Positions 1-64,000 of a DNA stretch of 64,000 nt are shown here, piece after piece. The notes below the pieces were generated by a model. That model did not search any database, had not been told where the DNA came from, and saw only the letters and a list, made by a program, of their open reading frames with translations. The translations under genes and the position numbers were made by a program. The first letter of the stretch is position 1, and each line of letters starts with the position of its first letter. This DNA is from an uncultured Acidobacteriota bacterium (GTDB taxonomy: Bacteria; Acidobacteriota; UBA6911), in NCBI GenBank assembly GCA_963843575.1, contig CAWJKZ010000014.1, positions 736,001 through 800,000 on the forward strand, given 5' to 3'.

Positions 1-325
1 TGGCGTCCTGGTGCATATCGAGGCTGTCGGTTCCATATTCGAGATCGTAGCTGACCCGGTGCACGGCCGCCGGCAGCTTGCCCGGCTTACGCACCGGTAC
101 GAATCCCGCCCCGAGGGCATAGGCAACGGTTGGTGCAAATATGAAACCGCGCGCCTCGATACCGATCACCAGGTCGATGTTCTTGTCGCGGTAGGGTGCG
201 ATCAGAGCGTCGACCACCTGCTGGAAGCACTTGCCTTTCTTGAGGAGCGTGGTTACGTCGTAAAAAAGGATCCCCTTCTTGGGCCAGTCCGGGACTTCGC
301 GAATTTCCGCTTTGAGCCGCTCCAT
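1..325 (-). CDS. apt: adenine phosphoribosyltransferase (3' end runs off the window)
   Basis: Manual translation of the minus strand from ATG at 325: [28 protein letters not shown]...[31 protein letters not shown]...[16 protein letters not shown]; classic APRT motifs; not in the ORF track. Confidence 0.93.
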
Positions 326-326
326 C

Positions 327-608
327 TCACCATCCTTCCACGAGAAACGTTCCATATCCGCCTGTTGCTTCGATGTCGAACTCATCCACCCGCTCTACGT
401 GGGACAGGGACGGACCCTTCCGCACTTCACGCAGGAACTGCTCGACCCGCTTTGGGGTGCCCTCGACTATGATCTCCACGGTCGAGTCGGGGTTGTTGCG
501 CGCGTCGCCCGTCACTCCGAGCCTGATCCCCGTATGCTGCACGAAATAACGAAACCCCACCCCCTGGACTCGGCCGTGCACGATCAGGCGCTTCCCCACC
601 ATCGCCAT
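327..608 (-). CDS. acyP: acylphosphatase
   Basis: [13 protein letters not shown] and N.PD..VE motifs, 93 aa. Confidence 0.93.
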
Positions 609-709
609 GAGCCCATTGAACCTTGCCCGTCAATCCAGGTCAAATGAAAAACCGTGCCCCGGAGCCGGTCTCCTCACGCCGACAGCAGAGCCCCGTGCGG
701 AAAAGGAAC

Positions 710-1516
710 TCAGTGGGCTGCGGCCGCGATCGCCGCGATGCTCTCGAACAACGCCACGTCCTTCCGGAGCATTTTAGGGTCGTCCTTCTTGTAGATCCCG
801 ACGCAGACGAGGTCCTGCGGGCGCAAGTACCGGCTGCAATAGGTAAACGCGTCCCGGGGATCGTTTCGGCCTGCCGCCAGGATCTTATAGTGGATGACGG
901 GCTTGGAGAGCGTCTGGATCAGGGCCGTCATCGCCCTCCGATCCTCTTCCAGGTACGCTTCCTCCAGCCCGCTGTGGTGCTCGGGATCGTCGTCCCGGGC
1001 GGTCGGGTCGTAATAACAGCACATGTAATAATCGACGGCGAGGTTTTTCTCCGCCCACTCGAACACGGCTGTCCTGTGTCCGGCGACCCCGACGGGAAGC
1101 CCGTGTTCTTTGAGCATGTCCACGGCGCGCCTCACCTCATCCGCCCGGCCTTGGGCCAGAAGGTGGTCCATGACGCCCCCGTGGATGTGACACGCGCTGG
1201 CGCCGCCGTCAATGGCCATGCGCGCGCAAAACTCGCTCGGCCCGACGGCCGGGCATGTCTGCGCCACCCAAGCGAGCTTGCCTCCCTCATCCCAGTATTC
1301 CATCAGGAAACGCATGACGTGATGGTCCGCTCGTCCAACCACTGCCTTAATGCCCAGCCGCTCCGCTTCGAAAAGCACCCCTTTGATTCTCGCGACGGTG
1401 TAATAACGAATCATCTCCCTATCGCGGGCGCTCCCCTGATGCGAAAAGCCGCTGAAGGGATTACTCCCCAGCAGCAGCCGCGAGACCGGCAAATTCCCTA
1501 ACCTGGTTGTTTCCAT
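710..1516 (-). CDS. aldo/keto-reductase-like (NADP oxidoreductase fold) protein
   Basis: N-terminal LGNLPVSRLLLGSNP, KPVIHYKILAAGR near the C-terminus. Confidence 0.7.
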   Translation of the reverse strand: METTRLGNLPVSRLLLGSNPFSGFSHQGSARDREMIRYYTVARIKGVLFEAERLGIKAVVGRADHHVMRFLMEYWDEGGKLAWVAQTCPAVGPSEFCARMAIDGGASACHIHGGVMDHLLAQGRADEVRRAVDMLKEHGLPVGVAGHRTAVFEWAEKNLAVDYYMCCYYDPTARDDDPEHHSGLEEAYLEEDRRAMTALIQTLSKPVIHYKILAAGRNDPRDAFTYCSRYLRPQDLVCVGIYKKDDPKMLRKDVALFESIAAIAAAAH

Positions 1517-1646
1517 TGCGATGTCATCCCTTCGCGAAGACTTTCATGGCGTCCGACGATCCCTCTCCGGACCAGTGCGCCGCACGCTGCCAGGGATTCA
1601 GCCGACGGCGGCCCGCCCTTCACCCGCGGATCGCCCGGCCGGCCGT

Positions 1647-2912
1647 TCAGGGCTCCTGCTTGGCGGCGCGGATCGCGAACCTGTGAGGCTTGGGTTGTGT
1701 CAGCTCGTGCTGGCGCGCGACGAGCTCGGCTTCCAGGGAGTCCAGCGCGCCGAGCGCGAGCGGCGTCTGAACCAGCGATTCGTCCTCCAGAGGCAGCTGG
1801 ACCTGGCGCCAGCGAGAAAAGTGGATGTTGTTGCGCTTCAGCGTCAGCACGTGTACCGCAGCCGCCTGCCGCGCCATCGGGGTCGCCAGGACGGCAAGGT
1901 TAACGCCTGCAGCGAGAGCCTCCCCGTCAAACACTCCCACCACTTCCCCGTCGATGAACAGGGAGAAGGCTTTCCCTCGGAGCCCGGCGACGGACAGAAT
2001 CTGCCGGTTGAGGGTGTCGACGAAATCCGAGGAACGGATTGCGAGGTCGGAAACCGGATCCTTCAAATCCACCGGCATCGGCAGGGCGTTGTCCGTCTGG
2101 GTCCAGGTTATGGCAGGGCCGGTCTTCAGGTCGGACAGCGTGCAGTTTTCCATTTTTGTCGCCTGCCCGGTGGCGGCGTCGATGGCGGCCGTACTCACCG
2201 TCGCCGGGGCGTTCCACGCTTTGAGCAGGGCTCCCGCCATAAGAAGGTGCCCCGGTGCCGCAGGGTGCACGCGATCCGGGACGATCCTCTGGGCGAGGAC
2301 CGGATCGGCAGCCTTGGCCTTCCGCAGTGCCTCGACGATAGAGGAGTTGAGGTCGGCCGAGTCGAGTCCCTGGCGCTCCGCCAACTCTTTGACGAACTGT
2401 CCGTACCGGACCAGGACCGCGTTGTATCCCCCTTCGAAACCCGGCTCCCGCGTGACGTCGTCATAGGGCGATGGCTGAATGAGCGTCATGCGCACCGAGG
2501 GCAGAGAAGCCCGCAGAAGCTGGACCATTTTCTCGTACCCCGTGCTGAAGGTGCCGAAGATCTCGGGGTCGAGCGCACGATAGCGGCCGTCGTTCATCCC
2601 CAGCATGACCGTGACCACGGTGGGCCTGTAGCTGATAACGTCGCGGTTAAGGCGGAGCTCTATCGGGCCGCCTCCCCCGCCGGTGACCCGGTCTCCGCCC
2701 CAACCCGAGTGAGCGAACATCACCTTCATCCGCGGAAAACGGGTCAGGACATAGGTCTCGGTGAACGTGGTGTACAGGCGCTGATCGGTGATGCTGTCGC
2801 CGTAGAAAACAACCCGGTCTCCGTCCTTCAGGTAAAAACCGGTTTGGGCCGAGGCATGAGAACTGAGCAGTACCGCGACAGCGAGCAGTAGAATCCTGGC
2901 AGGTTGCGCCAT
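1647..2912 (-). CDS. secreted SGNH/GDSL hydrolase
   Basis: FYGDSIT, GWGG, LGMND and DRVHP blocks; signal peptide from MAQPARILLLAVAV. Confidence 0.88.
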   Translation of the reverse strand: MAQPARILLLAVAVLLSSHASAQTGFYLKDGDRVVFYGDSITDQRLYTTFTETYVLTRFPRMKVMFAHSGWGGDRVTGGGGGPIELRLNRDVISYRPTVVTVMLGMNDGRYRALDPEIFGTFSTGYEKMVQLLRASLPSVRMTLIQPSPYDDVTREPGFEGGYNAVLVRYGQFVKELAERQGLDSADLNSSIVEALRKAKAADPVLAQRIVPDRVHPAAPGHLLMAGALLKAWNAPATVSTAAIDAATGQATKMENCTLSDLKTGPAITWTQTDNALPMPVDLKDPVSDLAIRSSDFVDTLNRQILSVAGLRGKAFSLFIDGEVVGVFDGEALAAGVNLAVLATPMARQAAAVHVLTLKRNNIHFSRWRQVQLPLEDESLVQTPLALGALDSLEAELVARQHELTQPKPHRFAIRAAKQEP

Positions 2913-3102
2913 CTGGACGTCCTCCATGGGTTGAGACAGATACTCAGGGCCGTTTTGTACGGGACTTGCGGCGAATCGGCGGAACCGCGGCTGCAAAGTG
3001 GATCTCCTGCCGTGCCTTAGAGGCGGCAGTATAACCGATTTTGCCGGCAGACACGCGGCTGAACTCACCCGGCCTTTTCAGGAACTAAAGTCGCATCTCT
3101 GA

Positions 3103-3201
3103 GCCAACGTGGCCAACCTGCTATTGGCGCGCGCCGCGCGACGGCGCCGCCAAATCGCCATCCGCATGTCCCTGGGCGCAAGCCGGGGCCGCCTGCTGCG
3201 G
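3103..3201 (+). pseudogene. fragment of an ADOP/MacB-FtsX-type ABC permease
   Basis: Translates ANVANLLLARAARRRRQIAIRMSLGASRGRLLR, the conserved permease motif, with no start or remainder. Confidence 0.8.
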
Positions 3202-3405
3202 TGGCGGTCGGCTTGAACGGCGGCGCTTCCGGGCCCGCCAGGCAACGATGTTCGCCCGAGGTGAGGCGCTGGAGGGTTGCGGGTGGAGTGCGTCCCTAGT
3301 CTTATTTGCAGAAAACAAGGTCAAAAATCGCAAATAAGGCCGGATTTGAGGATAAAAAATTGGATAAGTTATAGATAAATAACAGATTGTCCTGGTCCGT
3401 CCCCT

Positions 3406-4359
3406 CTACTTGCCCTGGTTCGCTGCGGCCGCAGCCAGTTCAGGGAGGTTCGGTGCGACGCCCGCGACTACGTAAGTGTCCCGGGAGGCGAGCTGCCGCC
3501 TGGTGCGGATTACGATGGTGGAAGCGAACGGCACCGCCGACAGCGCATTGAAGACGTCGTCCACTCTTTTGACCGATTTTCCGTTGAAGGATTCGATGAG
3601 GTCGCCCGCCGCCAACCCCGCAAGCTGCGCCGGCCCACCCCGGAATACGTAATTCACCAGGATCGCGCCTGATTGGGTGTCCAGCAGGTAGGCGCCCAGC
3701 AGCCTGGCATCGCCCGCGAGACGATGCGCTTCTGCATAGTTCCCCTTTGCCAGGAAGACGATAATTTGAGATTCCCTGAAATCCTCCTGCGCCTCCGCCG
3801 TCACCGCGACCCGGCGCCCTTTGTCGATTGCCTCCTGAGCCGTATCATAATGTCCCAGGCGGACGCTATTGTTGGCAAGCCCGGCAAAATAGAGCGCCTG
3901 CTGTGGATCCCGTTCCGTGGCCTTTTGCCAGTACTGCTCGGACTTCGAGTAGTCCTCCATCCTGCTGTAGACCATCCCCAACCAGGCACAATGCGTCGCA
4001 AGGTAATCTGGCTCAGGATAAAAGGAATTGGACTTCTGGATCGCCTCGATGGCCTCGCGGTAACGATGGAGCCTGGTATAGCAGGTTCCTATCTCGAAGT
4101 GAATGTTCGCTTCCCCGAAGCCGCTCAGGTAGTTTTCCGGCAGCGTTACCAATGCTTCCTTGTACAGCATCAATGCACGCGCATACTTCTCTTTCGCATA
4201 TTCTTGTTCCGCTCGCCGGATAATCGGCGGCGCCCCACCGGCAGGATTCCAGAACTCCTCCCGTTTCTTGCCGGTCCTCTGTGGCCAGCAGGGTGACGCC
4301 GGCAGCAACCCAGAGATTACGAGTGCAACAAGCAGGACCCGACCACGTGTGAAAGTCAT
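3406..4359 (-). CDS. secreted TPR-repeat protein with C-terminal PDZ domain
   Basis: Signal peptide, TPR-like helices, GGPAQLAGLAAGDLIESFNG PDZ motif. Confidence 0.8.
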   Translation of the reverse strand: MTFTRGRVLLVALVISGLLPASPCWPQRTGKKREEFWNPAGGAPPIIRRAEQEYAKEKYARALMLYKEALVTLPENYLSGFGEANIHFEIGTCYTRLHRYREAIEAIQKSNSFYPEPDYLATHCAWLGMVYSRMEDYSKSEQYWQKATERDPQQALYFAGLANNSVRLGHYDTAQEAIDKGRRVAVTAEAQEDFRESQIIVFLAKGNYAEAHRLAGDARLLGAYLLDTQSGAILVNYVFRGGPAQLAGLAAGDLIESFNGKSVKRVDDVFNALSAVPFASTIVIRTRRQLASRDTYVVAGVAPNLPELAAAAANQGK

Positions 4360-4593
4360 GAAATCTCCTGCGCAGTGCGGTGCCGACCTGTACTTCCCAT
4401 TTCGCTTCGAATCGCCTCGATCGGCTCGGCCGCGGCCGCGCGCCGCGCGGTCGGATATTCGTTCTGCCGTTGTAGTGAATGCCCTTAATACCGGATGCGG
4501 GGCGGTTCTTTGCGGCCACCCGCGTTGAGTCTTCGAGACTTTGAGTTTAACCCGAAGATAGAGAGACTCGAAGCTCCATTTTCGCCTCCCCGT

Positions 4594-4923
4594 TTAGTCC
4601 CGCGGCCCCTGGGCTCGACATGTTCCAGAAACCGTAACAAGGGACCACGGCCGCCCGGCCGCATACCGGTTCACCCGGCTCCACTCGCTATCCGGACGGT
4701 AGTTCGAGAGCATGCAGTCGAGCCGGCGCAGTTCAGTAAAGGCTTCCGCGGCAGCGGCATCCGCATGGGCGCGCCTTGAAGAATAGAGTGCAACGGAAAG
4801 ATTTACCCCCATAGCGTCGGCGCTGTATTCGTACCTTCCCGGTTCGGCGCGAGCGGCCGATGTCAGCAAGATAGAAGCTACCACCCACACCACAAGGATC
4901 CGCCCCGATGACCGCCGCTTCAC
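4594..4923 (-). pseudogene. N-terminal fragment of ApbE-like FAD:protein FMN transferase
   Basis: AMGVNLSVALY...AFTELRRLDCMLSNYRPDSEWSRVN matches the ApbE N-terminus; stops after about 110 aa. Confidence 0.75.
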
Positions 4924-5236
4924 GAGGCAAGCCCTTCGCGTTTGCGACGGTTGTCCGCTGCGGAGCGGATTGTATGTACTCCTCATGGATACAGGACTCC
5001 CGTCAACGTAGCAGCTGCCGGACTTCGAATCGGTTTGCGTCCCGGCTGCTGGGAGACATCCCTCCCAGGACCCGGCTCGCATCGGCACCCACCGAAATCG
5101 TGCCGCGCGCGCCAAATACGGGGCAACAACGGTGTGAGGATTATTGATCTGATTTTTCTTGCGCTTGCAGACCCGCCAAATTCCGTGCTCGAACGATCAC
5201 CCTGAAAACCGGCGCATGGCTGGCCCAATAGCCGTT

Positions 5237-6010
5237 CTATGGAACGGCCCTTTCGAAGATCAAAGTTCCAAAGTTCTCCGGCACATGATTGGGGTCGTGG
5301 CCTGGCGAACAAGTGGGTTGCCAGCACATGAAATGACGTTGGGAATCGGGCCCTTGACCGTCGATGCGATACAGATTCGCGCGCCAGCGCGTTCCCGCCC
5401 GGACAGCTTGGGAAGTGACTGATTTCAGAGGGATCCGGGCGCATGCGTACCAGACATGAGCCTTATCGTCAACCCGCGCCGCCCGGAGACAACCCGATGT
5501 CCAGTTCTCATCGCCGTTGCTGCGGCGCGTCTTGAGGTCGAAATCGATACTCAAATCAATCCAATCGCCAGTCGGCGCGATTTCAAACTCCCGATAGCGT
5601 CCGATGTTTTCCCAATCGGCTCCCAGGAAAATTTCGACGACATCCCGGTCCCACAATCCGTGGCGTGGCCTGTCGTTCTGGGGAGGAAGGAATACGTTCA
5701 GGGTCTCGTAAGGGCTGATGAAAAGAAAGTAGAGGTGCTCGTCTGTCCAGAATGCTCGAACCTCCGTCTGCAGTTTGGCGTAGTCGATCGTTCTGGTGCA
5801 GTCTTTTGCTATCCAGGCGGACGCAGCCCCCTTCCAGATTCCCGATCTCGGGTCTGTGTTCAGCGGCGGGGATCCTTTGCGATACGGTATGGACAGAGAA
5901 GCCGTCGGAGGCACAACACTGCAATTCTCCTGCCCCGCTAGATCGCCGATTGACATCAGAATGAAAAGGAACAATAGAGCGAAGCCGCACTTTCTCGAGA
6001 ATGTTGTCAC
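5237..6010 (-). CDS. carbohydrate-binding family 9-like (DOMON-type) secreted protein
   Basis: TEVRAFWTDEHLYFLF, LWDRDVVEIF, YREFEIAP, WRANLYR, HVPENFG; signal peptide. Confidence 0.8.
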   Translation of the reverse strand: MTTFSRKCGFALLFLFILMSIGDLAGQENCSVVPPTASLSIPYRKGSPPLNTDPRSGIWKGAASAWIAKDCTRTIDYAKLQTEVRAFWTDEHLYFLFISPYETLNVFLPPQNDRPRHGLWDRDVVEIFLGADWENIGRYREFEIAPTGDWIDLSIDFDLKTRRSNGDENWTSGCLRAARVDDKAHVWYACARIPLKSVTSQAVRAGTRWRANLYRIDGQGPDSQRHFMCWQPTCSPGHDPNHVPENFGTLIFERAVP

Positions 6011-6099
6011 AGTTTTGGTCCTTTTCTTTCGGCATTCGTGTCGGGAGCGCCCGTATTGCCCTGAAAGGGAGGAGGTGCGATCTGCGGGAGCCGATCGAT

Positions 6100-7371
6100 C
6101 TAGAGCGCTATCTGGCCCTTCCAGCGTGCCTCATAGTCGTAGACGGCGTCCTTGATGGGCACACCTCGGAGATCGATCCGGCTGAGGTCTGCGGTGCCGA
6201 TTCCGGCTGCTTCGCCCATCAGCACCGTGCTGTCGGCATACTGATGCGTTTCTCCAGGAGGAATCAGTTGCTCCGGGGGGTGGACGTGCGGAGTTTTTGC
6301 ACAGGCGGAAGGGTGGTTCATGACGACCTGCCCGCGGGTTGTACCCCATCGTCGCCATCCCGACCGCGTCGGTACAGACGCAGTTCAGGCCGACGACCAG
6401 CAGCCTGGGCTTCCCGGGTTTGGCGCCCGGAACACCCGCACCCTCGCCGCCAATAAGGGTTTCGATCCCGTCCAGGACGGCAAGATCGATCGGGCGTGCC
6501 CCGCAGATGTCCGTGATAAGCCGCGGCATCCGCCATCCCTCATAGCGGTTTGATTTGAAGTCAATCTCCTGAGGCACACCGGCGGGCGGGCTGCACCTGA
6601 CCGTAGTGGAATACCCTCTCCCGGGTCCACCTGGACGCCCCGGGGGCACCGGGTCGAGCCCTCCGTAGGCCAACTCGGGAGTGATCCCGAAGAGGTTCTT
6701 CATCGACAGGGTCACACCCAGCTCCTCGTGGTTCTTCATTTTGGCCACGCTCACGAAGAAGTCGCAGTCCTCATAGGAATGATTCAGGGCGAAGGCGGGA
6801 TAGATGTACGGATTCTGCGTCTTGACCTTGAGAATGGAATATTGCTTCCCTTGGCCCAACCCGTTGGTGTCCTCGAGCTCCACCATCGGTGCGGCGGTCT
6901 TGATCGCGTTGACGTCCCACCCATCCTGCAGCATGGCGTCTTCGAGCGGTCCGCCCTCCTGCTTGCGGGTGGTGCTCTCGAGCAGGCGGATTCGCCTGGC
7001 TCCCAATTTGCCGAAAACGGCGACGAGTGCACCGACGACGTTCGGATGTACCCAGGTTGTCTGGCCGGCGCTGATGCCTACCCGGCGACCCTTGCCGGAA
7101 GAACCGGTCAGATTCAGTTTCATGGCGACCGTCTTGCCCCGAACCCGAGGTGCCGATCCCACCAAGCTCATCGAACATGCGCTCGAACTGCGCGACCAGG
7201 TCCTGGTCGTAATCCGCAACCTTTGCGACTGAGACCGGAGCCGTGGGAACCGAGAGTGCCGGGGTTGCCAGTCCGGCACGATCCGCCGCCAGTGCGCCGA
7301 CGGCAAGACCGGACAGAGTGAGAAGATCTCGCCGTGAAACACCGCCGTTAAGGCTCTTTCATACCGGTCAT
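6100..7371 (-). CDS. DUF362-domain Tat-exported protein (several frameshifts)
   Basis: SRRDLL Tat-like leader; KLNLT, SVAKMKNH..GVTLSMKNLFG, D.V.TDAV...MGY motifs spread over several frames. Confidence 0.72.
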
Positions 7372-7412
7372 CCTGACCTCCTGAGAATTATCCGAATTCG
7401 ATTTCTTGCCCC

Positions 7413-9025
7413 TTATTCCAGAAGCACTGCCCCCCAGACCGCGAGTTTCGGGATGGAAATCTCCGTTCGGCCTTTCGGAATCGTGCGCGCCTCCAAGTCC
7501 AAAGGCGGGCCCTCCGGAGTAAACAGGCGCGCTGTCTTGAAGATCCCGTTGAAACGGAGGGTCACCCGGCTATTGAAGGGGGTCGTCGCGTAGTTGAGCA
7601 GTTGGATGAGCGCACGCTTTCCTGAAAGTGCGGTGCTCACGTAGGTAAGCAGCGACGGAACGTTGAATGCGGTGAGACCCATCACGTCGGGCTCCAGCAG
7701 GTCCAGCATGTCTTTGGCCACCATCTCAGGGTCCGGCGGCTGGTCTTTGTAGACCACCGCGCGGCCTTTTCCGAGAGGAATGTCGGCATAGTTGTCCTGC
7801 TCGGGAGCACCTCCCCAGGACGGGCCGGCCACGATCAGCCCGCCGCTCCTCCGCGAAATCACGCAGTGTCTTCCGCTCGGCATCGCTTGGGACGGTCAGA
7901 TCCACGACCAGTGCCGCCTGGAAGCCGGCAAGAGATGCCGGGCTGAGCCGGGAGCGCTCGATTATGCGGTACGGCACCTGGCGTCGCGCCACCAGGTTGA
8001 GGTATTCGTCGGAGAAATCAGGATTCTCGCCGCCGGTGTCCAGGACCATTGCGACGTTCCCGTAAGGCTCAAAGCTCCGCCAGTCCGAGTGATCTTCGGC
8101 AAATTTGAGGTAGGTTCCAACGCCTCGCCAGGTGGCCACTGCGTCCGCATCCTTCCGCAACAGCCTCACGCGCAGATCGTCATCGAGTGCAACGATCCAA
8201 CGGCCGCCTGCCACCGCCGAGTCCGCCACGCATCGGGCATAATCCCCCTGCGAGCCGGGGTTGGGTTCTTGATTCACCCATACCGGCCGCCAACCGGGCT
8301 CCAGGTGTAACGATCGCACCAGCCAGATATTGGACTCGATCCAGGGTTCGGCCGACGCACCCGCGTGTATGCCCATGTCCGCCAGATCGCGCGCGTTTGG
8401 TCTCACCCCCTCCAGCGCCACCAACGGGGCCTTTGCTTTTCGCGCCACCGCAGGCTCTCGTGCGATAGTGACCACCAGTGCCGCTGCTATTCCTGGAGCG
8501 CAACGCCGTCTCCAGCTCTCCGGCAAATCCGGCTCCGACGGGGAATGCGGCATCCAGCACCAATCCATCCAACAGCGCCTCATCGGAAGCAGACGCAACC
8601 GCCTGAGGATCAGCTCCCGGGTAGACGATTCCCAAGACTGAGATTCCTCGCTTGCGGGCCACTCGGGCATATTCTTTGACCAACTGCCGCTGTTGCCTTT
8701 CGATATCTGATCCCACACCTGCGCTGAAAGTCACGAGCAGGCAGTTGATCGGCGTACCATCGAGCAGGGTCAGAGTGGAGGGGTTGTACCATTGGGCGAT
8801 TGCTTCGCGCAGCGCGGCATTTTCGGCTATTGACTTGTCCTTGGCGCGGCGCACTACCTCGAGCGGTCCGCCGTCCCAGCGTGCCGGAATCCAGCCACTC
8901 GAGGGTCCGGCGCACAATCCCGCCGCAACGGGACCCGAAAAAAGCAACAGCGTCAGCGCACCGGCAATCCGCACCCCCAACCGATGGCCAACGCTTCTAC
9001 CCGGGTGACGCACCGACTTCTCCAT
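7413..9025 (-). CDS. secreted hypothetical protein split over three frames (probably one frameshifted gene)
   Basis: Overlapping ORFs 8180-9025, 7726-8718 and 7413-7883 give a continuous plausible protein; C-terminal LIQLLNYA segment resembles the tail of the 9382-11610 protein. Confidence 0.55.
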
Positions 9026-9145
9026 GGGGCAGGACGATATCAGGTTTGATCCGCGCCCGCAACGAATGGAATGCGCAGTTGACGGCGGACGTCGCGGCAG
9101 CTGCCGCTGATTTTGAAATGCCCCGGGAACTGACGGCCAGCGAAC

Positions 9146-9310
9146 TTTCGGGACGCGGATGCGCGCGGATCCCCACGAATCGACCTGGCGACAGGCCGCG
9201 TGAATCCGTTGGATCCGCGTAATCTGCGTTCTGTTTTGGCTCTTTGTCTTTCATTGCCCGTGTTGTTCTGCTGAGAAATACGTCAGCGTACTTATGAGAC
9301 TGTGCACTTA
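9146..9310. repeat. MITE-like repeat, copy 1 (one terminal repeat visible)
   Basis: 9146-9202 is 53/57 identical to the reverse complement of 38893-38949; 9280-9312 matches the terminus at 38815-38846. Confidence 0.75.
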
Positions 9311-9381
9311 GGTTCCGATAAAGGTTTTGTGTCGCCCAAGGCGCACCCCCACCTTATTGCATACATGAGCAGCCGGTTATG

Positions 9382-11610
9382 CTATTCGAAATAGACCGTA
9401 GCCAGACTGTAAACTTCAAAGGGTGGGAAAACAAATTCGATATTTCTCCCTTTTCTTTCAAAGCTGACCGTCGCAGTCTTGTTGATCGGTGATCCGACAG
9501 TCACCCGCGCGACTTTTTTGTTTTCCGGTATCTGCAGGCGTACCCTGGCATTTGCGACCGGCGTAACCACGCCATCCAGAGTCACTTGATAATTTACCAG
9601 GTGCACAAGCTGCAGATTCTTCTCTTTCTGCTCCATTGTGGTCATTTCAACCATGTTGGGCGCAAAGAGCTTTCCCGAAACTCCTTCGGTCGCAGCCCAT
9701 GCGACCGCTTCCGGCAATGAAGCGAACGCCTCTTTTATCCTGTCAGGAAACTTACCCTGGCCATACATCATCTGATCATCGGGAAGCGGCGTTTTTTCGG
9801 TATCGCCCCGGCCGACCGGTATCGGATTCAACGGGATAAATACCACGCGGCCTTTATCGAATTCTTTGCGGGTGACTGCAACTGGGGCGTCCTGCAGATC
9901 AAAGCCCAACAGCTCTGCCAGGCCCAGATTCAGCCGGGGCAGGCCGTTTTCATCCTTTGCTGATGACAAGCCCATCACCACCAGACCGCCGCCATTCTGC
10001 ACAAAAGCGGTGATGGTCCTGATCTGTTCATCGCTCAGCAGCGGCACGTACGGCAAGATCAGCGTTCTATACTTTGCCAGCTCGGCCGGGTTCAAGTCCC
10101 GTTCCACCGCCATCACATGAGCGATGCCATTATCGGCCAGGACCCGTGATGCCGGACTAAAATAACTGAACTCATCGCTGTAGAACTGGTTAATTGAGCA
10201 GAGGATGGCGGTGTTGGCTGCCAGTTTTGCTCCGACCAGGTTTTCTTCGTTTTCCTTGAAGAAAGCATAGATCTGTTCCGCGCCCTTATGGACCATCGGC
10301 GAGATCATCTCGCCAAAAGTCTCGCGTACCACGCTGAAGGTATTATGGTTGGCAAATGCCTCGGCGATGCTCAGTTTGATCAGGTTGAACAGGGCCTTTT
10401 CATTGGGAATCGGCTTGGGCGTGGAGGGCTGGATACAGTACATCCAGACCGGCTTTTGCATGGCCGCGGCAGCCAGAAATTTCAGCGGACCGGAATTGGA
10501 GATCTTAACATCCCCTTCCGCACGCGGGACGGATCGCAGACCCGCCTGAATTTCCGAATAGAAAAAGTCCTCGACCCCGCCCATCATTTCCATGTCATCA
10601 CCATTGGTATAGGCCATGTTGCCGTAATCGCCACCATTGATGTTGCCGGAGAGCAAGAAATTCGGATTGATCAGTCTCGCTGCAGCGCGGATCTCCCTTT
10701 GAAATTCGGTCAGCGACCAGCTGCGAAACATGAGCCATTCCCGCCAAAGCGCTTGCGTATTATCCAGCGGGGGCTCGATTTTCGCGACATCGGTAAGGCC
10801 GTAACGTTTTTGCAGATAGTCGCGAGATACTTTGTCGCGGAGATATTTTCTGAATGCCTCGCGGGAGTGCTCGCAATAGCAGGTACCTTCGTGCACCTTT
10901 GTCCAGTCGACATAGGCCCCGTCGTGCCCGCTTATGGCCACAAGCTTAATAACTCCTTTGAAATAGTGCACATAAGATGGATTATCCTGACAGCCGAACA
11001 TCTCAAACCGGCCGCCGGTTTTGGGCGCGTTGGGATGCCTGAAGCGATAAAAGGAATATTTCCCATCAAAAGTCCGCCGGACCCATTTATCCGGCCCCTC
11101 CGCCGGTTTCGGGCCGAAATACTCCGTATACTTTTCCCACAGTCCCGGTGTGTTGTACGCCTCATTTAAAGAAAGCTCGTCCGGTTTTGGCTGGTCTTCA
11201 TAGGTCGGACTGTCGCCCGCAAGGGCCATCGTAGTATAAGCGATTACATGCATGCCTTCATGATGAAACCGGTCGACTTTTTCCCTCGCCGCTGCGATCA
11301 TCTTATTGAACTCAGTCAGATCGGTGATATAGAGGCCGCTCTCCTTGTCCTTGGGGAAAATGATCGGACCGCCGTTCTGGTTGACTGTCGCATGCAATCG
11401 ATTCAAGAACTCGATATTGTCATTTGAGCGGACGATGCGTATATGCCCCCAGTCCCAGGGCCCCAGCGCTGTGCTGGTTTTCGAACTGCCATCTTGAGCG
11501 GCAGTTGGGAGCGCACTGCATATCAACAGAATTATGAATAATGCATTGCCCCATCTGATGTTTGTTGATTGCGCCATGACCTTCTTCTCTCCACATTTGC
11601 GAGGCTGCAT
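9382..11610 (-). CDS. secreted putative glycoside hydrolase (TIM barrel plus beta-galactosidase trimerisation-like domain)
   Basis: Signal peptide; DGAYVD, CYCEHS..AF..YL and W..FR motifs; YRTLILP...LSDEQ..I..FV.NGG.L trimerisation-like domain; visibly lower GC than neighbours. Confidence 0.72.
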   Translation of the reverse strand: MQPRKCGEKKVMAQSTNIRWGNALFIILLICSALPTAAQDGSSKTSTALGPWDWGHIRIVRSNDNIEFLNRLHATVNQNGGPIIFPKDKESGLYITDLTEFNKMIAAAREKVDRFHHEGMHVIAYTTMALAGDSPTYEDQPKPDELSLNEAYNTPGLWEKYTEYFGPKPAEGPDKWVRRTFDGKYSFYRFRHPNAPKTGGRFEMFGCQDNPSYVHYFKGVIKLVAISGHDGAYVDWTKVHEGTCYCEHSREAFRKYLRDKVSRDYLQKRYGLTDVAKIEPPLDNTQALWREWLMFRSWSLTEFQREIRAAARLINPNFLLSGNINGGDYGNMAYTNGDDMEMMGGVEDFFYSEIQAGLRSVPRAEGDVKISNSGPLKFLAAAAMQKPVWMYCIQPSTPKPIPNEKALFNLIKLSIAEAFANHNTFSVVRETFGEMISPMVHKGAEQIYAFFKENEENLVGAKLAANTAILCSINQFYSDEFSYFSPASRVLADNGIAHVMAVERDLNPAELAKYRTLILPYVPLLSDEQIRTITAFVQNGGGLVVMGLSSAKDENGLPRLNLGLAELLGFDLQDAPVAVTRKEFDKGRVVFIPLNPIPVGRGDTEKTPLPDDQMMYGQGKFPDRIKEAFASLPEAVAWAATEGVSGKLFAPNMVEMTTMEQKEKNLQLVHLVNYQVTLDGVVTPVANARVRLQIPENKKVARVTVGSPINKTATVSFERKGRNIEFVFPPFEVYSLATVYFE

Positions 11611-11914
11611 GTTCGAAGTTAAATGTCCTTCCGCCAGCCGGGATTATCCACAATCATTCAGCTGGATGGTCAGGGAACCATCGGGATTGAGCGGTTGTGC
11701 ACATGCCCGGGTGAGCGGTCTGCGCACGTTTTTAGTCTCGCTGAAGGCCGCCCCATGAACTCTCCCCGGCTTCTGAGTTGATGCACTATGTCGGCTCCCC
11801 AGCCTGTTCCAGGAACCCATACCGCCACGACGGCCAATATAGCACAGGGACCAGCAGAAGAATCAGCGGTTCGCGCACACTTGGGCCCTCTGTCGCGAAC
11901 TGCTGGTTACCGGG

Positions 11915-12120
11915 TTAGAAAAGAACCTGCTCATATAGGACGGGAGAAATAGGAGGAGGCCGGGAAGGAAGGCCCAGACAATCCAGAATCGTTGGGATAG
12001 CCTCGGGTGCCTGGATTGCAGCAATGATGCGCATTGGGCCGCGGCACCGCGACCATTCCACGACGTCCAACTCAAGAACTCTTTTCATCAATTCGGCCCA
12101 TCTGTAATTCCGTAAATGGC
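11915..12120 (-). pseudogene. C-terminal remnant of an IS91-family transposase
   Basis: RNYRWAELMKRVLELDV..WSRCRGPMRIIAAI..PEAI..ILDCLGLP resembles the IS91/ISCR C-terminal region; first Cys of CxxC lost. Confidence 0.7.
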
Positions 12121-12419
12121 ATTGGCGTGCCTTTTGAGAACTCCCGGGATGATCGAGTTGTTCTCCCGCAGCACAGCCACAGGTCCCGCGCATATGCTAA
12201 AGTCCTTTCATGGCCGAGGCAAAACCGAGCGATGATTGAACCCGAGCGGGTGCGTCACTGGATGCCGGACCAATTTGGAGGGCATTGGCCCGATACCGCC
12301 TGATGGATCCGGTGAAACCCCGGTAGAACTCACCGGGCGCCGAGGCGCCTTCCGGCGGGCGGCTGCAGTGGAACTGCGGAAAGCGGTGCCTCGTCACCAC
12401 ATGAGCGAGGGAAAAGCGC

Positions 12420-13418
12420 ATGGAGGCCATGAACCATGTGGAACGGTTCCGGGCGGTCATGAACTTCCAGCCGGTGGACCGTTTGCCGATGTGGGAGTGG
12501 GCGATGTGGTGGGACCAGACGATCGCCCGCTGGCACGGCGAAGGCCTGCCGAGGAAACTCACGTTCAGTCGTGTGTTCGACGTCGCGCAGTACTTCGGGC
12601 TCGATCCCTACCAGCAGTTCTGGTTCAGCACCACCGAATCGACTATCGAGGCCACCCAGCACCACGTGGAGGGGATCGTCGGCAGCATGGACGACTACCG
12701 CCGGGTAAGGCCGCGGCTGTACCCGGACCACCGCAGGGCGATCGAGGCGATGGGCGCCTGGGCCCGGTGGCAGGCGCACGGCGAGGCTGTGGTGTGGGCC
12801 ACGCTGGAAGGCTTCTTCTGGTTCCCTCGCACCCTGATGGACATCGAGCGGTTGAGCTTCGCCTTCTACGATCAGCCCGACGTGGTGCACGCCATCAATG
12901 GCGATCTGCTCGAGTTCAATCTCGGGCTGGTGCGGCAGATGGCGAAGGTCTGCGTGCCGACTTTCATGACCCTCGCCGAGGACATGAGCTACAACCTCGG
13001 GCCGATGATCTCACAGCGCGTCTTCGAGACGTTCCTCGCGCCGTATTATCGCCGGCTGATGGAGGCGCTGGGCGAGCTGAACATCATGCTGATCGTCGAC
13101 ACCGACGGGGACGTGACGAAGCTCGTGCCGTGGCTCGAAGCCGTGGGTGTTTCCGGTGTGCTGCCCCTCGAGCGCCAGGCCGGCGTGGACGGGATGACGC
13201 TGCGGCGGCAGTACCCGAAGCTGCGGATGGTGGGACACTACAACAAGCTGGTGATGAACCAGGGCGAGGCCGCCATGCGTGCCGAGTTTGAGCGCCTGCT
13301 GCCGCTGATGCGGACCGGCGGCTTCATCCCGAGCGTCGACCACCAGACGCCCCCGGGCGTCTCCCTCGAGGAATACCGCCTCTACAGGTGCCTTCTCACT
13401 GAATACATGCGCCGCTGA
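12420..13418 (+). CDS. uroporphyrinogen decarboxylase/cobalamin methyltransferase-family protein
   Basis: ERFRAVMNFQPVDRLP, EDMSYNLGPMIS, DTDGD, GGFIPSVDH. Confidence 0.82.
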   Translation: MEAMNHVERFRAVMNFQPVDRLPMWEWAMWWDQTIARWHGEGLPRKLTFSRVFDVAQYFGLDPYQQFWFSTTESTIEATQHHVEGIVGSMDDYRRVRPRLYPDHRRAIEAMGAWARWQAHGEAVVWATLEGFFWFPRTLMDIERLSFAFYDQPDVVHAINGDLLEFNLGLVRQMAKVCVPTFMTLAEDMSYNLGPMISQRVFETFLAPYYRRLMEALGELNIMLIVDTDGDVTKLVPWLEAVGVSGVLPLERQAGVDGMTLRRQYPKLRMVGHYNKLVMNQGEAAMRAEFERLLPLMRTGGFIPSVDHQTPPGVSLEEYRLYRCLLTEYMRR

Positions 13419-13444
13419 GGCCGCCGAGGATCCGTGGGTTCAGT

Positions 13445-13469
13445 GGTCGGGGTCGGCCCGACCCCGACC
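13445..13469. terminator. perfect GC hairpin (REP-like or terminator) between convergent genes
   Basis: GGTCGGGGTCGG-C-CCGACCCCGACC, 27 nt after the URO-D stop; no U-tract. Confidence 0.45.
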
Positions 13470-13939
13470 GAACAGGGAACAACCGGAGCTCGTCGACCAA
13501 GCCACGGGATGCGCAAAATCTCCGCGCCCGCCCATTCGGGCGACTGTCTCGCGGCTGCGGGGGCTCTCAAGGCAGACGACCACGGGCGGGCCCAGCACTT
13601 CCCAGGAGCCTCGTCACTTCTAGCAGATAGGCTTTTTGGTCTCAATCGATTTGCTCATCATGGGCCTCCCCAACGAAGCACTGTAATCTACACGTGGCCG
13701 CAACCGGAGCGGGTTTGCGATATCACCCGGGCCTCGATGGTTGTGCTTCTGTCCCGCTGGGTCACGCGCGATATGCTTCACCCTCCCGTAGGTTCGCAAA
13801 AAACGCGACGATTTCACACGACACGATCTGGCGCGCCAAGCGATCTTCAGCCAGCAAGTCGCGAGGAATCGCAGTCAGAGTTATTAGGCAGGCGGCTGGA
13901 GTCTACCGCTGACTTGAATTCTGCTCCAGTTCGGGGGCC

Positions 13940-16057
13940 TCAACGCGCGCAGCGGAATCCGTGCAATTCGGTGCAATACGTTGGAGCGCCCGGCAACCGG
14001 ACGGCCGAGCGTAACACGGTTGGATGACCGTGAATGAAGCCGCCGCGCGCAACACGGTCTCCCGAGGCTTCGGGGTCCTCACGCCCATCATCACTGCGGT
14101 ACGGATAGTCCGAGGAGAGGCTGGAGGTCCACTCGCCGGCGTTGCCGAGCATGTCGTACAGGCCCCACGGATTTCTGCGGCGCTCATCGCCGACCGGCAG
14201 GGTATTGTGGCTGTTATTGGCAAAGACATCCGCGAAGGTATCGCCCCACCAAAATTCCGACTGGGTGCCGGCACGGCAGGCGTACTCCCACTCGGCCTCA
14301 GTCGGGAGCCTTTTGCCTGCCCACTGCGCATAGGCCCGGGATGCATGCCAGCTCACGCAGAGCACCGGGTGATCGGCTTTACCTGGCGGATAATCAAAAC
14401 CGTTCCACAGTTTGAGGTATTCCTCGTCTACAAGGCGCTGCCCGGCCCTCCCCTTCTGCCACTGCGGGTTGGCATACACGAATCGCTGATAGTCCGCGTT
14501 GGTGACTTCGTTCACATCCATCCAGAAGCCCCGCTCCACCCTCACCGTGTGCTTCAGTTCCGAGAAACCGTTGGATCTGAGGACAGACAGAGTGCCCATC
14601 TGGAAGCTTCCTGGAGGTATCCAGACCATTTCGCGGCCGTCGCCCGGGCTGGTCCAGCGATCACCAGGCCGGGGATCCGGGTCCTCGCCTTTTAGACGCT
14701 GGATAGCCGGGAGATCCTTGGCGGCAACATAACCGCCGTGCCAGGCCCACACGAAATAAGCCCCGGCAACCATCAGGACCACGGCCGCCAGTCCGAGGGC
14801 CAGGCGAACCAACCACGGAACAATTCGCGAGGAAACCGATCGCCGGTTCCATGCTGCGGCTTTTTTCTCAGGCTTGTCCGTTCGTTCCTGCGCTGCTATG
14901 TCCGTCTCGACTCCTCGCGTGGACTGCGGGAGCCGGTCGTCGGCGCTGCCGACCGGCGAAACCGGCGTTCCCCGATCCGGCGGTTTGCCGACCCTAGGTG
15001 CGGACTCCGCGCTCTTCCGTTCTTCAGTTGGCGGGCGCGGTTCCTTCGCCGCATGACTCCGCTCCCTTGCAGGACTGAGCTCGGCGGCCTCCGCCTGTAT
15101 GCGGAGCAGGGCCTCCTGCCGCTCGCGCTCCGCCGTGCCATCCAATTCCCGGCAGAGCTCCGCGACTGTCGGAAACCGATCTGCAGCCTGCTTTTCGAGG
15201 CAGCGCAGCACGAGGGCGTTCATGGCCGGCGATACCCCCTCGATGGGTTTCGGCGCTTTCCCACGGATCTGGGCCGTGATATCGCCCGTGTAAAACGGCG
15301 GGTCGCCGGTGACGAGCTCGTAGAGGACGACACCCAGCGAATACAGGTCGCTCTGGGGGGACGTCTCCCCCATGACCTGTTCCGGAGACATGTAAAGGAG
15401 GGTGCCAGAGTCGAGTGCGCCGGTCAGGCGCGATACCGAGTCACGGCAGGCGCGCGCGATGCCGAAGTCCGCGATTTTCACCGAACCATCCTTACCGAGC
15501 ATCACGTTCCCCGGCTTGAGATCGCGGTGGACTATGCCCTTCGAATGGGCATGTTCGAGGCCCCGGCAAATTTCAACCGCGATTCTCCTCGCTTCGCCTT
15601 CCGGGAACCTGTCCGACGCCGCCAGCAACTGGGCCAGGCTTTCCCCATCCACGAATTCCATGGTGAGGAACTTTAAGTCCCCGTCCTCCTCGAAGTTGTG
15701 CACGCGGACGATGTTCGGGTGTGTAAGAGCCATCGAATGCCTGGCCTCGGACTTGAGTCGCGCAACCGAACCCGCGTCGCGGCTGAGGATGTCGCGCATA
15801 ACCTTGATGGCAACCGGCAACCGGAGGGCCTCATCTTCGGCCTGGTAGACCCGGCCCATGCCCCCGATTCCAATCTGCCTCTGAATGCGATAGCGTTTCA
15901 GCAGGATCGTCCCCGCCGCAAGGCCGAATTCCGTCGCAGCGGCCCCGATCGGATCGCTCACCGGTTTGCGGTTTGAGGTCGGCGCGAGGTCTCGTCCGCA
16001 GGCGGAGCAGAACAGCCCATCATCTGGATTCACGGTACGGCAGTAGCTGCAGTGCAT
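13940..16057 (-). CDS. Zn-ribbon Ser/Thr protein kinase with TM helix and FGE-sulfatase (SUMF1) domain
   Basis: CSYC..CSAC; IGIGGMGRVY, HRDLKPGN, DFG, YMSPEQ; TM segment; RLPTEAEWEYACRAG, NPWGLYDMLGNAGEW, GFRC. Confidence 0.9.
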   Translation of the reverse strand: MHCSYCRTVNPDDGLFCSACGRDLAPTSNRKPVSDPIGAAATEFGLAAGTILLKRYRIQRQIGIGGMGRVYQAEDEALRLPVAIKVMRDILSRDAGSVARLKSEARHSMALTHPNIVRVHNFEEDGDLKFLTMEFVDGESLAQLLAASDRFPEGEARRIAVEICRGLEHAHSKGIVHRDLKPGNVMLGKDGSVKIADFGIARACRDSVSRLTGALDSGTLLYMSPEQVMGETSPQSDLYSLGVVLYELVTGDPPFYTGDITAQIRGKAPKPIEGVSPAMNALVLRCLEKQAADRFPTVAELCRELDGTAERERQEALLRIQAEAAELSPARERSHAAKEPRPPTEERKSAESAPRVGKPPDRGTPVSPVGSADDRLPQSTRGVETDIAAQERTDKPEKKAAAWNRRSVSSRIVPWLVRLALGLAAVVLMVAGAYFVWAWHGGYVAAKDLPAIQRLKGEDPDPRPGDRWTSPGDGREMVWIPPGSFQMGTLSVLRSNGFSELKHTVRVERGFWMDVNEVTNADYQRFVYANPQWQKGRAGQRLVDEEYLKLWNGFDYPPGKADHPVLCVSWHASRAYAQWAGKRLPTEAEWEYACRAGTQSEFWWGDTFADVFANNSHNTLPVGDERRRNPWGLYDMLGNAGEWTSSLSSDYPYRSDDGREDPEASGDRVARGGFIHGHPTVLRSAVRLPGAPTYCTELHGFRCAR

Positions 16058-16378
16058 AGAAGTGTCCCGCCTTCCGGCGGCAGGAATTCAGTCGACTTGG
16101 AAGTGCCGCATCGGGCATCGCACCACGAGGAGCACGCCCGCCGCAATCGGGCGCGTGCCCGTTTCGAGCCGGGGACCGGAACGATGCTCCATGCAGCAAC
16201 GCGATTCTCAGGGAGAATCGCTCGTGTCGATCGGTACGCCGGGCAACCCATGGAAACGTTCAGTTTGAGATGTCAGCCAGTCTATTCGGAAACTTGCAGG
16301 GTGTCCAGCCATTTGGCCGGTGTGAGCAACCCGTCTGCTGCGCAACTCCTCCTCCATGGCCACGTTGCGCTCGCAGGA

Positions 16379-17188
16379 CTATGGCAACGGCTTGGTAGCA
16401 TGGAGATGAGCCAAAGTCACATCAACTCCGCACCAAAAAACCTTCGAATCCAAAAAGAAACGCATTCCCTCCTCTCTGCAGGCAACAAAGGGTGTGTCCC
16501 GGGAAACCGCGAACGTTGTGGAATTCAGCGGCATGATATCGTCGGACTCAACCAGTTTCAGCAGCCTTGCGTGGTTTTTCCACACGCAATCCAGATTGCG
16601 GAGCATGTTTTTGATGTAGTGCTGGACGTTCAGCCAGACACCGACGTAAGCGTGGCCCCGCATCAGAAATCATATCGGACACAGTCCCATTCGCTCGACG
16701 CTGGCTGCGCAGAGCAGGGTCAAATCAAGGCATGTGCCTCGGCGATGCTCGAAAGTCTTTTCCGCAAAAAAACCTTCTGTGAAACGGTGCGAAATGAATT
16801 CCACAGGGTTTCAGGAGTCTCAAAGCTGGGGGGGGGGATTGATGTAAGTGATTTTCAAATCCTGCTGCAACGTATTATAGAGAGCTTCCATCATCTCGAA
16901 GGCTTTTTTCCGGGTTGCCGCGCTGATACCCGCTGAGGTCGGTTTGTTTGTTCTCGCGGCGCGAGCGGTCCCGAACCATGTTGATGATTTTTTCGACCGC
17001 TTCGTTGTTGGGCCGGACGAAACAGGCCATGACATCCGCCATGTGCGGGTGGTAATATCATTCATTATAGGCAAGAACCTGCATCGGATAAGTGTCGGAG
17101 AAATACAACTCTTCATCTGCAACCACGTCGATCCGCAAACAGCCTTCTTCCGCTTCCTGCACTTGCCGCAAGCGCGATCGAATGAATC
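16379..17188 (-). pseudogene. 3' part of an IS-disrupted gene with a transglutaminase-like Cys/His domain
   Basis: Across frames: QVLAYNE*YY..MACFVRPNNEAV, SGYQ, ALYNTLQ..ITYINPPP, GTCLDLTLLCAASVERMGL, GHAYVGVWL; in-frame TGA at 17058-17060 and 16670-16672. Confidence 0.7.
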
Positions 17189-19648
17189 CAGACCTCCTGA
17201 CATAGCCCCCTGGAACCCACATTTCCATTGGTGATTCCTCAAGGGGGGCGGGGACCCAAACCTGTCCTCTTTTTTCGACTCTGATACCCCGGTTCTACCT
17301 GCGATGCTCCTGTCATGGCGGGAGCACAAAGGCAACAGAGTCTGTTCGTTCAACCGGTCAAGGATGCCGGCTCCATTGTCGTCAATGACCGTTGCACGGT
17401 TCGCACGGATCTGGGCAACCGAGTCGTTGTCGTCTCCGGTATCGTCCTGGCCCAGTACGATATTGCCGACCGTATGGCGGAGTCCTACGCGATGGTCAGT
17501 CTCGTGGAACAGGGCTGGGCAAGCCAGCGGGAAGTAGCACGAGCGTTCCGGTGTTCCGTACGCACGGTTCGTCGGCATCAACTTCGATTCGCCGCAGGCG
17601 GCTTGACTGCGCTCGGCCACCGGGACGGGTATCCTGCGGGACTCCCCCGATTGACGCGCTCGCGCGTACAGATGGTCCATCGACTCAAGGATGAGGGTCT
17701 GGCGAACCGTGAGGTGGCCCGTCGGCTCGGCGTCACTCCGAAAGCGGTCAGGAAACTCTTGAAGCGGTCGGGTTGGCACGACCACGAACCCGAACAGGTC
17801 CGCTTGCCGCTGGCGCCGTCGGGTGGGGACCCAAACCTGTCCCCTTTTCAATCCAAGCAGGCGGTTACGGCATCCGTAAGACCCTCGCCGGGCGGGGACC
17901 CAAGCGTGTCCACTTTTGTCGCTGATGCCGCAGAACCGGTTCCGATATCGTTCGATGCGGATCCTTCCGATCGGCGCGTGGATCGCATCCTTGCCTGTCT
18001 GGGACTCCTGGACGATGCGGCACCGCTGTTCTGTGCCGAAGCCCGTGTGCCCCATGCCGGCGTGCTGCTGGCGGTGCCGGCCCTGGTGGCGAGCGGCGTC
18101 TTTGCGATTGCCCGGAGCGTCTATGGCAGCATCGGCCCGGCCTTCTACGGTCTTCGCACGACTCTCATGGCTTTGGTGTTGATGGCGCTGCTGAGGATCA
18201 AGCGCCCCGAGGCACTCAAAGAGCATGCGCCGGATGATCTGGGACGCGTTCTTGGCCTCGATCGTGCTCCCGAGGTCAAGACGATGCGGCGCAAGCTCGA
18301 CCGGCTGGCTGCATCCGGTCGGGCCGCCGACTTCGGAAGAGCTCTGGCGCAAAAGCGCGTCGCAGAGCGAGGAGCCGCCATGGGATTCCTTTATGTGGAT
18401 GGACACGTGCGGGTCTATCACGGCAAGCGGACCCTGCCCAAGGCTCACGTCGCGCGGATGCGTCTGTCGATGCCGGCCACGACCGACTACTGGGTCAATG
18501 ATGCGGTCGGCGACCCGCTTTTTGTCGTCACTGCGGAAGCCAATGCCGGACTGACAAAGATGTTGCCTGTCCTGCTCCAGGAGGTGCGCTCGCTCGTGGG
18601 TGAGCGGCGGGTTACCGTGGCGTTTGACCGCGGCGGGTACAGCCCGAAGCTTTTTCTGGAGCTCATCGCTGACGGGTTCGACATTCTCACGTATCGAAAG
18701 GGGCGCATCCGGCGTATAGCCCGAGCGCACTTCAGTCGACACGAGGCGGTCATCCATGGTCGCAAGGTGGCTTACACATTGGCGGATCAGGGGGTTCGCT
18801 TGCTGAAAGGCAAGCTCCGGCTGCGCCAGGTGACGCGTCTCGTTGAGGATGGACACCAGACCCCCATTCTGACTTCCCGCCGGGACATCCCGGCCATCGA
18901 GGTCGCCTTCCGGATGTTTGAGCGGTGGACGCAGGAGAACTTCTTCAAATATCTCCGCGAGGAGTACGCGCTGGATGCCTTGGCGGACTACGGCGCTGTT
19001 GCCGCGGACCCGGCGCGGGAGGTGCCCAACCCCAAAAGAGCCGAGATGACGGCGCAACTCGAGGCGGTGCGCGCCGAGTTTAATCGCCTCACCGCAGAAT
19101 ACGGAGCCGAGGCCTTCATCAACCCTGAACAGTCCCGACCGACGATGCGAGGATTCAAGATTGCGCAATCCAACCTCGCAAATCGTATCCGGAAGGCATT
19201 CGACTGCATCTCGAACCTCGAAGTGGCGCGATCGGCTCTGCCCAAGCGGGTTCCCGTCGCCAGTGTCGTCGCGGACGAGGTGGTCCAGCTTGCACCGGAA
19301 CATAAACTGCTCACGAACATCATCAAGATGGTCGCTTACCAGGCCGAGAGTGATCTCGTGCATCTCGTGGCGCCTCACTACAAGCGGGCGGCCGACGAAG
19401 GCCGTACGTTGATCCAGTCTGCCCTCGCGTGTACCGGGAATCTCCGGGTCACGACGGAAGAACTCCACGTCACGTTGGCTCCCCTCAGCTCGCCGCATCG
19501 CTCCAAGGCAATTGCAGCACTCTGCGAGGAACTGAACCTCAGCGCGGCCACGTTCCCTGGATCCCGCCTCCGTCTCCGCTACGCGGTGGAACTCGGTCGG
19601 CCGTGCCATAAGAGGACAATTCAATAGGCGCCTATGTCAGGAGGTCTG
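17189..19648 (+). mobile_element. intact insertion sequence, 2460 bp, 17-bp perfect TIR, 5-bp TSD
   Basis: CAGACCTCCTGACATAG at 17189-17205 and CTATGTCAGGAGGTCTG at 19632-19648; GAATC at 17184-17188 and 19649-19653. Confidence 0.92.
17315..19627 (+). CDS. large DDE transposase with two N-terminal HTH domains (770 aa)
   Basis: HTHs SQREVARAFRCSVRTVRR and ANREVARRLGVTPKAVRK; YVDGH, FDRGGYS and RWTQENFFK catalytic motifs. Confidence 0.88.
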   Translation: MAGAQRQQSLFVQPVKDAGSIVVNDRCTVRTDLGNRVVVVSGIVLAQYDIADRMAESYAMVSLVEQGWASQREVARAFRCSVRTVRRHQLRFAAGGLTALGHRDGYPAGLPRLTRSRVQMVHRLKDEGLANREVARRLGVTPKAVRKLLKRSGWHDHEPEQVRLPLAPSGGDPNLSPFQSKQAVTASVRPSPGGDPSVSTFVADAAEPVPISFDADPSDRRVDRILACLGLLDDAAPLFCAEARVPHAGVLLAVPALVASGVFAIARSVYGSIGPAFYGLRTTLMALVLMALLRIKRPEALKEHAPDDLGRVLGLDRAPEVKTMRRKLDRLAASGRAADFGRALAQKRVAERGAAMGFLYVDGHVRVYHGKRTLPKAHVARMRLSMPATTDYWVNDAVGDPLFVVTAEANAGLTKMLPVLLQEVRSLVGERRVTVAFDRGGYSPKLFLELIADGFDILTYRKGRIRRIARAHFSRHEAVIHGRKVAYTLADQGVRLLKGKLRLRQVTRLVEDGHQTPILTSRRDIPAIEVAFRMFERWTQENFFKYLREEYALDALADYGAVAADPAREVPNPKRAEMTAQLEAVRAEFNRLTAEYGAEAFINPEQSRPTMRGFKIAQSNLANRIRKAFDCISNLEVARSALPKRVPVASVVADEVVQLAPEHKLLTNIIKMVAYQAESDLVHLVAPHYKRAADEGRTLIQSALACTGNLRVTTEELHVTLAPLSSPHRSKAIAALCEELNLSAATFPGSRLRLRYAVELGRPCHKRTIQ

Positions 19649-20374
19649 GAATCAGGGGGAGGCAGAGGCTTTTCTCCACGTGTTTTTTGCCGGGGAGGAT
19701 GTCAGGGATCGTCTTCTGAAATGGTTCACTGTAGTCTGGAGCCACCCAGGCTTTTACCAGGATATTCTGAAGGACCTCCTTTGAATTGTTGTTGAGCTGC
19801 AGCGAAGTGATGAGGGGCTGTCCCGAGTGCACCAGCGAATAGTTGAGGCGAGGTATGCCTTTGACTTTGAGCTTCAGGTCCCGAATTGCGATTCGCTGGA
19901 AAAGGGGCGCTCCGGCCTGTTGCATCAGCAGGTCAAGCCTGTAACCCGTGTTCTTGATTGGCAGGCGGGGATCGATTTCGGCGTGGCTGAGAAGATCGGG
20001 TAGTTCGTCTTCGTCTTCCTCGGCCAGCTCGTCAATTTCTGCGTCGGACAGGTCGGATGGCAGTGACGTTGTCCGATGGGAGGGACTGGCGCCTCTGCGG
20101 TCGAGGATGCCTGAAATCTCGTCGACGGAGCGCGACACATCGCTTCTGATCTGGTCCAGCATGCTTTGATTCCGGCTGCGAAGTGCTTCAAGAGACGATT
20201 GCAGTGCCGATCGGGGGCCGGAGGAGGCTCCTGTGCCGGTGCGCGCTTGCGCGCAGGCTCTGCATGTGGCGCTGAAGGAGCCACACCGGGAGCCGTTCTT
20301 GGTATGTCATGGCGCGCAGCCAGAACGACTCCCAGGGCACCCGATTTCGGCGGATGCTGGACAACCAGTGGCAT
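19649..20374 (-). pseudogene. 5' part of the IS-disrupted gene
   Basis: ORF 19632-20162 (PRLNYSLVHSGQPLITSLQL.N) reads into the IS end; frameshifted upstream extension to about 20374. Confidence 0.55.
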
Positions 20375-20449
20375 TGTCGAATAGACTCAGGCCGCCCTAC
20401 AGCATCTCAATTCTGCGGACGAAGTGCCGCACCGAACTGGAGATCAGCC

Positions 20450-22507
20450 ATGAAAACTGTGCTCCAGGAACACTCCTTGGACTGGGCGCTGACCCACGTA
20501 TCCCGATTCTGCGACAACGACTTTTTCCCGGCTATGTTCGAATTCAATGTCTTTGCTGGGGATTGGAATGAAGTCAGGATGCATATCCTCGCCATTGACC
20601 TGCAGGCGCACCTTCCAAGACCGCCGCTGGTTCGCTTCGCTCCGAAGCTGGCGGGATCCTTCCGGATACTCCATCGCCTCGACCCCATCGATTCGCTGAT
20701 CTATACCGCCCTTGTGCACGAGATCAACGAGACGTTGGAAAAATCCCGAGGCATGGGATCCACGGCATCCATTCACCCCTTCCGCATCGAGCCCTCCGCC
20801 AACGGGTCATTCTTCGGCGGCCGAAATTCGTGGCAGCAACACACCGAAAAACTTGAAAACCTGGCGAAGCAGTACCGCTGCTGCGGGCCTCAGAACACCG
20901 GCGGGTTCGTATTCATGGCGGATATCCACGACTTCTTCGGCAACATCCAGCCACGCCGGCTGATCCAGATGCTGCTCGAATCGGGCGCCGTGGGCGCGGA
21001 GCGAGCCCAAGCGCTCGGGCGCTTCCTTCCCGCGGTCTGCACCGGGGCCGGGCGTGGCATCCCCGCCGGCCCGGGGGCCAGCAGGGTCCTTGCCGAGTTG
21101 CTCTTCGCAGGCATCGATCAGAAGATCCTCCAGTACACGACCGACTTCACGCGGTGGGGCGACGACCTGCGGATGTTCTTCCGGACGCGAGAGGCGGCGG
21201 AAACGGCGCTACGCGATGTGACCACGCATCTGCATGCGATCCATGAATTGAGATTCGCCCCGCTGAAGACGCGCATTGTGCCGGTGGATGAATTCCTGGC
21301 GCACCACTTCAAGAGCCGGCCCGACGAATCCGCGGATGCCGGGGCCGCGGAGGTCCGGTTGAGCCAGCTCGTCGGGCAGAGCCCCCATGCCCTGCATTAC
21401 CATTGGATGTCCTCGGATGCAGCTGCACCCCCGTCGCAGGAAACAGGCGTTTACGCCACCCTGCAATCGCTACCTGAGCACGCGGAGGTTGGGACGGCGT
21501 ACGTCGTTCACTTCAACCGCGCGGTCGAAGGCAGCCCGCCGGATCTCCTCGCCGCACGGCGCATCCTGCGCAAAGCCGCGGCATACCGAGTCCGCACCCT
21601 CCTCCCGGGCGTGCTGGCGCATTTCGACAAGCTTGCCCCCGTGATTCGAGAAACGGCGATCTACCTGAAATCGGTTCTGGACACGGAGAACGTCCGGACC
21701 CACGCCAAGGAAATCCGCGAGATGTGGGAGGGGAGGCTCCACTCCTCCTCGTTCATCAACGAGTGGATGGGGCACGTGTTGACCCACCCTGCTTTCAACG
21801 AAATCGATTTGCCTGCGCATTACAGCGAGCTCGTGGATGTCAGGAGCAAGGCCCTGATTGCACTGCGGAAGAATGATGTGGATTGGGTCAGGAGGCACGC
21901 GGCTCAGCTGGACACCTTCGATCTGTGGGACAGGCGGGCGGTCCTCTATGCCTGCTCCGTGCTGCCCGAAGGCGAACGGGCGGACGTCGCGAGAATGGCC
22001 CTGGCCCGAGGGGGCATCACCGAGCGGGCCGTGGCGCGGCACATCGAGCCCGGGTCCGTCGCCGCAGCCGCGTCGGCCAGACTGAGGGGCCGGATCGGGG
22101 CCCCGGACAACTATCCTTCCTATGGCGACAAGGCGTTCAGGAGTCCGGACAGTGATCTATCCCGCGGCTACCGCGTCGAAGCCCCGGACAACTACCCCGC
22201 GTATGGCACCAAGGCCGTGGCCCCGAGCCCGCACTGGCTGAGCGAGCGCATCCCGGAACTGGATGCGCTGCTGAGGGAGCATGGTCCCGAAATCACCGTA
22301 GGCATCCAGGACTCGATCGATTCCGGCAACTGCATGTCGGGAACCGAATCGTTCCGTCGCGACCTTCTGGCACGCCTGGAGTTGAAGCCGGACACCGCTG
22401 CCGTTCCGGCCAGCGCGCTGCTGGCGCACCGCGACGACCCGTTGACCCGTAGGGCGGCCCGGGCCGCGGCCCTGCGCTGGAAGGAACTGCAAGGCAAGAA
22501 ACCGTGA
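20450..22507 (+). CDS. reverse transcriptase, UG/Abi-like, with alpha-helical and C-terminal extensions (685 aa)
   Basis: RBS GGAGA before ATG 20450; DWALTH..NDFFP..FE, PK..GSFR...LDPIDS, ADIHDFF (motif A, Asp at 20921), GIPAGP..S.VLAE, RWGDD (21155-21166), LKT. Confidence 0.88.
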   Translation: MKTVLQEHSLDWALTHVSRFCDNDFFPAMFEFNVFAGDWNEVRMHILAIDLQAHLPRPPLVRFAPKLAGSFRILHRLDPIDSLIYTALVHEINETLEKSRGMGSTASIHPFRIEPSANGSFFGGRNSWQQHTEKLENLAKQYRCCGPQNTGGFVFMADIHDFFGNIQPRRLIQMLLESGAVGAERAQALGRFLPAVCTGAGRGIPAGPGASRVLAELLFAGIDQKILQYTTDFTRWGDDLRMFFRTREAAETALRDVTTHLHAIHELRFAPLKTRIVPVDEFLAHHFKSRPDESADAGAAEVRLSQLVGQSPHALHYHWMSSDAAAPPSQETGVYATLQSLPEHAEVGTAYVVHFNRAVEGSPPDLLAARRILRKAAAYRVRTLLPGVLAHFDKLAPVIRETAIYLKSVLDTENVRTHAKEIREMWEGRLHSSSFINEWMGHVLTHPAFNEIDLPAHYSELVDVRSKALIALRKNDVDWVRRHAAQLDTFDLWDRRAVLYACSVLPEGERADVARMALARGGITERAVARHIEPGSVAAAASARLRGRIGAPDNYPSYGDKAFRSPDSDLSRGYRVEAPDNYPAYGTKAVAPSPHWLSERIPELDALLREHGPEITVGIQDSIDSGNCMSGTESFRRDLLARLELKPDTAAVPASALLAHRDDPLTRRAARAAALRWKELQGKKP

Positions 22508-23223
22508 ATCGACCTCTCGGCATGCATCTGGAGGAGGTCGCCGTGCTCATGGGCGGCTTCCTGCGCGGCTTTGAAGACAGCCGTGTGCACCTGGGCACGG
22601 CGGCACGTTTCGCCGGGGAATTCGGCAGGTTGATGCGGATACCGGCGCTTCACCCTTCGGCGGGGGACAAGGCCGTATCGTATGCCGAAGCAGCCGGATC
22701 TTACCGGGTTCCCGAACATGCCGTTTTCGACGCGAGAGCGGCCGATCCAGTTTCCGTCCTGATCAGGGGTCTCACCGGGTCGCCGGCGCTGGAGTCGGCA
22801 CACCCGCTTGGGGTCCTGCATCCGGAGAGCCTGCGCGCGGATCTCGGCCGGCTGTTGCGCATCCCGCTCTTGCGCTTCTACCTCCAAGTTGCGAAACGGG
22901 AGGCGTTTTGCACGCTGTTGAAGGGGATCGCCCAGCACGGCGGCTTCCCCGTCTCGGGCACTCTGCGGGGATTGCCCGACGCTTGCCCGGCCTGTGGGCA
23001 TCGGCTGGCCTTTGATGCCGGCGGCGCCCCCCAGTGTCCTGCCTGCAGCCAGACACTCGAGACCTTTCTCACGCTCCCGATGGTACCCGGCGTCCGGGCG
23101 CTGGTCTCATACGAGATGCTGCGCCAGGTGCTCGAACTCAATCTCGTGGAAACGTACCAGGAGGAGAGTGAAATCCGGCCCCTCCGGCCCGAGAGCCAAG
23201 CCCCGCATGACCACAACCGATGA
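22504..23223 (+). CDS. hypothetical protein with CPAC-x13-CPAC zinc ribbon
   Basis: GTG start overlaps the RT stop (GTGA); its end overlaps the S8 start. Confidence 0.7.
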   Translation: MNRPLGMHLEEVAVLMGGFLRGFEDSRVHLGTAARFAGEFGRLMRIPALHPSAGDKAVSYAEAAGSYRVPEHAVFDARAADPVSVLIRGLTGSPALESAHPLGVLHPESLRADLGRLLRIPLLRFYLQVAKREAFCTLLKGIAQHGGFPVSGTLRGLPDACPACGHRLAFDAGGAPQCPACSQTLETFLTLPMVPGVRALVSYEMLRQVLELNLVETYQEESEIRPLRPESQAPHDHNR

Positions 23224-25063
23224 GAAGATACACCCTTTTCTGACAAGGTCGCTCGCCGACAGGCGCACTCTGCTGATCGCCGAGCATGTGCAGGCTGCTC
23301 TCCATTTCGAGTTTGCCGACGAACACATCGAGGAACGCGAGTACGACGAACAGGAACGGCTGCGAGTCCACCGCACGATCGATCGCAAGGTCTTCCGGGG
23401 CGACACCTACGCCCGCTACTCGCGCATCGTTTCCGGGCTTCGCAAGCAGGGTTTTGCCGGGGAAAACCTCGACGCGAAGGTCAGGGCGCATCTGGCCAGG
23501 GACCTCGGATCCGTTGCTTCCGCCGTGAACGTCCGGGATGACGTCGAGGGATCGTTGCGGCGGTACGCCGACATGTTGCCGCAACACAAGTGGCCGGTAG
23601 TCCTGTGCATAGCTCGGGCACTCGAAGAGGCCGGCCGCCTCAAGGAACGCCTGGCTTCGCTCGGATTCCCGGTCCTTTCCGAAGGATTACTGGAGAGACT
23701 CGGAATCGTCTGCTGCGGCTGCCCTCCCGAACAGAGCTTTGTCCGCCACGTCGCCAGCCTTCCCAACACCGGCGCGGTCGCCGACGCGTTGACCCCCGTG
23801 AAGGCGCCGGAACCGATGTCGGTGAGCACCACGATGGTGGAAACCCGGCTAATCCTCGGCATCACCCCGGACATGGCTGAGAAATACGGCCATGATGTCA
23901 CGCTCGCTGTCTTGGACACGGGCCTCGATCGCAACCATCCGGCCTTCGCCGCAATGTCGCACGAAGATTACGCGAACTTCACAGCAGAAGAAGATACGGA
24001 CGTTCAAGGTCATGGCACGCACGTCGCGGCCATTGCCGCCGGCAACGACCGAACGTGCGACGGCCGATATTCAGGGATCGCCCCCCGGAGTCACCTGGTC
24101 GCGGCGAAAGTCATGTCGAGGAGGCAGGACGGAACCCTCGAGTCCGTCCTTCGCGGGATGGCCTGGGCCGTCTTCGAAAAGCGCGCAGACATCCTCAGCC
24201 TGTCGCTCGGCGACTGCGGGACGCCGCCCAACGGGATGTCCATCTGGACACGGGCTTGCGAAGAGTCCTTTCGCCAGGGAACCGTGGTTTGCGTGGCAGC
24301 AGGCAATCCGTGTCCTCCCTACCCGCAATCCATCACCGTGCCGGGCGATTCCGTCCACGCCGTCACGGTTGGAGCAATCGACCGGAAACGTCAACTGGCC
24401 GGCTTTTCCGCTCTGGGGAGCACCGATCCAAACTCGCCGCTATTCGGAAAGCCCAACTGCGTCGGCCCCGGGGTGGATATCGTGGCGGCCCGCTCTGCTT
24501 CGGCAACCTACGGGCCCGCGGAAATCGTGGACCAGCTGCACGTTCGGCTCTCGGGTACAAGCATGGCGACGCCGGCCGTTGCCGGATGCCTGGCGCTGCT
24601 GAAGTCCAAGGCACGTTCTCACGGCTGGGACATCAGCCCGGCGGAGCTGGCGGATCTGTTTTACGCGGCATGCCTGCCGCTGAGAAATGCAGCCGGGCGG
24701 GAATACCGCAGCGACATCGAGGCGGGCCATGGGTTGGTGGATATGCGCGCGGCGTTCCGCGAAGCAGAGCGGCAGGCCTCGTCGCGCGCTTCCCAGGGTA
24801 TAGACAGCGCCGCGAGAGTGGAACAGGTGGGTGGACATCCGGAGCCCCTCCCCGCGGCAGTTGCAGGTAGTGCTTCGATCCAACCGGCGCAGTTCGAGCC
24901 CGGCGTCTGCCATCGCTGCGGCCAACACTACCTCGGCAGAATCGGGACCTTCTCGCCGGTGTGGGTGTGCGCGCATTGCGCTGCACCGCTTTGCGTCGTC
25001 TGCTGGCAGCTTGGCTGCCGCGAATGCGCAAAGCACAAAGCCGGCGGGGCGCAAGCCCAGTGA
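23207..25063 (+). CDS. S8 (subtilisin-family) serine protease, no signal peptide, Cys-rich C-terminus
   Basis: Triad AVLDTG (Asp 23915), GHGTHVA (His 24011), GTSMATP (Ser 24560); oxyanion AAGN; C-terminal CHRC..CAHC..LCVVC..GCRECAKH. Confidence 0.92.
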   Translation: MTTTDEKIHPFLTRSLADRRTLLIAEHVQAALHFEFADEHIEEREYDEQERLRVHRTIDRKVFRGDTYARYSRIVSGLRKQGFAGENLDAKVRAHLARDLGSVASAVNVRDDVEGSLRRYADMLPQHKWPVVLCIARALEEAGRLKERLASLGFPVLSEGLLERLGIVCCGCPPEQSFVRHVASLPNTGAVADALTPVKAPEPMSVSTTMVETRLILGITPDMAEKYGHDVTLAVLDTGLDRNHPAFAAMSHEDYANFTAEEDTDVQGHGTHVAAIAAGNDRTCDGRYSGIAPRSHLVAAKVMSRRQDGTLESVLRGMAWAVFEKRADILSLSLGDCGTPPNGMSIWTRACEESFRQGTVVCVAAGNPCPPYPQSITVPGDSVHAVTVGAIDRKRQLAGFSALGSTDPNSPLFGKPNCVGPGVDIVAARSASATYGPAEIVDQLHVRLSGTSMATPAVAGCLALLKSKARSHGWDISPAELADLFYAACLPLRNAAGREYRSDIEAGHGLVDMRAAFREAERQASSRASQGIDSAARVEQVGGHPEPLPAAVAGSASIQPAQFEPGVCHRCGQHYLGRIGTFSPVWVCAHCAAPLCVVCWQLGCRECAKHKAGGAQAQ

Positions 25064-25327
25064 GCCATCCCCCCGCTGATCTTGCGCAATGAAGCGCACC
25101 AGTCGGTCCCCTGGATTACCCCAATCACCGTTTCCCGCCGATTCCGGATGATCACCCGATCTTCCGCTGCAAAGGCCATTCATTGGACCGGGCCCGGTGA
25201 CCTGGTGGAAGACGATTCCTTGTTTCAGACCCTCCACGACGAAGAGTTCGAGGAGCCACGTGGTCTGCTCTGCGATCTCCGCGCCGCTGTTCCGAAAATT
25301 GACGACACCGTGGAGATTTGTAGAGAT

Positions 25328-25365
25328 CGCCTTGGAGGTGAGCTTCAAAAACTCACCTCCAGGCG
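25328..25365. terminator. strong hairpin downstream of the RT operon
   Basis: CGCCT-T-GGAGGTGAG / CTCACCTCC-AGGCG stem with a 9-nt loop. Confidence 0.4.
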
Positions 25366-25433
25366 GTATCCGAAACTGGGATGAACCTCAAGCGGATCTC
25401 CTGCGTATGCTTATGACAAGAGAGGATACCGCC

Positions 25434-26918
25434 ATGAAACCGATGAGCCTTGCACTGATGATGGTTGTGCTGGCTTTCACTCGCTTCTCCTTCGGCGCTG
25501 CCGAGAGCGGGGTCGCACGCGATCCCGCGGTAAGCGCGGCACTGACCCAACTCGATGTGCAGCTGGCTGCCGTGTTGAAGGAACGCAATCTACCCGGTCT
25601 TTCGGCGTGCGTCGTCTATGACCGGGAGTTGATCTGGGCCAAGGGGTATGGATACGCGGACCTGGAGTCTCGAGTTCCGGCGGACGCGGACAGCATCTAC
25701 GAGATCGGTTCCGTTACGAAGCTGTTCAACGCGGTGATGCTGATGAAGCTGAGAGACGCGGGCCGGCTGAGCCTGGACGATCCCATCGAGAAGTACCTCC
25801 CCGAGTTTAAGGTCAAGTCCAGTTTCCCGGATTCGCGACCCCCGACGTTTCGCGAGGTGGTATCCCATGTAAGCGGCCTGCCGCGGGAGTTCGGGTTCGA
25901 CGTGGGCAAGTCCGGCCACCTTCAGCAGTATCCGGCCGCGGTGGTGCTGGCCGGGATCAAGGACAAGGAAATGCAGTACCCCGCCCATTCCGGCTTTCAC
26001 TACTCCAACCTTGGAATCTATATCATCGGGCAGGCCTTGCAGAAGATCGCCGGCGAACCCTACACGCAGTACATGCAACGAAACGTCTTCGACCCGCTCG
26101 GGATGCGGAGTACCGGGTGGGAGTACACCGAGGCGATGAAGCCGCACAGGGCGATTGGCTATTTGGCCGCAAAGCCGGACGGCAGCAGGGAGGTTGCGCC
26201 GCTCTTCGTCCCGGGAGACTTTGGCGTTTCGGCCGGCGGGATTCAGTCCTCCGTCAGAGACATGGCCAAATTCATCTCGTTGCAGTTCGGTGAGGGCCCC
26301 GCCGCAGGCGCACAGATACTCGGGGGCACAACCCTGCGGGAAATGCGTTCCTCCCTGGTCCCCGCAGAGAACTGGCTATGGGGTTACGGGATCGGCTGGG
26401 AGGTCGAAAAGTACACGCGCCATGTGGGCATCTGTCACACGGGCGGCACCCTTGGGTTCGCCAGCAAGGTCCGCGCTGTGCCGGACCTCAAGCTCGGCTT
26501 CGTGTTGCTCGTCAACCAGGATACGGATTCGGACGAACTGAGCCGCAAGCTGGTCGAGGGGCTCATTCCCGCTTTCGAACAGGTGGCAAAGAAGCGTTCG
26601 CTGCAGGAAAAGCCGCCGCTCCCCGCCGACGCCGCCAGGTACACCGGGCACTACGCCTGCGAGTTCGGCGTCGCCGACATCAGCATCCTCGACGGCCGTC
26701 TGGTCCTGATCACCACGGAAGCGGATGGATCGAAGGGCGCGCCGTGGATACTGGAAGCGCGGAAAGACAGCACGCTCCTCGTTAAATCCGGGTCCGGAAA
26801 TTTCGACGGCCTCGTCGTCGCTTTCCACCCGGCGACCGCGACGGAACCGGCAAACATCGAACTCCTCGGAGTGAAGTTCCCGAGAAAAGGGGAGGGACCC
26901 CCCGCGAACAACCCGTGA
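25434..26918 (+). CDS. secreted serine hydrolase, beta-lactamase/AmpC family
   Basis: Signal peptide; SVTK (SxxK), YSN (YxN), HTGG motifs. Confidence 0.88.
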   Translation: MKPMSLALMMVVLAFTRFSFGAAESGVARDPAVSAALTQLDVQLAAVLKERNLPGLSACVVYDRELIWAKGYGYADLESRVPADADSIYEIGSVTKLFNAVMLMKLRDAGRLSLDDPIEKYLPEFKVKSSFPDSRPPTFREVVSHVSGLPREFGFDVGKSGHLQQYPAAVVLAGIKDKEMQYPAHSGFHYSNLGIYIIGQALQKIAGEPYTQYMQRNVFDPLGMRSTGWEYTEAMKPHRAIGYLAAKPDGSREVAPLFVPGDFGVSAGGIQSSVRDMAKFISLQFGEGPAAGAQILGGTTLREMRSSLVPAENWLWGYGIGWEVEKYTRHVGICHTGGTLGFASKVRAVPDLKLGFVLLVNQDTDSDELSRKLVEGLIPAFEQVAKKRSLQEKPPLPADAARYTGHYACEFGVADISILDGRLVLITTEADGSKGAPWILEARKDSTLLVKSGSGNFDGLVVAFHPATATEPANIELLGVKFPRKGEGPPANNP

Positions 26919-27457
26919 TGACGGCCGCTGCCGCGATCGCGTCCCGGCCGGAGACGGACAATGCGCTGACCCGGATTGGGCGCGACGGGCTGGAGGCCGG
27001 CGTGTCGCCCGAACGCTTGAAACGGAACCTGGCGCGCAATCCCTGCCGGCAATCTCACAATCACGACAAGTGTCTACTACACAGACGAGTCCATGGATTC
27101 GCGCGGAAACCGGCGAGTTCGAGGAAAACCCGAATTCGATCGTCCTCGGCATCGCGGCAGGGCCACAGCGCAAGGCGACCGCGCTCGACGCCACTGCCGG
27201 CGACACCGCCGTCGCCGAGGCAACCTACGACCCGTGCACAAACAGGCTTCGCGCAAGAAAGTTCCTGCGCGTCGCCGGACGTCTGTACCTTGTGGGCCTC
27301 GAATGCGAGTGCCACAGGAAGTAGTCCGTCTTCGCAACGCAACGCGTTAGTAGCGACTTCCCGCTGACCAGCCGAAATACATTGTCACAGCCCGGAAGTC
27401 GGCTGCACGGATGGTGACCGGCATGAAAGAAGACAATCGCTATTGCTTCACGCTCAG

Positions 27458-27728
27458 CTGGCTTTCACGGTTTCCGGCACTCGGCCGCCAGTCCGATCAA
27501 CAACGAGACCGGCAATCTGAAGCTCGCGCAGAATCTCCTCGGCCACTCCACTCTCCAGATGACCCGGACACCTACACGCACACCTCAACCGAGGCCCAGC
27601 GGGAGGCAGCCGAGGTTTTGGAACGGACAATTTTCGGAAATCTGTTCCCAATTGTTCCCATAATCGGGAACAGGAACAATCAATTAACGCAAAGGCCACG
27701 CAGGTCTGCCAAGCCTGCAGGTGCTTGA
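27458..27728 (+). pseudogene. C-terminal remnant of a tyrosine recombinase/integrase
   Basis: FHGFRHSAAS...LKLAQNLLGHSTLQMT then frameshift to DTYTH (HxxR, LGH, catalytic Tyr); adjacent to a tRNA 3' end. Confidence 0.85.
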
Positions 27729-27765
27729 AATCATGAAGCTTACGGGACTGAAAAAACAAAGAAAG

Positions 27766-27843
<78 letters not shown>

Positions 27844-27868
27844 TATCCAAGTAGAGGCAAATCCTAGC

Positions 27869-28637
27869 CTAATTCTTGCGACCGATCAACCCAATTCCAG
27901 GCAGTCGAACAGGATGCGACAGGTTTGTCTCTTCGCCCATCAGCCACTGGGCGGCATCGTAGTCCGTCTGGTCGCGCTGAAGGGGGGTGATCGAAATGTA
28001 GTGCTCGAGGATGGCATGGAAGTCGAGCGGCATCCCCCCGAGGTCCGGCTTCCCCGCCCCGGGGTCCTCCCCTGCCCCGTTAAAGCCGGGGTAGTGCGGT
28101 GCGCATCCCTGCCGCGTGATCTTCACCCCGCGCACCTTGCGGACCGGTACGTTGACGTTGAGGCAGACACCGAGCCGCACATCCCGATCGAGCAGCGAAC
28201 GCACCAGGGTGCGGGCAAACCTGGCCGCGTCCTTGAACTGCACGGGCTTGTCGTCGTACGCCTGCGAGATGGCGACGGCGGGAAGACCGTTCTTGGAGGC
28301 CTCCCGCGCGGCGGCCACGGTGCCCGAATACATTATGTCGTCTCCGAGATTCGCACCCGCGATTGATGCCGGAAATGACCAGGTCGGGGCGTTGGGGCGC
28401 GATGTGTCTCAGGGCGTATATCACGCAGTCCGCAGGTGTTCCGTCCAGGCTGAAGCGGTTCGGCGAGAGCTTGGTGACGGTGAGCGGGGCATGGATGGTG
28501 AGGCCGTGGCTGACGGCGCTGCGCTCGCGGTCGGGCGCCACGACGAGGATATCCGCAATGCCTTGGAGGGATACCTCCAAGGCGACCAGCCCTGCGGCTT
28601 CTATACCGTCGTCGTTGGTAAGTAGAATGAGTGCCAC
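27869..28637 (-). CDS. surE: 5'/3'-nucleotidase SurE (1-nt frameshift near 28355)
   Basis: [21 protein letters not shown]|[18 protein letters not shown]. Confidence 0.9.
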
Positions 28638-28651
28638 GAGAAAAAGAAAAA

Positions 28652-28728
28652 TGGTCGGGACGAGTGGATTTGAACCACCGACCACACGCACCCCAAGCGT
28701 GTGCGCTACCAGGCTGCGCTACGTCCCG
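28652..28728 (-). tRNA. tRNA-Pro(GGG)
   Basis: CGGGACGTAGCGCAGCCTGGTAGCGCACACGCTTGGGGTGCGTGTGGTCGGTGGTTCAAATCCACTCGTCCCGACCA; typical ihf-merR-tRNA-surE context. Confidence 0.96.
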
Positions 28729-28747
28729 ACCGACAAAAAGCACAGTA

Positions 28748-29146
28748 TCATTCGCGTTCGAGCAAAGTCAATATGTTCTCCAGTTCGGCCCGAACCTGCT
28801 TCAACTGCGAGGGCGCCTTCGATTTCTGCGCAGGAGGTTGAGCGGGTTGGCGGCGGCGCCCCCTCCGGTCGGCAGGCCGGGGAGGGTGCGTCGCCGGGCG
28901 GGGCGCTCCGGTCGCGAGCTGTTTTCGGGCTCCCGCGATCGTGAAACCGTCCTCGTATAGCAGCCTCCGGATCTCGAGCAGCAGTTCGATGTCTTTCGGC
29001 CGGTACGTCCGCTGCCCGGCCTTGTTCTTCGGCGGGGCGAGGCACGAAAACTCGCTTTCCCAGTAGCGCAGCACGTAAGCTTCGACGCCGAGGATTTCAC
29101 AAACCTCGCCGATTTTGTAGTAGAGCTTCGTGGGCGTGAACGGCAT
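28748..29146 (-). CDS. MerR-family transcriptional regulator
   Basis: [27 protein letters not shown]. Confidence 0.9.
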
Positions 29147-29151
29147 GAGGA

Positions 29152-29421
29152 TCAGACCGACTTAAGGTACTTCGAGGGCTTGAAAGTTATCGCCTTGCGT
29201 CCGGGAATGACCATCGAATCCCCGGTCTTGGGATTGACCCCCTTCTTGTCTTTCCGGCGGACGGTGCGGAAACAACCGAAACCGCTGATCAGGACTTTTT
29301 CCCCTTCGCCGAGCCTTCGCTTGATAATCTCCAGAATCAGTTCCACGACCTTCTGGGCGTCCGCCTGGGACAATCCGCCGTGCGCATCATAAACTGCTTT
29401 GCTCAAGTCCTTCTTGTTCAC
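29152..29421 (-). CDS. HU/IHF-family DNA-binding protein (IHF alpha-like)
   Basis: [24 protein letters not shown]. Confidence 0.9.
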
Positions 29422-29504
29422 ATCGAGCGCCCGTTCCGCGCGGAAGGTGGAGATGGCTGGAGTGGTTCGACAGAGCTAATACTAGTGTCGAGCCCGCGGC
29501 ACTG

Positions 29505-30860
29505 TCAATGCCCCGCCCGGTGCCGTGCACCCTGTTGCTCTTTCAGACGCTGCCGGAGCCTGATCGGTGTGGCGTAGAAACCGAATTTCTCCCGCAATTG
29601 ATTCAGGATAAACCTTTCCGTCGAAAAATGGAGGGGTTTGCGCGACGGAGTGAAGGCCACGAACGTGGGTGGTTCACCGTGGACCTGGGTGATGTAGCGG
29701 ATGTCGAGCCCCTGGTTCGGATGATCGGTTTGCCACGTGCGCTGCAGGTCCGGAACGAACATGTTGTTCAGAACCCCTGTGGGCACCCTGACGCGCCGTC
29801 CCTCGTACGCCCTCAGGATCATATCGAAGAGACGAGAAACACGCTGTCCTGTTAGAGCGGAAACGGTGACGATCGGGGCGTACGCCAGGTATTTCATGCG
29901 CCGGCGGACGGTTTCGGCGAATTCCTCGACGGTGTGGGTACCCTTCTCGGCAACCTTGTCCCATTTGTTCACGACGATGATGACCGAACAACCCGACTGT
30001 TCGGCATAGCCGCCGATCCCGGCATCCAGTTTTGTGACCCCTTCTTCGGCGTCGAGCAGCAGCAGGGCGACGTCGGCCGATTCGAGGCTCTTGCGCGCCA
30101 CGATCACGCTGACTATCTCGGTGCGCTCCTCGGTCCGCCCCTTGCGCCGGATTCCTGCGGTGTCGATGATGCGAAACCCCTTCTTGTCGCGCACCACGAG
30201 CGTGTCGACCGAATCGCGGGTGGTACCCGGGATCTCGCTTACGATGGCGCGTTCGGAACCGAGTAGCCGGTTGACGAGCGATGACTTGCCGACATTGGGC
30301 CTGCCGACGACGGCGACGGCGATTTCGGGCGTATCCTCGACGGGATCCCGACCGGTCGACGGGCCGGGATCCCCCGCGACTGAGACCACCCGGTCGAGCA
30401 CGTCGGCGACTCCGCGGTTGTGCTCCGCCGATACCGGGAACACTTCTTCCGCCCCGAATGCGTAGAAAGGGGCGGTGTCGTCCTCCAGCGACGAGGTATC
30501 GAGCTTGTTGACGATCACCCAGATAGGGCGGCCGGAACGCCTCAGTATCGGCAGGAGTTGTTCGTCGAGCGGGGTCACGCCGGCCCGCCCGTCCACGACC
30601 ATCAGGAGCAGGTCCGACTCGCGGATGGCGGCTTCGACCTGTTGGAGGATCTTCGTCGGGATGACCTCGTGGACTCCGGGCATAAGCCCGCCCGTGTCGA
30701 GCACTTCGAAGGTCCGGCCCAGCCATTCGGCGGTGGCATAAAGACGGTCCCGCGTAATCCCGGGCTCGTCGCCGACAATGGCCCTGCGGTTGCCGCAGAT
30801 CCGGTTGAAGAGCGTGGATTTACCGACATTGGGCCGGCCTACGATAGCGACTCGGAACAT
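29505..30860 (-). CDS. der: ribosome biogenesis GTPase Der
   Basis: Two GRPNVGKS P-loops, DTGG/DTAG, NKLD/NKWD, KH-like tail. Confidence 0.96.
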   Translation of the reverse strand: MFRVAIVGRPNVGKSTLFNRICGNRRAIVGDEPGITRDRLYATAEWLGRTFEVLDTGGLMPGVHEVIPTKILQQVEAAIRESDLLLMVVDGRAGVTPLDEQLLPILRRSGRPIWVIVNKLDTSSLEDDTAPFYAFGAEEVFPVSAEHNRGVADVLDRVVSVAGDPGPSTGRDPVEDTPEIAVAVVGRPNVGKSSLVNRLLGSERAIVSEIPGTTRDSVDTLVVRDKKGFRIIDTAGIRRKGRTEERTEIVSVIVARKSLESADVALLLLDAEEGVTKLDAGIGGYAEQSGCSVIIVVNKWDKVAEKGTHTVEEFAETVRRRMKYLAYAPIVTVSALTGQRVSRLFDMILRAYEGRRVRVPTGVLNNMFVPDLQRTWQTDHPNQGLDIRYITQVHGEPPTFVAFTPSRKPLHFSTERFILNQLREKFGFYATPIRLRQRLKEQQGARHRAGH

Positions 30861-31030
30861 GGGCAGCGGGGATCCGCGGTAAGACTCGAACTGCGAGCCG
30901 GACAGAGAAACAGGGAACGGAATCGGGGGGCGAAGGCCCTCGTGCGCGAAGAAGCCCGGGGCCCGGTCGGCGGCGCCATGCTCGGCTGCCGCTCATCCAG
31001 ATTGCTTCGCCGCATCCGGGCACAGGATAG

Positions 31031-31990
31031 CTAACCTGTCCCGGAATGTCGACCCCCTATCAACCCGGCGCGCGGCAGGGCGACGGGGAACGCAGCGGCC
31101 GCGACACCGAACTCGAGCGGCAGCGTGCCGATCAGCTCGCCGTCGGCGTGCGCCCACGGTCCGCGAGGCCCCTGGACGGTCACTTTGCGGGCGCGACGGC
31201 GTTCGATCCCGGGGGCCTCCAGCTGAGAACCGCGCCATGCCGAGTAGAGCAGCTGCGCGTACCTGGCTCGGCTCCTTCCCTGCACCGCCAGCACGTCGAG
31301 CAAGCCGTCGGTCAGGTCGGCCTCCGGGGTGAGCAACAGCCCGCCGCCGTAGCCGCGCGCGTTGGCGACGATGCACGAGGTCGCCTTCAGCGTCTCCTCC
31401 CCGACGACCACCTCGAACTCCGGGAACGAGTATCCCGCGAGGGACTGCAGAACCGATACGAAAAAAGCGAACTTCCCAGTGCGCCGCTTCAGGCGTGGGC
31501 GCACCTTCGAGACCACGTAGGCGTCGAAACCAATCCCCGCCATGAGGAGGAAACGGTGTTCGGTGCGCCCGGCGACCGTCCCGAGATCGATGCGCCGGAC
31601 GACCCCCTGGAGAACATCGCCGAGGGCGCGGACGGGTTCGAGCGGGATGCCGAGTTCCCGCGCCAGGACGTTGGCCGTGCCCCCGGGGAGGAGCGCGACC
31701 GGGAACGGGGGATCCGGCACGCGGGCCGCCACCTCGTTCATCGTTCCGTCGCCGCCGCACACGGCCAGCAGGTCCGGCGGGCACTCCAGCAGCTCGCGCG
31801 CCAGTTCACCGGCGTGGCCCGCGCAACGCGTCGGGAGCAGTTCGAATTGCCAATCGCGGTGCGGCCAGGTTTTCAAGTAGCGACCGAGCTTCCGGTAGGG
31901 CCTGCCGCCGCCGGCCGCGGGGTTCGCGATGATCACGATCCTCTTCGGCCGGGGCACGGAACCCGCCGCCATAACTGGTTTCTGCCACAT
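31031..31990 (-). CDS. diacylglycerol/lipid kinase family protein
   Basis: IANPAAGGG, GGDGT, PGGTAN, GIGFDA, DGE. Confidence 0.9.
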   Translation of the reverse strand: MWQKPVMAAGSVPRPKRIVIIANPAAGGGRPYRKLGRYLKTWPHRDWQFELLPTRCAGHAGELARELLECPPDLLAVCGGDGTMNEVAARVPDPPFPVALLPGGTANVLARELGIPLEPVRALGDVLQGVVRRIDLGTVAGRTEHRFLLMAGIGFDAYVVSKVRPRLKRRTGKFAFFVSVLQSLAGYSFPEFEVVVGEETLKATSCIVANARGYGGGLLLTPEADLTDGLLDVLAVQGRSRARYAQLLYSAWRGSQLEAPGIERRRARKVTVQGPRGPWAHADGELIGTLPLEFGVAAAAFPVALPRAGLIGGRHSGTG

Positions 31991-32026
31991 GCCAGACCTT
32001 GCCTGTCGGGGCCGTTACTCCCGGCT

Positions 32027-33424
32027 TCACTCGGACCACGCCCGCCGGATGCCAAGTTGCTTGAGCTTGTACTGAAGCGTCTGACGGTGGAGCTTGATGG
32101 CGGAGGCGGCCTGGCTGACGTTGCCGCCGTGCCGTTCGAGGACCTGCATCAGGTAGTTCCGTTCGAAGGCCGCGCGCGCCTCTTCGTACGGGAGCCGGCT
32201 CAAATCCCCGCCGGCCGCCAGGCCAGGGTCGTGCGCCGCCGCGAACTCCCCCGGCAGTTCGCCGACATCGATCGAGCCCTTGACGCTCAGCACCACGCAG
32301 CGCTCGACGACGTTGCGCAACTCCCTGACGTTGCCCGGCCACGGGTACTCCACGAGCCGGTCCAGGGCGCCCGCCGTGAACCCTTTCCACTCGATCCGGT
32401 ATTTTTCCGCAAAAGTGCGGCCGAAGTAATCGAGCAGCGGTTGGATGTCCTCGCGCCGTTCGCGCAGCGGAGGTATTTCCAGGTGGATGACGTGAATACG
32501 GTAATAGAGGTCCTGGCGGAATTCCGATGCCGCGATGGCCTGTGCCAGGTCACGGTGCGTGGCGCACACGACCCGCACGTCCACATCGACGGATTGAGAG
32601 GAACCGAGCGGTTCGAACTGCCTCTCCTCGAGCACCCGGAGGATCTTGGCCTGGGTGGGCAGGGCCATGTCCCCGATCTCGTCCAGGAACAGTGTCCCCC
32701 CATCCGCTGTTTCGAACTTGCCGCGCCGCCGCGCAACCGCCCCCGTAAAGGCCCCCTTCTCGTGCCCGAACAGTTCGCTCTCGATCAGGGCGTCCGGAAG
32801 GGCCGCGCAGTTGACGGCGACAAACGGCATCGGGGCGCGGCCGCTGCGACGGTGCAGTTCGCGGGCGACCAGTTCCTTTCCCGTGCCGCTTTCTCCCTGG
32901 ATGAACACCGTCGCGTCCGTGGGGGCCACCCGCTCGACCATTTCGAAGATGCGCTGCATGGCGCCGCTGCGCCCCACCATCGCGCCAAAACCCGTGTCGC
33001 CGCCGAGTTCTTCCTTCAGCCTCCTGTTTTCCTCCGCCAACTGCGCCCGCTCCCGCGCATTGCGCACGAGGAGTCGCAGCTCGTCGATTTCGAATGGCTT
33101 TGAGAGGTATTCGTACGCCCCGGCCCGGATGGCATCCACGGCCATGCGCTCCGAACCGTGCGCCGTGATGACGATGACCGGGACGGCCCCGGGATGCCCC
33201 GCGATCTCCTTGAGCAGGTCGATCCCCGACCCGTCCGGCAGGTTGACGTCGAGCAGGACGAGGTCGGGATTGTCGTTCTGCAGCGTGTAGCGCGCGGAGC
33301 GGAGGTCGGGGGCCTCCAGGATCACGACCTCGCGTGCCTGCAGGGCCTTTCGTATCCCGAACCGGGCGGCCTCTTCGTCGTCGACAACCAGAATCTTGTA
33401 TCTCAAGGTCCCTCCCGGCGGCAC
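32027..33424 (-). CDS. sigma54-dependent response regulator (NtrC family)
   Basis: Receiver domain, GESGTGKE, GAFTGA, WPGNVREL, Fis-type HTH. Confidence 0.93.
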   Translation of the reverse strand: MPPGGTLRYKILVVDDEEAARFGIRKALQAREVVILEAPDLRSARYTLQNDNPDLVLLDVNLPDGSGIDLLKEIAGHPGAVPVIVITAHGSERMAVDAIRAGAYEYLSKPFEIDELRLLVRNARERAQLAEENRRLKEELGGDTGFGAMVGRSGAMQRIFEMVERVAPTDATVFIQGESGTGKELVARELHRRSGRAPMPFVAVNCAALPDALIESELFGHEKGAFTGAVARRRGKFETADGGTLFLDEIGDMALPTQAKILRVLEERQFEPLGSSQSVDVDVRVVCATHRDLAQAIAASEFRQDLYYRIHVIHLEIPPLRERREDIQPLLDYFGRTFAEKYRIEWKGFTAGALDRLVEYPWPGNVRELRNVVERCVVLSVKGSIDVGELPGEFAAAHDPGLAAGGDLSRLPYEEARAAFERNYLMQVLERHGGNVSQAASAIKLHRQTLQYKLKQLGIRRAWSE

Positions 33425-33433
33425 GCCCGCCGT

Positions 33434-34663
33434 TCAAGCGACGGGCAGGTGGATGAGGAAGCGCGTGCCGCGGTCGCCGCGCACGGGGCTCTCGACCGAA
33501 ATTTCGCCCCCCAGAAGCTCGACGTTTCGCTTTACGATGGCCAACCCCAAACCTGTCCCCCGCTGGCGCGTGGTGAAGAAGGGGACGAAGATCTTGTCCC
33601 GGATCTCCGGCTCGATCCCCGGGCCGTCGTCCTCGACCGTGACCAGGACGAACCGCTCAGAGTCGTCCTCCAGCACCACCTCCCCGCCCCGCAGCACCAG
33701 GCTCATCCCTGCGCCGGCGGCCTGGATTGCGTTCAGAAAGAGGTTCAGGAAGATCTCACGGAAAATCGACGGGCTGCCCATGACCTTCGGAAGGCGCTCC
33801 GGCAGGCCGTCGTCCACCCTGATGTTGCCCTGTTCGATGTCGTGGCGCAGAAATCCGATCACGGCCTCGGCGATGTCGCGCAGGTTCACCGGCTCCTGCT
33901 GGTCCGGCACCGGCCTGGCGAAGTTCAGCAGCTGAACCACCGACGAGGCGAGACGGTCGATCTCTCCCCGGATGAGGGACAGGTCCTTGGCGTATTTCGG
34001 TTCGGAATTCCGGGTCTTCCTGCATCACCTGAACGATGGTCTTGATCGAGCTCAACGGGTTCTTGATTTCGTGGGCGATCCGGGCCGTCATTTCCCCCAG
34101 CTGCACCATCTGGGCCTGGTGCACCAGGGTGTGCTGCAGTTCCAGCTTGGCCTTCAGGAGGTTCGAGTTGTCCAGTACGACGGCAATCTGGCCGCACAGG
34201 CTCAAGAGGAGGGACTCGACGGGCGGCTCGAGTTGCCGTCACCGGGCGTGCTGTCCACGATCAGGACACCCGTCCAGCCCGGGAGGGAGCCGATGCGGGA
34301 ACGCGTAGGTGGCGTTCATGTCCGGCGAGGATCGACGGGACGCCGATCTCCCTGGCGACCGACTCGTTGAGAAAGGTCCTGCGTGTGCCCTGCAAAACCC
34401 CGCCGATGCGCGACAGCAGGTCCCGCACCCGGACGCTCTCGGAAGAAAATCGCTCCGAGCGCTCCGGCCTGACGAGCACCTCGACGCGCCGGAACCCGAA
34501 TGCACGACAGATCTCGGACTTCCATGAAGCCGATGCGATCCCGCGGTTCCAGGATCGTCAGGGCGCGGCTGGCCAAGTGTCACGACGAAGTCGTGCAGCC
34601 GGGCCGGCACTTGGGGGGACCGGACCGCACCCACGGAAGCCGCAATCCCCAGCGCTCGCTCAT
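33434..34663 (-). CDS. sensor histidine kinase (several frameshifts)
   Basis: IAHEIKNPLSSI, NAIQA, DDGPGI, PFFTT, GTGLGL in different frames. Confidence 0.82.
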
Positions 34664-35100
34664 ACGGGATTATAGGCCGCGCGACCGGCCTCGCCTGCAC
34701 GGCCGATGAGGAACTTGAAGACGTAACGCGATTCCGAGGTGCCGACGAATGATCACGTCCTGGTCGCGCAGCTGCCTTCTCCCCACCTTCTTCCGCTCCC
34801 CGACCACCTCGCCCTCGACCAGTGGTGCCGCAGGCGCTGCCCCTGTCGCGAGAAAGTAGCCTTGCTCGTGGAGGTCGATCAGGAAGTGTTCGCGTGAGAC
34901 GTTCAGGACCGTGCCGGGGTCAATGAGGTACAGGTCGTTGTTGGCGGCCGAATCGGACCGCCGGCGCGACCCGGGAATTGGGGCGAACCCTCCCGCCACC
35001 CGGATTCGCGGCCGACTCGGAACGGGAAGCGCGCGATACTCAGGATGGGGCCCCCCAGAGCGCTACGCGCTTCGCGGGGTCATGCCTTGAGGAAGACCAT
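34660..35100 (-). CDS. FHA-domain protein (frameshifted)
   Basis: FPFRVGRE..., NNDLYL, NVSREHF, GS.CGT.V motifs across frames. Confidence 0.65.
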
Positions 35101-35184
35101 GCTCGGTTCGTTCACGTGTCGTGCTCCTTTCGGCCCGAGTGCTTGAACGTTCGGTGCCCTGTGCCGCGCGAGCGGGATGCCGGA

Positions 35185-35738
35185 CTAGAAGCTTATCAGG
35201 ATGCCTCCGGACACCTCGAGCAGGTTGAGGCTCCGGGACAGCACCCCGGTAGCCGTGTAGCCGCGCGCGTCCAAGCCGCAGCCCGACAGGGCCGTAGAGT
35301 TCGCGGATTTTCAGACCACCTCCATAGTTGAACGCGAGCTTTGTGCCTATCGGGAGGTTCGGCGAACCGTACTGCCGAATCAGGCCCACTCCGGCCGTCA
35401 CATAGGGGACGACCTTCGTGGCGGGCACGTTCAGAATGAGGTTGGAGCTGTAGATGAATCCCTTGGCGTCCTGAACCTGTGAGAGGTCTCGCGGAAACAG
35501 GAAATCCGGACTGAAGGCGAGCGTGTGTTCCATGCCGAACAGCGGCACGAAATTGGTGCTCAGCCGGAACCCGTAGATGAAGCTCCCGTCGAGCGCCGTG
35601 CGGACGTTGTCCACCGTTAGTTTCCCGGCCTTGGCCCCGCCGACGAAGAAGGTGAAGTCGCCCGCCAGCCGCCTGCCCGAGACAGGCGGCCGTCAGCAGC
35701 ACCAGGAGAAGGACGGCATTACGCAGGCGCACGAACAT
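35185..35738 (-). CDS. outer-membrane beta-barrel protein (frameshifted)
   Basis: Signal peptide, VPYVTAGVG, FNYGGG, C-terminal Phe. Confidence 0.65.
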
Positions 35739-35747
35739 GAAAGCCTC

Positions 35748-37037
35748 TCAGAAATCGATCTTCTGCAGCTGTTCCTGCAGCGAATCGCGGATCCCTTCGA
35801 ACCGGAACGAAACGCGCTTGGGGAACGGGTGGCGACGGCGGGAAGATCGCCTTCGCGGGATTGATGAACTTCCCGTGCTGCAACAGGCGAAAATCCAGGT
35901 GGGGTCCCGTCGCGAGTCCGGTGGAACCCACCAGTCCCGACGATCTCCCCCTGCTCGACGCGTGCGCCGGGGCGGACGGCGATCCGCGAGAGGTGGAGGT
36001 ACATCGACTCGCACCCCCCGGCGTGACGCAGCCTGACGGTCTTGCCCCCCTGACCACGGGGGCCGGCGAGCACGACCGTCCCGGAAGCGACGGCGACTAC
36101 CGGCGTGCCCGTCGGCGCGGCGTAGTCGACGCCCAGGTGAGGACGCACGATCTTCAGCACCGGGTGCAGGCGCGCGCTCGAGAACCGCGACGAGATGCGC
36201 GCAAACCTCAGGGGCGATTTTAGAAACGACTTTTTCAGCGAGGTCCCCTTCGCGTCGTAGTATTCCGCCTTGCCCGATTCGTTCTCAAAACGGAACCCGG
36301 CGAAGGTCTTGCCCTGGTTGCTGATGGATGCCGCCAGGATCGCGCCGTACTTGACGAATTTGCCGTCCAGGTACTTCTTCTCCACGAGCATCCTGAACGA
36401 GTCGCCCTTCTGTATATCGGTGTAGAAGTCGACGTCCCAGGTAAAGATATTGGCCAGTCCATGGCCAGTATCTCCTGCTCGCCGGCGTCGGTCACGGCCG
36501 CGAAGAGCGATCCGTCGATGTAGCCGGAGACCGCCTCGACGCGCGTGGTGTAGGGGAAGGGCTTCATCACGGGAACGAAACCCTCGGCGTCGCGATAGAC
36601 CGTCAGGTAGCGTTCGTCGTCCACCGGATAGCGGAATTCCTTGAATTCGCCCCCCTCCGTGAACAACAGCCAGTACGGCCTCCCGGCCGCCACCTTGGCA
36701 AGGTTATACACCGGCCGCGTGGAATCGATCAGTTCATGGATGACGTCGTGCGCGATCCCCTGCACCCGAAGCGCCTCCGTGACGGTCTGGCGGGGGTCGA
36801 ACGAGCCAACGAACTGGCGCAGGGCTGGCACCGTGAGGACCGAGGGCACCGGGGCGACGGTGGCCAGCGAGACCGGCGGCGACGATCCGGCGACAGGCTG
36901 CCCCCGTTGCAGGATCAAATAGCCGGCCCCAGCGGAGAACACCATCAACAGAACGGGGAAAAAGGACGGAAGTCGAGCGTTTCTCGAGCAGGGCGGAAAA
37001 CGAATGTGATTTCGGGCTCTTTCTGAACAAAAAACAT
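35748..37037 (-). CDS. M23 peptidoglycan DD-metalloendopeptidase (frameshifted)
   Basis: [23 protein letters not shown]; AGGAGG before ATG 37037. Confidence 0.82.
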
Positions 37038-37113
37038 CCTCCTTGTTCAGCGCCCCCCGCGCGACAGCGGAAAGACTGCCCTGCCGGGGACCGAGGGCTG
37101 AGCTGGTCGAGAT

Positions 37114-37606
37114 CTAAAACGTCGCCGCATTTCTCTTCGACTGAAGCCGTTGCTCCACGACCGGGGGAACCAGACCGTGGACCGATCCCCCGAGGAGTGA
37201 GATCTCCTTTACCAGGCGAGAACTCAGGTAGGAGTAGGCTTCCGCCGGCATCAGAAAAACCGTCTCGACGGCTGAAGAGAGGCGGCGGTTCATCAGGGCC
37301 ATCTGCAGCTCGTATTCGTAGTCTGAAACGGCGCGGATACCCCGAACGATGACGGACGCACCGATCTGCTGCGCGTAATCGACGAGCAGACCGCCGAAGG
37401 TCGTTATGCTCGACGTTGTCGATGTCGCGCACGACCCCGGCGAGCATCTCCACCCTTTCCTCGATGGAAAAGAGGGGGGTCTTGTCGGTGTTGTTCAGGA
37501 TCGCGACGATGACTTCGTCGAAGAGGGCAGCGCTGCGCTGGATGAGGTCGATGTGCCCGTTTGTCACCGGATCGAAAGTACCAGGATAAACGGCCCGAAT
37601 CGACAT
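37114..37606 (-). CDS. coaD: pantetheine-phosphate adenylyltransferase (frameshift near 37405)
   Basis: [32 protein letters not shown]. Confidence 0.92.
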
Positions 37607-37804
37607 CCGCCACAGCCTCTGCACCGCACCGCGCCGCCTGCGGCCGGCGCGGACCGTGAAAAAACCAGCATCTCTCGGCGGCACTGGAACTTCCACGTCA
37701 CACGGATGCTGGAAAGTGGCGCCATTATATGAACAGGGCCGTGGGAATTCAAGACGAATGGGCTCCTGTTGCGGCTCGGATCACAATTTCCAATCCGCAG
37801 GTCC

Positions 37805-38135
37805 TCATTCGAGGTGGGCGAGAGCCTTCTGCAGGCGTCGCGCAATCCGTTCCGCCTCGCTCCGCATAGGTCCCTCCTCCGCCGCAGCCGGGGCGCGAAG
37901 CGACTCGAGTGCCCGCAGCCACCGCTGCGTGGCTCCCGCCCCCGCCGTCCCGGAGCGCAGGGCCCTGTAGACAGCGAAGCGTCCGCCGTTCGGTCCGGAT
38001 GTACTCGTTGCGCTTGTCCGGGGTGGTGCGCTTGGTTTCGCATGCCGTTGCCACGGCGAGGCGGTTTCGGGCCCCCTCCAGGGCCTGCAGCAGCTGGCGA
38101 TAGGCGCCGATCGTCCCCCAATCCTCTGGAGCCAC
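37805..38135 (-). CDS. small hypothetical protein (possibly frameshifted)
   Basis: Two overlapping short ORFs with helical character, divergent from the ECF sigma gene. Confidence 0.25.
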
Positions 38136-38220
38136 TTTCCTCGCCTTTCCCTGAAATGTGTCGGGTCCGGTTGAAACATTACCGGTGACTGCTCTCCCCT
38201 AATAACCAACCCGTCAGCTT

Positions 38221-38820
38221 TTGAGCCAACAAATGATCAGCCCCGCAGAGTCAGATGGACGCCAGCTGCTGGATTTCGTGGACCGGGTCGTGAGAAGTCA
38301 CCGGCCGGGATGGGTCCGGTTTGCGCGGCGAGTAGTGCGCAACGAGGCCGACGCGGAAGATGCCGTGCAGGAGGCGGTGCGACGCGTGCTCGCCAGGGGT
38401 CGGCCGTTCAATACCAGCGAGGATTTGAGGATGTACCTGGGGAGAGCGGTGAGCAACATGGCGATCGAGCTGTATCACGAGCGTCGGAAGGAGCGCGAGC
38501 GGTTGCGGCCGGTCAGGGAAAATGCGATCGCCGACACGGGAGCGCAGGGCCCGGACCAACTGCTGGAGGAACGTGAGGCCGCGGCCGAGCGCGACCGTAT
38601 GGTGACCATTCTCAGCGACGGCCTGGCTCGTCTGCCTCCCAAGCAGTACGAGGCTGTGCGCCTGACCGTGCTCGAATCCGGCGGAGCCTCGATCCGGGAT
38701 GCGGGGGTCGCGAGCGGAATCCCGTACTCGACCCTGCGCCACCGGAGCGTGCAGGGGCTGCGGCGCCTGCGCAAGTATGCCCACCGGGCCTTTCTCAAGG
38801 CCGGCGGGAGACGTCCTTAG
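38221..38820 (+). CDS. ECF RNA polymerase sigma factor
   Basis: DAEDAVQEA region 2, LARLPPKQYEAVRL region 4. Confidence 0.85.
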   Translation: MSQQMISPAESDGRQLLDFVDRVVRSHRPGWVRFARRVVRNEADAEDAVQEAVRRVLARGRPFNTSEDLRMYLGRAVSNMAIELYHERRKERERLRPVRENAIADTGAQGPDQLLEEREAAAERDRMVTILSDGLARLPPKQYEAVRLTVLESGGASIRDAGVASGIPYSTLRHRSVQGLRRLRKYAHRAFLKAGGRRP

Positions 38821-38983
38821 TACACAGCCTCATAAGTACGCGACGTCAGGAGAACGCACACAGGACTTTCCGGGCCCCGCCGGAAAACGCCGCACGCGGC
38901 CTGTCGCCAGGTCGATCCGTGGGGATCCGCAGGCATCCGCGTCCTGAAAAATGGGTTAGCGTATTTGTGAACATCAGTGCTTA
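38817..38983. mobile_element. MITE-like element, copy 2, imperfect TIRs, TTA flanks
   Basis: TTA-GTACACAGCCTCATAAGTACGC ... GCGTATTTGTGAACATCAGTGC-TTA; internal part shared with 9146-9310. Confidence 0.7.
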
Positions 38984-39583
38984 GGGTGGCCGGGTGGTGT
39001 CCGATCCTGGGGGAGCGGCGCTTTCCGGGTTCCTGCCGGACCGGTAGAAACTGAGGCACTTGTCCCCTTGGACGACGGTCCTCGCGCGGCTTGCGTCGGC
39101 CGCGCATTCGGGAAGACTCGCTTTTGCGTGGTGTTCGACGACGACCAGGGTATCCTGACCGGCGACGCCGGTGCGGAACACCAGCTCCAGCAGGTCCTCA
39201 TAAGGCGCCCAGGCGTACGGAGGGTCGAAGAAGACCGTGTCGGCCACGAAACCCTGGCGTGCCAGCTCGCGCAGGGAAGTGAAGATGTCCCGTTGCAGGA
39301 TCCGGAAACCCGAACGCACCCGGCAGCCCTCGAGGTTCTGCCGGATCAGTCTTACGGCGTCGGTGCCGGAATCGACAAAGAGCACCTCGCGCGCGCCGCG
39401 GCTGATGGCCTCCAGTCCGATCGCTCCCGTCCCGGCGAACCCGTCGAGGAATACGGAGCCGCGCACGCTTGGGCCGAGTATGTCGAAGAGAGTCTGCTTC
39501 AGCCGGTCGCTCGTGGGACGCAACCCCAAGCCGCGCGGCCCCCGGAGCTTTCTGCCCCGCAATTCCCCCGCTATGATCCGCAT
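38981..39583 (-). CDS. rsmD: 16S rRNA m2G966 methyltransferase
   Basis: MRIIAG...RPTSDR, LDGFAGTGAIGLEAISRGA, FDPPY. Confidence 0.93.
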   Translation of the reverse strand: MRIIAGELRGRKLRGPRGLGLRPTSDRLKQTLFDILGPSVRGSVFLDGFAGTGAIGLEAISRGAREVLFVDSGTDAVRLIRQNLEGCRVRSGFRILQRDIFTSLRELARQGFVADTVFFDPPYAWAPYEDLLELVFRTGVAGQDTLVVVEHHAKASLPECAADASRARTVVQGDKCLSFYRSGRNPESAAPPGSDTTRPP

Positions 39584-39634
39584 CTTGCTTTCCCTTCGTG
39601 CACGAACCGCATCGAATCCGATCAGGGCATCAGG

Positions 39635-41806
39635 TCAGCCGACGAGGGCCAGCCCGTAGTGGTCGGCCCAGACGCGGCGGATCGCCGCGGCGGCCTGTCT
39701 CGCATCCTCGTCCGGCCGTGCCTGGAGTTTCTCCAGAAAGCGGTCTGCCTCGGTCCGGGCTATTTCCAGCGCCTTGCGGTCGCGGATGAGGTTGGCATAC
39801 TTAAAGGCCGGGATGCCGGACTGCCGGGTGCCGGCCACCTCGCCCGGCCCACGCAGCTCCAGATCCACCTCGGCGATGCGAAATCCGTCGTTGGTCTCGC
39901 ACATGAGCTCCAGCCTGCGGCGCGCCTCCTCGCTCCCCTGGACGTCTCCGACCAGGATGCACTCGGATTGGGCGGCGCCGCGCCCCACGCGGCCGCGCAG
40001 CTGGTGCAACTGGGCGAGGCCGAAACGTTCGGCGTGCTCGATGACCATGAGAGAGGCGTTGGCGACGTCCACGCCGACCTCGATCACGGTCGTGGCCACG
40101 AGGATCTGGATATCCCCGGCAGCGAAGCGGGTCATGACCGCATCCTTGTCGGCACTCTTCATCTTTCCGTGCAGGAGCCCGACGCTGAACTGCGGGAACA
40201 CGCGTTCCCGGAGGTGCTCCGCCATTTCCGTCGCGGCGCGCAGGTCGCTCTTCCGGGATTCCTCGACGAGGGGATAAACGACGTACACCTGCTGGCCGGC
40301 GGCGACCACGCGCCGCACGGCGTCATAGGCTCCGGCCCGCTCCTTCTCCTTGAACCAGCGGGTGAGCACCGGCTTTCGTCCCGGCGGAAGCTCGTCGATC
40401 ACCGACACATCGAGATCGCCATACAGGGTCAGGGCCAGCGAGCGCGGTATTGGGGTGGCGGTCATGACGAGGACGTCCGGGTGCAGCGACTTCTCTCGGA
40501 GCACGTTGCGCTGCGCGACGCCGAAGCGGTGCTGCTCGTCGATGACGGCCAGCGCGAGGTTGTCGAACTCGACCCCTTCCTGTATCAGGGCGTGGGTGCC
40601 GATCGCAACCCGTGTGTCGCCGGCGCGAATGGCGGAGAGGGTTTCCCTCTTCTGTTTCGCGGTGAGGCTCCCCTTCACGAGGCCCAAGCCGTAGCCAAGT
40701 GGCGCCAGCAATCGCCTGAAGTTGAAATGGTGCTGCTCGGCGAGGATCTCGGTCGGGGCCATGATCGCGACCTGGTAACCATTCTCGACCGCGATGATGG
40801 CGGCCTGCGCCGCCACGATGGTCTTGCCGGATCCGACGTCGCCCTGCAGCAACCGGCTCATGGGGCGCGGGGAGCGCATGTCCTGTGCAATCTCGCCCAG
40901 CACGCGCTTCTGGGCGGATGTCGGATGAAAAGGGAGTACCTTCTTGATCGCCTCTCTCACCCGGTCGTCGAGGCTGACGGTTCGGGCCTTGGTTACCCGG
41001 ACCCGGCTCTCCCGTATCATGCGGATGCCGACCTGGAACTGAAACAGCTCCTCGAAAACGAGGCGCCTGTGCGCCGGGCCATGGCCGCTGTTGAGCTGCT
41101 CCATCTCCCTGGCGCGCTCGGATGCGTTCGCGCTGCGGAGCACCGGGAAGTGAAGCTGCTGCAGGGCGGCCGCCCTGGGCAGGAGACGATACTGCTTCTC
41201 CAGGTGTGCGGGCAGCGCTCCTTGGACGACGGGGGGCAGGTCCGCAACCGCCGCGTGCATGATCTGCCGCAGCGCCCGGGTGCGCAGGTCTCCGATTCTG
41301 CGATAGATGGGGACCACCCGTCCCGAATGGCAGGAGGGGCCGGACTCGTCTCCGACCGCTTCGCACTCCGGGTTGACCAGCACCAGCGGGCGGCGGCCGT
41401 ATTCGTCTCGCTTGACCTGCCCGAAGATGATAAGCATCTGACCCTGGGAAAGGCTCTGCCTGAGATAGGGCTGGTTGAAGAATTTCAGCGTGATCGCCGC
41501 GCTCTCGTCTTTGACGAGCACCTCGACGACGGACACGCGGCGCGACCGGCCTTCGAAACCCCCGACGCTGCAGACGCGCCCGCGCGTGAGCACCCACTCG
41601 CCCTCGAAGAGCGATTTGATGGGCCGGAACTCGGTCCGGTCCTCGTAGCGGAATGGAGGGTACCCTACCAGGTCGCCGATCGTGCGGATACCGTGTGAAG
41701 CCAGGAGCTCGGCCCGTCGCGGCCCGATCCCCTTCACATACTGCACGGGCGTGTCGAACCGGACAGCCCGGCGGCCGGTCCCGGAGTCCACGACGGCACG
41801 AACCAT
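39635..41806 (-). CDS. recG: ATP-dependent DNA helicase RecG
   Basis: QGDVGSGKT, DEQHRFG, MTATPIPR, QLRGRVGRG. Confidence 0.97.
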   Translation of the reverse strand: MVRAVVDSGTGRRAVRFDTPVQYVKGIGPRRAELLASHGIRTIGDLVGYPPFRYEDRTEFRPIKSLFEGEWVLTRGRVCSVGGFEGRSRRVSVVEVLVKDESAAITLKFFNQPYLRQSLSQGQMLIIFGQVKRDEYGRRPLVLVNPECEAVGDESGPSCHSGRVVPIYRRIGDLRTRALRQIMHAAVADLPPVVQGALPAHLEKQYRLLPRAAALQQLHFPVLRSANASERAREMEQLNSGHGPAHRRLVFEELFQFQVGIRMIRESRVRVTKARTVSLDDRVREAIKKVLPFHPTSAQKRVLGEIAQDMRSPRPMSRLLQGDVGSGKTIVAAQAAIIAVENGYQVAIMAPTEILAEQHHFNFRRLLAPLGYGLGLVKGSLTAKQKRETLSAIRAGDTRVAIGTHALIQEGVEFDNLALAVIDEQHRFGVAQRNVLREKSLHPDVLVMTATPIPRSLALTLYGDLDVSVIDELPPGRKPVLTRWFKEKERAGAYDAVRRVVAAGQQVYVVYPLVEESRKSDLRAATEMAEHLRERVFPQFSVGLLHGKMKSADKDAVMTRFAAGDIQILVATTVIEVGVDVANASLMVIEHAERFGLAQLHQLRGRVGRGAAQSECILVGDVQGSEEARRRLELMCETNDGFRIAEVDLELRGPGEVAGTRQSGIPAFKYANLIRDRKALEIARTEADRFLEKLQARPDEDARQAAAAIRRVWADHYGLALVG

Positions 41807-41904
41807 GGCAACATTATATCCGCGTGAAATCCCGGCCCGCCCACTATTTCGCCGGGAGTGTCGCGCCGGATGACTGGCTCCCCGTTTCCTGCTATAAAAG
41901 AACG

Positions 41905-42501
41905 GTGCTGAGACTCTCCCATTCCGGGCGGATCGTCTGTCTGCTGCTGGTCGCGTTTCTGGCCGCCGGCTGTGGCGGCCGGACCATCGGGAAGAAGTCG
42001 GCCCGCAACGTGATCGCGGACATTTCCCCGAGCGAACTCGACCCTGAGGACGTGGAGGTCGAGTCCGTGGGCCGGACCGGGTCGAGCAATGCCGTGATCG
42101 AAGCCCGGGTCCGGGTGGCGTTCCGAGTGGAAAACGAACGGGGCCGCTGGGTCGTGCGGGAATTGCGCATTGGGCGGCATCAGTGGGAAAAACTCGAAAG
42201 GGTCCTCGAGGCGCTCGAGCGCGTGAAGGTCGAAGAGACCCGCAGAACGCTCGAGAGGCTGTCGTCGGCCATCGAGGAGTACTTCCGGAAGAACGGCTCG
42301 ATCCCCGCTTTCAAGGACTTCGTGGCGCTCTCCGACGCGCTCTACCCGAATTACCTCGCAGACATCATCCGGCTGGACGCATGGAACCGGCCTCTGTTGG
42401 CCGAACGACTCGATGGCAGCACCATCCGGCTCAGCTCGGCCGGGCCGGACGGCCAACCTCGCACCGGCGACGACATCGAGCTGATCCGCAGTTACCCGTA
42501 A
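41905..42501 (+). CDS. lipoprotein with T2SS protein G-like C-terminal domain
   Basis: LAAGC lipobox; DAWNRP..SAGPDG..TGDDI. Confidence 0.65.
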   Translation: MLRLSHSGRIVCLLLVAFLAAGCGGRTIGKKSARNVIADISPSELDPEDVEVESVGRTGSSNAVIEARVRVAFRVENERGRWVVRELRIGRHQWEKLERVLEALERVKVEETRRTLERLSSAIEEYFRKNGSIPAFKDFVALSDALYPNYLADIIRLDAWNRPLLAERLDGSTIRLSSAGPDGQPRTGDDIELIRSYP

Positions 42502-42559
42502 CACAGGCAAAGGGGGGGCGCGTCGCGCGGTGGTTTCTGCTGCCGTTGATCCCGGCCCG

Positions 42560-43150
42560 CTACAGATTTGACAGCAGGTGGCCGAGCTTCTCTTTTTTTA
42601 TGCGCAGGTAGTCGCGTGTGGTGGACTGCGGGGGGATCTCCAGGGGCACGCGTTCCGCCTCGATGCCCTCGTTGACGAGCCCCATCACCTTGTCGGGGTT
42701 GTTCGACAGCAGCCGTACCCGGACGGCGCCGAGGTAGCGCAGAATGGCGGCGGGGAACCGGTAATCGCGCAGATCGGCGCCGAAGCCGAGTTCGGTGTTG
42801 GCGGCGACCGTGTCGAGTCCCTGGTCCTGCAGCTCGTAGGCGCGGATCTTGTTGACCAGCCCGATGCCGCGGCCTTCCTTCTGCTGGTAGACGAGGATGC
42901 CTGGAGGGGTGGCTGCGATAAGGCGCATGGCCGCGTCGAGCTGATCGCCGCAGTCGCAGCGGCTCGAGGCGAGCGTGTCGCCGGTCAGGCACTGCGAGTG
43001 GATGCGCACAAGGACGGTGTGGTCCGGGTCGGGATTGCCGGAAACGAGCGCGACCGCCTCCTCGCCGGATTCCGGGTCGCGAAAACCGTAGATTGCGAAT
43101 TCCCCGAAGCGCGTGGGGAGTTTGGCTCGTGGTACGTTGTCGAACTGCAT
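42560..43150 (-). CDS. ribA: GTP cyclohydrolase II
   Basis: VRIHSQCLTGD..S.RCDCG.QL, EGRGIGL, LLSNNPDK. Confidence 0.95.
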   Translation of the reverse strand: MQFDNVPRAKLPTRFGEFAIYGFRDPESGEEAVALVSGNPDPDHTVLVRIHSQCLTGDTLASSRCDCGDQLDAAMRLIAATPPGILVYQQKEGRGIGLVNKIRAYELQDQGLDTVAANTELGFGADLRDYRFPAAILRYLGAVRVRLLSNNPDKVMGLVNEGIEAERVPLEIPPQSTTRDYLRIKKEKLGHLLSNL

Positions 43151-43162
43151 GGCGGGGCAGGA

Positions 43163-43633
43163 CTACTCGGCCTCAGCCTTTTCCTTGCCCTTTCCCTTCT
43201 CCTCTTTGGCCGCCTCGGCAGCTTCCTTCTTCCCCTTTCCCTTTTTCCCCTTCTCGCCACCCTTGCTCGGTTTGAACTCGCTGCCGAGCATCTCGAGGAT
43301 GGCCATCTGTGCGCCGTCGCCGTCCCGGAAGCCGACCTTGATGATGCGGGTGTAGCCTCCATTACGCTGTGAGAAGCGAGGGGCGATAGTCTCGAAGAGC
43401 TTCGCGACGACGCCAGGGTCCTTGATGAAGGCAAGCGCCTGACGGCGGGCGTGGAGGGATTCACGCTTGCCGAGGGTGATCATTTTCTCGGCGATGGGGC
43501 GCAGCTCTTTCGCCCGGGGCAGAGTGGTCCGGATCCGTTCCTTGTCCAGGAGAGAGGTCACCTGGTTCCGGAACATGGAAATGCGGTGCGGGGTCTTGCG
43601 TCCCAGTTTCCTGCCAGCCTGTCGATGTCTCAT
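43163..43633 (-). CDS. rplQ: 50S ribosomal protein L17
   Basis: [18 protein letters not shown]. Confidence 0.97.
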
Positions 43634-43672
43634 GAATCCATTCTCCGATCTCTGGTTCGGGGCCCTGCGGGG

Positions 43673-44662
43673 CTACTCGGGCTTCGGGGCCAGAACCGGC
43701 CTGCCGTCCTCGCCGAGCTTCATTCCGAAAGACAAGCCCATCTCGGCCAGGATTTCCTTGATCTCGTTCAGCGACTTGCGCCCGAAGTTCTTGGTCTTGA
43801 GCATCTCGGCTTCGGTCTTCTGAACCAGTTCGCCTATGGTCTTGATGTCCGCGTTCTTGAGGCAGTTATAGGACCGGACCGAAAGTTCCAGCTCCTCGAC
43901 CGAGCGCTTCAGATTGTCGTAGATCCGCTCGGCTTCGCGGTCGACCTCTTCCTCTTCCTCCTCGGGCTTCTCCTCGAAGTTGATGAAGATGAACATGTGG
44001 TCTTTTACGATCTTCGCCGCCTGCGCGATGGCGTCCTGCGGGAGGATGCAGCCGTTGGTCCACACGTCGAGCACGAGCTTGTCGTAGTCGGTGGTCTGTC
44101 CGAGCCGGGCCGCTTCGACCGCGTAATTGACGCGCTTGATCGGCGAGTGGACGCTGTCGAGCGGGATGTAGCCGATGGGGAGGTCTTCCTCGAAATTCTC
44201 GTCGGCCTGGATGTAGCCCCGTCCGTTTTTCACCCGCATCTCGATCTTCAGTCGTCCCCCTTCCCCGATGGTGGCGATGTGGACGTTGGGGTCGAGGATT
44301 TCGAGGTCGGGGTCGGAGGTGATGTTACCCGATTTGAGCTCCCCGGCCTGATCGGACTCGAGATAGATGGTCTTGGCATGGTCCACGTGGAGTTTGAAGG
44401 GGACCTGCTTCAGGTTCATGATGATGTTGGTCGCGTCTTCCGTGACGTTCGGGATGGGGGTGAACTCGTGCAGCACGCCCTCGATCTTGACGGCCGTGAC
44501 GGCGGCCCCTTCGATCGACGACAGGAGGACCCGGCGCAGGGCGTTGCCGATGGTGGTGCCGAAACCGCGCTCGAACGGCTGCGCGTAGAAGTGGCCATAC
44601 CTGGGACTGAGCGTTTCCAGATCGCAGATCAGTCGTTTCGGTTTTTGGAAACCCTTCGTCAT
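43673..44662 (-). CDS. rpoA: RNA polymerase subunit alpha
   Basis: [40 protein letters not shown]. Confidence 0.97.
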
Positions 44663-44813
44663 AATCTCATTTCCTTTCAAGGCCTCGGTGGATCGCCTCT
44701 GAACAGCAGGTTCAGACTCTCACGTCCACGTCCCAGGCGTCGGGGTCGGGATGGATCAAAATCGGCATGTAGTCCGGTGACCGGCACCTGCCGCCTGACA
44801 CTGACACCCGAAC

Positions 44814-45446
44814 TCACTTCGAATAGAGCTCCACGATGAGCTGCTCGTCGATGGGCATTTGCACGTCGTCGCGCTTGGGCAGGCCGACGACCGTGCCCTT
44901 GAAATTGTCGGCGTCGAGCTCCAGCCAGGCCGGCACGCCGCCGCGGCCACTGACGTTGGCGATCGAATCCTGGACTTGTGGGGTCTTGCGCGCGCTCTCC
45001 CGGAGAGTGATGACGTCCCCGGAATCGACCTCGGCGGAGCAGATGTCGACCTTCTTGCCGTTGACCAGCACGTGCCCGTGGGTGACCAGCTGGCGCGCCT
45101 GGTCGCGCGAGGCGGCGAAGCCGAGACGGCAGACGACGTTGTCCAGCCTACGTTCGAGGCTCATCAACAGCATCTCGCCCGTGATTCCTTTTTTCTTGTC
45201 CGCCTTGCTGAAATAGTTCGAGAATTGCTTCTCGAGGACGCGGTAAATCCGCTTGACCTTCTGTTTTTCACGCAGCTGGACACCGTACCCGGCGATTTTC
45301 GGGCGGTGATCGCGCCCGTGCTGGCCGGGCGGATAGTTCCGCTTCTCGATGGCACACGTGTCCTTGAAGCAACGGTCGCCCTTGAGAAAGAGCTTCATGC
45401 CCTCCCGCCGGCACAGCCGACATTTTGCTTCGCGATATCTAGCCAA
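44814..45446 (-). CDS. rpsD: 30S ribosomal protein S4
   Basis: CRLCRREG.KLFLKG, LERRLDN, IVELYSK. Confidence 0.97.
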   Translation of the reverse strand: MARYREAKCRLCRREGMKLFLKGDRCFKDTCAIEKRNYPPGQHGRDHRPKIAGYGVQLREKQKVKRIYRVLEKQFSNYFSKADKKKGITGEMLLMSLERRLDNVVCRLGFAASRDQARQLVTHGHVLVNGKKVDICSAEVDSGDVITLRESARKTPQVQDSIANVSGRGGVPAWLELDADNFKGTVVGLPKRDDVQMPIDEQLIVELYSK

Positions 45447-45554
45447 ATGCGTTCTCCTGTTCCAAACTCGCCAACGGCTGCAGGGGCATTGGCCCGGGTC
45501 CCGCCCTGCGGGAGTCCCATGCCGGGCCCGCTCCCCTCCCGGTGGCTTGAATTC

Positions 45555-45968
45555 CTAAACTCGCCTGCGCTTGGACGGCCGGCACCCGTTGTGGGGAATG
45601 GGGGTGATGTCGGTGATCGACTTCACCTCGATCCCCGCCGCCTGCAGGGCGCGGATGGCGGACTCCCGGCCCGCACCGGGGCCCTTGAGGTGCACCTGGA
45701 CCGAGCGCAACCCATATTCCTTGGCGGTGTTGGCGGCGATGGACGCGGCCTGCTGGGCTGCAAACGGGGTCCCCTTGCGCGAACCCTTGAATCCCACCGC
45801 CCCGGCGCTCGAACTCGAAAGGAGGTTCCCCTCCAGGTCCGTGATGCTGATGATCGTGTTGTTGAAGCTGGCCAGGATGTGCACGATGCCCGAAGGGATG
45901 TTCACCTTTTCGCGCTTTTTCCCCGTCTTCTTCTTGCCCGTCTTCTTGGTCGTCGTCTTCTCTGCCAT
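45555..45968 (-). CDS. rpsK: 30S ribosomal protein S11
   Basis: [26 protein letters not shown]. Confidence 0.97.
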
Positions 45969-46016
45969 TAGTCGCTCCTGACGCGCGGGGGAAGGTCCGG
46001 CCGTCCCCGCGGTCCG

Positions 46017-46379
46017 CTATTTCTTCCCCACGATCCGACGCGGCCCCTTGCGCGTGCGCGCGTTGGTGTGGGTCCGCTGGCCGTGGACCGGCAGGCCCCG
46101 GCGGTGTCGCAGACCGCGATAACTCCCGATCTCCATGAGCCGCTTGATGTCCATCGACACGGCCTTGCGCAAGTCTCCCTCGACCATCCCGTCTCTCTGG
46201 ATGATGTTCCGGATGCGCACGGCTTCCTCTTCCGTGAGGTTCTTCACCTTGGTGGCGAGGTCGATGTTGGCTTCCTGGCAGATCTTGGTGGCCCGGCTCT
46301 TGCCGATGCCGAAAATGTACGTCAGGCCGATCTGCACACGCTTGTTCAGCGGCAGATCCACTCCAGCAATTCTAGCCAA
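46017..46379 (-). CDS. rpsM: 30S ribosomal protein S13
   Basis: [23 protein letters not shown]. Confidence 0.97.
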
Positions 46380-46415
46380 TGTTTACCTCCCTGCACTCAG
46401 TCCGCACGGCTCCGC

Positions 46416-46529
46416 TCATCCCTGGCGCTGCTTGTGCTTCGGATTGGTGCAACGGATATGGATGACCCCCTTGCGGCGAATCACCTTGCACTTGTTGCAG
46501 ATCTTCTTGACGGATGCCCGCACCTTCAT
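46416..46529 (-). CDS. rpmJ: 50S ribosomal protein L36 (zinc-binding type)
   Basis: Manual translation [37 protein letters not shown]. Confidence 0.96.
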
Positions 46530-46549
46530 GTTGTTTGCTCCATACGGCG

Positions 46550-46768
46550 CTATTTGTACCGGTACACGATCCGGCCACGGGAGAGATCGTACGGCGACAA
46601 CTCGACGAGGATCTTGTCGCCCGGGAGTATGCGGATGAAATTCTTCCGCATCTTCCCGGAGATGTGGGCCAAGACCATGTGCTTGTTTTCGAGTTCGACC
46701 CGGAACATGGCGTTCGGCAGGGTCTCGATCACGGTACCGACAACTTCTATCGCGTCCTCTTTTGGCAT
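46550..46768 (-). CDS. infA: translation initiation factor IF-1
   Basis: [22 protein letters not shown]. Confidence 0.97.
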
Positions 46769-46823
46769 ATGTGATTCCGGACCGTCTGCTACCGCGTCGC
46801 GCCGCGGTTCTGCTGCCTGGCCT

Positions 46824-47467
46824 TCACGACCTCGATAATGGCCCGCTGGATTTCATCGACCGCCCCGTCCCCGTCGACTTCGACGTAGCCAGCCGCGGGC
46901 GCTGTAAAACTCGACCAGGGGCTCGGTCTCCCTGTGGTAGACCTGAAGCCGTTCCCGGATGACTTCGACGGTGTCGTCCTTGCGCTGCACCAGCGCGGCC
47001 CCGCACTCGTCGCAACGGTCTCCCGTCCGGCTCGGGCTCGATTCGACGTGAAACATCTTGTTGCACGAGGGACAGGTCAGTCTCCCGGACAACCGCGCGA
47101 CCAGCGCCTCGTCGTCCACCTGGATCCCCACGGCCAGCGGCCGCGTCCCTTCCGCGGCGAACAGCCCGTCCAGGAACTCCGCCTGGGGCACCGTCCGGGG
47201 ATAGCCGTCCAGCACGAATCCCTCGGCACAATCCGCGCGCTTGAGCCGCTCCCTGACGATCGCGTCGACGAGCGCGTCGGGGACGAGGCTGCCGGATTCC
47301 ATGTATCCCTGCGCCCGCTTGCCGAGTTCTGTCCGGTCGCGCAGGGCTTCCCGGAGTATGTCGCCCGTCGAGATCCGCGGATAGCCAAGGGCGGCACCGA
47401 GCATGCGTCCTTGCGTGCCCTTGCCGGCGCCCGGAGGGCCTAAAAGTATAACAGCTTGTGCCGACAT
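46824..47467 (-). CDS. adk: adenylate kinase (frameshift near the C-terminus)
   Basis: [24 protein letters not shown], zinc LID CPSC..CDEC. Confidence 0.93.
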
Positions 47468-47495
47468 TATACAAACTCTCCTGCCCGCGGCCGGA

Positions 47496-48912
47496 TCATC
47501 CCCTTCTGCCGCGAATTCGGCCCTTCTTCAGAAAGCCGTCGTAGTGGCGCATGATCAGCTGCGATTCGATCTGCTGCACGGTGTCCATCGCGACGCCGAC
47601 GACGATCAGAAGCGAGGTGCCGCCGAAATAAAACGTCACGCCGAGCCCGGTGGTGACGAAAGCCATGTTGATCGAGTTGAGAAAATCGTCGAGTGCCGGC
47701 CCGATGAAGGGGATCGGCTGCACCTTGAATCCCGTCATCAGGAACTCGGGGAGCAGGCACACCAGGACGAGGTAGACGGCGCCGGCCGCAGTCAACCGGC
47801 TCAGGATGCGATCGATGAACTCGGCGGTCCGCTTGCCTGGGCGGATGCCGGGGATGTAGCCGCCGTACTTCCGGATGTTGTCTGCGACCTCCATGGGGTT
47901 GAAGATGATGCTCACGTAGAAGAACGCGAAGAACATGATCCCGGCGACATACAGGAGGTTGTAGAGCGGCATGCCCTGGGCCAGCTGGGTCGAGAGGCTG
48001 TGCATGAACGTGTTCGGGAACACGACTCCCAGGGTCGATGGGATGGAGACGATCGACGCCGCGAAGATGACCGGGATCACGCCGCCCGAGTTCACGCGCA
48101 GCGGCAGGTGGGTCGCCTGGCCGCCGTAGACGCGCCGGCCCACGACGCGTTTGGCGTACTGGACCGGAATCTTGCGCTGACCGCGCTCGACAAAGACGAC
48201 GAAGGCGACCGTGATGATCATCGCGATCAGCAGGATCAGGACCGTGAAAATCGACCACGTCCGCTGTTGCAGGTTGACCCAGATTTCGCCGATCGCGTGC
48301 GGCAGTCCCACGACGATGCCGGCGAAGATGATCAGCGAGATGCCGTTGCCGATCCCCCGCTCGGTGATCTGCTCGCCGACCCACATGATGAACGCGGTCC
48401 CGGTCGTCAGCGTGATCATCACCATGAACCGGAAATGCCAGCCCGGCCACCTCGACGATCTGGGGTCCGGTGCCGCTGCCGGAGCGCTCCAGCGCGACGG
48501 CCGTCATGAATCCCTGGAACAGGGTGAGGACGACGGTGAGGTAGCGGGTGTACTGCGTGATCTTCCGTCGGCCGAGTTCGCCTTCCTTGGACAGCTTCTC
48601 CAGGTAGGGGACGACTACCGTGGCCAGCTGCAGGATGATCGATGCCGTGATGTACGGCATGATCCCGAGGGCGAAGATGCTGAAGCGCCGCAGGTTGCCG
48701 CCGGAGAAGATGTCGAGGAAGCCGAAGATCGTCCCGGCCTGGGCCTGGAACAGCTGCTCGAGGGCGGTGTGGTTGATGCCGGGGGTCGGGATGAAGGCCC
48801 CCACCCGGTAGACGGCCAGCAGCCCCAGCATGAACAGTACCCGCTTGCGCAGGTCCGGTATGCTGAAGATGTTGACTATCGAGTTGAATATCGGACTTCG
48901 TTCTTCTGGCAT
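47496..48912 (-). CDS. secY: preprotein translocase SecY (frameshift near 48435)
   Basis: [16 protein letters not shown] in one frame; [11 protein letters not shown] and [12 protein letters not shown] in the next. Confidence 0.95.
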
Positions 48913-48940
48913 TGCTTTTCAACCATCCGGCTACGCCGAA

Positions 48941-49399
48941 TCAAAGCTGCTGACTGATGACCTCAACGCTGCCGCCGGCCTTGGCGATCTTCTCGGCGGC
49001 GCTCTTGCTGAACCGGTGCGCCCGGACCTTGAGCGGGTGCTGCAGTTCGCCGACGCCGAGCACCTTCAGACCGTCGCGCAGGTTCTTCACGATCCCCTTT
49101 TCCTTGAGGATCTCCGGGCCGACCTCGGCACCCGCCTCGAAGACCGCCAGATCCGTCAGGTTCACCACCGCGTACTCTTTCCGGAATATGTTGGTGAACC
49201 CGCGCTTGGGCAGGCGCCGGTACAAAGGCATCTGGCCGCCTTCGAACCCGGGCCTGGTCCGGGTGCCGGAGCGGGACAGCTGGCCCTTGTAGCCCCGCGT
49301 CGCGGTCTTGCCGTGTCCGCTGCCGATGCCGCGCCCGACTCGCTTGACCTTCTTGTTCGCGCCCCTGGCCGGCTTCAGGGAGTTCAGTTCTAGCGCCAT
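48941..49399 (-). CDS. rplO: 50S ribosomal protein L15
   Basis: [22 protein letters not shown]. Confidence 0.97.
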
Positions 49400-49408
49400 G
49401 TCAACCGC

Positions 49409-49624
49409 CTATTTGGAGTCCAGGATCTTCACCAGGTGGGGCACCTGCGCCACCATGCCGCGGACCGCGGGCGAATCCTCCCGGGTGACGATCTGATTGA
49501 GCCTCTTGAAGCCGAGGCTTTTGACGACGAGCCTGTGTTTGCCGGGGGTTCCGATCGCGCTGCGGTAGTACTGGATCCGGAGGGTCGGGCCCGGGGTTGC
49601 TTCTGGTGTGCTGTTGGCTGCCAT
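49409..49624 (-). CDS. rpmD: 50S ribosomal protein L30
   Basis: [17 protein letters not shown]; position in spc operon. Confidence 0.92.
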
Positions 49625-49627
49625 ACC

Positions 49628-50119
49628 TTATAGTTCCTCGACCTGCTTGCCGCGGATCTTCGCCACCTGCTCGGGCTCCTTGAGCCGCAGAAGGCCGTCG
49701 AAAGTGGCTTTCACCACGTTGTGTGGGTTGGTGCTTCCGAGGGACTTCGTCAGGATATTCGAGATGCCGGCCGACTGGACGACGGCGCGGACGGGGCCGC
49801 CGGCGATAACGCCGGTGCCTTCCGAGGCCGGCTTGAGCATCACGCGGCCGGCGCCATACCGGCCGACGATCGCGTGGGGTATCGTGCGCCCCTTGAGCGG
49901 GACCCGGATCAGGTTCTTGCGCGCCTGTTCGATCCCCTTTCGGATGGCCTGGGGGACTTCCTTCGCCTTGCCCATGCCGTAACCGACACGTCCGTTCTGG
50001 TCGCCGACGACGACGAGTGCGCTGAAGCTCAGGTTCTTGCCGCCTTTGACGACCTTGGTTACCCGGTTGATCGAAACGACCTGGTCTTTGAACTCTTGAT
50101 TCGGATCGACTCTGTCCAA
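49628..50119 (-). CDS. rpsE: 30S ribosomal protein S5
   Basis: [20 protein letters not shown]; TTG start. Confidence 0.96.
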
Positions 50120-50127
50120 GATCCCTC

Positions 50128-50496
50128 CTAAAACTTCAATCCCGATTCGCGGGCAGCGTCGGCGAGCGCCTTGACCCGGCCGTGGTAGATGTACCCGCCC
50201 CGGTCGAACACGACAGCCTCGATGCCGCGGGCACGCGCCCGTTCCGCTATCGCCTTGCCTACGGCCTTGGCGGACTTGATGTTGCCCGCACCCTTCACGT
50301 CGCCGAAGACGTCCTTCTCGCGCGTCGAGGCGGCGACGAGGGTCACACCCTTGCTGTCGTCGACGAGCTGGGCGTACATGTGGTTCAGGCTGCGGAAGAC
50401 GCATAGGCGCGGCCTGTCGGCAGTCCCGGAGATCTTGCGCCGAATGCGTCTGTGAATCCGGCTGCGCTCCTGCGCGCGGTCCAATGCTGTAATCAT
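50128..50496 (-). CDS. rplR: 50S ribosomal protein L18
   Basis: [22 protein letters not shown]. Confidence 0.97.
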
Positions 50497-51056
50497 TACG
50501 CCCCCTTCTTCCCGACTTTCAGGCGGACATATTCGCGTGCGTAGCGGATGCCCTTCCCCTTGTAGGGGTCGGGACGGCGCAGCGCGCGCATGTCGGCAGC
50601 CACCTGGCCCACCAGTTGTTTGTCCGGCCCGGACACGGTGAGCGTCGCCACGTAGTTCTGTATCGTCCGGGGCTGCTTCTCCACCTTGACGCTGATCCCC
50701 TCGGGCAGGGGGAACTCGATCGGGTGGGAGTACCCCAGGGTGAACGTCACGGCGCGGGGTTTGGCATCGACCTTGAAGCCGATCCCGATCACGTCGATCT
50801 CCTTCGAGAAGCCCTCGCTGACGCCCTTGACGCAGTTGGCCGCAAGCGCGCGGGCGAGCCCGTGGTACGCAGGGTACGGCTTTTCGTCGGACTCCCGCAC
50901 GGCGGTGAGTTCGTCCCCCTTCAGCTCAAACCGGATGCCCGGGGGGATGGGGCTGGACAGTTTCGTCTTCTTCCCTTCGAACTCGACGACGCCGTCCCGG
51001 ATCGCCACCTTCACGCCGGCGGGCACCTTGATGATTTTCTTGCCTATTCGCGACAT
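50496..51056 (-). CDS. rplF: 50S ribosomal protein L6
   Basis: [18 protein letters not shown]. Confidence 0.96.
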
Positions 51057-51088
51057 ATTGCACCTATGAATTCGGAACTGCCAGACCG

Positions 51089-51487
51089 CTAGCTGATGGT
51101 GCAGAGCACCTCTCCGCCGAGACCCTTGTCCTGGGCCTGCTTCCCGGTGAGCAGCCCCTGAGAGGTCGACAGGATGCAGACGCCGATGCCGCCGAGCACC
51201 GACGGGATCTCCGACTTGGCCGCGTAGACGCGGCACCCGGGTCGGCTGACACGGCTGAGCGAGGAGATCACCGGCTGTTTGCCCGCCGTGTACCGGAGCT
51301 GGATGCGGATGGTCCCCTGCTTGCCGTCGGGAGAGAAGACGAAGTTGGAGATGTACCCTTCTTCCTTCAGGATCCGGACGATCTCCAGCTTCATCCTGGA
51401 CGAAGGGACATCCACCGTCTCATGCTTCGCAGCGTTGGCGTTTCGTATCCGGCCCAGGAGGTCGGACACGGGATCGGTCATAGTCAT
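51089..51487 (-). CDS. rpsH: 30S ribosomal protein S8
   Basis: [28 protein letters not shown]. Confidence 0.96.
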
Positions 51488-51567
51488 ACCAGAAACTCCA
51501 TTGTTCGTCGTGCGACGCGCGGCCACGCCCGGGCCACCCCTCGATCGGTGGACCGGCGCCGCGGCGG

Positions 51568-51753
51568 TTACCAGCTCGACTTGGTCACTCCGGGAATCTC
51601 ACCGGCCAGGGCCAGCTGCCGGAAACAGATCCGGCAGAGCTGGAACTTGCGCAGGAAGCCGCGCGGCCGCCCGCAGCGGCGGCAGCGGTTGTGCTGCCGC
51701 ACCTGGAATTTCGGCTTCATCCTGGACTTGGCGATCATACTGGTCTTTGCCAC
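51568..51753 (-). CDS. rpsN: 30S ribosomal protein S14 (zinc-binding type Z)
   Basis: [23 protein letters not shown]. Confidence 0.96.
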
Positions 51754-51774
51754 ATCGACTCCTCTGCGGCCGCA

Positions 51775-52338
51775 CTATTCGGCGCCGCGCTCCTGCCCCC
51801 GTTTCGCGAAGGGCATCCCCATAATCCGCAAAAGCTCGAACGCCTCGTCGTCGGTCCGGGCGGTCGTGACCACCGTGATGTTCATCCCGCGCGCCTTGTC
51901 GGCCTTCCCGTAATCGATCTCGGGGAAGTTCAGCTGATCCTTGAGGCCGAGCGTGTAGTTGCCCCGGCCGTCGAAGGACCTCGGCGGCACGCCCCGGAAA
52001 TCGCGCACGCGGGGGAGGGCGATGTTGACGAGGCGGTCGAAGAACTCGTACATGCGGTCGCCGCGCAGCGTGACGGTTACGCCGATCGGCATCCCCTGTC
52101 TCAGCTTGAACGCCGCGATCGACTTCTTGGCCTTGGTGACGACGGCGCGCTGCCCGGTGATGGCGGCGAGTTCCTCGGCGGCCACGTCGAGCACCTTGGC
52201 GTTGGCAATCGCTTCGCCCAGGCCCATGTTGACGTTGATCTTGACCAGCCTGGGCACGGCCATCACGTTCTTATACCCGAACTGCTTGGTCAGCGCCGCG
52301 ACGGCTTCCGTCTTGTAGAATTCCCTCAATCGACTCAT
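51775..52338 (-). CDS. rplE: 50S ribosomal protein L5
   Basis: [16 protein letters not shown]. Confidence 0.97.
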
Positions 52339-52356
52339 GGTATGACCTTTCAGGCC

Positions 52357-52683
52357 TTACTCGTCCAGCAACTCGTTGCAGCTCTTGCAGACCCGCACCT
52401 TGCGCCCGTCCTGCATGGTGCTCACGGCGACGCGCGAGTGCTTGTTGCAGCGCTTGCACATGACCATCAGGTTCGACAAGTCGATGGGCGACTCCTTGGG
52501 GAGAATGCCGCCCTTGACGTTGCGCTGCGGATTGGCACGCGTGTGTTTCTGGATGAAGTTGATCCCCTCGACGATCGCGCGGTTGGCGTCCGGCATGACC
52601 TTCAGGACTTTCCCGGTCTTGCCCCGGTCTTTGCCGGAGAGGACGTAAACCTGGTCGTTTTTCTTGACACGTGTTTTGGGCAT
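52357..52683 (-). CDS. rplX: 50S ribosomal protein L24
   Basis: GKDRGKTGKV, KESPIDLSN. Confidence 0.96.
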   Translation of the reverse strand: MPKTRVKKNDQVYVLSGKDRGKTGKVLKVMPDANRAIVEGINFIQKHTRANPQRNVKGGILPKESPIDLSNLMVMCKRCNKHSRVAVSTMQDGRKVRVCKSCNELLDE

Positions 52684-52708
52684 TTTTTCCTGGCCTCGTT
52701 CGATCGCG

Positions 52709-53077
52709 CTAGAGCACCTCGGGCGCCAGCGAGACGATCTTCAAAAACTCCCTGTCGCGCAGTTCCCGGCTCACGGGGCCGAACACGCGCGTGCCGATCG
52801 GTTCCTTGTCGTCGTTGATCAGAACGGCCGCGTTGTCGTCAAACCGGATGTAGGTCCCGTCCTTGCGCCTGAATTCCTTCTTGGTGCGGACGATCACCGC
52901 CTTGACGACATCGCCCTTTTTGACGGTGCCGTCGGGCGACGCTTCTTTCACGTTGGCCGTGATGATGTCGCCCAGGCTCGCCACCCGGCCCACCTGGTTC
53001 CCGATGGCGTGGATACACGAGATCCTCCGTGCGCCGGAGTTGTCCGCCACCTCCAAAATCGTCCGCATCTGAATCAT
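52709..53077 (-). CDS. rplN: 50S ribosomal protein L14
   Basis: [30 protein letters not shown]. Confidence 0.97.
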
Positions 53078-53161
53078 GACAACCCTCTCACTCGGCCGGC
53101 CGCCGGCGGGTCTTCCCCGCGGGTGGCGCCTGCCCGGCGCCGGCCGCAAACTGGATTCCCG

Positions 53162-53431
53162 CTAGTGCGCCTTGACCAGGATCTCGGCGACGCGCCACCG
53201 TTTCCGGGCGCTCAGCGGCCGCGTTTCCACGATGCGCACCCGGTCGCCGACCTTGCATTCGCCTTTCTCGTCGTGCGCAAGAAACGTGGACGTCTTGCGC
53301 AGGGTCTTCTTGTACAAGTGGTGCCTGACCAGCCGGTCGACGGCGACCTTGACGGTCTTCTGCATAGCCGTGCTGGTCACGATGCCCACCTGATTCTTCC
53401 GCAATCCCCGTTTCGTCTGCTCCGTCGTCAT
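53162..53431 (-). CDS. rpsQ: 30S ribosomal protein S17
   Basis: [15 protein letters not shown]. Confidence 0.96.
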
Positions 53432-53661
53432 TTCAGCCCTGCCTTGCCTGGGACCTTCTGCTTCCGTTCTTCCTCGAGCTGCATTTCCCGGAGAATCGTC
53501 TGTATCCGGGCGATGTCCCGGCGGACAGACCGCACGCGTGATGCGCTCTCGAGCTGGCCGCTGGCCGTCTGGAAACGCAGCTTGAAGAGCTGCTGCCGCA
53601 GTTCGCCGTCCTCCTGGACCAAGTCCTCCCTGGACATGTCCCTCATTTTGGAAGCTTTCAT
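53428..53661 (-). CDS. rpmC: 50S ribosomal protein L29
   Basis: [16 protein letters not shown]; appears fused to L16 in the ORF track only because of the rplP frameshift. Confidence 0.93.
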
Positions 53662-54081
53662 GCCTCCTCCTTGCCGAACCGCTTGACGAATTTCGCCTTG
53701 ACCGACAGCTTGTTGGCGGCCAGCCGCATGGCTTCCAGGGCGAGTTCCTCGGCTGACGCCTTCCATCTCATACAGGATCTTGCCGGGACGGACCACGGCG
53801 ACCCAGCCTTCGGGGGCGCCCTTCCCCTTGCCCATACGGGTTTCCGCAGGCTTCTTGGTGATCGGCTTGTCCGGGAAAACCCGGATCCAGATCTTCCCGC
53901 CGCGCTTGATGAAGCGCGTGATGGCGACGCGACCCGCCTCGATCTGCCGGTCGGTCACCCACCCGGCCTCGAGCGCCTTCAGGCCGTACTCCCCAAAGGT
54001 GACCTCGGAGCCGCGCCATGCCTTGCCGCGGCGCTTCCCCTTCTGCTGCTTGCGATACTTGACCTTCTTCGGCATCAACAT
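53658..54081 (-). CDS. rplP: 50S ribosomal protein L16 (frameshift near 53752)
   Basis: [18 protein letters not shown]; C-terminus [10 protein letters not shown] in the shifted frame. Confidence 0.94.
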
Positions 54082-54087
54082 GAGCTG

Positions 54088-54756
54088 CTACTCCCGCCGG
54101 CCGGCTTCGCGCGTCCGTTCCGGCCTCTGCATTTCGAAAACCTCGCCCTTGTAGATCCAGACCTTGACCCCGATCACACCGTAGGTGGTGTGCGCTTCGG
54201 CGAAGCCGTAGTCGATGTCGGCCCGTATGGTGTGCAGCGGCAGCTGGCCGTGCAGGTACCACTCGGTGCGCGCGATTTCCGCGCCGTTGAGGCGCCCCGA
54301 GGTGCGTACCTTGATCCCCTTGGCCCCGAAGCGCAGGGTGCTGTCCACGGCCCGCCGCATGGCGCGGCGGAAGGCGATGCGCTTCTCGAGCTGCTGTGCG
54401 ATCCCCTCGGAAACTAGCTGCGCGTCGAGTTCGGGTTTGTTGACCTCCTGGATCTTGAGGTTGATGTCGCGACCCGTGAGCGTCTGGAGATCCTTCTTGA
54501 GCTTCTCGATCTCCGTCCCCTTCTTCCCGACGATGATGCCGGGACGGGACGTGAAGATGATGATGGTCAGCTTGTTCGCAGCGCGTTCCACCTCGATGCG
54601 GGAGATGCCCGCGTGCGCGAACTTCTTCTTGAGCATCGCCTTCAGGTGGAGATCCTCGTGCAGCAACTCCCCGTAGTCCTTGCGCGCGAACCAGCGCGAG
54701 CGCCACGTGCGGTTGACGCCTAGCCTGAACCCGTATGGATGAACTTTCTGACCCAC
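54088..54756 (-). CDS. rpsC: 30S ribosomal protein S3
   Basis: [23 protein letters not shown]. Confidence 0.97.
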
Positions 54757-54768
54757 GGTGGAACCTCC

Positions 54769-55122
54769 TTACCCCTCGGTGTCGCTGCCCTTGATGGAAA
54801 TCGTGATGTGCTTGTACCGGCGCTGCTCGCGGTAGGCGCGCCCCATCGGGGCCGGCCGCACCCTCCGTCTCCACTTGGTCGGGCCCGTGTCGATGACGGC
54901 CCGGTCGATGACGAACTGGTCGACATCCGCCGCCGCGTTCTTCTCCTTGGCGTTCGCCACGGCCGAAAGGAGCACCTTCTCGATGGAACGCGTCGCGCGC
55001 TTGTTCGTGAAGCGCAGGATCCCCAGCGCCTCCTGGACATTTCTCCCGCGGATCAGGTCGATGACCAGCCGGGCCTTCTGTGGAGACCCTTTGATGTATT
55101 TTCCTTTCGCACTCGCTTCCAT
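54769..55122 (-). CDS. rplV: 50S ribosomal protein L22
   Basis: SPQKARLVIDLIRG, SAVANA. Confidence 0.96.
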   Translation of the reverse strand: MEASAKGKYIKGSPQKARLVIDLIRGRNVQEALGILRFTNKRATRSIEKVLLSAVANAKEKNAAADVDQFVIDRAVIDTGPTKWRRRVRPAPMGRAYREQRRYKHITISIKGSDTEG

Positions 55123-55177
55123 ATCTACCTCGGTTCGCAATTCGCCAATCGCGGGCCGCCGCGCGGGCAGGCCCGGC

Positions 55178-55474
55178 CTACGCGGGCGGTTTCACCGCCG
55201 TTGCTCTCTCGGCCACCTTGGTGGTATGCCCCTTGAAGATGCGTGTCGGGGCAAATTCCCCGAGCTTGTGGCTCACCATGTTCTCCGAGATGTAGATCGG
55301 GATGAATTTCTTGCCGTTGTGCACCGCGACGGTGTGGCCGACCATCTCCGGTGTGATGGTCGAACGCCTCGACCAGGTCTTGATGACGGTGCGGCCGCCG
55401 GTGCCGGAGACAGCGCGAATCTTCTTCAACAGGTGATCGTCGACAAACGGCCCCTTCTTGACGGATCTGGCCAT
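55178..55474 (-). CDS. rpsS: 30S ribosomal protein S19
   Basis: [27 protein letters not shown]. Confidence 0.97.
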
Positions 55475-55486
55475 GAACCACTCCTC

Positions 55487-56314
55487 CTACTTCTTGTCGC
55501 GGCGCTTGATGATGAACCGCTGCGTCCGCTTGTTGTTGCGCGTCTTGTAGCCCTTCGTCGGCTGGCCCCACGGGCTGACGGGGTTTCTCCCGCCGGAGGT
55601 CTTGCCTTCGCCGCCGCCGTGCGGGTGGTCGATCGGGTTCATGGCGACCCCGCGCACCGTTGGGCGCCTCCCGAGCCACCGGGTCCGGCCGGCCTTGCCG
55701 ATGGACACGTTCTCGTGGTCGAGGTTGCCGACCTGCCCGATGGTCGCGTAGCACTCGAGGTGGACCATGCGGGTTTCGCCCGACGGCATCTTGAGTTGGG
55801 CGTAACCGGCCTCCTTGGCCAGCAACTGCGCGGCCGTACCCGCCGAGCGCGCCAGCTGTCCGCCGTGGCCCAGCTTCAGCTCGATGTTGTGCACCATCGT
55901 GCCGAGCGGGATGTTCTTGAGCGGGAGCGCGTTGCCGACCAGGATGTCCGCGCCCGCCCCGGCGACGATCGTGGCCCCGACCTTCAGGCCGTTGGGCGCC
56001 AGGATGTAGCGCTTCTCCCCGTCCGCGTAGGACAGCAGCGCGATGCGGGCCGACCGGTTCGGGTCGTATTCGAGCGAGGTGACCTTGGCCGGGATCTCGC
56101 GCTTGTCGCGTTGGAAGTCTATGACCCGGTAGAGCTTCTTGTGCCCGCCCCCACGGTGCCGCACCTGCAGGTGCCCCTTGTTGTCGCGCCCAGAAATCCG
56201 CCGTTTGTGCGTCGTCAGGCGCTTCAGCGGCCTGTCCTGGCTCAGTTCGTCCTTGTCCAGGGTAGTCCGGAACCGGATTGCCGGAGAAGTCGGCCTGTAT
56301 GTCTTGATCGCCAT
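55487..56314 (-). CDS. rplB: 50S ribosomal protein L2
   Basis: [25 protein letters not shown]. Confidence 0.98.
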
Positions 56315-56338
56315 GTCTTCACCTGCTCCCGCCGGGCG

Positions 56339-56632
56339 TCAAACCGCCTCGGAGAATTCGACCATCTTCTCGCCCTGCTTCAGCGTGACGTAGGCCTTCT
56401 TCCAGTCCGGACGCCGGCCGGCATAACGCCCCTGACGCCTGTTCTTACCGTGAAAGATGGCGGTGCGCACGCTGTCGACCTTTACCTTGAAGATCTTCTC
56501 GACGGCCTCTTTGATCTCCTGCTTGTTGGCGTCTCGGGCGACCTTGAACGTGAGCGTCCTGAGGTTTTCCTTCTGGAACGTGCTCTTTTCGGTAATGACC
56601 GGCAGCCTGAGGACTTCGTGTGAGCGGCTCAT
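56339..56632 (-). CDS. rplW: 50S ribosomal protein L23
   Basis: PVITEKS, WKKAYVTL. Confidence 0.96.
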   Translation of the reverse strand: MSRSHEVLRLPVITEKSTFQKENLRTLTFKVARDANKQEIKEAVEKIFKVKVDSVRTAIFHGKNRRQGRYAGRRPDWKKAYVTLKQGEKMVEFSEAV

Positions 56633-57255
56633 CGGCTGAGTACCTCCTGGACCTGAAGTATGGCGTCCTTGGAAAAGATCAGCTGGGAGCTGTTAACCAC
56701 GTCCCTGATGTTGACGCCCGTGCCGGGAACCAGCTTCACGCCCGGCAGGTTGCGCGACGACAGTTCGAGGTCGCGGTTTTCCCCGGTGTTCACCAGCAGG
56801 ACCTTCCCGGACCCGCCCAAGACCTGCAGGACCCGCTTGAAGTCGCGCGTCTTGTGCCCTTCCAGGCGGAACGCATCGACTACGGTTATGCAGTTCAGCC
56901 CCAGCTTGGCCGACAGCGCGGAGCGCAACGCCCCCCGGATCTTTTTCCGGGGGAAGTTGTAGCGGTAGTCGCGCGGCTGCGGGCCGTGCACGGTGCCGCC
57001 GTGCCGCCAGACCGGGCTGCGGACGCTGCCGATGCGGGCGCGTCCGGTGCCCTTTTGCCGCCACAGCTTCTTGCCGCTGCCGCTGACCTCCCCGCGGGTC
57101 TTCGTCGCTGCCGTCCCGGCGCGCTGCGAGTCCTCGTAGTGCTTGACCGCCTCCCAGATGAGCGGCTCGTTGAACTCGGCCTTGAAAACCTCGTCGGACA
57201 GGTCGAGCTTCTCGACAATCTCGTTCGAGAGGTTTCGCACTTCAATCTCAGCCAT
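56629..57255 (-). CDS. rplD: 50S ribosomal protein L4
   Basis: WRQKGTGRAR.GS.RSP.WRHGG. Confidence 0.97.
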   Translation of the reverse strand: MAEIEVRNLSNEIVEKLDLSDEVFKAEFNEPLIWEAVKHYEDSQRAGTAATKTRGEVSGSGKKLWRQKGTGRARIGSVRSPVWRHGGTVHGPQPRDYRYNFPRKKIRGALRSALSAKLGLNCITVVDAFRLEGHKTRDFKRVLQVLGGSGKVLLVNTGENRDLELSSRNLPGVKLVPGTGVNIRDVVNSSQLIFSKDAILQVQEVLSR

Positions 57256-57302
57256 GGCTGACCCTCACCTCTGAATGACGGGCGATCCCCCGCCCCGCCT
57301 CG

Positions 57303-57929
57303 TCAGGCTTTCTCGATGATGACATATCCGCCGTTGCGCCCGGGCACGGCCCCTTTGACCACCAGCAGGTTTTCCTCGTTCTGAATCCGCACGACCTTCA
57401 GGCCGTCGACGGTCACGCGCTCGTCCCCCATGTGGCCGGCGGCGCGCATCCCGGGCAGGACACGGCTCGGGTAGGCGGACGCACCGATCGATCCCGGGGC
57501 CCGGTGAAACATCGACCCGTGGGTCGCGGCACCGCCGCGGAAATGGTGGCGCTTGATCAGCCCGGCGAAGCCCCGACCCTTGCTCGTCCCCGTGACGCGG
57601 ATCGCGTCGGACGGCTGGAAAACCTGGTTGACGAGCACCTGGTCCCCGACGTTCAGCGCGTCCCCGTCGGCCAGCCGGAACTCCCGCAGCACCCGGCAGG
57701 GAGGAACGCCGGCCTTCTTGAAGTGCCCGGCCCGCGGCTTCTTCACCCGTCCGGGGCGTACGAACTCGACCAGCCCGAGCTGCAGGGCGTCGTAGCCGTC
57801 CTTGTCCTTCATCTTCCGCTGCACGACCACGCAGGGGCCGGCCTTGATTACGGTGACCGGTATGACGGTTCCGTCCGCGTCAAACACCTGGGTCATCCCG
57901 ACCTTCACGCCAATGAGTCCATCCACCAT
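57303..57929 (-). CDS. rplC: 50S ribosomal protein L3
   Basis: [22 protein letters not shown]. Confidence 0.97.
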
Positions 57930-58019
57930 TTTGGTTCCCCTCGTCCGGTGCCGCGTCTTCTTTCCGGCCGCTCGCCGGGAAAGGCGAACGTCGGGCCCGA
58001 AGAAGCCCGCGCCGGCAGC

Positions 58020-58346
58020 CTACTTGTGTTCCGTGCCGAAGGCCTTGATTTCGACGTCGATGGCCGCGGGCAAGTCCAGCTTCATCAGCGCGTCGACGGT
58101 CTGCGGCGTCGGCTCCAGGATGTCGACCAGCCGCTTGTGCGTGCGGATCTCGAACTGCTCCCGGGATTTCTTGTCGACGTGCGGCGAGCGCAGTACGCAG
58201 AACTTGTTCTTGACCGTCGGCAGCGGGATGGGTCCCGACACGCGCGAACCGGTGCGCTTGGCTATCTCGACGATCTCCGAGGTGGATTGATCCAGCACCC
58301 GGTAATCGTACGCCTTCAATCGAATTCGGATCTTTTCGTTCAGCAT
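58020..58346 (-). CDS. rpsJ: 30S ribosomal protein S10
   Basis: [30 protein letters not shown]. Confidence 0.97.
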
Positions 58347-58356
58347 ATGGTCTCGC

Positions 58357-59544
<1,188 letters not shown>

Positions 59545-59562
59545 ATGTCTCTCCCGGATCCT

Positions 59563-61658
<2,096 letters not shown>

Positions 61659-61670
61659 CTAAAACCTCGA

Positions 61671-62141
61671 TTACCAGCGGTAATGCGCGAAGGCCTTGTT
61701 GGCCTCCGCCATCCGATGGGTATCTTCCTTCTTCTTGATGGCACCGCCGCGGTTGTTGGATGCATCCAGGATCTCGGAGGCCAGCTTTTCCCTCATCGTC
61801 TTCTCGCTCCGCCCGCGCGAATTCGAGATGATCCATCGGATGGCCAGCGAAGTCCTGCGATCCTGAGGGACCTCGATCGGGACCTGGTACGTGGCGCCGC
61901 CCACGCGCCGCGACTTGACCTCCAGGATCGGCTTGACCTGATCGAGCGCCTTCTTGAACACCTTGACCGGATCTTCCTTGGCACGGTCCTTGATCACGTC
62001 GAGGGCGCCATAGAAGATGTGCTCGGCCACGCTCTTCTTCCCCTCCTCCATCATGCAATTGATGAACTTGGTGATGAGCGTGCTGCCGTAAAGTGGATCC
62101 GGCAAGGTTTCCCGCTTGGGTACTTCTCTTCGCCTCGGCAT
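61671..62141 (-). CDS. rpsG: 30S ribosomal protein S7
   Basis: [25 protein letters not shown]. Confidence 0.98.
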
Positions 62142-62298
62142 GCTGAAAGATCTCCTGCTGCTTCCTTGTATTCGTCACCGCTCTCGAGTCAAGGGTATCG
62201 TCCCCTGAGAGCGAACTTCGTCGGCTCTGGCAATTGCCAACCGAAGAATCGCCGGGCGTAAACCCGTCACCCTTTTTGTTTGTTTGTGAAAGGAGTGA

Positions 62299-62673
62299 TT
62301 AGCTTTTGGGCCGCTTGGCACCATACTTGGAGCGGGAGTTCTTGCGATCCTGAACTCCCACGGAATCCAGAGTGCCCCGCACAACATGGTAGCGAACCCC
62401 AGGGAGGTCCTTGACACGTCCACCGCGAATCAACACGATGGAGTGTTCTTGCAGATTGTGCCCGATACCGGGGATGTAGGTTGTCACCTCGATCCCGTTG
62501 GTCAGACGGACACGCGCAACTTTGCGCAGGGCCGAGTTGGGCTTCTTGGGTGTAGACGTGTACACCCTCGTGCAAACTCCCCTGCGCTGAGGACTTCCCT
62601 GCAAAGCCGGACTCTTCGTCTTGTAACGAATCTTCTTTCGGCCAGAACGAACCAGCTGATTGAAGGTCGGCAA
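62299..62673 (-). CDS. rpsL: 30S ribosomal protein S12
   Basis: [22 protein letters not shown]; TTG start. Confidence 0.98.
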
Positions 62674-62995
62674 ACTATACTCTCCTTTGCCCTACATGGC
62701 TGTGCTTCCGGTACTTGCGTGCCCCGGCCACAGCCCTTGATAAATACAGCGAAAAACCGCACGAATATAGCAAACGAGCCAAATGCTGTCAAGCAAATAG
62801 CCCGATTGCACCCCTCGCAGCGACAACGAATCGGACAAGCGGCAAAGGATACCTGTCCCCGAGTCGAAAATCCACCCCCCGCGCAGGATTCGCAAGAATT
62901 TCTTGCCCGGGGAGCGCGCCCACCCGTTAGACACGCAGGGAGGGACCCGATGCGAAACGGTCCTCACCCGTCAACAAAAGCGAGGAGGAACCGAG

Positions 62996-63373
62996 ATGGG
63001 CTGCCTCAACAGAGTGCTTCTCATCGGCAGGCTCGGCAAGGACCCGAACGAGCACATAACCGGCGGCGGCACGCCGGTTTCGAACTTCAGCCTGGCGACT
63101 GATCAGGTCCGCAACAGCAACGGCACACCGCAGAAAACCACCGAGTGGCACAAGGTGGTCGCCTACGGCAAGGCGGCCGAACTGTGCAACCACTACCTGC
63201 GAAAAGGAAGGCTGGTGTGCATCGAGGGTTCGTTGCAGACACGATCGTGGGAGAAACCCGCGGGGGAAAAGCACTACTCGACCGAGGTCATCGTCGCCCG
63301 GGTGACCTTTCTCGACAGGAACTCGGCGGCGCCGGCCGACGAACCCGAACAATCATCCGAGGACGAAGGATGA
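62996..63373 (+). CDS. ssb: single-stranded DNA-binding protein
   Basis: LNRVLLIGRLGKDP, TEWHKVV, KGRLVCIEGSL; GAGGA RBS. Confidence 0.92.
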   Translation: MGCLNRVLLIGRLGKDPNEHITGGGTPVSNFSLATDQVRNSNGTPQKTTEWHKVVAYGKAAELCNHYLRKGRLVCIEGSLQTRSWEKPAGEKHYSTEVIVARVTFLDRNSAAPADEPEQSSEDEG

Positions 63374-63605
63374 GTGCGGCGCGCGACCCAACGGGGCCGA
63401 CCCAATCCGGAAACTCCTCCGCCCGAGCGCACGGCTGGAGTCCGCGTCCCTGCCCCTGAAACGGTTTGCCCGCGCGGCATCAGGCCAATCCCGGCCGCGG
63501 GCGGAGCAGGCGGGGTGGATGAACCGCGGGCCGGTCAACCCCCGGCGCCGCTGCCGGACGGTGGCGCGTCAAATCGGGTCTGGCATGCTATAATCCGCTC
63601 CGATT

Positions 63606-64000
63606 ATGACGAGCGAGCAGTCTGCCACGGGGAGGAGGCGCGGGCTTCCGCGCTGGCTCCTCGTTTTTTATAGTCTCCTGATCCTCATCGTCCTGGTCGC
63701 CGGTACCGTCTTCGGCATTCTGGTGGGCTACGAATACAACCTGCCCCAGATCCAGAGCCTGGAGGACTATCGACCCGACGTGATCACGGCGGTTTACTCG
63801 GACGACAACAAGGTTATCGGTGAGTTCGCCGTCGAGCGCCGCATCGTGGTCCCCTTCGAGGAAATCCCGCCGTACATGCAGCTCGCCATTCTCGCCGCCG
63901 AGGATGACCAGTTCTACAACCACTCCGGGATCAATTACATCTCGCTGCTCCGCGCCGCGTACAAGGACCTCATCTCGATGTCGCGCGCCGAGGGGGCCAG
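63606..64000 (+). CDS. penicillin-binding protein 1A (5' partial)
   Basis: Manual translation: TM anchor, LPQIQSLEDYRP, EFAVERR, AEDDQFYNHSGI transglycosylase motif. Confidence 0.88.
   Translation, partial: MTSEQSATGRRRGLPRWLLVFYSLLILIVLVAGTVFGILVGYEYNLPQIQSLEDYRPDVITAVYSDDNKVIGEFAVERRIVVPFEEIPPYMQLAILAAEDDQFYNHSGINYISLLRAAYKDLISMSRAEGA

Follow-up and report, generated by a model that had tools for sequence, protein, structure and literature searches.

Background

Reverse transcriptases (RTs) of the UG7 family provide RT-dependent defence against T5, and were named DRT8 (Mestre 2022). In the accessible sections of that study, a PD-(D/E)XK nuclease partner is reported from only part of the UG7 family and 165 members are given without any associated gene, while the accessible part of a preprint describes DRT8 with a Cap17-type PNP (an ATP nucleosidase) as effector, "replacing the usual nuclease" (Rousset 2023 preprint). 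Since the nuclease is partial in the family and a PNP-effector DRT8 is on record, effector swapping in DRT8 is, as far as these sections go, already known. Two further described systems involve serine proteases, namely a UG9 variant with an N-terminal trypsin-like protease and an MBL hydrolase (Mestre 2022, accessible sections) and IetAS, in which the AAA+ ATPase IetA and the S8 protease IetS act as ATPase antitoxin and protease toxin (PMC13069673, accessible text). A combination of a DRT/UG RT with an S8 protease was not found in full-text literature searches or in the accessible parts of Mestre 2022 and the Rousset 2023 preprint, in agreement with the original prediction, made from the DNA alone, to which no named system uniting these two with a Zn-ribbon protein was known.

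Such a combination is encoded in the window, a 64,000-nucleotide stretch of the genome of an uncultured Acidobacteriota bacterium (G000). The locus resembles DRT8 in that its RT matches the Drt8 profile almost end to end and keeps the UG7 catalytic residues, and in that a putative hydrolase effector is encoded beside the RT, as in other members. However, it lacks the nuclease described in the accessible sections of Mestre 2022, carrying a Zn-ribbon gene and an S8 gene instead, and its RT bears a C-terminal extension of about 145 aa, consisting of repeats and a domain here termed GNC, that generic UG7 RTs lack. DRT8-PNP, as described in the accessible part of the preprint, offers a precedent for replacement by an unrelated enzyme, although the putative effector here is a two-gene protease module rather than a nucleosidase. 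IetAS likewise is an operon of defence type whose S8 protease is cytoplasmic, and in sister loci of the window pair the Zn-ribbon and S8 genes follow an AAA+ ATPase matching IetA profiles, whereas the window operon has no ATPase and has an additional Zn-ribbon gene. The identity of the window S8 as IetS was considered and rejected (NCBIfam IteS, cut-off 900, score 29.4 bits; PADLOC IetS 7.6e-12, catalytic domain only). The UG9 variant shares a Class 1 UG/Abi RT and a serine protease with the window locus, yet, in the sections of Mestre 2022 available, it differs in its RT group, in the fusion of a trypsin-like protease to the RT, and in its accessory gene.

Results

The three genes look like a single operon (Table 1). 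The GTG start of the Zn-ribbon gene (gene 2) overlaps the TGA stop of the RT gene within the sequence GTGA (22504-22507), suggesting translational coupling, and the Zn-ribbon and S8 genes overlap by 17 nt; the coordinates and both overlaps confirm the tight same-strand coupling that had been predicted. The RT ATG is preceded by GGAG 7 nt upstream, and the S8 start is backed by homologues with the same beginning. One public 151-nt contig covers the junction of gene 2 and the S8 gene, and no sequence spanning the RT-gene 2 junction was present among the public reads and contigs examined. Within the divergent intergenic region, the single sigma-70-like site (20358-20387) does not exceed chance expectation, an Rfam search gave no match, and the RNA fold (z-score -1.9) is not compelling.

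Table 1 Features of the locus and its upstream flank (nucleotide positions in the window, or residues of the S8 protein where stated)
Feature	Position	Strand	Remarks
RT gene	20450..22507	+	685 aa; UG7/DRT8 family
PDNYPSYGDK / PDNYPAYGTK repeats	22103-22132 and 22184-22213 (span 22103..22213)	+	in RT C-terminal extension
GNC domain of RT	22232..22489	+	~85 aa, residues about 595-680; DSxDSGNC ... RDDPLTRRAARAAA
Zn-ribbon gene (gene 2)	22504..23223	+	239 aa; always accompanied by S8 family
S8 subtilase gene (gene 3)	23207..25063	+	618 aa; short form, predicted cytoplasmic
S8 N-terminal helical domain	residues 1-125
S8 prodomain-like beta-alpha-beta unit	residues 128-200
S8 catalytic domain	residues 213-530
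S8 Cys/His-rich C-terminal Zn module	residues 562-611
Divergent intergenic region	20163..20449	.	between broken upstream gene and RT; likely operon promoter and RT ribosome-binding site
Paralogues of the two genes closing the C24 AAA+/SPFH cluster	13940..20162	-	context, outside the operon
Gene X'	20162 down to about 16100	-	IS-split and frameshifted; part 19632-20162 is the divergent upstream gene
IS within Gene X'	about 17180-19656		Transposase_29 protein, 7.3e-88
Gene Y'	13940-16057	-	intact, 705 aa; Zn-ribbon, Ser/Thr kinase and FGE-sulfatase

By profile and alignment, gene 1 is a UG7/DRT8 RT with intact catalytic motifs, present as a single copy in its genome. Residues 5-525 align to positions 2-482 of the 493 positions of the PADLOC Drt8 profile (E 5.3e-87, 291 bits), with RT_UG21 as the second-best PADLOC family (103 bits). 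The motifs ADIHDFF, RGIPAGPGAS..LAE and RWGDD are all found, and D158, G203/P205/G207/P208/S211/E216, R235/D238/D239 and K273 are invariant in an alignment with 12 UG7 relatives. The original prediction had thus read the RT motifs correctly and rightly placed the gene among the UG/Abi defence RTs, but had assigned it to no named family, whereas the PADLOC search it had proposed places it in DRT8. The RT core and a helical C-terminal region extend to about residue 540 and are followed by a subclade-specific extension; UG7 relatives stop near residue 530-540 of the window RT.

The subclade, comprising the window RT (P0001) and 13 homologues, is one in which an extension bearing PDNYP(S/A)YGxK repeats was gained, to judge from the alignments, and the motif is found in 11 of the 14 proteins. 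When the entire 6.68-Mb genome was translated in all six frames, only the two copies in the window RT matched. Elsewhere the motif occurs in small proteins made of repeats only and on a coiled-coil protein encoded in a gene cluster of the genome G063 that includes S8, a sharing with the RT tails that counts in favour of a link between RT and protease; as a query it matched four of five S8-positive genomes and none of five S8-negative ones. The GNC domain retrieved 67 proteins at E <= 0.001 in a phmmer search against 1.84 billion representatives, 59 of which carry a D[ST]..GNC motif; most of these are proteins of 300-450 aa other than RTs, with the motif at their C-terminus. It also occurs on three IMG/VR viral contigs, and gave no match in Pfam, PHROG or PDB.

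Gene 3 encodes a complete, apparently cytoplasmic subtilase (Pfam Peptidase_S8, PF00082: E 2.2e-42, residues 228-484). The predicted D/H/S triad was borne out, with D237, H269 and S452, along with N367, invariant in nine family members, as was the predicted lack of a signal peptide, by reading of the N-terminus (MTTTDEKIHPFLTRSLADRR...) only. The structural model (pLDDT 85-93 over the N-terminal 200 residues) matches subtilase chains at Z 12-18, and pro-subtilisin E (3whi), EpiP (3t41), CspA (9pr9) and CspC (6mw4) align to it from about residue 128. Csp-type subtilases, pro-subtilisin E and EpiP are secreted or spore-associated enzymes. The likeness of the window model to CspB/CspA/CspC, pro-subtilisin E and EpiP spans residues 128-530, prodomain included (Z 14-18), and points to a zymogen-like build in which the protease would keep its own prodomain; in contrast to these enzymes, the window S8 has no signal peptide (by inspection), carries two further parts, a helical domain at the N-terminus and a Cys-rich module at the C-terminus, and has a Zn-ribbon protein as its partner. 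That partner has four invariant cysteines (161, 164, 178 and 181) within a ferredoxin-like C-terminal half (alignment A3) and nine homologues at 40-54% identity, and belongs to no family in Pfam (sub-threshold Zn-ribbon matches only), PADLOC or NCBIfam. The best fold matches of its model (pLDDT about 80-88 across residues 110-220) are subtilase prodomains (PCSK9 P chain, rmsd 3.1, 78 aligned), and a prodomain-like fold is weakly indicated, given the low score (Z 5.9), which unrelated folds of the ferredoxin-like type equal.

The Zn-ribbon and S8 genes form, on the evidence of gene neighbourhoods, a conserved two-gene protease module that is not specific to the RT. They are adjacent in G414, G417, G416, G412 and G063, and the Zn-ribbon gene occurs in six of 51 family genomes, the identical six that hold the S8 gene. 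In these relatives the pair lies inside a large AAA+ ATPase/SPFH/kinase cluster, with an AAA+ ATPase in the place ahead of the pair taken here by the RT, and with an S8 carrying a C-terminal domain of about 270 aa; for the long S8 forms this home refers to those that could be placed in genomes. The C-terminal domain is present in 23 of 25 full-length family members and absent from the window S8 (P0003), which forms with P0028 a pair (support 100/99) nested within the long forms, so that the short S8 is by phylogeny derived from long forms through domain loss. Nor, on residue conservation, is it decaying: with 30% divergence between them, P0003 and P0028 have both retained the triad and every Zn ligand, and near-identical S8 gene fragments with few differences are found on soil metagenome contigs from three studies. 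The copy of the cluster in G000 (contig C24) is without S8.

The genes upstream of the operon are paralogous to the last two of the C24 cluster, being collinear with C24:214387-217444 at 49-62% amino-acid identity (tblastn, tblastx). Gene Y' retains Pkinase (1.9e-51) and FGE-sulfatase (4.6e-50) domains, and copies of the IS splitting Gene X' are 93% identical in G401, a same-genus genome without the operon. With broken cluster paralogues and an IS beside the locus, rearrangement could have juxtaposed its genes. The claim that most neighbouring genes are broken held in part, that is for the divergent upstream gene and probably for two overlapping ORFs at 27869-28691, which are likely one broken gene; in contrast, the kinase gene, a beta-lactamase-family gene (25197-26918, 573 aa) and the genes further right are intact. 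The suggested tRNA-linked island was not substantiated: there are two tRNA-Pro genes downstream, at distances of 2.7 and 3.6 kb, but no integrase was identified and no boundaries could be drawn against G401.

Recurrence of the RT with its partners, which had been proposed as a check, is upheld in one respect and not in another. The contigs that carry an RT of 73% identity (P0004) and a short S8 of 70% identity (P0028) are both 17,043 bp long, and those that carry an RT (P0016, 50%) and a long S8 (P0036, 54%) are both 40,480 bp long, which gives a putative linkage read from equal contig size. The combination of RT and short S8 therefore appears, on contig size, to recur at least once; no Zn-ribbon homologue from a 17,043-bp contig was among the nine returned. 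In contrast, neither Zn-ribbon nor S8 homologues occur at any of 63 fetched UG7-related loci, or at the 25 of these with at least 2.5 kb of downstream sequence, and the four closest (L003, L004, L019 and L020; 50-52% identity) have the RT alone among unrelated genes. Nor did the GNC-tailed RTs P0005, P0007, P0008 and P0009 (contigs of 7.3-15.9 kb) match in contig size any S8 member listed. Within the 51 family genomes, six of which are S8-positive, the RT subclade is found in G000, G412, G416 and G417 and also in G414, there as a remnant that precedes the cluster by about 2.5 kb, hence in five of the six, and in none of the 45 S8-negative ones, though this co-occurrence covers few lineages, with four genomes of one genus, and may reflect shared descent. 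A further sample of 400 genomes of the phylum likewise yielded no member of the RT subclade. The RT is on a contig separate from that of the S8 cluster in both G416 and G417. The RT appears to track S8 rather than the cluster, because the S8-less clusters of G436 and G438 are without RT.

Discussion

We tentatively favour, at somewhat short of an even chance, the explanation that the operon is an antiphage variant of DRT8 (UG7) which has captured a protease module as its effector, with the RT tail as physical link. The protease would then take the place of the canonical PD-(D/E)XK nuclease and would be kept inactive by its own prodomain together with the Zn-ribbon protein. The protease module may dock on the tail repeats, which would then stand in for the lost C-terminal tether, or it may cleave there. 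Infection would alter the activity or product of the RT and so release the protease, which may cleave host or phage proteins and thereby cause abortive infection. That the RT gates the protease, or that the protease processes the RT, as the original prediction had it, is likewise a hypothesis.

Several alternative explanations exist. It is rather unlikely, yet deserving of weight, that a stand-alone UG7/DRT8 RT and a separate Zn-ribbon/S8 pair are two independent units juxtaposed by rearrangement in a variable region that bears an IS, as might be expected from the partnerless UG7 members in the accessible sections of Mestre 2022, the solitary closest RTs, the absence of the pair from all 25 adequately flanked UG7 loci, the home of the pair in another cluster, and the IS and broken paralogues flanking the locus. 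However, the 4-nt overlap suggests translational coupling, a diverged second RT and short S8 are apparently on one contig, the short S8 clade has stayed intact since its domain loss, and the RT subclade was found in S8-positive genomes only and shares its repeat motif with a cluster protein. It is rather unlikely, too, that the operon is a satellite instead of a self-contained defence system, its RT and protease acting in trans on or with the AAA+/coiled-coil/SPFH/kinase cluster (the C24 copy), which would be membrane-associated and perhaps serve envelope stress or remodelling in place of immunity. The S8-less C24 copy encodes as a stand-alone gene exactly the C-terminal domain missing from the window S8, paralogues of the last two cluster genes flank the locus, the subclade RTs of G412, G416 and G417 co-occur with the cluster while unlinked to it, the repeat motif is found on the G063 cluster protein, and the cluster contains SPFH/Band 7 domains. 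Yet the stand-alone domain gene has an internal TAA, the S8-less clusters lack an RT, UG7 RTs are experimentally antiphage (Mestre 2022, accessible sections), and the resemblance of cluster AAA1 to IetA (PADLOC 1.4e-32) would fit defence too.

The repeats separate the body of the RT precisely from its GNC domain, a position that raises the quite improbable prospect of RT maturation, whereby the S8/Zn-ribbon pair would cut at the repeats and so detach GNC and RT from each other, with the released domain, in place of the protease, as the acting part. GNC is the C-terminal module of many unrelated proteins, and P0005 has its repeat and tail units doubled in polyprotein-like fashion; P0148 (114 aa) is little besides the tail, but may be a gene fragment. 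Against maturation, repeats exist without GNC in the RTs P0010-P0013 and P0015 and GNC without repeats in P0008, and GNC-tailed RTs lie on contigs without S8 among those listed. Finally, it is very improbable that genes 2 and 3 are a functionless remnant of a second AAA+/SPFH cluster copy. The missing S8 domain and the IS-broken, frameshifted neighbouring paralogue would be in keeping with decay, whereas both ORFs are intact, catalytic and Zn-binding residues are retained across the divergence accumulated since domain loss, and the soil metagenome fragments show few differences.

Conclusions

The occurrence of a DRT8-type RT of a soil bacterium in an operon with a protease pair otherwise found in a larger cluster suggests a protease-armed variant of DRT8.

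A DRT8 reverse transcriptase with different neighbours

By RT sequence, gene 1 of the operon is a member of DRT8 (the UG7 group). The PADLOC run advised in the original prediction matches it to Drt8 with an E-value of 5.3e-87 (291 bits), residues 5-525 of the protein lying on profile positions 2-482 of 493, whereas the next-best PADLOC group, RT_UG21, reaches 103 bits. The match extends across the C-terminal region of the RT, a candidate for the helical repeat (alpha-Rep) region of DRT8 RTs, and this region is alignable with UG7 relatives. The earlier statement that gene 1 bears no group II maturase, retron or DGR signature stands for retrons and group II introns; the named family of this RT is DRT8/UG7. 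The RT is of neither of the former kinds: it reaches 31 bits with the NCBIfam retron St85 RT model (cut-off 235) and 49.7 bits with TIGR04416, the group II intron RT/maturase model (cut-off 300), and an Rfam scan of window positions 16000-29000 returned neither a matching retron RNA nor a group II intron RNA. More broadly, the NCBIfam RT models (group II, Drt3a, Drt4, retron) all fall far under their cut-offs for gene 1, and Pfam gives no match for it. When the RT is aligned with 11 relatives at 25-74% identity (n = 12), D158, R235, D238, D239 and K273 are invariant, as is the block G203-E216 (GIPxGPxxS..xE). As a separate observation, G404, a genome of the same family, holds 16 identical-scoring RT ORFs of ~461 aa over eight contigs (E 4.7e-13 against the UG7 profile, over the RT core alone), which look like copies of a spreading retroelement and may be group II introns.

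According to Mestre et al. (2022), UG7 guards E. coli against T5 in a manner that needs the RT active site, and owes the name DRT8 to this RT-dependent protection. They also report a PD-(D/E)XK nuclease partner (cluster 17), also required for defence, in 150 of 385 UG7 members, and 165 members with no associated gene at all; given these proportions, the nuclease marks one DRT8 variant only. A preprint by Rousset et al. records a DRT8 with a PNP domain that "replaces the usual nuclease effector", and a 2026 overview gives for DRT8 "dedicated mechanism not yet established". The window RT differs from the tested variant in lacking its nuclease: it has no PD-(D/E)XK partner, and genes 2 and 3 give no nuclease match in Pfam, PADLOC or NCBIfam.

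Organisation of the operon and its flanks

The three co-oriented ORFs are as tightly coupled as had been described, with the start of gene 2 overlapping the RT stop (GTGA, 22504-22507) and a 17-nt overlap between genes 2 and 3. GGAG lies 7 nt upstream of the RT start, and in alignments the start sites of genes 1 and 3 match the N-termini of their homologues. A fold of the RNA upstream of the RT gave a z-score of -1.9, promoter and terminator scans gave matches at chance level, and the Rfam scan of 16000-29000 returned two tRNAs and no other ncRNA. Contigs from sequencing runs (151-467 nt) give scattered cover of the window. Those from soil metagenome runs of three studies (151-348 nt, at least 99% identical) cover the RT gene and the S8 gene in part and span the junction of gene 2 with the S8 gene; the junction of the RT with gene 2 is spanned by none.

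Divergently from the RT runs a broken gene for a Zn-ribbon protein, interrupted by an IS element of which 93%-identical copies occur on two contigs of G401, a genome of the same genus. Downstream, the two overlapping minus-strand ORFs between the tRNA genes read as halves of one frameshifted gene, with a candidate SurE-type likeness by eye.

Features of the operon, its flanks and related loci (window coordinates unless a locus or contig is named)
Feature	Location	Strand	Basis or remark
Gene 1, RT, 685 aa	20450-22507	+	ORF
Gene 2, Zn-ribbon protein, 239 aa	22504-23223	+	ORF
Gene 3, S8 protease, 618 aa	23207-25063	+	ORF
IS element, 770-aa Transposase_29 protein	17180-19656		Pfam, 7.3e-88; inside the gene divergent from the RT
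Broken Zn-ribbon gene, divergent from the RT	19632-20162		IS-cut and frameshifted
Zn ribbon (N-terminal) + Ser/Thr kinase + FGE-sulfatase, 705 aa, intact	13940-16057	-	Pfam, 1.9e-51 (kinase) and 4.6e-50 (FGE-sulfatase); paralogue of last C24 cluster gene
Two tRNA-Pro genes (CGG, GGG)	27767-28728		Flank two overlapping minus-strand ORFs
Overlapping ORFs	27869-28333; 28080-28691	-	Together 27869-28691
Free S8 C-terminal domain gene, G438	L085:6243-6956		Matches residues ~620-905 of S8 homologue P0032
Free S8 C-terminal domain gene, G436	L086:6364-7092		As above
Free S8 C-terminal domain gene, window's genome	G000:C24:206134-207027		As above; one internal TAA

The Zn-ribbon protein and the S8 protease

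Gene 2 belongs to no family in Pfam, PADLOC or NCBIfam and has nine homologues (40-54% identical), in which four Cys are invariant. Its structural model is reliable in the C-terminal half only, which is predicted to form a ferredoxin-like unit with an inserted Zn ribbon. The best fold matches of this half are subtilase prodomains (for the PCSK9 prodomain, Z 5.9, rmsd 3.1, 78 aligned), and since NusG-NGN and other ferredoxin-like folds match equally well, the prodomain likeness can be taken only as a lead.

Gene 3 encodes a complete subtilase (PF00082, E 2.2e-42) in which D237, H269, N367 and S452 are invariant, giving the Asp-His-Ser triad in subtilase order and the oxyanion Asn, and its fold matches 44 subtilase chains (Z 12-18). 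The model has a mean pLDDT of 60, but of 85-93 over residues 70-200, and comprises a helical N-terminal domain, a beta-alpha-beta unit (128-200), the catalytic domain and a Cys-rich end; as pro-subtilisin E, EpiP, CspA and CspC align from residue ~128, the prodomain is apparently retained. The protease is not IetS/IteS: NCBIfam IteS, with a cut-off of 900 bits, gives 29.4, and PADLOC IetS gives 42 bits over the catalytic domain only. The operon and its flanks also hold no ATPase gene, a further difference from IetAS. Profile comparisons of the RT with the S8 families, and of the Zn-ribbon protein with the S8 families, showed no relationship, and viral contigs scanned with the S8 alignment yielded generic catalytic-domain matches (23-37%) and no member of the family.

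Among 25 full-length relatives of the protease, 23 are long forms of 805-907 aa with an extra C-terminal domain of ~270 aa that has no Pfam family. A clean end right after the Cys-rich module is found in the family only in the window protein and in P0028 (626 aa, 70% identity), P0045 (711 aa) being a partial long form, and these two short proteins make a 100/99-supported pair nested in the long forms.

A conserved AAA+/SPFH/kinase cluster

The Zn-ribbon and S8 genes occur as a pair in five further genomes of the family (G414, G417, G416, G412 and G063), and the Zn-ribbon profile was found in exactly the six S8-positive genomes of 51. Gene order around the pair is conserved in the first four and recurs in G063, split over three short contigs. 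In all five an AAA+ ATPase precedes the pair, whose S8 is a long form, within the order membrane protein, ~200-aa protein, AAA+ ATPase 1, Zn-ribbon gene, long S8, two more ~200-aa proteins, AAA+ ATPase 2, TM protein and double-Zn-ribbon SPFH protein. ATPase 1 matches PADLOC IetA at 1.4e-32, and this IetA-like gene occupies in the sister loci the position that the RT has in the window. In three clusters that lack the pair (contig C24 of the window's own genome, G438 and G436), the S8 C-terminal domain stands after ATPase 1 as a free gene of 237-279 aa.

As an observation in its own right, a cluster of 10-12 genes recurs on C24 (~204000-217500; L084) and at L079 (G414), L080 (G417), L081 (G416), L085 (G438) and L086 (G436), with or without the Zn-ribbon and S8 pair. 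It encodes two AAA+ ATPases of the classical type, a TM protein, a Zn-ribbon protein, an SPFH/Band 7 protein with two Zn ribbons, three proteins of ~200 aa for which Pfam has no family, and a Ser/Thr kinase that carries a Zn ribbon and an FGE-sulfatase domain; in G063 a similar Zn-ribbon kinase begins beside a repeat-bearing cluster protein (L103:942-1742). An ESCRT-III/Vps4 reading of the ~200-aa proteins and ATPases was considered and the name dropped, because there is no Snf7/PspA Pfam match, the Vps4_C match is sub-threshold (E 0.005), the coiled-coil profile of the cluster finds no PDB match and the best PDB sequence matches of ATPase 1 are Cdc48/p97/VAT. A literature search on bacterial ESCRT/Vps4 with subtilisin brought up nothing relevant.

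Repeats and a C-terminal domain on the RT tail

Generic UG7 RTs stop near residue 530-540 of the window RT, and it is beyond this RT body that its subclade is distinctive. A word-indexed search with the RT returned 14 homologues; motifs were counted over 14 proteins, the window RT and 13 of these. Between one and eight PDNYP(S/A)YG(D/N/T)K motifs lie beyond the RT body in 11 of the 14, and a further conserved domain of ~85 aa (DSxDSGNC ... RDDPxTRRAARAAA; hereafter the GNC domain) is present in seven (the window RT and P0004-P0009). Within the window's genome the repeat occurs twice, both times inside the RT.

A search of RT residues 541-685 against 1.84 billion representatives gave 67 proteins (including P0152-P0213), 59 of them with the GNC motif, nearly always C-terminal in non-RT proteins of ~300-450 aa. 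On these matches, the GNC domain is common as a C-terminal module outside RTs and lacks annotation: none of 30 GNC-domain proteins has a Pfam or a PHROG assignment, and no PDB sequence match was found. Three IMG/VR viral contigs (L123, L124, L125) carry the domain, in each case within ~2 kb of the contig end. Neither the RT tail nor one GNC-domain protein gave a tblastn match among 50,697 phage records; the ESM Atlas held no usable match for the tail and, for the tail match P0153, weak leads to viral hypothetical clusters (0.89-0.90, under the recognition mark). Some small proteins consist of repeats only (P0192, 142 aa; P0194, 184 aa); these and P0150 (183 aa) are built either of GPDNYP(S/A/N/T)YG(D/G)K repeats, four or five of them with spacers between, or of a GNC domain with three repeats behind it, an arrangement that suggests a free-standing short linear motif system.

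Is the RT tied to the protease module?

Several observations speak for a link beyond the overlap of the RT stop with the start of gene 2. An RT homologue, P0004 (73% identity), and the short protease P0028 each come from a single contig 17,043 bp long, and a second RT, P0016 (50%), and a long S8, P0036 (54%), each on one of 40,480 bp; the only reasonable reading of these equal lengths, from which gene order cannot be seen, is that each RT shares its contig with the protease. Among the 51 family genomes, the RT subclade is confined to G000, G412, G416, G417 and, as a 134-aa remnant (RT residues 436-568) that precedes the cluster by ~2.5 kb in the same orientation, G414. These are five of the six S8-positive genomes, whereas none of the 45 others has it, nor does any genome in a sample of 400 others from the phylum; such co-occurrence draws on few, related genomes, four of one genus. 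In the remaining S8-positive genome, G063, one coiled-coil protein of the cluster ends in two PDNYPSYGNK repeats that its four orthologues lack, and a repeat query matched four of five S8-positive and none of five S8-negative genomes. The conservation of the two short proteases since they lost the C-terminal domain, and the paralogues of cluster genes that flank the operon (both taken up below), count on the same side.

Against these stand 63 fetched UG7-related loci without a Zn-ribbon or S8 homologue, including all 25 with at least 2.5 kb downstream. The predicted recurrence of the RT with its partners is indicated, for the protease, by the 17,043-bp match and is not seen in these UG7 loci. 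Flanking ORFs of other UG7 loci show no recurrent partner, only five two-member groups. The four closest loci are solitary RTs, RT and cluster lie on different contigs in G416 and G417, four GNC-tailed RTs sit on 7-16-kb contigs with no length in common with any listed S8, and among the Zn-ribbon homologues returned none is on a 17,043-bp contig. These absences are what would be expected were the RT and the Zn-ribbon/S8 pair independent neighbours, a reading that we consider unlikely in view of the shared contigs and the confinement of the RT subclade to S8-positive genomes. It is likewise doubtful, although the surroundings lend it some weight, that the operon is a satellite of a non-defence membrane system: the broken divergent gene and the Zn-ribbon kinase gene are paralogues of the two genes that close the C24 cluster (49-62% identity), so that locus and cluster have four gene families in common, whereas the RT itself belongs to a defence group.

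Maturation of the RT by the protease would suit the place of the repeats, between the RT body and the GNC domain, but is improbable. A complex prediction of S8 (1-610), Zn-ribbon protein and RT tail (541-685) scored 0.00 in both runs and is counted neither way. That genes 2 and 3 are a decaying remnant might be thought from the truncated protease and the broken gene next door, but is very improbable. The two short proteases retain all catalytic and Zn residues at ~30% divergence, which, with their nested position, indicates that the C-terminal domain was lost in a single older event followed by conservation.

Interpretation and significance

The best-supported account is that RTs of this UG7/DRT8 subclade are genuinely linked in function to the Zn-ribbon/S8 module. 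What we see in the window, and probably also in the 17-kb counterpart, would be a compact form in which an RT stands in place of the AAA+ ATPase and the protease appears to have shed a domain that would tether it to the cluster. By analogy with the nuclease and PNP variants of DRT8, the effector role would fall to the protease, which may be held in check by its prodomain and by the Zn-ribbon protein, and the repeat-bearing RT tail may serve as the link, either as dock or as cut site. A bolder proposal, to which we attach little confidence, is that RT subclade, Zn-ribbon/S8 pair and AAA+/coiled-coil/SPFH/kinase cluster form one undescribed, modular immune system, associated with the membrane and wired by PDNYP(S/A)YGxK, which the protease module would read or cut, the window being a minimal three-gene derivative with the RT replacing the AAA+ ATPase and the GNC tail, akin to the C-terminal domains met on viral contigs, acting as decoy or sensor for a phage factor.

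No named system combining an RT, a Zn-ribbon protein and an S8 protease was found in the literature searched, in agreement with the original prediction. Nor did that literature yield a description of the repeat motif, or of any UG/DRT RT combined with an S8 protease, though the neighbour tables of Mestre et al. (2022) may record rare protease neighbours. The analysis has brought to light a conserved Zn-ribbon and S8 pair and a large Acidobacteriota AAA+/SPFH/kinase cluster with parts that match no Pfam or PADLOC family and in which the S8 C-terminal domain also occurs as a free gene; the newest ground lies in this cluster and in the shared motif. A DRT8 variant with a zymogen-like protease in place of the nuclease would, if true, imply that the RT is a sensor or switch able to drive unrelated effectors, and the distinctive repeat on its tail would, with the tail itself and the prodomain, offer a handle on how the RT signals to its effector.
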